From the NCBI RefSeq assembly GCF_036971445.1, contig NC_091476.1, positions 6,572,001 to 6,636,000 of the forward strand: DNA of 64,000 nt, in the 5' to 3' direction. Positions 1 to 64,000 of the stretch are shown here, piece by piece. Within the stretch, counting starts at the first letter, position 1. Each line of letters starts with the position of its first letter. The notes beneath the pieces were generated by a model. It saw nothing but the letters and a program-made list of their open reading frames with translations, made no database searches and was not told the DNA's origin. A program made the translations under genes and the position numbers. This stretch comes from Narcine bancroftii (lineage: Eukaryota).

Positions 1-575
1 TTTCAAAAATATATATTATGAGTCCCCATTTAATTTTTTTTCTCTTAATTCATGAGAAATTAAAAATACAAAACATACTGTATGATCTCTACCGATGTCC
101 CTTTCCTGATCAATCAGAGCAAGACTGGTAGGACACAATTAATGAATAAAGGCAAGCATGAAACAACCTTTCAGTGTTACTGCCTCTTCTCACCCCTGTG
201 GTTTGCAGGCATGTTTTAGAATGGATATATCATTCAACCGTCCATTTGTGTGATTTATCACACTGGAATATTAATGCAATGTGTTACCAGTGACTTTATA
301 TACAAATAAATCTGGCACTAAAAGATAAAGTATATCTTTGAAGTTTAGCTATTTGAAAGGAAAACATATTTAAAAAAGGAAATTATTGTGATAATTGGAG
401 AATAACTTCATAGTCACTAGGGAACAACTTCACAGAACATTTTCAAGATTTAAGTTGGCAAGTTCAAGTCCATCTCATAAATGTATCTTTCTGACAGAGT
501 TTAGACACCAAAAGAAGGTTCTTCCCTGTGATAGTACAGACCTATCACCAATGTATATATTTACAGTATCTAGAG

Positions 576-753
576 TGTAATGACCGTGCTTACAGCGATT
601 GGCTGAGAGCTTAGCCACGCCTACTGTCTGGGCCTTAGAGGGTTGTGTCCCTAGCCAGGTCGGATCATTCCGGACTGGTCGGCCACCTGTGAAGAGCTAA
701 TAAAAGCCTTGGTTTGGATCAACAAGTCTTTGGTTCTTTCGACGAGCTCTACA
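576..753 (+). mobile_element. Short solo-LTR-like element
   Basis: TGTA...TACA ends, GC/CpG-richer than flanks, internal ATTGG and AATAAA; no TSD found. Confidence 0.4.
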
Positions 754-1495
754 TTCCTACATTAGGCATAACTTCTGACCTCTGACTTGCTACCTGTGTT
801 GGAATTTCACAAGGTACTGTTATCAAGTGCAAAGATGTTCTTTTGCCTTTGACATCATTTGATACTGATGTTTTATGAGACCCTGGTCTGTTTCCTTTTA
901 AAACTGAAAATGAAGAGTGAATGGTTATAGGCAGAGGAAGGTGAAACCCCTGATTAGGATGTGGTTGAGAAAAGATACTCTTTGAGATTATATTCACATG
1001 ACCTTCAGCTGCAAGAAGAGTTCAGCTGGGGTCATTCACTACAAATGCACTCGCCCACCTTGAAACACTGTTTATTATAACTCCTGTTAGTCCCTCCCTC
1101 AATCCATCCATTTTTCACTTCCTTTCCTCCTGTAAAACAGATGGAACCATCTGACTCAGTGTCTATTTTCAAATGTCTCGTAATTTCAATATATTAAAGT
1201 CTCACATATACACGCTGATTTCATTTTGGCATAAAAAATAAAAGTTCAGCCCCCATCCTGTTTCATATCAATTTTGTTCATCACCCTGTGTATTAAAAAA
1301 AATGTGGGTCTTCTGATCGAAAAAGTACGTTTGCAGAAAATACTAAATATAGAAAGGAGTAAAAGAAACAGCAGATGGTGTATTGATTGCTTCTGGAATC
1401 CTAAAGGAAATGGTGGAGAAGATAACAGAAACCTTACAAGTTACATTTCAGCATTCTACATATTTATAGCACAGCTTCAGACATCATTAAATTAC

Positions 1496-1552
1496 CTTGC
1501 TGAATGGTGCTTCTCTCAGTATTAGGGATCAGCTGTAAGAAAGATAGTTGCT
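1496..1552 (-). CDS. TNFSF13B-like exon 3 (KQLSFLQLIPNTERSTIQQ), first strand of the TNF homology domain
   Basis: ctttgtag|AG...CAAG|gtaatt, 57 nt, phase 1-1, LQLI motif. Confidence 0.85.
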
Positions 1553-4500
1553 CTACAAAGAAAGGATATTAATTTTAGATTAATTATAATCACAGTCCCC
1601 TCTGATAATTGATCACTAATATTTTGAGATTTGATTACATTTCCTTATTTGTTTCTCCAAATGAGGTAATCCATGTTTCCATGTCTGAAACTTTGAATCT
1701 AAAGTGTAATTCCCTGCTGTAGGTCCCACTCAGGATTATTGTCAAAAACAGTCAAGACCCTCAATAAATGTCAAGATCTTACTATTAATGCAAATGAAAC
1801 CATTAAACCGGTGGTTCTTAACCTTTTTCTTTCCACTCACACAATTAAGTAATTCCTATGTCACCAGTGCTCTGTGATTAGTAAGGTGGCATGTGGGTGG
1901 GAAGGGAAGGTTGAGAACCACTGCTCTAGACCCAATTGTTACTGAAATATTTTGCTTGAGAAAAGTTGTCATTGGCCTATTTCCTTTGGAGTTCTGAAAC
2001 CATGCACATAACGAGTCAATGAGGTACAATTAAAACAGTGGTTTTCAAACTTTTTCTTTCCACCCACATACCACCTTAAGCAATCCCTTACTAATCACAG
2101 AGCACCTATGGCATAGGGAACACTTAAAGTGGTACGTGAGGGGAAAGATAAAGGTTGAGAACCACTGCATTAATCAATTTGTAATTCCACCAGTATAATG
2201 TGTGTTTTTTTCCCAAGCAGCAAAACAAGTTTTTACCTTTCTACTACCATGGGATACATTTCCCGTCCTCCCCCTCAGAGATCCTTGGCATTGAAAACAA
2301 AAGCAAATGCAGATACTACAACTGGGAACAAAAACTGAATCTGGAAGAACTCAACAGGTCAAGCACTTGACATTGCTTTTTCATTTAGAAAATTACATTC
2401 ACTCTCCTCAAGTCTCTCACTTCCAGACATAATTTTCTTGATCGTATCCATCTAGAGAATGTGTGTCATGTTGGTATGCTGGAGTGGCTAGAGAAAGATT
2501 ACTTGAGAAAATCCTCAGCTACTGTTTTACCCCACATGTTCATTAGAAATAGAATGTTCATCATTGCATTTTCATAGAAATTCTTTGGAGAGCACTGTTC
2601 CCAATTCTCTTGGAGTGAATCAAGCCCACCACCAATTGAGTTGATAGTTTGACTGAATGTTTTACATTCCACCTTTTTTTCATTTTGCCATCACATGAAT
2701 GGAAAAGTAAATAGGCCATGATGGAAATAAAGCCTGCTGATCTGCAATTAGACGATTGCCGAATTGGCATTACATAATCATAACTGGTTCAAAGCAAAGT
2801 ATGAAAAGGCATCACCAGACATACCCAAAGATGAAGCTACAACACAGGATGTTATAGTTATGAAGCCTCATGCAACAAAGTGACCCCATGATGAATGGAG
2901 CAGAACAAAGGCCTGCAATCCTGTCACATTTAGTCATGAAAAGTGATGGGCAATTGAACAGCTCATAAAAGGAGCTGGCTCCAAGACAATTCTCACAGTT
3001 AATAATGGGAAGAGTCTGCCTATGCATACAAGGACCACGTGATACATTTGCAGTGACCTTCAGCCACAAGAGCTTTTGGAATGATCCACTTTGATTCCCT
3101 CCTCAATTCCCCACCATTGTAGAAGACAGTCTTCGGACAATTCACTTCTCTCCCTGTGATACTCAGATCATGCTGGGGGCAGTGACTCTTATGGGACTCA
3201 TCAAAATCTTGTTGTAGACATATTACAGAGCTGGCTATACCTCCAGCATCACTGTTCTTATGCAGGTTCACACTGACATTTGCACAACTATGTGAAAATA
3301 TGCCCAGAAGGTACTACCTATCCAGTCCAACATGATGGAAGATGCCACTTGTAACTGGGGTACATTTTCAAGAAGCGCCAGGCAATTTGATGATCAAATT
3401 CAAGTGAACTGGTTTATAATTTTCTATTTTGCCTCTCCCATTTTTTTTTCCTCGAGGTGTTACATTTGCTGCTTTACTATTCGTTGGGAACTATTGCAGA
3501 ATGTAGTAAGTACAGTAAAATCCTGGTAATCTGGAATTCAAGCATCTGGCAGCCTCAAGCAAGCAGCAAAAAAATAAATTGCGGAAAATAAAAAGGTAAA
3601 AAATATGAAAATGTAAAATTACCCCCAACCCCCAGAGGTTAGTTTGCCAAACATGCAACATAGAATTTCAAGCAACTGGCAAATCCACTGATCTGGCATC
3701 TCCCAATTCCCATAAATGCTGGATACTAGGGATTTAGCTGTATTATTGTAGAGGAATGTACAAAATATTTGGTACTGAGGCATAACATGAGAGATCAGTG
3801 CAAATGGCCAAAGGTTTGCTCAAAGAATCACAATTCAAGGATTAATTTAAAGGTGAAAAGAGAATTAGATTGAGAAGCTTAGAGAGGGAATTTATGTGAT
3901 TAGGGCTTTGACTACTGAAGGCCAAGCCAGCAAGGGATAAGAAATTAAATCTGCAATGTGCAGGTACTCAGGTTTTGGAAGAGCATAAATATCTGTAGGA
4001 TGGGAGGGCTGGAAGAGGTTCCAGAGTAGCAAGCAAGGATTGTTCGATGACAATTTGAACATTGAAAACAGTTTTGAATGACCTCGTTTCTGGGAGGTAG
4101 AGGCTGTCTGAGAAGCAAATAGTTTTGGGGGGTTTTTCTTTTATGTTGTGCTAATAATATATTTTTTTTAATGTGGGTTAACAGGTTATAATTTTTGATT
4201 ATTGACATTGTTACTTAAAACCATTCCAACGACAACATGTTTTCAGTCTTTTCCCTTTTGTGTGGGAAATAGCTAGTTTTTATTTTGGTTTATAATTTTA
4301 AAGTAATTTGCTTACTTTCACAAAGTGTAGCATTTCTTCTTTTTCTTGTAAGACTCCTGAATTCATTTCTGTCATTATTCAGATTGATTAACTCTTCTCT
4401 CATTTGGAATTGGGCATTTCTCTCATTTTTCAGATTTTCTGGCAGATCTTCCTAAGGAGAATTACGAACAAAATATAAATAGAAAAAAAAAGTTGGCTTT

Positions 4501-7500
4501 ACCTCTGGAAAAAGATCCTTAGATCCTCACCCATCATTCTTCATATGTAATTGTGTACAGTGAATGTTAAAATGCTGTTTCACTGTGGGAGGTGGGAGGC
4601 GTGATCAACTCCCAACATTTTTTGATCGGAGATATTGCCAGTCCATTCCAGGAACTTTGGGTGACCTCTGTGGTGCCAAATTGATGCTCACCAGCTGTTG
4701 CCCAAGCAGTTTACCCAGTCCATTGTACCTACCTGGTTCCATGGGGTTCAGACAAAGTGTATCAAATTTTGGAATGTATCTGGACACGATGGTGAACCTT
4801 GCTCCTCCCCTTCTACTCCATCGAAACACTAATCTCGGAGGCACGCTAACCTTTTACTGTCATGAGGCTCCTGAGTCTTGCTGACATCTCTGCTTTGGCT
4901 GTCCCATCAGGCAGAGAGGGCTGTGAGCAGTGGTTTGGGTGCAGGAAGAATTAAGTAAGGTCTTGCCCACTCTGATGGCTCTTGGACAGCTCAAACTGAC
5001 AGAAAGCCTTTTCATTGTTTCCAATTATCTCTGACGATCAGAGATTTTAAGAAACATTTGGAAAAATGTAAATAACTTCTGAAATCTTAAAAGTTATCAA
5101 TGCAAATTAAAATCATAAATTAACTTTAAAAACATTGCTGTTGTGAAGTAATTGAAATATTAACATTGAATAAAATAGCAAAAACACCGTCATTTGCCTT
5201 TTCAAATTAATGTCAAATGATGCCATTCAAAGGCCCTGGCGTGCAGGTGAAGGATGGGATACAAAGTGGATCCAGATTTTCAGGTCAGTAAATTATGGAA
5301 TAAATGTGTCATCCAAAGGCTGAGCAAGAGGTTAGATGCACCCAAATCCTAACTGGAGCACATTCCATTTTTAAGTGCTGCAGCTCACAAACCCAAAAGT
5401 CTGGAATGTGGTGGCACACGTACGGCAGCTAGTCAACAAGCAGTTCCCTCTGGAACTAGCAGCCGGCCATCCATACAGTCTGGCCTACATCATCTCAGTT
5501 CAATTAAGTTATCTGTCTAAACCATTCCTTAGCGTGGGCTCAACCATTCCTGCTCTTTCAGGATCTTATGTTTGGAGCAGAGTCTCAAGTAATAACAAAG
5601 AATGTTGAGAAACACTTTTTAGTGGCTTGATACTGCCTCCTCATTAGTAGAGAACATAGAACACTACGGCACAGTATAGCCTTCAATGTTGTGTCCAGCT
5701 ATATATTCTTTAAAAAAGAACTAAACCCTCCTTACCCTATCCAGGTGCCTATCTAACAATCTCTTAAATGTCCCTAATGTTTCAGTCTCCACCACCATCC
5801 CCAGCAGGGCAATCCAGGCACCCACAACTCTGTGTAAAAAAAAAACTTATCCCTGATGTCTCCCCTAAACTTCTCTCCCTTTACTTTGTACATGTAACCT
5901 CTGGTGTTTACTATTCCCACCCTGGGAAACGGGTACTGGCTGTCCACTCTATCCATGCCTCTCATAATCTTGTAGACCTCTATCAAGTCCCCTCTCATCC
6001 TTCTACACTTCAAAGAGAAAAATCCCAGTTCTACTGACCTTGCCTCATAAGACTAATTTTTCAATCCAGGCAACATCCTGGTAAATCTCTGCTGCACTCT
6101 CTCCATAGCTTCCACATCCTTCCTATAATGAGGTTACCAGAACTGAACACTATTCTAAATGTGTTCTCACCAGAGATTTGTCGAGTTACAACACAACCTC
6201 TCTTCTCCTGAACTCAATCCCCCTATTAATGAAGCCTAGCAACCCTTAGGCCTTCTTAACTATCCTATCAACCTGAGTGGCAACTTTGAGGGATGTATGG
6301 ATTTGATCCCCCAAGGTCCATCTGTTCATCCACACTTTTAAGTAACTGACCATTAACCCTGTACTCAGCCTTCTGGTTTGTCCTTCCAAAATGTATCACC
6401 TCACATTTATCCAGAACAACTTCCTGTTCCTACCCTCTCTGGTGCATGGCACAGGCAGCAATCCTGAGATTACCATCCTTGAGAACCTGTTTTTTAAATT
6501 TCTTTCCTAACTCCCTATATTCCCTCTTCAGGACCTCATCCCTACTCCTGTCTATGCCATTGGTCCCCACGTTGGCCACAACATCTGGCTGCTCACCCTC
6601 CAGCATGCTGTGAACTCTATCAGAGACATCCCTGACCCTGGCACCTGGGAGGCAACGTACCATCCGGGAGCCTCGATCTTATTCCCCAAACCTCCTATCT
6701 GCTCTCCTGCCCAATGAGTCGGCCAGCCTCCGAGCCAAAGACATGACCACCACGACATGTCCCTGGTAGATCATTTCCCCAACAGTATCCAAACAGTGTA
6801 CTTGTGGTTGAGGGGAACAGCCACAGGTGTGCTCTGCACTTTCTGCCTCTTTCCCTTCCCTTTCTTAACAGACACCCCTGAAGCTCCTCTGCCTCCCAAA
6901 TCAGCTGGAGTTCATCCAGCTCCATTTCCCTAACACGGTCTCCCAGGAGCTGCAGCTGGATACACCTCTTTCAGGTGAAGTCATCAGGGACAATTGTGCT
7001 GTCCCAGACTTCCCACATCTTGCAATCAGAGCACTCAACTGCCCGAGCTGCCGACTCCATTAACTCTTCCGAATTACGTTCAAAGATCTTACCTTAGTGC
7101 AGGGTTTGGAAGCCTATGGCCCAAAGGCTGCAGACCGGAAATCTGGCCTGTGTTCTAAATTTATCCGTACAGTGTCACTGCCGCCCTCCCACCCCCAGTC
7201 CAACACCTCCAAATAAATCAATGCAGCCCACCATTCAATCACTGACTCACCATCTGTCCTGCACATGGTAAAAGGTTGTCCCGTCCCGTCCCTCCCCTCA
7301 GCGGAATCAAGCTTGTCCTCAGCCTCTGCTCACCAAAGCCTCTAACTCCCACTCCAACACTGGGCCATGTACACAGGCCATTCTGCTTGAGCTTTCCCTC
7401 TTTTCATTTGTCACTACCTATGACCTTAATTACTCTTCCCACCAATCACTATATGTAGAACAAATATTTGGAAAAATTAGCAGATATGTATACACATGAA

Positions 7501-7991
7501 ATGATATGTCAACTGACATTGGGGTTTGGGGGTTTTTGCTGTGAGTAAGCTATTTTTCCATCTATCCTGGTTTATTGCCTTTATCAACATAAAGTTGTCA
7601 TTCTCTACTCGAGTCGTCACAAAGTTCTTTGGTGTCACTTCTTGACTTCAATTCATTTTGACAACTGAGAATGGAAGATGACATTTTGAATTTACTCCTG
7701 TAACTAAAACAAAACTGAAGAGATTTAGTGGAAGTATTTCCTTACCATTTCTTTTTCATGTTGCATTGAGCTATCCCCCACATTTATTCCTGTCCTCTTG
7801 TTAAAAACATGAAGCTGGTTATGGACATTTGCCAGTTCACTCCGTAGATCCCGTAGTTGCTGCATCAGTATCAATAGAAGTGACAAACAGCATAAAACAG
7901 CTAAGAAAAGGATAACAACACTTATAACAAACCCTCTCATGAGAGATCTGGTCCTTGATTCCGGTAAATTATTCCAGTATTTGGTTTGCAT
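1496..7991 (-). CDS. BAFF/APRIL-family TNF superfamily ligand (TNFSF13B-like, probably BALM), 5' partial: join(7991-7746,4451-4316,1552-1496); remaining TNF-domain exons expected left of the window
   Basis: Three phase-compatible exons encode a type II TM segment, a stalk with furin site RKRR, then KQLSFLQLIPNTERSTIQQ. The last aligns with BAFF TQDCLQLIADSETPTIQK and is a 57-nt phase 1-1 exon like BAFF exon 3. Confidence 0.85.
1809..2167. mobile_element. hAT-type MITE (copy 1)
   Basis: TIR C(A/G)GTGGTTCT(C/T)AAC...GTTGAGAACCACTG; 8-bp TSD cattaaac/cattaatc. Confidence 0.88.
3513..3740. mobile_element. Tc1/pogo-type MITE (related partial copy at ~60364-60510)
   Basis: TA|CAGTAAAATCC...GGATTTAGCTG|TA; shared internal gcggaaaataaa..ggtaaaaaata. 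Confidence 0.75.
4316..4451 (-). CDS. TNFSF13B-like exon 2 (EDLPENLKNERNAQFQMREELINLNNDRNEFRSLTRKRRNATLCE), furin site
   Basis: ttctccttag|GAA...GAA A|gtaagc, 136 nt, open in phase 0->1, RKRR. Confidence 0.85.
5652..7060 (-). mobile_element. CR1 LINE with internal deletion (ORF1 esterase region joined to ORF2 3' end)
   Basis: CLPGARVRDV...VGTN (SGNH ORF1) at 6430-6663 directly adjacent to ORF2 C-terminal RRMRGDLIEVYKIMRG at 5774-6013. Confidence 0.82.
7746..7991 (-). CDS. TNFSF13B-like exon 1: short cytoplasmic tail, TM helix, coiled stalk (MQTKYWNNLPESRTRSLMRGFVISVVILFLAVLCCLSLLLILMQQLRDLRSELANVHNQ...QHEKEM)
   Basis: ORF 7725..8033; ACA ATG start, ~23-aa hydrophobic segment followed by QLxxLRxEL as in BAFF/APRIL, ATG|gtaagg donor. 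Confidence 0.82.
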
Positions 7992-8039
7992 TGTAATTAA
8001 ATAGTTTATGTCTAGTTCCAGCCACTGATACAATTCCTT

Positions 8040-8130
8040 TACTCAACAGAGGAAGTCTGTATGACAGAATGCATTATTTTGCAATGAGAACAGGAAATTG
8101 TATTTCGTAGAAATATTTGCATAATTAAAT
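8040..8130. promoter_or_regulatory. Putative leukocyte-type proximal promoter of the TNFSF13B-like gene
   Basis: AGAGGAAGT (PU.1/ETS) 8048-8056, ATTTTGCAAT (C/EBP-like) 8076-8085, ACAGGAAAT 8090-8098 and octamer ATTTGCAT 8115-8122, all 57-131 bp upstream of the ATG. Confidence 0.55.
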
Positions 8131-11100
8131 TTTTAAAAGGGCATTATCATTTAGTTAGGACTAAGTTTCAAAATTGAGCATAGGTGATTTTTAATCAATA
8201 GTACCAACCTAAAATTAAGTACTTAATGCAATGTATTTTCCACATTAGTTTTAAATATGGGTGAATGAATAATAAAATAAAGCCCATCCCTCATTTTAGT
8301 GAGTTATGTTTATCACAACATTATAAAAAAACACCCCATTTTGCTTGTTTGCTGGCTGATAGACAATGTTTGGAAAGATGTACCAAATTTTGATGAATGG
8401 TAAGCAGAAATCTTCAATACTTACTCTTGGAATGTCGATGTTTCTCATAAGGCTGCTGTTTATCAACTAGTCTTACCTGCCCTCGAGAAGATGGTTGTTA
8501 ATATTCTCCTTGAATCATTAAATCATTTTGGCATTGGCGTTCCCAAAATTTAGGGCCCCGGAAGAGAACCAGAGAATCACAAAAATGATTCTAAGCTTTT
8601 GAAATAGTTCATTTACTCAGGTTAGAACAATAGACACTTAATAGTGACCTATCAGATGTCCTTGATTAATTAACAATTCCCTCACTTGATTGGTCCAAAG
8701 CATCAGGTTGAGGAAGACCATGTTTAATCATAGCTGGGATGCTATGTTGCTCTTCTTTACCCAGAGATTAATGGAAAGTTTTGCCTGCTGGTGTGATATT
8801 GCTGAACTTGTTCTCCGGGTGAAGGTGAAGGAAGTTGCTTCACAAAGAAGAAGGTTAATCTTCTAAACTAGTTTTGATTATATCAAAGAGGCAGAGGGCA
8901 GACTATGTTTTTATTTTTTTATTTCTTACCTTCTGGGGAGGTGGGAGAGAGACAGTTTAATTTTGATGACCAAGCTATCATATAAATCAAGGTTACCATG
9001 CAATTCCCCAAGATCCCTTGAATTCTAAGTATAAACTCAATTTATTCAATTTTTATTCATTGGACAACTAGCTCACCATTGAAATTGATTATGCTGAACA
9101 CCAAGCAAAGTTTCCCCTCTCTTATCGCAGCAAAACAGAACATATTACTCCAAGAATGGGCTCACCAAACCTCTGGACTTTACTACAAGACTTTCTTATT
9201 CTTGCCCTCCGCCTACTACAAACAAAAATCAGCATAGCATTTTCTTGCTGAAACTACAGATGTCAATCATAGCAAGATATAATATGCAAACTGGCCATTT
9301 GGCCCAACTCAACCACTGACCCTTTCATCATAATCCAGTCTCCCAGCTCCCAACAATGCGTACACTGCAATGCCCAGGCACATAAATACAAAGACCCAGC
9401 TTTAATCACTAAGGCTTGTTGCATGTACTCAACTTTCTCTGGATGAAGAATGTTCCCCCACCGACACCCCCCCCCCAACCCCACCTCATATCACCACTGA
9501 ATATCTAATGCTTTACTTTAAACCTGTGTCCTCTAGTTTTATTTACCTCTGATAGGGTGGACTGCAGGAAACTTTTCTCTTATCTATACCCCTCATAATT
9601 TGATATGATCGTGCCCCTTCTTGATCGTGTTCACTCCAGAAAGAAGATTCAGATTTATTGTCCACATGCACGATATCACATACAACCCTGAGATTCCTCT
9701 TTCCTGTGAGTACTAATTGGTAGAGCAAAAAAATAAACTGTACATAGCGTGAACATGTAAACAAACAACTGTAAATAGATAACAAATGTAAACAAACTGA
9801 CCTACATTCTCCAATTTCTCGTAGTAATTGAACTGTTCCATCCCAAGCAACGTCCTGGTGAACCTCCTCTGCACCCACACCAGTGTTAACACATCCTTCC
9901 TCTGATATGATGACTAGTCAAGATTGTTGGAGCACAATGCCCCTACTCTGGATTGGATATTCCATATGCCTATCATCTTTGATCTCTGGACTGGACCAAG
10001 ATTCTGAGTTCCTCAGTATTCCTGAAGAAGTGATGGTGTCTGCCCAGTCTCATTAGTGTTGCCAAAATGTATCACCTCACATTTGTCTGGATTAAACTCC
10101 ATCTGCCATTTTTCAACCTACTTCATCAACATGCTGCCATCTCTGGAGCCTAAGCCTACCTTCCATTATCAAGAATTCTGCCAGTTATTGTCCCATCATA
10201 AACTTAATGATCACTCTTCCCACATCCACATCCAAGTCATTCTGCAAGGCAGTACGAGTCCTCTCAGCTTTCTCTGAGTACCACAATTTACTAGTTTTGT
10301 GCTTTTTTTCATATTCTGTTTTACAATTCTTCCTATTAAATTAAAAACCATTTTTGAAATCTTTCCTGGTCTTGCTTACGTAAACTAACTTTTTTCAGAC
10401 CTGATTGATCCTCCTCAGAGTTCACTTTTCCAATTACATTTCTATTGCCTACTGATTTTCTAGAGCAATGTCCCTCCAAAAGTTGCCAAGATGGAAGGAA
10501 GGCAGTGGAGACCTGCAAACTCCCACCCAGCATTCTCCATGGGAATGGATACCCTGTAATTTGGACACCAACCCAAGTGGATTAATGACATACTTGGTCA
10601 GCTATAAGGCAGCAGAAATGAAAACCAAACACATTTTCAGTACAAACCAGACCAGTAGAGAGAAGCAAGGGTGGCGTGGCTAGGCCTATGGGCAGGAGGC
10701 TGGGCTTCTCATGGCAGAAGGCAGGATGCTAGAATTAGTCACTTGTTTAGTGTTTCTGATTTGGCTTTTTGTTGGATATTTAAAAAGTTTCACTGCTAAT
10801 TGTGACATCAGGAGCTAACTGGCCTCCTGTCATATCAACAAACCCCCGTACTCCAATCACCTTTCCTCTCATCATACCCAATTAATACTGTGGGTCTGTC
10901 CTCCTCCCTGTGGCCATTCTTCCCTCCTCCCCAGCCTTTTCATTCAGCCACCTGTCTGCATTTTACTCATATCAAATCATTGGTGATATATCTTTATGGA
11001 CACTGCAAAGCCTACTGAATTCCTCCAACATCTCCATGTTTTTACTAGGAATTAGTGAACTGCCCAATTCATAAATGCATATTGCCTGACAGTGAGCCTG

Positions 11101-13399
11101 TTGATTTGCTGTTAGAATGGGCACCTCACATATTCTGAACATTGAAAAGTTAAGATCCATGAATAAGAATTATTAACTGTTAACAGATGAATCTATGATA
11201 TTTAAAGCTAAAATCCTACAGTTGTGATGAATGGAAGGCAACTTCCAACAGTTTCATTTATGAATATTTGCTGAATAAGGAAATGAAACCATGTATAATT
11301 GGATTTATGTGGCTATTTTCAGTTTTCACTTACTTGTGCAATTGCTTACTTCATAAGACATGATAAATTGAAAGTTTATAAATTCTATAGCTCTGGAATA
11401 TTATCTCAACCAACCTTTCCATTAATTTGTGGTCATCCTTTTCAATTATTCAAATGATGTGGGGAATTGTAAATAAAAGCTTGTATTTTAATAACTAATA
11501 AAGCTTTCACTTTCCAGTGCCACTTCCAAATTGTTCATGTTCCACAGTGTTACGGTTTCCCTGACCCATTCTCTAATGGTCAGTAAATTTCATTATTTGG
11601 GCTCAGACCTATGTTTATTATTTATCCTGACCAGATTAAATATATTCGTCAATGAAGGTTGAGAGTAAATTCCTGGAAATGCTTAATCCAAATTACCAAT
11701 TGTTATTTAACTAATAATAAGAGTATTTCTACTTGTAAGATTACCACAAAGGCTTGTCTTTTATTGATATTCTACAATATTACTTCGATTTTATGGTTGC
11801 AGATTTAGTTTTCTTTACTACAGGGCAGGAATGAGACTTCTATAACATTCGCAATGGAAATTGAACCAACAAATGGAGGATGTTTTCCTTTCAGAATTTC
11901 TTTCTCGCTGGCTTTACTGTCTTCAGGGAAAATCACACGACGACAAATGATAAACATCTATGGATTTTTTTTTCATTCCTTAAGTGAAATCTGATTTGTT
12001 GAACAGAAAATCCATAATTAAAGTGATGGAATTGCACAGCAATTCAGGTAGTTATGTATAAAGAGTTAACATCTCATCAGAACAGGAAAAAATAAAATTG
12101 AAACAGGTCTTGAATTGCAGGGAAAGAGGAATATGGCTTGGCGATATTCTCAAAGGAGAGATCCATTCGGCAAGATTTCAAGCTTTATTTTATTAAAAAT
12201 TAGCATTATTTATTACCCAACCAGACCTTTCCCAGTAAGACTGAAAAATTAAGAATATTTAAGAAGCTACTTAAGCATAGAGCTTGAGGTTCTACTGTGT
12301 AGGGTTTTTTTGTAAGCCCATCATTATTTATATATACAGTACTCAATGTCTCTCCACTCAGGTTTCCACATATTAATTGTGTGTCCATCAAAACAAAGGA
12401 GATGGTCTCACAGGGTAGGACAGGCTATGCCTGAGGAGAAGTTGATATTGTTATCTAAAGTTCTCAGCAGCTTTTGAAATAAATCACTTTTTTTTTAAAA
12501 GGTGTCGTCCAGCTCCCAGATGTCATATTTTATACGTGCATCAATTTTTAACATGCATGCATTTTTGAACTGTATATTGGTTTGCTATTCTTTATACATT
12601 TCAAAATTTATAATAACCAAACAAACTTTTTGGAAGTTCAGAAGTAACACAGATACAGTACGCAAGAACTGCATGGATGTGTTACACCAAAAATTGTACT
12701 AAACATTTTGATTACATAATGAACACTGATGGAGTGTACAAAACTCTGGATGGGATACTATAAATATATTGTAAATGCAGAATCAGTACATATGGATTAC
12801 TCTATATACACAGAATTGCACACAGTAATACTGAAAAATAACAAATAGAATTAAACTTCATGGATAATACCACTGCCTAAAAAAAAGACTTGAATGAGGC
12901 ATGCAGTCCAGCACTCAACTGAGTAGAGAAGGGGGAAACCCTCATCAATTGAGAAGTACGATTAGCTCCAGATTTCTCTAACACAAACAGGCAGCCAGTA
13001 CTGCATTTCCATATCAGAAGTCCTCTTCCATTGGGACCCAGTCCTTTGTCTCATTGTTGTCCGGCCCCATCAATTCCTCTTAAGAACATTTTCTAATTAG
13101 CACTCGTTTCTGTTAGATCCATGAAAGAGAAGAGGATCCATTCTTTGGAAAACTCTGGTCTTTCCTTATATTGTTCAAAGTTAATTAAGAGGTTGGGAGT
13201 AAACTACAGTACTTGGCAAGCAAACCGCTCATTAGATGAAAATTATTTCATCATCTTCAATCATACTCCAAGTTTCTTCAATCCTTATGAAATCAGGCAC
13301 TTGTTAAAAAAGCTGCTCAATTGGTAAAAACAGTGAGTCTCTGTTGTGGTCACTTCGCCGCAATAGTCAATGTGTGGAGGGGGGTTCCAACCATATGCT

Positions 13400-13464
13400 T
13401 TAGACATTCAGGATCTCAAATTCTTCTTCCGATTCAAACAGTTTGTCAGCTGGCTCGACAAACT
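13400..13464 (-). CDS. ATG4A: ATG4A exon 13, coding part (EFVEPADKLFESEEEFEILNV*), C-terminal LIR FEIL
   Basis: cag acceptor, TAA stop at 13402-13400, acidic stretch plus FEIL. Confidence 0.95.
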
Positions 13465-16400
13465 CTGGGGAGGTCAAAAATACAAAAGTAAACATGACTT
13501 TTTACTTGGCAGCACTCTAAGAAAGGAGAGAAAATACTGGAAATTGGTCATTTCTTGCTGATAAAGATGTTGATTCAAGTGTCAAATTAAACAGGAAAGA
13601 AAAAATTCATGGATTATTCAACACCAATTAGGAATAAGACATGTACTGGAGAAAGGAAAATTAATTAACCCAATAGAATATCTCATTCCCTTCTTTATGT
13701 CAGTAATGTTTTGATACAGCAGAATAAGAACATTTTCATTTCCTTGTTAAAAGTTAAATAACAAAACGAATCTAAAATGGTTCGACAAACTTGAGGATTG
13801 AACTGTGGCAAAGCAGTTTATAAGGGAACAGTCAGGAAGGAGGGACATGGAAAATGAAGGAAATTTTGAGGAAGATTCTGGAGGAATATAAAGGTTTGAG
13901 GACTGTATTTTGCAGCCCATGGTGGAGTATAAATAGTAGCATGGTAAGAAGTGAACGAGTGCAGTTTGTTACTTCGAAACAAGTCCTGGGAAAAATTCTG
14001 ACCTGGTAGAATTAGTTCATTGGAGAGAAGGCGGTGCTGAGAAGTGAGAATGAATTGGGTTAATATCACCAGGCAGAATGTAGGCCAGGATGTAGCTTCA
14101 GCAAAGAATATCACTGAAGTGGTTGGCATAAACGACAGGGAAGAAGTGGTGTCTTGAAATGACAACTGGGATATTAAATAAAATAAATGTCTTAGCATAG
14201 TCCTCACCTGCACCTGTGGTCAGTACTTCAGGTTTAGTTGCAGGGATAAATGGAGGCCAATGTGCAGGATGCTTCTCAACTAGTTCAAACATTCGGAAAC
14301 TTTGTGTCTTCAGGATTTCCTGTCAATTTGATGTTCAGGTCATTATGACACAGATAAAGCAAGGATTTATTTTATTATATAGACTTAACATATTAATTTA
14401 TGCCACATCCACTTGGTCTCAGGTTCTGGATCTTAAGCCAATATAAACTGATAGAGGTTAAAAACCTTTTCATTCTCTATGCCTTATTATCACAGCCGGG
14501 AGGCTACAAAAGATAGCCAACGTAGCCAGGTCTAATACAAGCATTTATTTGGTTGCAGCAAAAAATAACTTTGGTGCATATGTACATTGTACAATGTGGA
14601 CACCGATAAATTAATGATCATAATGGCAAGCTCCTCAGAAACATTTAAACCTTGGCTAGGTGAATCGGTGTCCACAATACTTGCCAAATTTCTTTGGTGT
14701 GAGGCCAATCTCATACTTGCACGTGCTGATGGAATATGTGTCACTTGGCTACTGAAGAAAATCCTTTCTTAAATGTTAGGCTTCCTTTTGCAAATGACAC
14801 TTCCTTCTGGTCTGAGCAAAGAACTGAAAAAGAATGTCTACAAGTGCATATTATATTCCTAGAAACCCTCTGGTTCTTAACGACGAAAAAGACTGTGCTC
14901 CCTTTAGTGACAGAGGTTTTTCCCCTCAATAAACAAAATGAGCTTAGAAATAAAGAAAACCAAAGGATTCTTAGCTCTAGCAACACCAATGACTAAAAAG
15001 GACCTGCAGGAGTCAAGGCAGCTGCTCATCACCACCCTCTCAATCCAAGAGTGATGGACAATAAATGCAAGCTTTCCCAGTTATACCCATATCTTGGAAA
15101 ATGAATTATTTTATTTTTTAGATTGAATAAAAAAATAATAATTTCATACCTTCTGTACAAAACTACACCAGTTTTCAAAATCTCTTTCAGTGTTGCAAAA
15201 AAATCCCTGTAATAAGAAGCAGATGTCAAGAAAAATAGATAAACCATCAAATAGGATGCAATTATGCACGAGGCATGTGGGGTCTAAACCTTTAATTTAC
15301 ATACTTTGACATCATTAGATTTAAAATATGTAAATTAAATGTTAGCAGAATGAATTGTGTGTATGTACATTCAGGCCAGTATACTGGCAAATCCAAGCAC
15401 CCTACAACTGTTCACAGCAAGCTCCTTCCCTGCAGGAAATTAAGAGCAGAAGGCAAACAAGATGACCAAGGAACCTCTGATCAATGATGCTCCTGTGCTT
15501 ACCTCAGCATTAGTGGAGGACTAAGAGGAGTCATTTTTGTTTGGACTACACCCAAGAGGTAAAATTCAATTTTCTCTTTTATCTGCAAACAAATTAAATC
15601 TGTGGCATACAATATCTGGTCTCTTCATAGCTCAGAACCCTTAGAGCAAAATATTTCCTTCAGGTGCTGTGAGATAGGGCACAGCAAGGTCTATATCAAG
15701 TTCAACCATGCTACTTCTGAAGAGGTCCTTGGGCCTTAGCGTGAAATCTGTGATGTGAATGCCACGTGACCTTTTAGTGACCCTTTATGGAGGGGGGATA
15801 AGGAAAATGAGTGATTGCTGGGAAGTTTAAAATTTTATGAGATGACATTCTTTGAAACAGAAAATAAGAATTTGCTGCATCTGTGGAAGACTCTGTAACA
15901 TAACGCCTGAAGCAAACAGATTTGCAGTACTCAAGTTAGATGACGTAGCTAATTTGACTAGCAAAAATAATACTGTGTGGCGGCACACATCTCTGTGAGC
16001 AAACCATCCCCGTTTGAACCGCCACGCTGGCGGGGCAGCTGCAGAAGATGGCGCTGTCAGGGCTTGCTCATTGCCTCGTGGCTCAGGCCACAGCTCGCAC
16101 CCCGGGCCACGTGATGACGTCACTGCTGTGCGGGGTGGAACTCCCGTTGGTCTTAAAGGGGCGCGCCCAAAATTCAAATAAACAGTTCTACTGGAAACCC
16201 CACCGAGTCCAGGTGTTTTCTGTGTGTAGCAGCCGCTACAACTGCCCTGAAACCAGAACTCTTCCCCTTTGATTGGAGAAAGTCCTACAAGTTACTCATC
16301 CATCAGGAGGGACAATTCTTGCAAGATAACTAATGAGAAACTAAGCAATCCTTCTCATCGGGTCTAAATTTGTTTTACTTTAACAGAACTACATTTGTCC

Positions 16401-19400
16401 ACATTTGGGGACAATGACCCTTAATTATTACAACATTTGTACTAATGTTGTTTAGACTTAGCTAATGGGGTGTGTCATCTGGGTCGAGAATTACCATCTG
16501 CTTTGAATAAATAGACCTTTAGGGCTTTGTGTGTAATTAATTGTGAAAATGAACTTGTGCACATCACAGATATATAGCCTAAAAAATATTCAGTCACCTA
16601 ACATTGATGTGTGACCCAAGAAAAAAAAAGATGAAGTTTATACCCAAAAGGCAGAACAAAATTAATCAAATAATCACTCTCAAACATAAAGTTTTGCCCG
16701 TGAAGATGTTCTTGATCTTGACTGGGTAATTTGGGTGAATGTCTTGAAAAGGAAATGAGGAACCAGTATTGAAGACGGATGTTTGTCCCAGTGTCTACTT
16801 ATTACAATCAGTGGTGAGTCAACTGACATTCGTGATTTACATTTCCTAGCAGCTGGTGTGTTGTGACATTCTAGAATGTAAACCGTGCCATTATAATGCA
16901 AATTTATAAAATATGTTAGGCCTGTGCAAATAGGTTGCTATACCTACGTTTATCAATGTCACACAAACTGCGAGGATTTTGATAATTTGGGAAAAACTAT
17001 TTCCACTGATCGACAGGGTGCTTATGTTTAAGATGACAAGAGAAAAATTAAAATAAGCATTAAAAATATTTTTACTTGAGGATTGTTGAAATGCCTCAGG
17101 CTTTCCCAGGAATCATATGGAAATATATTTTTTTAAGTTTGTAAGGAATTGAACTAAGTGTCTTGTTCTAAAGGAGTGTGCATTCACATAGGATCAAGTC
17201 ATCTCCCTCTGTACCATAATACGCTGATTCCCTGACCTAGCACTGCCATGCAATTCTCCAATTCAATGTCATATCTACAAGTGTAGATCAGGATGTATAA
17301 ACCACCACAGTTTCTAGTTAATCTGTACAAAGCAAAGGGGGGGGGGGGAACGGGGGACCTGTTCCGAAATACCTCTAAAATTCCTATCAACATTAGTCTC
17401 TGGTTTTCATATATGGTGTGTCCACAGAGGTTATTCAAATATTTCAATACCAGTTGCTAAAGATCAGTGATATCTAGGTTTGCCATTTGGAAGTGCATTA
17501 TAATATTCACAACAGGTGGTGCTGTTGTGCTTTCTGAAATACATAGTGATAGTGTCTTTATCAGCGCAAGTACCACACAAAGAATGGGAATTGCTTGTCT
17601 CTTCTTGTGTAGCATTAAGATTCTGCCCTTTCAGAGTTGCTGCATGACTTTAAAAAAGTGGAATGGACACCACCAGGATTCTGAAGCCAGAGAATACCAA
17701 AAAACAGGAGCTGGTATAGGCCCCTCAAGCCTGCCCTTCCACTCAACATGATCATGGCTGATCTATGCTGACCTTAACTCCTCTGCTGTGTCTGTTTCCC
17801 ATTGCCTTCAATTCAGTGATCTTTCAAATATTGATCTAACGTCATCTTGAACAAATCTAATGATCCAGTCTCCTGGGGTAGAGGTTCACTGCACTCAGAG
17901 AAAATATTTCCACACACCTCAATTTTAAATGACTGGCACCTTAGTTTGTAGCTTTGTCCCCTTGCTCGTGCCTCTCCCACGAGTGGAAACATCTCAACCT
18001 TCGATAAATTGTAATAAGTAACTGAGTTCTGACTACGACTTTGATCTGAAATATTAACTGTTTCTCTTCCTAGCTCTGTGATTTGACCTGCTGTGTATTT
18101 CCAGCATTTTCTGTTTTTATTTAAGAATTGTAATAATTATTCAAGCTCCTTGTTCATCGAAGATATCAAAAATCACATTTTATAAAATAACTTTTGCTCC
18201 AAATCCCTTAATATCAATTTGTTATCTGAAATCTGTTCTTTTGATATAAAGTTAAAAATAGACCTAGCATTAATTAGAAACTCAAAAGCATTGATAAAAA
18301 TGAGATAATCATTAACTGTGATTAGATCCTATTAAACTTAGTGAATAGAATTTGTTGCCAGTGACAAGCATCCAGTACTCGACAGTGACCAAACTAAGTA
18401 GAAATCTATCTGACATCTGCAATATTGGCTTGCTGCTTGGAGCCATCCCAATTGTAAAGGGTGTGCTGGTAATGCTGTATGATGAGGGTGGGCGAGAGCA
18501 AGGCTTGGTTTACAGATCAATAGAGAAAAACAATTTAGTTGCAGGCTTAAACTTGTTGTCAAACCTCTCTTGGGCAGCAAATGCTTCTGAAAGTCAGGTG
18601 TTCAAAAGCATTCAAAAATTATCAAAAAATTAATGAATCAAGCATTTTAGCAAATAAAATTAAAACAATCCAAACATTGAAAATAAACTCGATTAATTTA
18701 AAAAAAATTATAAATGACCCCTTCCCCATTTTCATTGCTGCCCATTGAAATGATGGACACACAATGTGACAGGCCAGTCCTCAAGCAGAATTGTTAGAGA
18801 AATGCAGCAAGTTCTTGCTTCAGCAAACTCGAAGAGCTCAAGTGCTGAGAAGCAGAGTCATCAAACCCCAGTGAAGAGTAGATAGCAAATTTGGGAATTC
18901 AGCACATACCTGGAAGTCCCAAACTTTCTAATGTGGGGGTGATTAACAGCAACTTTTTTTAAAATGCAAGAGCCTGCAGCTGAAGCATTTTTGAGAATGA
19001 TGGTTAGGAATAAGTTACTTACGAATATTTCGTAAAAATCAGTATATGTGAAGAAAAAGTGTTAGAAGGGTAACCAAAAGGATACAAATACACGAACGGA
19101 ATGATAGAGATTCTGAGATTCACAAAATGTCATTTACATGGCTAATAAATGACATTTTCTGAGAAAATGAAAGATTTCCCTTTGTGGCATTGAACTTTGT
19201 GCAAACAAAATCAATGTAGTCTGAGAATATTTTCAGGACATAGTGACAGGTACAGGAAAACATCTATTGAACACAAATAACGGAAAAGCAACATAGCTTA
19301 TAAGGGGAAACAGAACATTGATTAAAAAAAAACCATTTACATCAAATGGCACATGGACAAGGGAAGAACTGGATCTTTGAAAACAGAGATGGTGACAGTT

Positions 19401-22400
19401 AAACATGCAGGACTAAACACCAATAACTCAGGAACTAAAGGAAAGGGATATCAACAGATACATGGGGCCCAATGAATAAATTACATTTTTCCATAAAGTG
19501 TTATGTTTGACATGCTCTTTTTGCCTATAATTCCTCTTTTCTGCATTCAAACATGAGCATTAAGAAATGGGACCTGAATGTAAACATTTGCCTGTCAACA
19601 AAATTTATTAACAATCTTAACAAAACAAACTTATTTATAAACTACAATAAAATAGGAAAATGTCCTAGCAATTAGACAAACAAGAAAATGTTCTGTTAAA
19701 GGATTTAGGAAGTACTAAAAACAACTTGTCGAAATGTTAAGCACAAGGAGAGGGAGGGGGAAGGGGTTTGTGAGCCATGTTCACACCCTCTGCAGTTTCT
19801 TGCTTGGGTGGAGCAGTTCCCACTCTACACAGGGCTGCACCCTCTGTAGACATGGTTAAGAGATGCATGTGACATGCCAAATTTCCTCAGCCTTCTGAGG
19901 GATTCAGGGCATTGGTGCACCTTCATGGCCACTTCATCGACGTGGGGCAGGACAAGTCACTGGGAATGTTGATTCTCGAGATCACCAATACAATACCGTT
20001 ACAAGAAAATTCATTAAAGAATTCAGATAAAGCAAGTTACCCAAAAGTGGTGAGAACATGAAACACCAATTCATTGTAGTGTACATTATAAATACATTTG
20101 AAGGAGGCGGTTCAAGCATATGAGGCAAAAGAAGATAGAAGGTTTTGCAAAAAGCTTTAGATGAACAAGGACAGAACAAGACCCAATTGAAGTATGAGCG
20201 TTAGTTCTGATTTGTTGAGATGAAGGGCCTGCTTCAGTGCTATATGGAGATGCCAAAGAAAAAGACAAGAAATAAACACAGAGAGTTGTGAACTCAGGCA
20301 GCAACCATCATGGCCATTCGTCTTCACTTGTTCGAGGTCATCTACAAGAGGCAGTGCCTTAAGAAAGCAGCTTCTATCCTCAAGGACCCCCAGCACCCAG
20401 GTCATGCTCTTTTCACTCTGCTATCATCTGGAAGGGGGTACAAGAACCTGAAGACGAATCCCCAGTGGCACAAGGACGGCTTCTTCCCTTCCGCCATCAG
20501 ATTTCTGAATGGACATTGAACCACAGACACTACCTCACTTTCTCTTCTTTTTGCACTAACTTATTTATTTTAAAATGTAATTTATAGCAATATTTTCACT
20601 GTGATTACTGTCCCAAACAACCAATTTTGTGATTTGTTCATGACAATAAATTGAAACTGAAAATTTATCAAAATTCTGATTCGGCGAAACAAATCATTTT
20701 TTGAGAGATTAGTCATTACAAGTGATATTCATGGTTGAGACAACAAAACAGGATTGGGTTGTATCACTCACTAAAGCTACTGAAGGGTCGAGATTTGTAA
20801 TTTTCATACGATAAGGTGCTCGGTGACAATGATAACTGCGGTCATCCACACTCCCATCATTCTCTGTGTCCACTGCAGCCTGAGTAGTATGGGGGTCCAA
20901 ATAGATTAATTCATCTCCTATGTAGACAGCAGAAAATATTTCAGTCATATGTGTAGCATTCAGCGTCGCACCAGGATGAATTAATAAAAATTACCGTACA
21001 TCACCACCTTTGCATTCTACATCGTTGCACAATACTGACATATTGTACTCAGTACAACTTATTTAATACAAATTACAGCCTATCTACCTGATCCAAATTC
21101 TAGATGACCCAATTATATATGCCAAGTTCAGATTCTCAAAAAAAGACTCCCTAGGTTAGTGTGGGATAATGCCAAATAGAGTTGTTAAAAATTATAAATA
21201 ATAGAAGCAGAGTTGATAGGGAGTAAGTTTTCTCATTAGCAAAAGGGCCAAGAGCCAGTGGACAGAGGCCAAAGAAGACTGGTGAAAAGAACCAAAAATT
21301 AATACTGTGGAAGGATTTATTTTTAAACCACCTTGGCCTGGGGGGGGGTTTGCATCTTCAGATCCTAAAATAAGTGGTTACTGGATGCCAAATTATTGAG
21401 TTCCACTGCATTTTAATGGAGAAAACTTGCAGAAATCTGCAAAAGAAGGAATTTTGGGGCCCTTGTCCACGAAACCCAGAAGGTTAGTACATAATTGAAG
21501 CGAGTAATAGGGAAAGCTAATGGAATGTTGGCCATTGTTCAAGGGGGGGGGGGGGGAGGGAGGGCAATGAATATAAAAGTAGAGAAACCTGATTGTTCAA
21601 CTGTTCAAGGTCCCCTATGTTAGGAAATGAATAATTTCCTTTGAGTGGTTCAGAGGAGGTTTTCTGTGATGATCCCAGGTACAGAACAGTTAGTTTAAAT
21701 AGCTTGTACCCTACTCATTGGAGTTTAGAAGAATGAGAGCCACTTCTTATTGAAACGTTTAAGATTTGAAGGGAATGGGTATAGTATACACTGAAATGAT
21801 ATTTCCTCTTGTGGAAGAGTCAAGAACCAGAGGGCATAGTTTTTTTAGAATAATAGTTAAGACTAATTAAGCTTTCAAGATCCTAGGATTCCATATAGTG
21901 AGGGAGAAGAAGGCACACTCATGCCTCAACTTTCTAAAGAAGTCTTGTGAGATTTGGGCTGTTGTTAATACTCCATCGAACTTCCACAGTTGGACTGTGG
22001 AAAGTATGGTGACTGGCTACATTGTGGTCTGGTAAGGAAGCTTGAGTGCCCAGAAATGCTTAAGGCTACAGAAAATAGCAAACCTATTCAAGTCCATCAT
22101 GGACACTGACCTCTTGTTCCTTGAAGATATCTATGTGAAACACTGCTTCAAGAAGGCAGCTAACACCACAAGATAAAGGAACAGAAGTAGGCTATTTGAC
22201 CCATTGAGTCCACTCCACAACTCCAGCCTGAGCTAAACTGTTCTCACATCTAGTTCCAAATACCAGCCTTTTCCCCATATCCCTTGATAACCTGGTTAAT
22301 TAGATACTTATCAATCTCCTCCTTAAACTCCTCCCATGATCCGGCCTCCACAGCTGTAGGTGCCAACAAATTCCACAAATCTACAATCCTCTAACTAAAG

Positions 22401-34400: not shown

Positions 34401-37400
34401 TCTGAAGGAGGTGGCTTTAGAGATTGTGGAGGCAATATACTCTGGCATGGTTCTGGAGGACTAGAAGGTCACAAATGTAGTTCCGCTGTTTAAGAAAGGA
34501 GGGAGGCAGAAAAAGGAGGTCAGAAGTTGGAAAGTTATTGGAGTCGATCCTCAAGGATGAGCTTGAGCTTATGAAATATCTCAAGGTGCACGATATGATA
34601 TGTCCAAGTCAGCATGGTTTCATGAAGGGAAGATCCTGCCTGACCAACTAATAGGAATTTTTTGAGGAAATACCAAGTAAGAAGGACAAGAGAGAGGCGG
34701 TGGATGTTGTGTATTTGGATTTTCAAAAGGCCTTCAATAAGGTGCTGCATAAGAGGCAACTTAATAAGATGAGATCCCATGGAATTACTGGAAAGATATT
34801 AGATTGGGTGGAACATTGGCTCATAGGCAGAAAGCAAAGGTTGGGAATAGAGGGATCCTATTTTGGTTGGTCGCCAGTTACTAGTGGTGTTCCTAGGGGT
34901 CAGTGTTGGGGATGCTTCTTTTTACAATGTATATTGATGATTTAGATTATGGAGTGAATGGTTTTGTGGTGAAGTTTGCAGATGACACCAAGATAGGGGG
35001 TGGAGTAGGAAATGTTGAAGAAACCGATAGGTTGCAAAGAGATTCGGACAGCTTAGGAGAGTGGGCAAAGAAATGGCAGATGAAATACAATGTTGAGAAA
35101 TGTACATTCTGGAAGAGGAAATAAACAGGCAGATTATTATTTGGATGGGGAGAAAATTCAAAATGCGAAGTGCAAAGAACTTGGGGGCCCTCATGCAGCA
35201 TAACCTAAAGGTTAACCACCAGATTGGATCGGCAGTAAAGAAAGTGAATGCTATGTTGGCATTAATTTCAAGAGGAATAGTGTATAAGAATAAAGAGGTG
35301 TTTTTGAGGCTCTATAGGGTTGAAGAGAGTACAGAGAAGATTTAGTAGGATGATTCCTGGAATGCAAGGGCTGACATATGAGGAACATTTAACAGCATTG
35401 GAGTACAGAAGAATGAGATGTGAATAAGATGTTTCCCTTGGTGGGTGAATCCAGGACAAGTCTTAGAATTAGAAGGTACCCATTTAAAACATTTCTTTAG
35501 TCAGAAGGTCAAGGATTTGTGGAATTGGTTACCACAAACAGCTGTGGAGGTCCGATCACTGGGGGAGTTTAAGGGGAGATTGATAGCTATCTAATTCGTC
35601 AAAATATGAAGGGATATGGAGAAAAGGCTGGAATTTGGAACTGGATGTGAGAATGGTTTAGCTCAGGGTGGAGTTGCAGAGCAGACTCGAAGGGGCGAAA
35701 GGCCTACTTCAGTTTCTTTATCTTGTGATCTTGTGAAACAGTGCAGCTGTTTACTATCTTAAGAAGTCAAGCTGCCCTATGCTAATTCTCATAGAATTTG
35801 TAGTTTTTCCATTTTAATTAATGCACAGTGTATTGTTATCTAAATAAGCAAAAAGTTAAGACTTACTGATGTCTTCAATAACTACAGTATTATCCATGGA
35901 AATGTAAACTGCAAGTGCATTCCAGTCATCAAATAATGTAAGTTTCCTGTGAAAAAAGAAACATTCATCCTGTAGATTTCTAGTTTGAGATAAAGATAGA
36001 AGGGGAAGGAATGATTACACAAAGTTAAATTAAATTAAAGCCACTGAATTGAAGGCATTTTTAGAATCTTAATAATATGCACATTAGGATTCCCTTTGGC
36101 TGCAGTCTTTTTTCTGGGATAGCAGATACCTCTAAAAATACTGAACAATGTTCCCTTTGAATTTAATTCTTATGAACTGGCAAACAAGAGAATGTATAAC
36201 TTAACTCTTTTGATAGCACCTGACTTTATTCTTCAATCAGCATCTTTCAGATTTTAGTCATTATATTGCATGTGGGAGCTTGTTGCATACAAATTAAATG
36301 CCACATTCTCTGTATTACAACAGTTCAAAGAGTATTGCATTGTGTAACAGATTTGTGTTAACCTTTAACGTTAAACTATATTTTTCATATATAAAAAAAT
36401 GTCTTAGTAATGTATAGAGTTAAAAATATTGTATCTGTACTCTTAGTAAATTAGTTGTGAGCTGGTACAGGTTCACACACAGGTCACAGCACATTGACAG
36501 AGAACCATTGCTTTCAGAGAAGAGTGTTAATTTTCAGAGTCCACATGTCTTGGAAAGACAGAGCTAATTCATTTGAAGTGGGCCTTAATTATTCAAGGAC
36601 AATGGAGCATTTGCTTTATTAAAAATGGAAATATCTAAGTACTCAATAAGAACTGCCGAAAGAAGCTACCTTGTTTTAAACTGAACCATTTAAGGCCTCT
36701 TGAACAAGAAAAATGAAACTCAGAGCCATGTGAGTGATATTCTTAAGCCTTTGAAGCAGAAGTGAGGTCATCTTTCGGAGCCGTATGAAGATCACGTGGC
36801 TTACAAGAAATTGGGGTTGGCCACTGTTTAAAATTCCAATAACTGATCACTTTTTTTATAGGAAATAAGAATGACTTCATTGATGATATAACTGTCATGT
36901 GATTTTGAGAAATATATTATTGAATTCAGACATTTTTGGAAGAGTTCAGGGGTTGAAGCCTTGTGAAAGACAGGGTTGAGTTACAGTAACCAGAATAGGT
37001 GCTGTTGTGTGTCTTACTTCTGTGAAAAGGGGAACACAGAATCAGTGGCTTTTGAATTAAGGAAGACCACTGTGCTGTCTTTTTGGAAAAGAGGACAAAT
37101 TCTATTGGATCTATTTTTGTATGGCCACTTCATTTAACCCTTGTCTGGATTTGTGAATTCATTGTGGAAGAATTGGGCAGAATTGTGAGTAAAGAGACCT
37201 GAAGATAGGATGTTTAAAAGTGCTTTGTAATTATTTCCGAACTGAAAATTGAAGACTTTCAAGCAAGACTAAATTATGCTGAAGTTTTGAAAATGGACTT
37301 TTCAGAGTGGTACTTTATCACACACACACACACATTTACATTTTACATTTGCGCAGAGTGGGGTTAAATTTAGAGTTAAGTTTAGAGATATGGAAAAAAA

Positions 37401-40400
37401 TGTTATGTTGTTAATAGTTTAATGAAAAAAACTATTATTTTGAATTTACCACTGTCTGGTGAATTTTCCCTTGCTGTTCCTGTGTTAGTGCTAACAAAAT
37501 CCCTTTGGTCCCAAAAATAATTAAGAGGGTTGTAAATTTGTAACATATAAATACTTTTGAACATCATGTGATTGCAAAAGCTATGACATAAATGTGTCCT
37601 TTTATACTTCCATGATGGACATCAGAGGAAATTGAAGCCACATGTTATTTATTTAGACGTTATGATACACTAAACTGGAGTGCTTTAAACGATGTCGGGT
37701 GTGTAGGAACTCGCTGATTGTTTAGTGCCGATGTGTCTAGATTAATATGGCTGCAGGGGATTTAGATGATACATATTTCAAGAGCAGTTACTTAATCATT
37801 AGTCGAAAGCCCCAAAAATGTCCTTCTATTTCTAAAGTTGTTTGAAGAAATGAACATTGATTTACTTATGCAGAGTAATTGAAACCTTGGTATGTTTCAA
37901 CCCCTGAAATTATTGATCCAAGATACTCTGAGCTGAAAGCAAATTAAGAAGGTTGGGTGATGAGGATGGAGGGAATGGATATTAAATTGTTAAAGATATC
38001 ATATCTGACCATAACCTAAAGTTAACATGCTTACTAGTTTAAGTGGGACAGATTCGTCAGCAAGTAAACTGCTCTGGAGAAGCAAGTCAATTATTTTAAT
38101 ATATAAACCAGACTCTTGGCACAGTTTTGGAATCTATCTGTAACTTGCAGTGGAGAGCTGGGATTCCTAGCACCCAGAAAACCAGAAATTAAAGGGAGCT
38201 GGAAGCTTCTGGCTGCACTTGCTAATTTGTTGCTTTAAAAAGAAGAAAGGAAGGGTCAATCAGCTTAACACTGGTGAAGGGGACACGACTGGAAAAAGTT
38301 CTGAAGGATGGAATAAATTATTATTTAGTCAAGGACAATTCCCATAAATTTGTTCAACTCAACTTGTGTCTGACTGACTTTTTTTGAGGAGATAATAAGC
38401 AAAGTCAATGAGATAATTAATTTTATATAATCTATGTTGATTCACAAACCTTTGCAATGACAACTAATGAAAAAGTAAAAATACATTAAATCCAAGCTAA
38501 GAGTTCAAAATTGTATATGAAGTAGAACAAGCTCAAAGGTAGGGAGCAAGTAAGTATAGTCAGTAGGGGATAGGAAGGCTGTTACAGTGGTGTTCTGGAG
38601 GGCTTTGCTTTACATAATGATTAACAATGAAAACATAAATACAGGATGCCAATTAATACCTTTGGAGAAGAGTCAAAGATTGGCCTTGGATGGTTAATGA
38701 GGAAGGAAAGTGCAGGGAGATATGCAGTGACTAAAACAAGAGGGTGTAGGTTTAGGATAAGGGGATAAGAGGGGATCTAAAGAACAACTTTATTACCCAA
38801 TGTGTGTTTAACATCTGGAACACTCTGCCAGAATGGGTGTTGCATGTAGGTATTCTCACAACTTTTAAATGAGCACTAGAATCACCAAGGCATAGAAGGC
38901 TATCAGACAAAATGTTGGTCAATGGAATCAGTATGGATGGGTACTTTGTGGTTGGTATGGACATCCTGGAGGGAGGACAAACGTTCGATTGCTGAAAAGT
39001 GCATGTCTCGAGATCCCCGAATCCCTGCTAACTTGTGATGGTTGTCATTTCAAGAAACAAGGTGGAAAAGATGACTAAAGTGGTACCTTTAATCACTCAG
39101 GCACAGAAACAAGGTTAAGGAGATCACAGTAGAATTGTACAAAACATATATCTCTCTAAAATATTATATGCATTTGGTCACTACATTATAGTAGAATATT
39201 ACAAAAAGTTGTAATACATGAGAGGATTTAAGAAGATGCTGGCAGAGCTGGTGAGATTAGCAACATGAAATAAAGAGGACAGAGGGAAGATTTAATTAAG
39301 TTGTGTAGAAATATTAGAACCAATTTCTTTTAGCAGCCAGAATAAAGGAGAAGATTGGGAATATAAGGATAGTTCAGAAAAAGAAAAGTTGAATAAATGA
39401 AGTTTAGCTTATTGCATCCACATAATGATAATGTGCAGATGTAACAAAAATTTCATTTGCTGCAACTGCCCAGGTACATAAAATATCACAGCACATAAGA
39501 GAAAAAAATAACAAAAGGACAAAGAAAAACAATATTCACAGTTGGATGTAGTGTAAAAATTATGCTGTCTTTAGAGCAGATAGATATTTGCTGATCTTGA
39601 AGTGGTCTGGTTAGTGTAGGGAAGTTCAAGAGCCTGATGGCTGTTATCTAAATGCCATTCTTAAAATCAAAAATAATTCTGAGAGTTGTGAAGTTCTGGA
39701 ACTCCCTGCCGGAAAGGCTGTTAAAGGCCACAAAACGAGCCCGAGAACCGGGTGTCAAGTGGTCTAATTAATACCTTTTCAGATGCCAAGAACTGAATAA
39801 GCCTTGCATGAATGTCAATTGTTCTCATTGTTTTCCGGAACCCTTCTAAAGGGCCTAGGCAGCTCCTCTGGAGGTAATGCGAGAAAATGCTGCCAGATCT
39901 TTTCCTAACATTCATGTCTCCACCCACCCTCCCCCCCAGCCTCATTATACAGCAACCTTCTCCTATCCCCCCTTCCACATTGCTGTTTCTTCTGACTGCG
40001 GGGAACAATCTTCAGTGGCCCCTCACTGCAGCCTTTTTTCACTGGTTTTCTCACATGAGTGGGAAATGGAGTGAAGGAATGGGACTTCAAATCATTTTCG
40101 GTTTCTTGACCACAAGTATACTCCTCTGCATCCGTGTACCCAAATGCCCCATTCTCTTCAACAACAGCAGACAAAACTCGCATAACAATATCAGCAAAAC
40201 TAAATTGTGGAAAGAATGGTGTCTGAAACAATTGATGGCACTTATCTATATTCACTTACTTCAATACTTGAGCCACTGTATTAGGTCCGTACCATTCTCC
40301 TACAGATTTGCCCTCACCCACTCCCATCTGAGCTGTTATAAAGTTAAAAAGGAAAAGATTTAGAATTCAACTGGAAGTATGTGTCACAATATTATTCTGC

Positions 40401-43400
40401 CAGAAAGCTATTAAATCCTTTGAGTGATATGCTTGGATAGTGACAAGGAATGAGGCTCAAATTGAAAACAAGCTAGTTTATAATCTCTTAACAGCATAGC
40501 CAATTGTTTGGTTATTCAATCCAAAGAGACAAAATAGACTTTTCTGGCATGTCTTTTTGTACTAGAAATCCTGTACAGTACACACAGCTCCATGTTGTGT
40601 ATTTTGACCAACTTAAAACCTACAATGTTCAAAATTAATAAAGAACATTCAAAAGCAATTATATTTATTTATTTTACATTTCTGCTCCATTTTGCACAAT
40701 AGAGCCAACATGCAGCTAATCCTTAGCAGTAGTTTAAGAAATTATATCTCCCTCACCCATTTGATGAATCGAGTAGCAGCTATCCTTTCGGTCTAGAAAG
40801 CATTGCAGAATTCGGTAATAAGGCTCAGGTTGCCATTTGCCTTTTTCCCATCGCCAATCTGCATTGAAGCATTTCAGTTAACCAACTAATCAAACACATA
40901 TCAAGGTGGTTTACATTAGCTTTACAAAGTATTCATATCTTGTCATGTATTAAAGCTGATATCTGCTTGTTTCAGTAATTCTATTTAAGGTGAGATAGCT
41001 GGTAAGAAAACAACTGCTGGGAAGAATTATGTGACTGTGAGCTTTTGTAAACTGTTATTAACATCGGAAGAGGCATTAACACAATCCTGAATTCAACTAC
41101 TGGTCAAGGCATTATAAATTAATTTAATAAAACAACTTTTTGATGTTATTACAAGAAACAACTGAATGGGTGGCAACTGAATTCATGCTAGTGGCGAAGT
41201 AATTGTCATAAGATGTTGGCTGGCAATATCACAAACCAGCCAGTGGGAGTAATTGATATAATAATGGCATGATTTACTGGGATGTGTTGTACACCAGGGA
41301 CTCAAATGGTTTTCCCATTGGGGTTGTTATTCATTACAGTTTGGAATAAGTACTTTTCTTTAAAGTTGTTAGTGAGGAGATGATAGAGTGTGGGCAGGGA
41401 GAGGTACTGGAGAGTGGTAGTCAGAAGCAAGGGCCAAGGAACTGATGTACACTTTAAAAGGAGAAAGAATCTTAGAATCATAAAGAACAGAAATGGTCCC
41501 TTTGGACTTCTACATCTTAGAGAACTACGAAGAAATTTGGTTCACCGCTGTATCAGAGTACTTTTGACTATGAGTTAGTTAAAACCTTACTCAGCTTGAG
41601 CACTTTTCTGGTCCCCACATTATAGGAAGGATGTGCTGACACCGGAAGCGTTGAGAAAGTGGAGAGGTAGGAGAGGGGTATAGATCATGTAGAATGCAGG
41701 AATCATTCCCCTCATCATAGGTGAACAAAACTAGAGGAGATAAGTTTAGGGGAAAGGGTAAGAGATTTCAAGGGCATCCTGATGGGGATACATCTCACCC
41801 AGAGAATGATGAGTACATGAAATGCAGAGGCGGAGAGAGTATGCAAGCAGAGTCGGTAACAGCATTTAAGAGAGGCGCACTTGAATCACCTAGGCCTTGA
41901 AGGTTGTGGGCCAAGAGCTGGGAGATTGAATTAATGTGTATAGGTAGCCAGTGGTTAGCATGAATGTGGTGGGCCAAATGGCCTCTTTCTGTGCTTTAGG
42001 ACCATGACTCAAAGGGCTAGAAATAGACGGGTGTTCAAAGTGAAGGTGTCACAGGAGTATAAGAGAATAGAGTATAATTTGATGAAAAGAGCCACATTAT
42101 CACTGTTTAGAAAAGGTATTGCCAGGCATATAGGCCTCATTGAGTGACAAGGTACTAATGAGCCAAGCTACTGCCAAAGATTTAAACACAAGAAAACAAG
42201 AGAAGCAGGTTAGCTGTATACCCTAGCCTCTCAATTCAATATGATTTTTGGCCTCAACATCTCTTTTATGTAAATTCCACATAGTTCTTAATTCCCTGAT
42301 CTTTCACAAATGCGTCTACCTCCAGTGATCGAACTTCAACAACCCTCTAGTAAAAATCACCAGCGAATCACAATCCTATTCGAGAAGTAATTCCTATGCA
42401 CCTCAGTTTTAAAAAAAACAGCCTCTTATAACAATCTCCCCTCGTTTGAGAGTTTCCCTCTGGTGGAAATATTATCAACATCTACCCTCTCACGTCCCCT
42501 CAGGATATTATGTTTCAAATAGATCAGTTCTCAGTCTTCTAAAATCCAAAGAATACAGATCTATTTGTTTTTAGACATTCACAACAGGTTAACCCAGGAG
42601 TTTCTTCTGGACTGGACCAGCATATCCTTTCTTCATAAAAGGGACCAAAATTATACACAACTCCAGAGGGGGCCTCAGCACATCCTGTACAGTTGTGTCA
42701 ATACTTGTCCATTTTGAAACTTCATCCACCTAACAATAAAAAAACAACAGGCCATTTGTCTTCTTAATTACTTGCTTTACCTGCATGCAGTTTGTGCTTT
42801 ATGGACTGGAACATCGCGATCGCTTTGTATCCCTGTTGTTTGCAGTAACAAATAATCCCTGAATGTACTTTACAAATTTCTCTTTCACGGTACTCTTGCC
42901 AGTCAGACTATTCAAATCAATATGCAGTCAAAAATGAATAGTTCACGTTCAGTCATTTTGTTTACAGAGAACTGCTTGAAATATCTTTCCTTCATGGAGT
43001 AAGGCCTCTCTGAGAGGGATACCAACTTGCTCCATGATCTGTAGGTTGTTTACAAGATATAAATAGGTAATGAATTGGCAAAACAATGAGAATCTGTGGA
43101 AAGAGTAAGACTTAACAATCCAAATCAGTGACATTTCATAAGAATTGGTAATAGTTTTAAGGTGCAGAGACAGGTGAGAATGGAAGAACCAAAGGAAGGA
43201 TTTGTGATTGGGCTATGTACAGGTGAGAGTGTTTACAGTAAGGTAGCAAAAATCTAGAAGTGTAGAATAATGAACTGAAATCATAAAGGAAATCCAGAAA
43301 GCATGCTTTTGTTTGCAAAGTATGCCCAGGGATGATATGTCACATTCTATTGCAAAACATATGAATGTCATCTCACTGGTCAAAATGATCTCGGACAGTT

Positions 43401-46400
43401 TTTTTCTGCTGTTACCAGACTCATGAATGACTTCTCATGAGTAAAAGATGATCCCTTGCACTATTTAATGGTGCTTTCTAACTCTATTGTTAACTAAGCC
43501 TGTGACATCACGGGCACCAGACTTCACTCCATCGAGGGCATCTCATTGAGGCGGTGTCTTAAGAAAGCGGTTTCTGTCCTCAAAGACCCCACTCTCCCAG
43601 GCCATGCCCTCTTCACTCTGCTACCATCCGGGAAAAGGTACGGGAGCCTAGGACAGCTTCTTCCCCGCTGCTGTCAGATTCCTGAATAATCAATGAACCC
43701 CAGACACTGCCTCACTTTTCGTACACTTTTATAGTTATTATTTTATTTTTTATAGTAATGTCGCAAGATGGTTATAATATGAATGTTTTCGCTCTGATGC
43801 TGCCCCAAAACACCGAACTTCATGACTTGATCATAGAACCATAGAACATTACAGCACAGATGACAATAAATTTCTGATTCTGGATCTATATGCTGCACTT
43901 TGTTTTGTTATACTATATCCTCTGGATTTTTATTTTATTGTAACACTCTCCCCTGCTCCATTATTTTTATAGGTTGATTGCCTGGATAACATCCAAAAGA
44001 AAGCTGTTTTAACTGCATCTCGGCACACATGACAATAAACAGTTCAATTCACGATTGAACAAAGCCCAAACTTGAGGCTTGTGTCATTCTCATCAGTTCA
44101 TTTTTACTTTCTTAAGGTTTTTGATGGGAAGTCGAGGCCAAATAATGCAAACAAGAAATGGCCTTCAAGTCGTTTTTAAATGCAACCTGCAAACAGTCAT
44201 CGGTTTTGGAATTACAAGTTCAGCTGCATGATCAAACAGCACAGATTGTGCTGAGAACAGGCTACAGTTCATAGCATGAGGCAACTAATGAGAAATGGTT
44301 TGGAAAATTACATAACTATGAGACACCCTCATATGCATTTGCCAAGTGTTCAAACAATAGGCAATATTACTTGGTTTACATCAAACTAGGCATGCCCCAT
44401 TGTGATCAAGATCAAGGAAGTCAGAATCTGACCTACCCTGCCACTTATCAGATAAATTGAAGTCATGGGCATATTTGTTTTGTCAATCAATACTTGGAGA
44501 TTTGTGTATCTAGAGAGTCAGTCCTCACAATGATAATAATAATGGTAATGAGTTGACTGGTCTTCAGGCTTCTGTACCTTTTTCCTGAAGGGAATATTGA
44601 GGAGAGGCTGTGATCAGGAAAGAGTGATAGGATTTTTTTATGACGTTGGCTGCCTTCATAAGGCAGGGTCTCACATAGATGACTATGGATAGGAAGTCGG
44701 ACCCCTGTGATTGACCTGGCTATGTTTGATAACCTCTACAGCCAGGAGAAACAAAGGATATTTTGGGTAGCTGTGGTTTTTAGCTCAGAAACTATACATC
44801 ATTGTGAATTACTTAATCCAAACAAAGGTGTTTGAATATTCAGAGCTGGTTATCTTAAGAAATGCTTACATTGTATACAGTATATGCAATTGAATGAAAT
44901 CACAGAACATTGAAATAATTTCTGCAATTCCAACCATTGGAATCGTATTTAATCACCTACTATTATCTTTTTCTTAAAGAGTTTAAAAACACAATCTACA
45001 ATGAGTTGGAGAGATTCTCCAAGCAGATCTTCTCCCATCATTTTCCCTGTGTGCCTGCTTGGTCTGAGTAAAGACTTCCTAGATCTTTATGAAGTGCTGC
45101 CTCAAGAAGGCAGCCAACATCATAAAGGATCCCCCTTCACCCTGGTCACAATCTCTTCTCATTACTACCTTTAATCCAGCACCTCTACGTTCAAGAACAC
45201 TTTTAATTTCCCAATAGCTGTCACCGTACTACCCTAACCATAAACCACAGAACTATATGAGGTATTAGGTATGAGGTACATCCATTGGAGCGCTCACACC
45301 CCTAACGTCGAGGTACTCGAGATGGCAGAGGTCGACAGCATCGAGTCCACGCTGCTGAAGATCCAGCTGCGCTGGATGGGTCACGTCTCCAGAATGGAGG
45401 ACCATCGCCTTCCCAAGATCGTATTATATGGCGAGCTCTCCACTGGCCACCGTGACAGAGGTGCACCAAAGAAAAGGTACAAGGACTGCCTAAAGAAATC
45501 TCTTGGTGCCTGCCACATTGACCACCGCCAGTGGGCTGATAACGCCTCAAACCGTGCATCTTGGCGCCTCACAGTTTGGCGGGCAGCAGCCTCCTTTGAA
45601 GAAGACCGCAGAGCCCACCTCACTGACAAAAGGCAAAGGAGGAAAAACCCAACACCCAACCCCAACCAACCAATTTTCCCTTGCAACCGCTGCAATTGTG
45701 TCTGCCTGTCCCGCATCGGACTGGTCAGCCACAAACGAGCCTGCAGCTGACGTGGACTTTTTACCCCCTCCATAAATCTTCGTCCGCGAAGCCAAGCCAA
45801 AGTAATATGAGGTATTAAAACATCTCTTACTTCTTACGCTAATTACAGCTGTGAATATTTATTTATCCTTTTATTTTTATTATCTCCTTTTCAGTCTTGG
45901 TATATTGTGGTAATAGAATTTATACTATTGTATTTGGTGCATCTTACTAGTGCGGCTACTGCAAGTAAGAATTTCAGTGCATCTGATGATCAGAGACATA
46001 CAGCATGGAACCAGCCTTTCGACTCAATTTGGCCACACCGACCAAAATGTCCCATCCACCTGCCTACGTATGGCCCACATCCCTCTAAACCAGCGGTTTT
46101 CAAACTGCCCCCCCCCACCCCCCCCCCCCCCAAAGTCACATTTCACCTTAAGCAATCCCTATCCCATCAGTGCTCTGTGATTGGGAAGGGATGGTTGAGA
46201 ACCACTGCTCTAGACCCCATTGCTACTGAAATATTTTGCTTGAGAAAAATTGTCATTGGCCCATTTCCTTTGGAGTTAGGAAACCATGCACATAACGAGT
46301 CAATGAACTACGATTAAAACAGTGGTTTTCAAACCTTTTCTTTCCACTCTAACTAATCACAGAGCACTTATGGCATAGGGATTGCTTAAGTTTGAGTTTA

Positions 46401-49400
46401 GGGGACAATTTGAAAACCACTGGTCTAAACCTATCCTATCCATGTATCTGTTTAATTTTTTTCTTAAATACTGTACTAGATCCTGCCTCAACCCCCTCCT
46501 CCAGCAGCCTGTTTCATACTTACCTTCTGTGCCAACAAGTCACCCCATCCAGTTACGCATTTCCAGACTCTGGACAAAGGTTCTTGCATTCATCCAGTCT
46601 ACTCCTCACATCTATGAGATCACTCCGCATCCTCCTGCGCTCCAAGGAATAATGTTCTAGTCTGCTCAACCTCTCCCTGTAGCTCAGGCCTCTGAGTCTC
46701 GACAACATACTCATAAATATTCTCTGCACCCTTCTCCAGTTTGACATCATCTTTCCTGCAGCACGGTGACAAAAACTCAATACAATATTCCAAACAGGGC
46801 CTTATAAAATAAAAAAAAGTTTACAACAAAGGATCAAAAAACAACATCACTATGAACAGTTGGCTGCCATAAGCCAATTATCCCGGTGGTAACATTTCTG
46901 GCACCTCCTGAATAAAACTCTCAAAGATCATGAGGCCCCACTTTCATGGTTTATATTCATACTGACAATTAAGATCAAGCGAGCTTTTACTCTTCTGCTC
47001 CACAGGAAGATTCTGTCATCCCTGAGCTCACATAGAACTGAAGTGAATGAGAATAAACTCTCATAGTTATCGTCGCCTCTGTGTTGCTCATTCAAAAATC
47101 TCAGCAGTAGTAAGAGATTACGATAAAAGCATACCTATCCCAAGGTGTTTGCAGATCAATGCTTGTGCCAGGATCATCTGTCCACATCGAAGCATACACC
47201 CCCAGCCAGTATCAGATGAGGGACCAGTCCCCCCTGTGTAAACAAAGATGGAGAATTCGCTATACATTTTCAGATCCTCTAACTTTTCAGTTAAGCATAT
47301 AATCTTTTTTTTGTTGATTAAAAATTGTGCAAGGCTATGGAGAAAAATGAGACCGATTCCTCCTTAAGGAGTTGGCACAGACTTAATGAGTCACTGCTTC
47401 TCAGATTTTGATTTATTGTATATATATATATATATATATATATCTATCACATACAGCCCAGAGATTTTTATTCCTCCAGGTGAGGCAGAATTACCACTTA
47501 TTGGCAATGCAAAAAAAAACTGTGCTCAACACACATATGGAGACAAATAAAGAAATGTAAACAAATTGACTGTGCCATACACACAGAGAGAAAAAAAATT
47601 AAGGGTTCTTAAATAAGTCTGTGATTGACTGCTGTTGAGGAGTCTGATGGTGGAGGGGGAGCAGCTGTTCTTGAACCTGGTGGTGTGCGTCTTGGGAAAC
47701 CTAGACCTCTTTCCTGATGATATCAGCAAGAACAGAACATGTGGTGTGTGGTGTGGATCCTAGATGATTGCTGCTGCTCTCTGAAGGCAGCATTCCCTGT
47801 AGACATTCTCGATGGTGGGGAGGGCTTTACCCATGGTGTCCTGCGCATTGTCCACTATCTTTTGCAGGGCTTTACACTCAGGGATATTGGTGTCCCATAC
47901 TAGACCATGATGCAGCCAGTCAGCACACTTTGCACCACACACCTGTAGAACTTTACCAGGGTCATGCTTCTTTCTGTAATGTCACAGTTGGCATAAATGC
48001 TTTTCCCTTCTGGTTGTTAAGATTCAGATGTGTCAAAGAGTTGAAAGTTGGGGGTGGGGGTTGTGCATGGGCTGAAAGGAGCAGTTTGCTAAATTTGTTG
48101 ATGACACAAAGATATGTTGAAAAATAAGTTTTAAAAGAGGACTTAAGGAGACTCATTTCATGGTCAAAGAACAGAATGTGGGAAAATGTGAAAATTCAAT
48201 TTGGCAGGAAAAACAAGAGACAAAGCATATGATCTAAATCAGCCATTCTCAACCGGGGCCATCTTCCCCCAGGGGCACAACACATGATTTCAGTCCATGA
48301 CCCCTGTAAATAAAATATATTTTTTTGTTTTTTTATGTAGTCAGTAGGAGAGAAATATGGAAGAAACCAACTTGACTGCTTTACAGAGAAAGGGGACCAG
48401 AAAATTTGAGCAGAGTCCTCAGGGAGCCATAGCTAAAAGAAGGTTGAGAATGGCTGATCTAAGTAGTGAGCAATTATTGAGCTCCGAGATGCAGAGCAAT
48501 CTGAGTGACCAACTGTGTCTTCAACAATGAAGACACTGTTTACATCCGGTACCGCACGGATGGCAGTCTCTTCAATCTGAGGCGCCTGCAAGCTCACACC
48601 AAGACACAAGAGCAACTTGCCCGTGAACTACTCTTTGCAGATGATGCCGCTTTAGTTGCCCATTCAGAGCCAACTCTCCAGCGCATGACGTCCTGTTTTG
48701 CGGAAACTGCCAAAATGTTTGGCCTGGAAGTCAGCCTGAAGAAAACTGAGGTCCTCCATCAGCCAGCTCCCCACCATGACCACCAGCCCCCCCACATCTC
48801 CATCAGGCACACAGAACTCAAAATGGTTAACCAGTTTAACTACCTCGGCTGCACCATTTCATCTGATGCAAGGATCGATAAAGAGATAGACAAGAGACTC
48901 GCCAAGGCAAATAGCGGCTTTGGAAGACTACACAAAAGTGTCTGGAAAAACAACCAACTGAAGAAACACCAAAGATCAGCGTGTACAGAGCTGTTGTCAT
49001 ACCCACGCTCCTGTTCAGCTCCGAATCATGGGACCTCTACCGGCATCACCTACGGCTCCTAGAACGCTTCCATCAATGCTGTCTCCACTCCACCCTCAAC
49101 ATTCATTGGAATGACTTCATCACCAACATCGAAGTACTCGAGTTGGCAGAGTCCGCGAGCATCGAATCCACGCTTCTGAAGACCCAACTGCGCTGGGTGG
49201 GTCACATCTCCAGAATGGAGGACCATCGCCTTCCCAACATCGTGTTATATGGCGAGCTCTCCACTGGCCACCGGGACAGAGGTGCACCAAAGAAGAGGTA
49301 CAAGGACTGCTTAAAGAAATCTCTTGGTGCCTGCCACATTGACCACCGCCAGTGGGCTGATCTCGCCTCCAACCGTGCATCTTGGCGCCTCACAGTTCGG

Positions 49401-52400
49401 CGGGCAGCAACCTCCTTTGAAGAAGACCGCAGAGCCCACCTCACTGACAAAAGACAAAGGAGGAAAAACCCAACACCCAATCCCAACCAACCAATTTTCC
49501 CTTGCAACCGCTGCAACTGTGTCTCCCTGTCCCGCATTGGACCTGTCAGCCTGCAGCTGACGTGGACATTACCCCTCCATAAATCTTCGTCCGCGAAGCC
49601 AAGCCAAAGAAAAGAAGAAGTAAGCAATTATCGCATGTAATTAAGAAACCTAGCAGTATGTTTCCGTTTATTGCAGGGAATTGAATAAAAAAGTAGGGAA
49701 GAAGTGCCTCCGTTAAATGGGGTACTGGTGAACCTACGAGGTAAAGGAAAGTCCCAAATATTGGACACCCATGGATATAAAACTACATATAAATCTCTTA
49801 TGCACTGGAGCAGAAAATCATTATTATTGAAGGAGAAACTGAAGGATAAGCTGATTTTCACCAGGGATCAGTGATAAAATTGCTGCTTTTCCTGACATGT
49901 ATAAATGACATACAAATGTGTGTTTAGCATAACATTTCAAAGTTGCAAATGACTTAATTTTCAGCTGTGATAAACAGTGAGAAGAACAGTAATTCGCTAA
50001 AAAAAAACCCAAAAAACTGCTGAGACAACGATAAGCCAATCACCAAATGAAATTTTATACTGGAAAGAGTGAAGTGGTATATTTTCACAGAAACAAGACC
50101 GACAGAAAAACAGAAAGGCCTCAGTTATTTGAATATGTGTGTTGGAAAGAGGCAGGACATATGAAGAAGGAGAAAGTAAACCAGACGCGATCCTGAGCTT
50201 CATAAATAGAAGCTATTTATACAAAACCTGGGGTGGTCTTTTTGGAGGATGAAATGGTGTTTGAAGAGTTGAACACAATCATTGAAATAGTTTAAATAGA
50301 GGTAATCTCTTTAACTTGGTGAAAATAAAAATAACTTCAAATGCTGGAAACATGAAAAATAGAAAATGCTGAAACCAGTCAGTGGGTTAGGATTTGACAT
50401 CAATGGAAGAAGAAACAATTGTTTTTGGCCTTAGACACTTGATCAGAACTGGGTAAGAACCATAGAACACTTCAGATCAGAATTATTCTACCTAGTCCCA
50501 TTAACCTGCTCCTGGGCCATAGTCCACCATACCCCTCCCATCTACATATCTGTGTAAATATCTTTTAAATGTTACAATTGTCCCTGGTCCTACCACTTCC
50601 TCTGGCAGATCATTCCAGAAACCCACCATCCTCTGTGTGAATATGGTAACCCTCAGGTCCCTTTTAAATCTTCCCCTCACACTTTAAACATGCCCTCTAT
50701 TTTTAGATTTCCTTCATCTTGGAGAAAAAAGTTGTGATGATTTATGATTATCTACGGCCCGAATAATTTTATAAACTTGAATACTGTCCAACCCTTAACT
50801 TCCAACACTCCAAATGGAGAAAAGTCCCAGCCTCTTCCTTAAAATTCAAACTTGCCCATTCCAGTAATACTCTAATGAATCTTTTCTGCACACTTAAAAA
50901 TACAACTTAAAGTGCTGCAAGATATTTACACAGATACATGGATGGGAGGGGTATGGTGGACTATGGCCTAGGAGCAGGTTAATGGGACTAGGCCAAATAA
51001 TTCTGATCTGAAGTGTTCTATGGTTCTTACCCAGTTCTGATCAATTGTCTAAGGCCAAAAACAATTGTTTCTTCTTCCATTGATGTCAAATCCTAACCCA
51101 CTGACTGGTTTCAGCATTTTCTATTTTTCATGTTTCCAGCATTTGCAGTTATTTTTATTTTTACCAAGGTAAAGAGATTACCTCTATTTAAACTATTTTT
51201 ATAGGAATAAAAATAAGACATATATATAAATCCACCCACTTCCTCCCCCCTCATTTCCCTCAACACCCTCCCTATCATCCTCTCCCTCCCATATTTACCT
51301 TTGACCTCGTGCCTGTGGACCTGTGCTCCTCCCACCACCATTTTGTTCTCCGACATATTGTTCATACCTTGATGAAGGGGTCAGGCCCGAGATGCTGGTT
51401 ATGTATCTTTTTCTTTACTATCTAATGTACACTGTGTGGCCTGCTGAGTTTATCTGGCATTGTGGTTTTAGTGCAATCACAGGTCTGCAGACTTCTGGGT
51501 TTTACTCCATTCACATGTCTTAGGGATGATGTATGAATGCAAGTTATTGCTGCCCATTCTAGGACAATTAATCCCAAGATTAATAATGATATTTGTGGAA
51601 GGAGGGAGAAAGGATTACTCCTTCTGCTTGGGGCTTATATGTCAAGTCGCATTGTCTATTAACCTACTGAACTTAAAGAATTACTGGAGAACTGGACCAA
51701 CTACAGTCACAATACTTACCAATTGGGGAGAACTTCTTCCTATATGTAAACCAAAGCCTTGACTTGACATCTGACAGAAGTTCTGATCTTTCTAGGAGAA
51801 GAAATGTAAACAATTTACAATATGCTCTGAGGATCAAGCAACACATTCTTTGCTCACTAGGTCAATGAAGTGCAGTCCAATTATTTTGAAATAAATCAAA
51901 TGAAGTTACACACAGGTGGACTCCGGAATATATGCAGACTATATTTAAGCGAAAGAGCCCTGAAATCTCAAGAGTTAGAGCAATGAAAGGCAATCTCAAG
52001 GCAACCTACAAATTCTTCTGGAACATGACAGGTTAAATGCAGGGATGAAGTTTCCAGGGTTGGCGCCAGAACAAATGTCAGAGTGAGCATTAACATGTAA
52101 GGGGGCACTTGTTCAGCGATGTAGGAGATGAGGGCAATCATTTTATTGCGTCAAGCGTCACTAGAGACTACTGATGCTTGATGCAGGTTAGTAACGCAGC
52201 TGGGGCGGGTGGAGAGTCGTTAGTGTGCGTCAAGCTAGACATTAGTGATGTAGGAGGGGGCGGGAGGGGTAAGACTGATGGCCAGTGATGGCCACGACTG
52301 TATGGGGGGAGGGGGGGGCGGCACAGTACCTCATTTGGGGGGGTCAATGGCCATGGATGACCCCCTTGGCACCAACCCTGAAGTTTTCCCTTGGCTATGT

Positions 52401-55400
52401 CTTTGGTATTAGTGGTTGCAGTTTCAAATATAAAGATCATATACTTAAGACAAAATATATTTAAGAAAGAGATTGGTGGATTTTTTGATGTTAAGAAAAT
52501 CAGGAGCGATCATGTAAGGGCAGAAAAATGGCAATGAAGAGAAAGGTCATTCTTGTTTTTTTTTGCAGGTGCATAAAAGTCAAACGGCCTCCTCAGATTT
52601 CTATTTCTAATGTTTTTATACACTTATGTTCTTATTGCACAACACAGAATCATTTCAACATGTATTCTTGTTCAACCCACTCATCCACATGCATCTCCAC
52701 ATTGGGCGGCGTGATTAGCGTAGCAGTTAGTGCAACACTACTCCAGCACCAGCGACCCGGATTCGAATCTCACACTGTCTGTAAGGAGTTTGTACATTCT
52801 CCCTGTGTCTATATGGGTTTCCTCTGGGTGCCCCAGTTTTTTCACACACTTCAAAACATACGGGTGCTTTAGTTAATCAAGTGTATTTGTGGGCAGCAGA
52901 GGCTCTGGGCCAGAAGGGCCTGTTACTGTGCTACATGTCTAAATTTAAAAATGTAAATTTATTGTTTCATTAAAACTGCAATTAGCTTGAAATATTAACT
53001 CTGTTTCTCCCTCCACAGATGTTTCCCGACTTGCTGAATATTTCCAGCATTTTCTCTATTTATTTTGGATTTAACAAACTGGATCTAAGCAATTATGCTA
53101 CCGTTTCTTGCGAGGGATTTAATGTACTTATTTCAACCAACTTACCTGTTTTTAAGTGATATTCTCTTCCTAGGATCCATACGGGCTTTTCTGTGTCTGG
53201 AAAGTCCTCAGAAAAGCCAGTTATTTGGTTCTCACACTTTGCCAAAACTGTAGTGGACAGAAAACAAATGGAACCGGTAAAGAGACAAAATTCACTTCTG
53301 ACATGCGTTCAAGTCCACATTGAAGCTTATTATTATCTGACTGTACATATCCAACCATTTCTCCAGACCACAATGCACACACTGTTATGAACTAACACCC
53401 CTTTTAATTATTTTTGGGACCAAAGGGACTTTTTTTTTTAAAAGCACTGACGCAGAAACAGCAATGGAAAATTCACCAAACAATGGTAAATTCAAAATAA
53501 TTGTTTTTTTTTAAATTAAACTATTAATAACATATTAATTACTTACCTCTAAACTTACTTACTCTAAATTTAACCCCACGATGCACAAATGTAAAATGTA
53601 AATGTGTGTGTGTCTAATTCAAAATCCCACTCTGAAGTCAATCTTTAAAAGTTCAGCATCATTGTTGCTCTTGCTTGAAGGTCTTAAATTCTCAGTTCAA
53701 AAATAATTATAAAGCATTTTTAAACATACATCTTCATGCCTCTTTTACTTACAAATGATTTCCACACAATGAATCGAACACAGCGAATGTGGCTATCTTC
53801 TTCCACAATAAAGTCACAAACCAGACAAGGGTTAAATGAAGTGACCAAACATAAAAATAGACCCAGTAGAATTCTGTCCTCTTTTCCAAAGAGTCAGCAA
53901 AGTTGTCTTCCTTAATTCAAAAGCCACAGATTCTGTGTTCCCCTTCTTCTAGGAGTAACACACAACAAACAGCACCAATTCTGGTTACTGTAACTCAACC
54001 ATGTCTTTCACAAAGGTTTCAACCCCTATATGTTACAGGGCTTTGGTTTCTGTGAACTCCAAGCTGAAATGTTCCAAAATTGAACTTAAAATGTCTGAAT
54101 TCAGTAATATATTTCGCCATAATCATGTAACCATTACATCATCACTGAGGTAAGTCCTAATTCTTGGAAACCACATGACCAGCAGGTTTATTTCGACCAA
54201 AATTCTGTTCTTTTTTCAAAACCATTCCATATCTATAACAACCTCTGGCCTCATCTCTGTTCAAGAGGCTTACCTGGTTTTGATTAAAAACAGATGGCTC
54301 CCTCAGCTGTTCTTGAATAATTAAGACCCATTTAAAATCCATTAGCTCTGTATGTCCACGACACATCGACTCCGAGAATGAACACTCTTCTCAGAAAACA
54401 ATGGTTCTCTATAAATGTGTACGACTTTGTACCAACCCACAGCTAACTTAGTAAAAATACAGATACTCTATAATTTATTTTACTAAGACATTTTTATAAA
54501 AGAAATATAGTTTAACATTAAATTAACGATTAACATCAATCTGCTACAATACACAACAGACAATTCAAAACCACTATGACATTCTAACTCAACATATCAG
54601 GAAAATCTGAAAATAACTGACATCCGTAAAGTGTTGTTGATTATGGTTTCACTAATATGCTTCATGAAAGGAAATCTACCATTCCTACTCGGCCAAGCAT
54701 GCCATTTTTTAAGAATGATTTGAAGAATTCTGGCATACTCATACCTTCGACAGCATGAAGAGAAGGTGCCTACTATAGTTTTCTTAAGGAACTAGGGATA
54801 GACAATAATTACCATCCTTGCCAACAACATTAAATTCAGAAATGGGTGTTTTAAATAAACTCTGCTGTAGTGTCAGTTACCTAGAGAGAGATGTCAGTTT
54901 TATCTCAGTGGCAGGATTTAGTGGAGTTTTGAATGAGTGTTCCAAACTGCCAGATGCTGTCTTAAACACTATTTGAGAAAAGATGTGCTGACACTGGAGA
55001 GGGTTCAGAGACTTACCAGAATTACACCAGGAATGAAAGCGTAAGCATATGAGGGACGATTGTCAGATCTTGAACTGTACTCGTTGGAGTACAGAAGGAT
55101 GAGGGGGGACCTCATACCTCATAGAGGCATTTTGAACAGAGTAGATGTGGCAAGGATATTTCCCATGGTAGGGGAGTCTAGGACAAGAGGGCAGCACTTC
55201 AGGACAAAGGGGTGACAATTTAAAACAGTGATGCGGAAATATTGCTTTAGTCAGAGAGTCGTGAGTCTGTGGAATTGTTGCCACAGGCGGCTGTGGAAGC
55301 GAGTGTGTTGGGGGTATTGAAGTCAGAGATTGACAGGTATTTGATTAGTCAGGGCATCAAGGGCGACGGGGGGGGGGGAAAGAAGCCGGGGAGTGGGGCT

Positions 55401-56012
55401 GAGCAGGAGGATGGATCAGCTCATAATTAGAATGGCGGGTCAATCTCAGTGAGCCAGTGGGCCGACTTCTGCTCCTAGATCTTGTGATTTGCTCACTAAT
55501 TCACTGAAGCAAGTCATGTGGTTCAATATTGCATCCCCCTAGCTCGATTTTCTACTTTGATTAGCTATTTCCACTATGGATTTCCTTAATATTCACTTTG
55601 TGAATAGAAAATAAATAGATGCAATGCCATCCCCCCCCCTTCTCTCTCTCTCTCTGCCACGGTGTCAAGAAGCATCTCACTACTCCATGCTGCAACAAAC
55701 CAACTCCTCCTCACAGGTTTAAACTTATTGGCGCCACGGGGACAGCTGCGCTCAATCCTCAAGTCCTGTCAAAAAGGGTCAACCCCAGACACCAAGAACC
55801 AGCCAGAGGAGGCTGTCACTCTTTGGTCTCGAGTCGCCTTGTGAACCCGGAGGGACCAAGCTTTTGGAGACGAGAACTGTCAACAAAGCACGAAAGAAAG
55901 TTGGGCGAGTGTGGGGGAGAGGAGCCAGACAACATCGGGGGGGGGGGGGGGCGTTGACTTTTTCGGCTAAAAACATGTTGGTGACAACAGCCCAGACTTT
56001 ACCTGCCTCCAT
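13400..56012 (-). CDS. ATG4A: ATG4A cysteine protease (peptidase C54), complete 13-exon gene, 393 aa: join(56012-56003,53247-53146,51791-51720,47233-47135,40858-40757,40332-40260,35946-35867,25265-25081,23682-23604,20917-20772,15206-15150,14319-14208,13464-13400)
   Basis: All exons have AG acceptors and GT donors (intron 8 uses GC), phases are consistent and lengths sum to 1182 nt. Translation contains RLWFTYRK, SDTGWGCMLRCGQM (catalytic Cys), GGKPNNAYYFIG, YLDPHTTQ (catalytic Asp/His) and C-terminal EEEFEILNV. Head-to-head arrangement with PSMD10 matches human ATG4A. Confidence 0.96.
14208..14319 (-). CDS. ATG4A: ATG4A exon 12 (EILKTQSFRMFELVEKHPAHWPPFIPATKPEVLTTGA)
   Basis: cag|...|gtgagg, 112 nt; HPxHWPPF...KPEVxTTGA is ATG4A-type. 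Confidence 0.96.
15150..15206 (-). CDS. ATG4A: ATG4A exon 11 (GFFCNTERDFENWCSFVQK)
   Basis: cag|...|gtatga, 57 nt. Confidence 0.95.
15755..16175. promoter_or_regulatory. Putative intronic enhancer in ATG4A intron 10
   Basis: Local GC/CpG enrichment with CACGTG x2, TGACGTCA, AAGATGGCG (YY1) and a DR5 element. Confidence 0.5.
20300..20680 (+). mobile_element. Rex1/Babar-like LINE 3' fragment (similar copy at 43495-43885)
   Basis: C.KKA.SILKDP.HPGHALF.LL.SGR.Y...FFPSAIR.LN. Confidence 0.8.
20772..20917 (-). CDS. ATG4A: ATG4A exon 10, catalytic Asp/His (GDELIYLDPHTTQ...NLDPSVAL)
   Basis: tag|...|gtgagt, 146 nt; visible in ORF 20709..20948. Confidence 0.97.
22165..22895 (-). mobile_element. CR1 LINE 3' fragment
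   Basis: LY..L.RPRLE.CVQFWAPYLRRD...LERVQRRF.KMIPG (ORF 22552..22920). Confidence 0.88.
23604..23682 (-). CDS. ATG4A: ATG4A exon 9 (ECFKMPQSLGVLGGKPNNAYYFIGFL)
   Basis: cag|...|gtaagt, 79 nt. Confidence 0.97.
24237..25108 (-). repeat. 36-bp minisatellite, ~24 units, AATCCAGTTTACATCAACGCGTTAAAG|GCAAGTTT(A/C), spanning the ATG4A exon 8/intron 8 junction
   Basis: Exact 36-nt period: exon-end copies run from 25081 to 24253 (828 = 23 x 36). Translates as (AS[L/F]NPVYINALK)n. Confidence 0.98.
25081..25265 (-). CDS. ATG4A: ATG4A exon 8, shortest form (KKLCKHW...WKPLLLIIPLRMGINHINPVYINALK), ending at a GC donor
   Basis: ttcag|AGAAACTG...TTAAAG|gcaagt, 185 nt, WKPLLLIxPLRxG motif, phase 0 matches exon 9. 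The 3' boundary is ambiguous because the donor is tandemly repeated. Confidence 0.9.
25997..26147. repeat. 64-bp tandem duplication, ~2.4 copies, at the truncated end of the L1
   Basis: ATGGACATCCCAA recurs at 25997, 26061 and 26125. Confidence 0.9.
26148..29762 (-). mobile_element. LINE-1-clade retrotransposon: 5' UTR, ORF1 and 5' part of ORF2 (APE endonuclease to start of RT); frameshifted, 3'-truncated
   Basis: ORF fragments QETHL...GGDFN...YSRID (APE), WDAMKAFIRG, K.PG.DG...YRPISLLNSDYKI...DQSGFI (RT start); ORF1-like KKRKEF...YP..LKI at 28336-28860. Confidence 0.92.
30708..31015. repeat. Compound (CA)/(TA)/(ATAA) microsatellite
   Basis: Low-complexity sequence; source of the spurious CVCV/YIYI ORFs. 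Confidence 0.92.
32625..33465 (-). mobile_element. Rex1/Babar-like LINE 3' fragment nested in the CR1
   Basis: IYKFADDTTVVG...W.NDNNLALNISKTKEMIMDF (ORF 33042..33545); interrupts CR1 sequence. Confidence 0.8.
33890..34292. repeat. Degenerate ~10-11-bp tandem repeat (CTGTTCCCCA-like) inside the CR1
   Basis: Recurrent ctgttcccc(a) cores over ~400 bp. Confidence 0.85.
35867..35946 (-). CDS. ATG4A: ATG4A exon 7 (KKLTLFDDWNALAVYISMDNTVVIEDI)
   Basis: cag|...|gtaagt, 80 nt. Confidence 0.96.
36343..37496 (+). mobile_element. Solo-LTR-like insertion, ~1.15 kb
   Basis: TGTAAC...TAACA ends, interrupts an older SINE-like sequence, diverged homologue at ~53440-54540; no clear TSD. Confidence 0.55.
40260..40332 (-). 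CDS. ATG4A: ATG4A exon 6 (AQMGVGEGKSVGEWYGPNTVAQVL)
   Basis: cag|...|gtaagt, 73 nt, GEWxGPNTVAQVL. Confidence 0.96.
40757..40858 (-). CDS. ATG4A: ATG4A exon 5 (DWRWEKGKWQPEPYYRILQCFLDRKDSCYSIHQM)
   Basis: cag|...|gtgagg, 102 nt, FLDRKDxCYSIHQM. Confidence 0.96.
45268..45804 (+). mobile_element. RTE-clade LINE 3' fragment with 13-bp target-site duplication
   Basis: QLRWMGHVSRMEDHRLPK...G.R.RG.PKKRYKD...C..C...H; TSD ATATGAGGTATTA at 45255-45267 and 45805-45817. Confidence 0.92.
46091..46422. mobile_element. hAT-type MITE (copy 2), inserted in a CR1 remnant
   Basis: Same core as 1809-2167; TSD ctctaaac/gtctaaac. Confidence 0.85.
46829..47029 (-). pseudogene. Degenerate 28S rRNA fragment (domain V region)
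   Basis: Plus strand reads ggatcaaaaa...atgaac..ttggctgcca.aagcca.ttatccc.gtggtaac.tttct..cacctcctg...aagatcaagcgagctttt..cttctgctccac...ccctgagctc, matching the reverse complement of eukaryotic LSU rRNA with CpG decay. Confidence 0.85.
47135..47233 (-). CDS. ATG4A: ATG4A exon 4, catalytic Cys (GGTGPSSDTGWGCMLRCGQMILAQALICKHLGI)
   Basis: cag|...|gtatgc, 99 nt, SDxGWGCMLRCGQM signature. Confidence 0.97.
47400..47960 (-). mobile_element. Rex1/Babar-like LINE 3' fragment with (TA)n
   Basis: Reverse-complement similarity to 61700-62240. Confidence 0.8.
48240..48456. mobile_element. hAT-type MITE, second family
   Basis: TIR CAGCCATTCTCAAC/GTTGAGAATGGCTG; TSD atctaaat/atctaagt. Confidence 0.88.
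48518..49620 (+). mobile_element. RTE-clade LINE, 5'-truncated (RT domain to 3' end), frameshifted
   Basis: LLFADDAAL, FNYLG, QLRWVGHISRM; closely similar to the 45268 copy; (GAA)n tail. Confidence 0.92.
50285..51198. repeat. Inverted duplication: 280-bp arms (50285-50564 and 50919-51198), 354-bp spacer
   Basis: Arms are reverse complements with only scattered substitutions. Confidence 0.93.
51720..51791 (-). CDS. ATG4A: ATG4A exon 3 (ERSELLSDVKSRLWFTYRKKFSPI)
   Basis: tag|...|gtaagt, 72 nt, RLWFTYR motif. Confidence 0.96.
52704..52960 (+). mobile_element. tRNA-derived SINE (V-SINE/HE1-like); partial minus-strand copy at ~30385-30560
   Basis: A/B-box-like head (gcgtagcagttag...gggattcgaat), core ctgtctgtaaggagtttgtac...gggtttcctctgggtg, aaattt tail. 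Confidence 0.75.
53146..53247 (-). CDS. ATG4A: ATG4A exon 2 (VLAKCENQITGFSEDFPDTEKPVWILGREYHLKT)
   Basis: cag|...|gtaagt, 102 nt, FPxTxxxVWILG motif. Confidence 0.95.
53440..54540 (-). mobile_element. Diverged inverted copy of the 36343-37496 element
   Basis: 53450-53620 is the reverse complement of 37310-37490 (cacacatttacattttacatttg...ggggttaaatttagagt...gaatttacca...ggtgaattttcc). Confidence 0.6.
54980..55490 (+). mobile_element. CR1 LINE 3' fragment
   Basis: ctggagagggttcagag...ttggagtacagaaggatgagggggg... CR1 ORF2 C-terminus and 3' UTR. Confidence 0.8.
56003..56012 (-). CDS. ATG4A: ATG4A exon 1 (MEA)
   Basis: AGA ATG GAG GCA G|gtaaag; strong Kozak context, 10-nt coding exon in phase with exon 2. 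Confidence 0.88.
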
Positions 56013-56498
56013 TCTCCGCTCTGTCAGTGTCATCACGGCAGCGAGCGCCCGCGCTTGCGCCGACCGCGCGGCGCCTTCTGGGCCCTGGAGTCGCGCCGCC
56101 CGGGACTCCAGTTCCCAGGGTGCGTCGGGACACGGATGCTGCCGCCTCCGCCCGAAGCTCGGCTCCGTCGCTTGGTAGGCCGAGGGAGCGCTGGTGCTTT
56201 CAGCCGGCCTTTTTTTTCACCGCATCAACGCAACCCGGAGTCTGGGGGAGATTTACGAATGCGCCCACGGCGCGTGTGTTCTTCAACGTGATTGGTCGAT
56301 GGAGTGAATGACAGGGACAATTTGAATGAGAGCGTCGAGACGTCGGTGATTGACAGGCAAGAGGGGGCGTGTCGTGCGAGCTGAAATGGCCGGAAGTGGA
56401 TGGAAAGGCGACCAATCAGAGCCTCGAATAGATTGAGTGACAGACGAGAGGAGGAGGTCCCGCCCCCAGTTGGTTGCTAAGCGAGTGATTCGGCAGCA
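56013..56498. promoter_or_regulatory. CpG-rich bidirectional promoter shared by ATG4A and PSMD10
   Basis: 486 bp between divergent ATGs. CCGGAAGTG (ETS/GABP) 56390-56398, CCAAT boxes 56291-56295 and 56412-56416, GC box ~56459, three TGAnTGACAG motifs. Confidence 0.88.
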
Positions 56499-56612
56499 AT
56501 GGATGGGACCGTGTCTAATGTGGAGATCTGTAACTTGGCTTATTCAGGGGACCTGGAGCAGCTCAAGGCCCTTATTTTGTCAAACAAGGGTCTAGCTACA
56601 AAAACTGATCAA
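56499..56612 (+). CDS. PSMD10: PSMD10 (gankyrin) exon 1 (MDGTVSNVEICNLAYSGDLEQLKALILSNKGLATKTDQ)
   Basis: GCA ATG G Kozak context, CAA|gtaagc donor; matches the gankyrin N-terminus (VSN..CNLAYSG...LATxTDQ). Confidence 0.95.
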
Positions 56613-57141
56613 GTAAGCAAATTACTTTGTCCGGAGTGAAGATTAATCATGAAAGTGCATCGATTGGGCCTAAAAGTTTGGTCTGGACTCCTTTGGGGAT
56701 GGTCCACCATAGTCTCCAGCAAGGTTCAGTGCAGGACGCCCGGACGGTGAGCTACCAGGTGTATTGGCGTGGTTTCAGATGATGGTGTTCATTGATACCC
56801 TATTCAGCAGATATACATTAGATGTCCAGTGCACCTCGAATTTCCCGAGCCTTGGAGGGCCACACCATTGGCAGTTATCCTCAGTGATCAATCCCAGCCA
56901 GCCTACGAGCTTGCAGACACACATCCAGTGGGACACTGCAAATCATGAACTGTTACTAGCAGCGAAAGCCGGATTTGAAGCTTGTCAGATAATGATGTCA
57001 AGAGGAACAGCATCAGTTTAGTCACTTAATGGCTTTGGGTGGGAGCTACCTACACGTGTCCTTTATTGGGGCCATTGAGGCAATGTTTTGGATTTCTTTG
57101 TTCAAGCTCCTAAATATAATAATTGGATCCAGGTTCTAGGT

Positions 57142-57510
57142 CAGTGGTTTTCCACCTTTTTCCTTTCCACTCACATCCCTCTTTTAAGTCATCCCTATGC
57201 CATCGGTGTCTGTGATTAGTAAGGGATGGGTTAAAGTGGGATGTGAGTGGGAAGGTTGGGAATCACTGCCCCAGACCTAATTGTTACTGAAATGTTTTGC
57301 TTGAGAAAAACGGTCATTGGCCCATTTCGTTTGGAGTTATGAAACTGCACATAACAAGTGAATTAGGTACGATTAAAACAGTGGTTCTCAACCTTTTTCT
57401 TGCCACCCACAGACCACCTTAAGCAACCCTTTACTAATCACAGAGCATTGACGGCGTAGGAAATACTTAAAGTGGTCTGTGAGTGGCAAGAAAAAGCTTG
57501 AGAACCACTG
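57142..57510. mobile_element. hAT-type MITE (copy 3)
   Basis: Same TIRs and core as 1809-2167; TSD diverged. Confidence 0.85.
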
Positions 57511-58829
57511 TCTTAGATCAAGCCATATTTTTACCAATGGATTGGAAACAAAGTCATAGCACTAAAGCCTCCGTGCAAAACATGGATCTACCACAAAGTC
57601 AAACAGAGACTCACCCAAGGACTCTTGCGTGTGCACCTTATTGATTTTCTTTGTTCTCTCCGTGTTGTGCAGTCATTTTGTTTACATTCATTATCTGTTT
57701 ATAGTTATTTTATTTGTTGTATGTGTGCAATTTATTTTTTTGCACTACCAATTAGTGGTAATTCTGCCACTCCCGCAGGAAAAAGGAATCTTAGGGTTGT
57801 ATGTGATGTCATGTATGTACTCTGACAATAAATCTGAAATCTTATCATAAATTATCCAGCAATTTTCCAGACTTTGATGTTATTATTTGGAATATCTTTC
57901 ATGTCTGAATAGGTTTTTTAAATGGGAAGAATTGGCAATGCTAGTTTGTAGTGATTTTAATCATAAAAAATGGTTTAGGTTAATGTGGAAAAAGAGCTAC
58001 TTTGGCAAGAGTAAGCTGCTGCCATGAATAAATAGCGGTTCTTTCCCTTGCATATGGGCTGATCCAATTGCCACATAGCTTGGTATTTCAAGTAATTATT
58101 TTAACATAATTATTATTCTTAACTTTGATAAAACTAATAAGCCAATTGATAATTGATTAAGTGATTACACAACCTTTTCTAAAGGGCATGATGGATATCG
58201 AATATCACAGATGTAATTTTCGGTTTTGAATTGGATGTCAATTGTGACCAGTTTGGATGATTCTCAAGAATCATCTTGCATTCTCCACTGATGCCTAGGT
58301 AATAAATTGCTTGCTGAAATGAATGCAAAATGAAAGTACGCGTGCCTTGCATGGGCAATATTCTTTTAGGGGCTCTTAGTATTAGACATCAATTGTACAA
58401 CATTTGTTTGTGGAATATGTTGTTCAAGAAGTCCAAATGGGTGGTAATTAGCCTAAAAATGTCAGAAATATTGCCTAGGCCTGCCTTATGACTCGTATAC
58501 GAGAATAATTATAAAGACCATCTCATGTGCTTTCATGTTCTAACTAAAATTAAAAACAAAACATGCCAAACTACTCAGTAGATCAAACTGAATCTATGGA
58601 GAAAGAAAAACTAATGTTTCAGTTCAATAAATTTGATGTTTCATTTGGATCATATCTAATTAAGTGTTACCATCCTCTCTCCCCAGATTTATTGGCTACC
58701 TTGCAGGCCAAATTGTGTTAAACCTCATTCTAAGTAATATCCTTTTTTATTATTGCAATTTTTAACAGATAGTGCTACTTGTGCAACTTGCCATGAAAAA
58801 TTGTTCAAGGCATCTTTCAATGGCTTCAC

Positions 58830-59131
58830 AAGATGGAGATCCATTGGCCCATTGAGTCTGCCATTTTAATCATGAGCTGATCCATCCACCCACTCAGCCC
58901 CACTCACCAGCTTTCTCCCTGTAACCCTTGATGCCCGAATCAAATCTCTGCCTTAAATATCCACAACATCCTCGCTTCCACAGCCGCCTGTGGCAACAAA
59001 TACCACAGACTTCCGACCCTCTCACTAAAGAATTTTTTCTGCATCTCTCTTTTAAATTGACACCTTTTTATCTGAAATTGTGCCCTCTTGTCCTGGAATT
59101 CCCAACCATGGGAAACATCCTTTCCACATCT
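58830..59131 (-). mobile_element. CR1 LINE 3' fragment
   Basis: Reverse-complement similarity to the 54980 and 22165 copies. Confidence 0.75.
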
Positions 59132-59556
59132 TGAACAATCTTTATTTTTGGAGACAAAATAGATTATGCAATAGCTAATTATTCTGCTTTGAACTCTTTG
59201 GTTGCTTTTTATAATATCTTGCATGTTCAAAGTGTTTGACTTTATACTCTGCATAATAACCCTTGAACCTTTCCTTACTGCATTTATCATTCTAGAGACT
59301 GCTCATATCTTTACTGAAAAAAATTAAGGCAGATTTGACTTACCTTTAATTTTAATGGGAGGGGTGAATTGTATTAAAATGAATATATTTCCTTGAATAC
59401 AATATCTTTTACAATCTATCTAGAGCGAAGACCATATTTTTTTAAAGACTTGTAATGTACCTGCACTTAAACATTTATTGGAAATTTGGTATTAGAGAGA
59501 TCAAATAATTGGAAATAAGGGTAAAATCACTGCTCAGACCCCTATCTATCAGAATA

Positions 59557-60048
59557 GGATTATTCACCAGGCTGATACCTGGAATTGCAGGAATGACTTA
59601 TGAGGAAAGATTGTGCAAATTGGGATTGTACTCGCTGGAGTTTAGAAGATTGAGTGGGGATCTCATAGAGTCATATAAAATTCTGGCAGGACTGGACAGA
59701 ATGGATGCAGATGGGATGTTTCCAAGGATGGGAAAATCCAGAACCCGGGGCCATGGTTTGAGGATAATAGGCAAACCATTTAGGACCGAGATGAGGAGGA
59801 ATTTCTTTACCCAGAGGGTGGTGAATCTTTGGAATTCATTGCCACAGAGGGCAGTAAAGGCAGGTTCATTAAATCTATTTAAGAGGGAATTAGATCTATT
59901 TCTTCAGTATAAGGGTATTAAAGGTTACGGAGAGAAGGCGGGGACGGGGTACTGAACTTTAAGATCAGCCATGATCTCGTTGAATGGCGGAGCAGGCTCG
60001 AAGGGTCGAATGACCTACTCCTGCTCCTATCTTCTATGTTTCTATGTT
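59557..60048 (+). mobile_element. CR1 LINE 3' fragment
   Basis: YEERL.KLGLYSLEFRRL.GDLIE.YKIL...FFTQRVVNLWNSLP; (ttctatgt)n tail. Confidence 0.9.
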
Positions 60049-60801
60049 TACCCATCTTCAGCAAAGGCTGTGGCAAGGAAATCAATGACTTTATGTTCTC
60101 CCTGTGATACCCACTGCTCTTGCCAAATAAGTGACCTATATTTAGTTGTATTAATTGATTATAGTGTTTTTGCTTTTGGTAGCTTTGTAGCACATTGCAA
60201 TAGATATGGGGGGTGGGGGGGGGGGGGAAGGGGGAATAAAAACTAGGAGCGTTTGCATCCAGTGTTACTTTCTCAGCACTCTACAGTGCCAGCCTAGACC
60301 TTGTGATTTATTCCTTTTTAGAGAAGGCATAAGGCTGTTTTTCCTCCTTTCAATCAATGTGACTACAGTAAAACTGGCTTGAAAATCGCGGAAAATAAAT
60401 GGGTAAAAAATACGGAAGTTTAAAATTAGTGTGCCTCTGCATCAAATCATACAAGTAACCAGAAAATACATTTATCTGTCATTTACCAATCCTCATAGGT
60501 GTCAGATACTGTGTTTTGAGGGAAAAAAATGTCTTTAGTGCTCCCTTGTTTGTAGGACATTCTGTGCACCTTGGCTGCCTGCATTACAATAGTTCATGGG
60601 CTGCAAAGCATTTTTAAGTTCAACTTTTTTCTTGTGCACAATGATGATAATTTATAGTTTTGAATGTCTCTAAAATAGTTAAAGAAAATATGTGAAGTGT
60701 GTAATTTGAGTTAAAGTCAACAGGAAAGTCTGCAGACACAGAAACTCGAGCACTTTTGTGTAAATGAACTAACTGATTTTTTTCCCTATCTACTTGCATA
60801 G

Positions 60802-60900
60802 GATAGCAGAACAGCTTTACATTGGGCATGCTCAGCCGGACACAAGGACATTGTAGACTTTCTGCTAAACCTTGGAGTGCCAGTAGATCCTAAAGATGAT
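60802..60900 (+). CDS. PSMD10: PSMD10 exon 2 (DSRTALHWACSAGHKDIVDFLLNLGVPVDPKDD); gene continues beyond the window
   Basis: tag|...|gtgagt, 99 nt = one ankyrin repeat (TALHWA..GH..IV..LL). Confidence 0.96.
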
Positions 60901-61234
60901 GTGAGTTGAGTTGATTAATGCTTCTGCAACTATTCCTTTTTGTCTATAGCTGCTGTCCATTTTAAAATTCACATTCACCTTCCCATTTTTGTACACTGTC
61001 ATTCCAAAACCATCCACGATCACTTACTTCATTCACTTCCAGTTTCTTGCCCACTCTCATTCTTCTAATGCTCAGTATGCTTTCTGTCTAGCCCAAGAGT
61101 TCTGTATCCTCTAACTGCCTTAATACAGCTCAGAGGAGACCCAAATTGATAACTATCTGATGACAAAGTTTTTGGTTACCTAGTGTTGCCAATTTTGTGC
61201 CTTAAAATTAAATGTGTATTTGAATCCTGAATTG

Positions 61235-62242
61235 CCTCAACTCCAGACCACAATCAGTGAAGATTGGTAAGAACATCTCCTCCAGAATCTCATCAATACT
61301 GGAGTACCACAGGACTGGATTCTTAGCTCCCCTGATCTACTCACTTTACACCTACGACAATAACACCTTCTACAAATTTGCCAACAATACCACGGTAGTG
61401 GGTTGTATAAAGAAAGGTAATAAGTCAATATACAGAAGGAAGATTGAAAACTTGGCTAAATGGTGCTCCAACAACAACCTTGCACTCAATGACACCAAAA
61501 CTAAGGAGCTTATTGTTGACTTCAGGAAGGGAAAGCCAGAGGTTATACAATTCAGTGATCATTGGGGATCAGATATGAAGAGGGGAGGCAAATTTAAGTT
61601 CTCAGAGGTTCTTTCCTGGACACAACACACTAATGGCATCATGAAGAAAGCACGTGAGCGCCTCTACTTCCTCAGGAGCCTGCAGAGGTTTGGTATGACG
61701 TCGGACACCCTGGCAAATTTCTACAGAGGTGTGGTGGAAAGTGTGCTGACCGGCATCACGGTCTAATATGTGGACACCAATAACCCTGAGCATAAAGCCC
61801 TCCAAAAAGTAGTGAATACAGCCGAGGGCATCACACGCAAAACCCTCCCCACTATCGAAAACATCTAGAGGGAATGCCGCCACTGGAGAGCAGCAGCAAT
61901 CATCAGAATCCACCCCACCCAGCACACGCTCTGTTCTCGCTGCTCCCATCAGGAAAGAGGTCTCGGTGCCACAAGACTCGCACCACCAGGTTCAGAAACC
62001 GCTGCTACCCCTCAACAACAAACTCAATTATGGACTCTTACTTGTACACTTTATTCAATTAAAAAAAAAAAAAATTTTTTGCATTGCGCAGTCAGTTTTT
62101 TTTACATATATACACAGTGTGTACAGTTTTTTTTGCAATAGCAATAAGTGGATTTCTGCCTCACCTGCAGTTAAAAGAATCTCAGGGTTGTATGTGATGT
62201 TATGTATGAATTTTGACCAGAAATCGGATCTGAATCTGAACA
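61235..62242 (+). mobile_element. Rex1/Babar-like LINE 3' part
   Basis: L.PL.YSLYTYD...YKFANNTTVVG...WCSNNNLALN.TKTKELIVDFRK...LYFLRSL; (tctgaa)n tail. Confidence 0.85.
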
Positions 62243-64000
62243 TCTAAATGTCGTGGACTATCTTTACTATTACATATGGTTTACAAATGAAAGAAATTTT
62301 CACTTGTACAATCACAATAAAATTGATGGCATTCAACCATTAAAATTACAGAAAGCCCCAGATTTCCATACATCTGTTGTGAGATTGGATATACTCAATC
62401 TGCTCTGAGACCGCCAGCAGTGCCAAGTTTGTTGCAGGATAGACCCAATAGATTTCACTGGAAGGTATAACACAAAGATTTAAGAAATCAGGTTGTTCAA
62501 TTTTAAGCCCTGCTTTTTAAAACTATTTTTCAAGATTCCTTTATTGTCATGTAATAAAAACAGTGCAATATTATACTGAATTTGCTTTCACCTGCCTCAT
62601 ACAGTCAGAAAAAGAAGCAAAAGAGAGTCTCCAAGTTATAATGAGCACGCAGTCTTTGGGAACAGCAGAGATCCCATTTGTAGAGAATTCAGGTAATTCA
62701 CCTTATTGGAACTTGGAATTTCTGATGTAAGGCATCCAGCCATGATATTGGCTCAATTTTTCTCGAGCCATTCGCACATCCTGCCTAGCATTTCACAGAC
62801 CCGCAGAGAAATGCACTTCAGCACAATTGAAGCTCCCTTTTTGCAACCTCACACTCCAGCTGCTCCCATTTAAAATGTTGACTTGAAACACAGATGCTGA
62901 AAACCAAAAATAAAACCAGCTGGAAATATTCAACAGTCTCAGACGCACTCTTCTGGAGAGGAATGGAGTTAAACGCAAATTGTCTTCCCCTCTTTTCTAG
63001 TTCTTCAAAGGGTGTTTGACTTGAAATGTTAAACCTGTTTCACTTTCCACGGGCACTGCATGACTTGCTGAGCTTTTCCATCAGCTTCTGTTTTGAGTTC
63101 AGAATTTCAGTATTGTTTTGATATTCAAATTAAATTTGTTGTTATAATAACTGAACAATGGCACTAATACTACATATTTAACATTACATAATTTTAGGCC
63201 TTTATTAACATCATAAAGGACTGTCAGCTATAGTGTGAATGTCCATCAGTCTCCAATATGCAGCCTCCAGTAGAATTCTGTTTTCCCAATTCATCTTTAT
63301 CTCTTTAATTTTCTCTGACTTGGTTCTCATTTTGGTCAAATAATGATATTTGGTGAGAAATGCGCCATCCTTTTCAAAAACACTTTGGTACGTGCATTTT
63401 CAGTCACATTAGGCATCCCCTTTTGCTTCTTAAGTGAGTAAAACATGAGAGTGCAGATGCCATGACTGAAGTAAAAACACAATGCTGGAAAAACTCAGCA
63501 GGTCGAACAGCGAACTTTATTAGAGCAAAGATAAGGATTCATTTCCAGGCCTGAGCCCTTCGTCAAAGGATGAACAAAATGTAGCCAGGCAACTGGTAGG
63601 TTAATTGACTGCTGTAAATTGCACCTGTTATGTAGAATTCATGGAAGTTGATGAGAATGTGGGAAGAATAAAATGTGGATCTGTTTCTGCCTGTATTTCT
63701 CTGTGAGTCAATGACCATTTTCAAAAAAGACACTTGCATGAACAATTTCCTGCTTTGTAATGCAGAAGTGTTCAATTATAGGGAAAGAATCTTATTTGTA
63801 ACATTTTATATTCTTTTAATAACCGAGTGCTGGAGGGAATTGAATGGTTTTTATGGGGCACATTAAAAGGAAGAGGAGAACTTGTATCCAGTTATAACAT
63901 CTGACTTAGAATGTCCTCTTACTAGGAAGGCATAAATCTGACAACAGAAGAAATTTTCAATGTTACCATATTTTAACAAATGATTGGAAGGTCAGTTTCT

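Follow-up and report, generated by a model that had tools for sequence, protein, structure and literature searches.

Within a 64,000-nucleotide stretch of Narcine bancroftii DNA (the window), the minus strand carries the 5' portion of a gene that we identify with considerable confidence as the BALM (TNFSF13C) orthologue of this ray and that would act as a B-cell ligand. In fishes, BALM is the third TNF ligand of the BAFF/APRIL type. The gene is already annotated in RefSeq; the gene, its name, and its neighbors are not new biology.

Three exons on this strand, at positions 7991-7746, 4451-4316, and 1552-1496 (246, 136, and 57 nt), were spliced into a translation of 146 residues in a frame without stops; their acceptors are AG, their donors GT, and the intron phases 0, 1, and 1. 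The first exon, of 82 codons, encodes a short cytoplasmic tail, a type II transmembrane helix at residues 25 to 43 (mean Kyte-Doolittle value of 3.3 over the 19 residues), and the start of a stalk, and ends in a phase 0 GT donor. Two weak Pfam matches on this helix, DUF6377 and Col_cuticle_N, were below cutoff and were discarded. Exon 2, leading from phase 0 to phase 1, contributes stalk sequence and the furin consensus RKRR at residues 118 to 121, directly followed by an N-A-T glycosylation sequon. Exon 3, with phase 1 on both sides, adds 19 codons that hold strand A of the TNF domain, and the translation ends in SFLQLIPNTERSTIQQ. The preliminary description of this DNA had proposed both the in-phase splicing of three exons and a type II membrane protein with a stalk, a furin site, and the first TNF-domain strand. 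All of its coordinates held, in agreement with the splice sites, phases, and RefSeq.

Residues 1 to 146 are identical to the start of both RefSeq isoforms, XP_069748871.1 and XP_069748872.1. The former is an N. bancroftii protein of 272 aa that bears the name TNFSF13B-like, and the RefSeq models include forms without exon 3 or without the last exon. Exons 2 and 3, earlier described as missing from the open reading frame track, are indeed absent from the 80-aa list because they are short, but both are present in RefSeq. Intron 3 begins within positions 1 to 1495 (minus strand). Residues 147 to 272 should be encoded to the left of the window, by an expected three further exons with breaks near residues 146, 184, and 234; within the window, neither a motif scan nor tblastn with the full protein (next-best match, E value of 3.1) revealed further TNF exons. 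In the protein analyses, these residues were taken from RefSeq and not from the window DNA.

The joint between exons 1 and 2 (7746/4451) was found exactly, without mismatch or gap, in contigs of 2508 and 2598 nt from two of three public runs, all of one study, for which the run type, RNA, was guessed, as it is not on record. The contig depths predicted for positions 1496 to 1552 (6.71/8.01 and 7.75/9.24) matched those observed (6.71/8.0 and 7.75/9.24), from which we infer that exon 3 belongs to the same contigs. They also include 5' untranslated sequence contiguous with exon 1 (positions 7992 to 8048, minus strand); this is its minimum extent, with the true start not visible in the contigs. 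No upstream ATG was present at positions 7992 to 8060.

As previously proposed, the gene lies directly downstream of ATG4A, with PSMD10 nearby. ATG4A (positions 13400 to 56012, minus strand) was mapped with tblastn and PDB searches; tblastn gave 12 exon-like pieces, and an initial coding exon of 10 nt was recognized by eye. Its stop codon, at 13400, is 5409 bp upstream of the BALM ATG. A tblastn match at positions 30732 to 30791 (E value of 0.013) fell in a CA/TA-rich repeat and was removed from the exon count. The first two coding exons of PSMD10 (gankyrin; positions 56499 to 60906, plus strand) are arranged head-to-head with ATG4A, with the start codons about 490 bp apart. Between BALM and ATG4A, no TNF ligand gene was detected by tblastn or motif scan. 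Adjacency to ATG4A is the arrangement of cartilaginous fishes and agrees with the Marin 2020 and 2025 supplements.

Membership in the TNF ligand superfamily is indicated by the Pfam TNF match of XP_069748871.1 (39.7 bits, with a cutoff of 23), the hydrophobic helix, and a predicted beta-sandwich model matching BAFF, with an rmsd of 1.0 Å over 145 columns and 52% identity. A PDB search yielded bit scores of 168 for BAFF, 75 for APRIL, and 24 for EDA. The BAFF/APRIL family assignment of the preliminary description is supported. Phylogenies were calculated for sets of 50, 35, and 22 of the 35 rows, with shorter isoforms and near-duplicates left out; the trees were unrooted and did not include APRIL, EDA, mammalian BAFF, or trout BALM. 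In the TNF-domain tree of 35 rows and 145 columns, 13 BALM sequences were split from 22 BAFF sequences (SH-aLRT, 99.6; bootstrap, 100), and the reduced tree returned the same split at 99/99. The ray gene grouped with shark, chimaera, and gar sequences that RefSeq names TNFSF13C, and in the best trees BALM of bowfin, mormyrid, and lungfish joined them. A position of the query within shark BAFF was rejected (p-AU, 4.9e-5), and the candidate BALM label of the preliminary description is borne out in these APRIL-free trees.

Two features of the alignment follow the same division: a one-residue insertion in the G-H loop (13/13 BALM, 0/22 BAFF) and an aromatic residue at the Y206 position (0/13 BALM, 22/22 BAFF). 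The ray gene was found neither in the BAFF clade nor at the ABHD13-MYO16 locus, its 5' neighbor being ATG4A and not ABHD13. It also did not show the APRIL pattern of a missing flap and a tandem with TNFSF12, as the ray protein has the flap. This D-E flap is full length, aligns to human BAFF without gaps, is 6 residues longer than the loop of APRIL, and retains K202 and E209 (human K216 and E223). The lysine is kept in all 13 BALM rows and the glutamate in 12, with aspartate in the other; the C218-C231 pair and the multibasic site are also conserved across the aligned BALM rows. In the ray protein, N204 replaces H218 of BAFF, M192 replaces Y206, and an extra residue precedes R252 (human R265). 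The original definition of BALM relied on a D-E loop resembling that of APRIL (review PMC6001812), which was found neither in the ray protein nor in any of the 13 BALM rows, gar TNFSF13C included. Since all of these rows have a loop of BAFF length, the APRIL-like loop is not a defining trait of the orthology group under its present name. Trout BALM, for which such a loop was reported, differs from the ray protein in this respect and is outside the alignment.

The nearest known relatives are cartilaginous-fish BALM from Callorhinchus (NP_001409564.1), Carcharodon (NP_001409565.1), Rhincodon (NP_001409566.1), and Chiloscyllium (ADZ54859.1, the BALM sequence from bamboo shark in Redmond 2017), to which the ray protein is 66 to 75% identical over the full length and 76 to 83% in the TNF domain. 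The first three carry the RefSeq name TNFSF13C. All share the diagnostic residues, and they differ from the ray only at the species level, e.g., in its sequon right after RKRR. Bony-fish BALM (gar NP_001409570.1, lungfish, bowfin, and mormyrid) resembles the ray protein in its side of the tree, the G-H insertion, the nonaromatic Y206 position, and the full-length flap, but it is 51 to 54% identical in the TNF domain and, where listed, adjoins EDA, not ATG4A. BAFF (TNFSF13B) has the type II topology, furin site, fold, flap length, and 19-codon exon 3 in common with ray BALM, together with the K216/E223 and C232-C245 pairs and M208-G209-H210, whereas its clade and locus (ABHD13-TNFSF13B-MYO16) are separate and the positions of Y206, H218, and R265 set it apart as described above. 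APRIL (TNFSF13) and EDA likewise have the TNF fold and are shed by furin, but APRIL, which is 35 to 37% identical to ray BALM, has a 6-residue gap in place of the flap.

The gene had also been described as a BAFF ohnologue that stayed beside ATG4A and subsequently disappeared in mammals, and the latter history did not withstand comparison with published gene orders. In the Marin supplements, BALM adjoins EDA in lungfish, coelacanth, gar, sturgeon, and fugu, and no BALM is present at the EDA site in frog, turtle, alligator, chicken, platypus, or human. Therefore, BALM was lost early in tetrapods, from an EDA-adjacent site. The same supplements already contain the orders PSMD10-ATG4A-BALM and EDA-COL4A6-COL4A-IRS-BALM: ATG4A adjoins BALM in Rhincodon, Carcharodon, and Leucoraja, and beyond BALM, on its 3' side, lies COL4A6 in all four cartilaginous fishes listed and IRS in three of them. 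An inversion in cartilaginous fishes probably produced the ATG4A neighborhood of BALM. With the balance of probability even, the junctions ATG4A-BALM and EDA-COL4A6 may be both ends of one inversion of NALF2-EDA-BALM-IRS4-COL4A5-COL4A6-ATG4A, an ancestral block collinear with NALF1-ABHD13-BAFF-MYO16-IRS2-COL4A1-COL4A2.

BALM is likely to be an ohnologue of BAFF, but published accounts disagree on this point. Redmond 2017 found BALM to split from BAFF with a posterior of at least 0.96, whereas Marin 2020 and 2025 propose that BALM, although correctly labelled, is a tandem duplicate of EDA that arose after the second genome duplication and no direct BAFF ohnologue. We consider this origin possible but rather doubtful. 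It accounts for the EDA-BALM tandem of the bony fishes named above and, per Marin, suffices with one duplication and zero losses; under both models the site equivalent to that of BAFF carries a TNF ligand, and position alone cannot separate them. Besides the split reported by Redmond, it is opposed by the identity of the ray TNF domain to human BAFF (52%) versus EDA (21 to 23%) and by the presence of separate EDA-like and BAFF/APRIL/BALM-like genes already in jawless fishes. Furthermore, ray exon 3 is as long as exon 3 of human BAFF, which delta-BAFF skips (266 versus 285 aa).

By analogy with human BAFF and trout BALM, the 272-aa membrane protein would trimerize, furin would cut after RKRR to free a 151-residue soluble trimer, and this trimer would bind BAFF-R/TACI/BCMA-type receptors and help B cells to survive and proliferate. 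Recombinant trout BALM increases the survival and proliferation of IgM+ B cells (PMC5360319). In N. bancroftii, the sequon right behind RKRR could hinder furin cleavage. BALM trimers probably cluster flap-to-flap like those of BAFF because the full-length flap keeps K202 and E209; with N204 in place of H218, stable 60-mers of ray BALM would be unlikely. In BAFF, E223 is required for activity and H218 only for 60-mers (PMC5865128). Owing to the changes at the receptor site (M192 and the residue inserted before R252/R265), the receptors that ray BALM prefers probably differ from those preferred by BAFF. The literature searched yielded neither receptor-binding data on any BALM nor functional tests of BALM from a shark or ray. 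This, the receptor-site residues unlike those of BAFF, the RefSeq models without exon 3 or the final exon, and the suggestion of Marin 2025 that tetrapod-lost genes may serve functions unknown in tetrapods would fit a BALM that chiefly stays uncleaved and signals from the membrane, that modulates BAFF or joins it in heterotrimers, or that acts on non-B cells. Such a role is unlikely, given the conserved multibasic site, flap K/E pair, and C218-C231 pair and the activity of soluble trout BALM on IgM+ B cells.

Finally, the RefSeq name TNFSF13B-like, the BAFF-length flap, the second BAFF copy of elasmobranchs, and a constrained tree uniting cartilaginous BALM and BAFF in one clade (17.3 log-likelihood units worse; p-AU of 0.063, not formally rejected) would suit a cartilaginous-fish duplicate of BAFF that is not orthologous to bony-fish BALM, but this reading is largely refuted and very improbable, as the best trees join the gene to gar, bowfin, mormyrid, and lungfish BALM with support of 99 to 100, the G-H insertion is common to BALM rows only, chimaera has an orthologue, and the two BAFF copies of sharks belong to another clade (50-row tree) and have other neighbors (LIG4-ABHD13/MYO16 and the SOCS1/EMP2 region).

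Assignment of the ray gene to BALM entails a small annotation fix, from TNFSF13B-like to TNFSF13C. The gene order of sharks and rays bears on the published dispute over the origin of BALM, either as the twin of BAFF from a genome duplication or as a copy of EDA made in tandem. If the single inversion and the collinear blocks are true, BALM would be a true BAFF ohnologue, favoring that side of the Redmond-Marin dispute, and the split between BAFF and BALM would be younger than both the flap and the 57-nt exon 3, whose skipping would give a "delta-BALM" brake comparable to delta-BAFF. BALM is a B-cell cytokine that was kept by fishes and lost by tetrapods, and an expressed copy from a ray, under its correct label, can serve as a reagent.

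The three exons at 7991-7746, 4451-4316 and 1552-1496 on the minus strand join in phases 0, 1 and 1 into 146 stop-free codons, with AG acceptors and GT donors at the exons in the window. The resulting peptide carries a hydrophobic helix at residues 25 to 43 and an RKRR motif at 118 to 121, and its C-terminal end is the first TNF strand. It is identical to residues 1 to 146 of both RefSeq isoforms, XP_069748871.1 (P0007, 272 aa, "TNFSF13B-like") and XP_069748872.1 (P0001, 248 aa, isoform X2). A protein search with exon 1 matched 6 of 100 candidates, all "TNFSF13B-like" proteins of rays or sharks, the top match, a protein named from Narcine bancroftii, showing 100% identity. The joint between exons 1 and 2 was present with no mismatch in contigs of two of three public sequencing runs (X1 and X2, one study, presumably of RNA); the printed joint is offset by one base because a G lies on either side of it. 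The depths of these contigs account almost exactly for the cover of exon 3, implying that it is included. The preliminary description of a three-exon, in-phase type II protein with an RKRR site was thus borne out by the splice sites, the RefSeq identity and the contigs; the gene is real, spliced and was correctly read. Neither a motif scan nor tblastn with the full protein found further BALM exons within the window. Intron 2 holds a high-copy short element (1799-2165) that contains both direct and inverted repeats and is covered very deeply by each of the three runs; it probably represents a small non-autonomous transposon present as two neighbouring copies. Putative LINE retrotransposon coding fragments occupy introns at 5770-7100, 26100-29700, 45244-45750 and 48505-49640.

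The gene is almost certainly BALM/TNFSF13C, the latter name having been put forward for BALM by Redmond 2017 (PMC5316386). The 272-aa protein matches Pfam TNF above the cut-off and scored 168 bits with BAFF, 75 with APRIL and 24 with EDA among solved structures. A model predicted by AlphaFold from an alignment of 50 sequences (mean pLDDT 75.3), in which the stalk is unresolved, superposes on BAFF at 1.0 A over 145 columns. Homologue searches matched 56 of 445 and 57 of 71 candidates, including the bamboo shark BALM and spiny dogfish BAFF of Redmond 2017 (PMC5316386), and RefSeq names close relatives in Callorhinchus, Rhincodon and Carcharodon, together with one gar protein, TNFSF13C. In unrooted trees built without APRIL, EDA, mammalian BAFF or trout BALM, the query fell in a 15-row cartilaginous clade (full length, 50 rows, 100/100), and 13 BALM rows split from 22 BAFF rows (TNF domain, 35 rows, SH-aLRT 99.6, bootstrap 100). 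Placement of the query inside shark BAFF was rejected (p-AU 4.9e-5, 22 of the 35 rows); a topology uniting every cartilaginous BALM and BAFF row in one clade was 17.3 units worse and not rejected (p-AU 0.063, 22 rows). Two characters agree with the split: a one-residue insertion before the conserved G-H loop arginine (BALM 13/13, BAFF 0/22) and an aromatic residue at the BAFF Y206 position (BALM 0/13, BAFF 22/22). Human BAFF numbering was counted on the structure-search alignment from what we take to be the start of the chain. It is consistent with H218 and E223 of PMC5865128. The C-D loop carries an additional cysteine (P0007 residue 191) in all nine cartilaginous BALM rows and in none of the other 26. 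The full-length tree also contains a second BAFF paralogue of sharks and rays, a 10-row clade at 100/100 (P0030, P0038, P0040, P0051, P0053, P0056 and relatives); Marin 2025 (PMC11762692) enters the Rhincodon and Leucoraja second copies as transposed and, for Leucoraja, lists no other copy.

For ATG4A, tblastn with 104 ATG4 relatives as queries located 12 exon-like pieces, all on the minus strand, from 53248 to 13403; the ATG4A stop lies 5409 bp from the BALM ATG. Of two exons searched against the PDB, the first scored 67.3 bits with ATG4A versus 55.7 with ATG4B, and the second matched ATG4A only. The ankyrin exon at 60802-60906 matches PSMD10 in one stretch (77 bits); the higher score of multi-repeat ankyrin proteins arises only from summed repeats. 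The first PSMD10 exon, at 56499, points away from ATG4A. The two start codons stand head-to-head about 490 bp apart (56012-56499) across CpG-rich sequence, likely a bidirectional promoter. At 24237-25107 (minus strand), a tandem array of 24.2 copies of a 36-bp unit (97% match) duplicates the end of an ATG4A exon, including its non-canonical GC donor, whose context is kept in 23 copies; use of each later donor would add 12 in-frame residues to the protease. The array could be a genuine minisatellite, or it could have arisen as an artefact of assembly.

The BALM gene was already annotated and its placement beside ATG4A already lies in published synteny. Marin 2020 (PMC7674686, supplementary file 2) gives ATG4A-BALM in Rhincodon and PSMD10-ATG4A-BALM in Carcharodon. 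Marin 2025 (PMC11762692, file S3) gives EDA-COL4A6-COL4A-IRS-BALM in Callorhinchus, Carcharodon and Rhincodon and EDA-COL4A6-COL4A1-BALM-ATG4A in Leucoraja, remarking "EDA, BALM separated" for Carcharodon, Rhincodon and Leucoraja. In the same source, EDA adjoins BALM in lungfish, coelacanth, fugu, gar and sturgeon, and no BALM stands beside EDA in frog, turtle, alligator, chicken, platypus, human, zebrafish or bichir. BALM was therefore lost early in tetrapods, from an EDA-adjacent site. The earlier proposal of synteny with ATG4A holds for cartilaginous fishes, as in the Marin supplements, but its loss "in mammals" at the ATG4A locus does not.

If the segment BALM-IRS-COL4A5-COL4A6 of the shark order is inverted once, the result is NALF2-EDA-BALM-IRS-COL4A5-COL4A6-ATG4A. 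We infer that this order is ancestral and ATG4A-BALM a derived breakpoint, because it accounts for the EDA-BALM tandem of bony fishes as well as the ATG4A-COL4A6 junction of human, and because it runs collinear with the BAFF block. The human order is PSMD10-ATG4A-COL4A6-COL4A5-IRS4, as the preliminary description also had it. In the window the 5' end of BALM faces ATG4A, so that its 3' end is expected toward IRS/COL4A. The 3' end of BAFF likewise faces IRS/COL4A. The BAFF block reads LIG4-ABHD13-TNFSF13B-MYO16-IRS2, with COL4A1 following in some rows and NALF1 preceding in others (Marin 2025, PMC11762692). A literature search covering the text of papers did not find the inversion stated; the figures of Marin 2025 (PMC11762692) mark in colour those genes that moved by "transposition or inversion" and may thus already imply it.

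Gene position alone does not decide between an ohnologue of BAFF and a tandem copy of EDA. Sequence favours the ohnologue, with which the Redmond 2017 tree (PMC5316386) is compatible. The tandem copy, proposed in Marin 2020 (PMC7674686) and Marin 2025 (PMC11762692), is less favoured, as BALM is 52% identical to BAFF versus 21-23% to EDA, and jawless fishes have separate EDA-like and BAFF-like genes (Marin 2020, PMC7674686).

Exon 3 (1496-1552) is 57 nt long and phase-symmetric. Human delta-BAFF, which lacks exon 3 (266 versus 285 aa, 19 fewer), dampens BAFF (PMC9250527, PMC4067067). Similarly, predicted RefSeq BALM models of three shark genera, Carcharodon, Cetorhinus and Chiloscyllium (P0017, P0019, P0020), lack exactly the 19 residues of this exon. 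Narcine isoform X2 has its last 38 residues swapped for 14 others, losing the last strands, and scores under the Pfam TNF cut-off; it is probably not a working ligand.

The mode of action proposed here is inferred from BAFF and trout BALM (PMC5360319). BALM would trimerise in the membrane, and furin cleavage after RKRR would release 151 residues; BAFF and APRIL are furin-cut (PMC5865128, PMC13586541). An N-A-T sequon directly after RKRR (residues 122-124, exon 2, 4316-4451) occurs only in Narcine among the rows aligned, and a glycan there could slow shedding. The Tafalla and Granja review (PMC6001812) ascribes an APRIL-like D-E loop to BALM, which is not true of the 13 BALM rows aligned here. 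The D-E flap has the BAFF length, and K202 and E209 stand at K216 and E223, which in BAFF link receptor-bound trimers and are required for signalling (PMC5865128). BAFF H218, required for 60-mers only (PMC5865128), is replaced by N204 in ray BALM. With K202/E209 kept and H218 changed, our best guess is that trimers would cluster through the flap without forming a stable cage. The BAFF Y206 position and the residue next to R265 fall in the receptor site of BAFF complexes. Given the changes there, the receptor preference of BALM may differ from that of BAFF.
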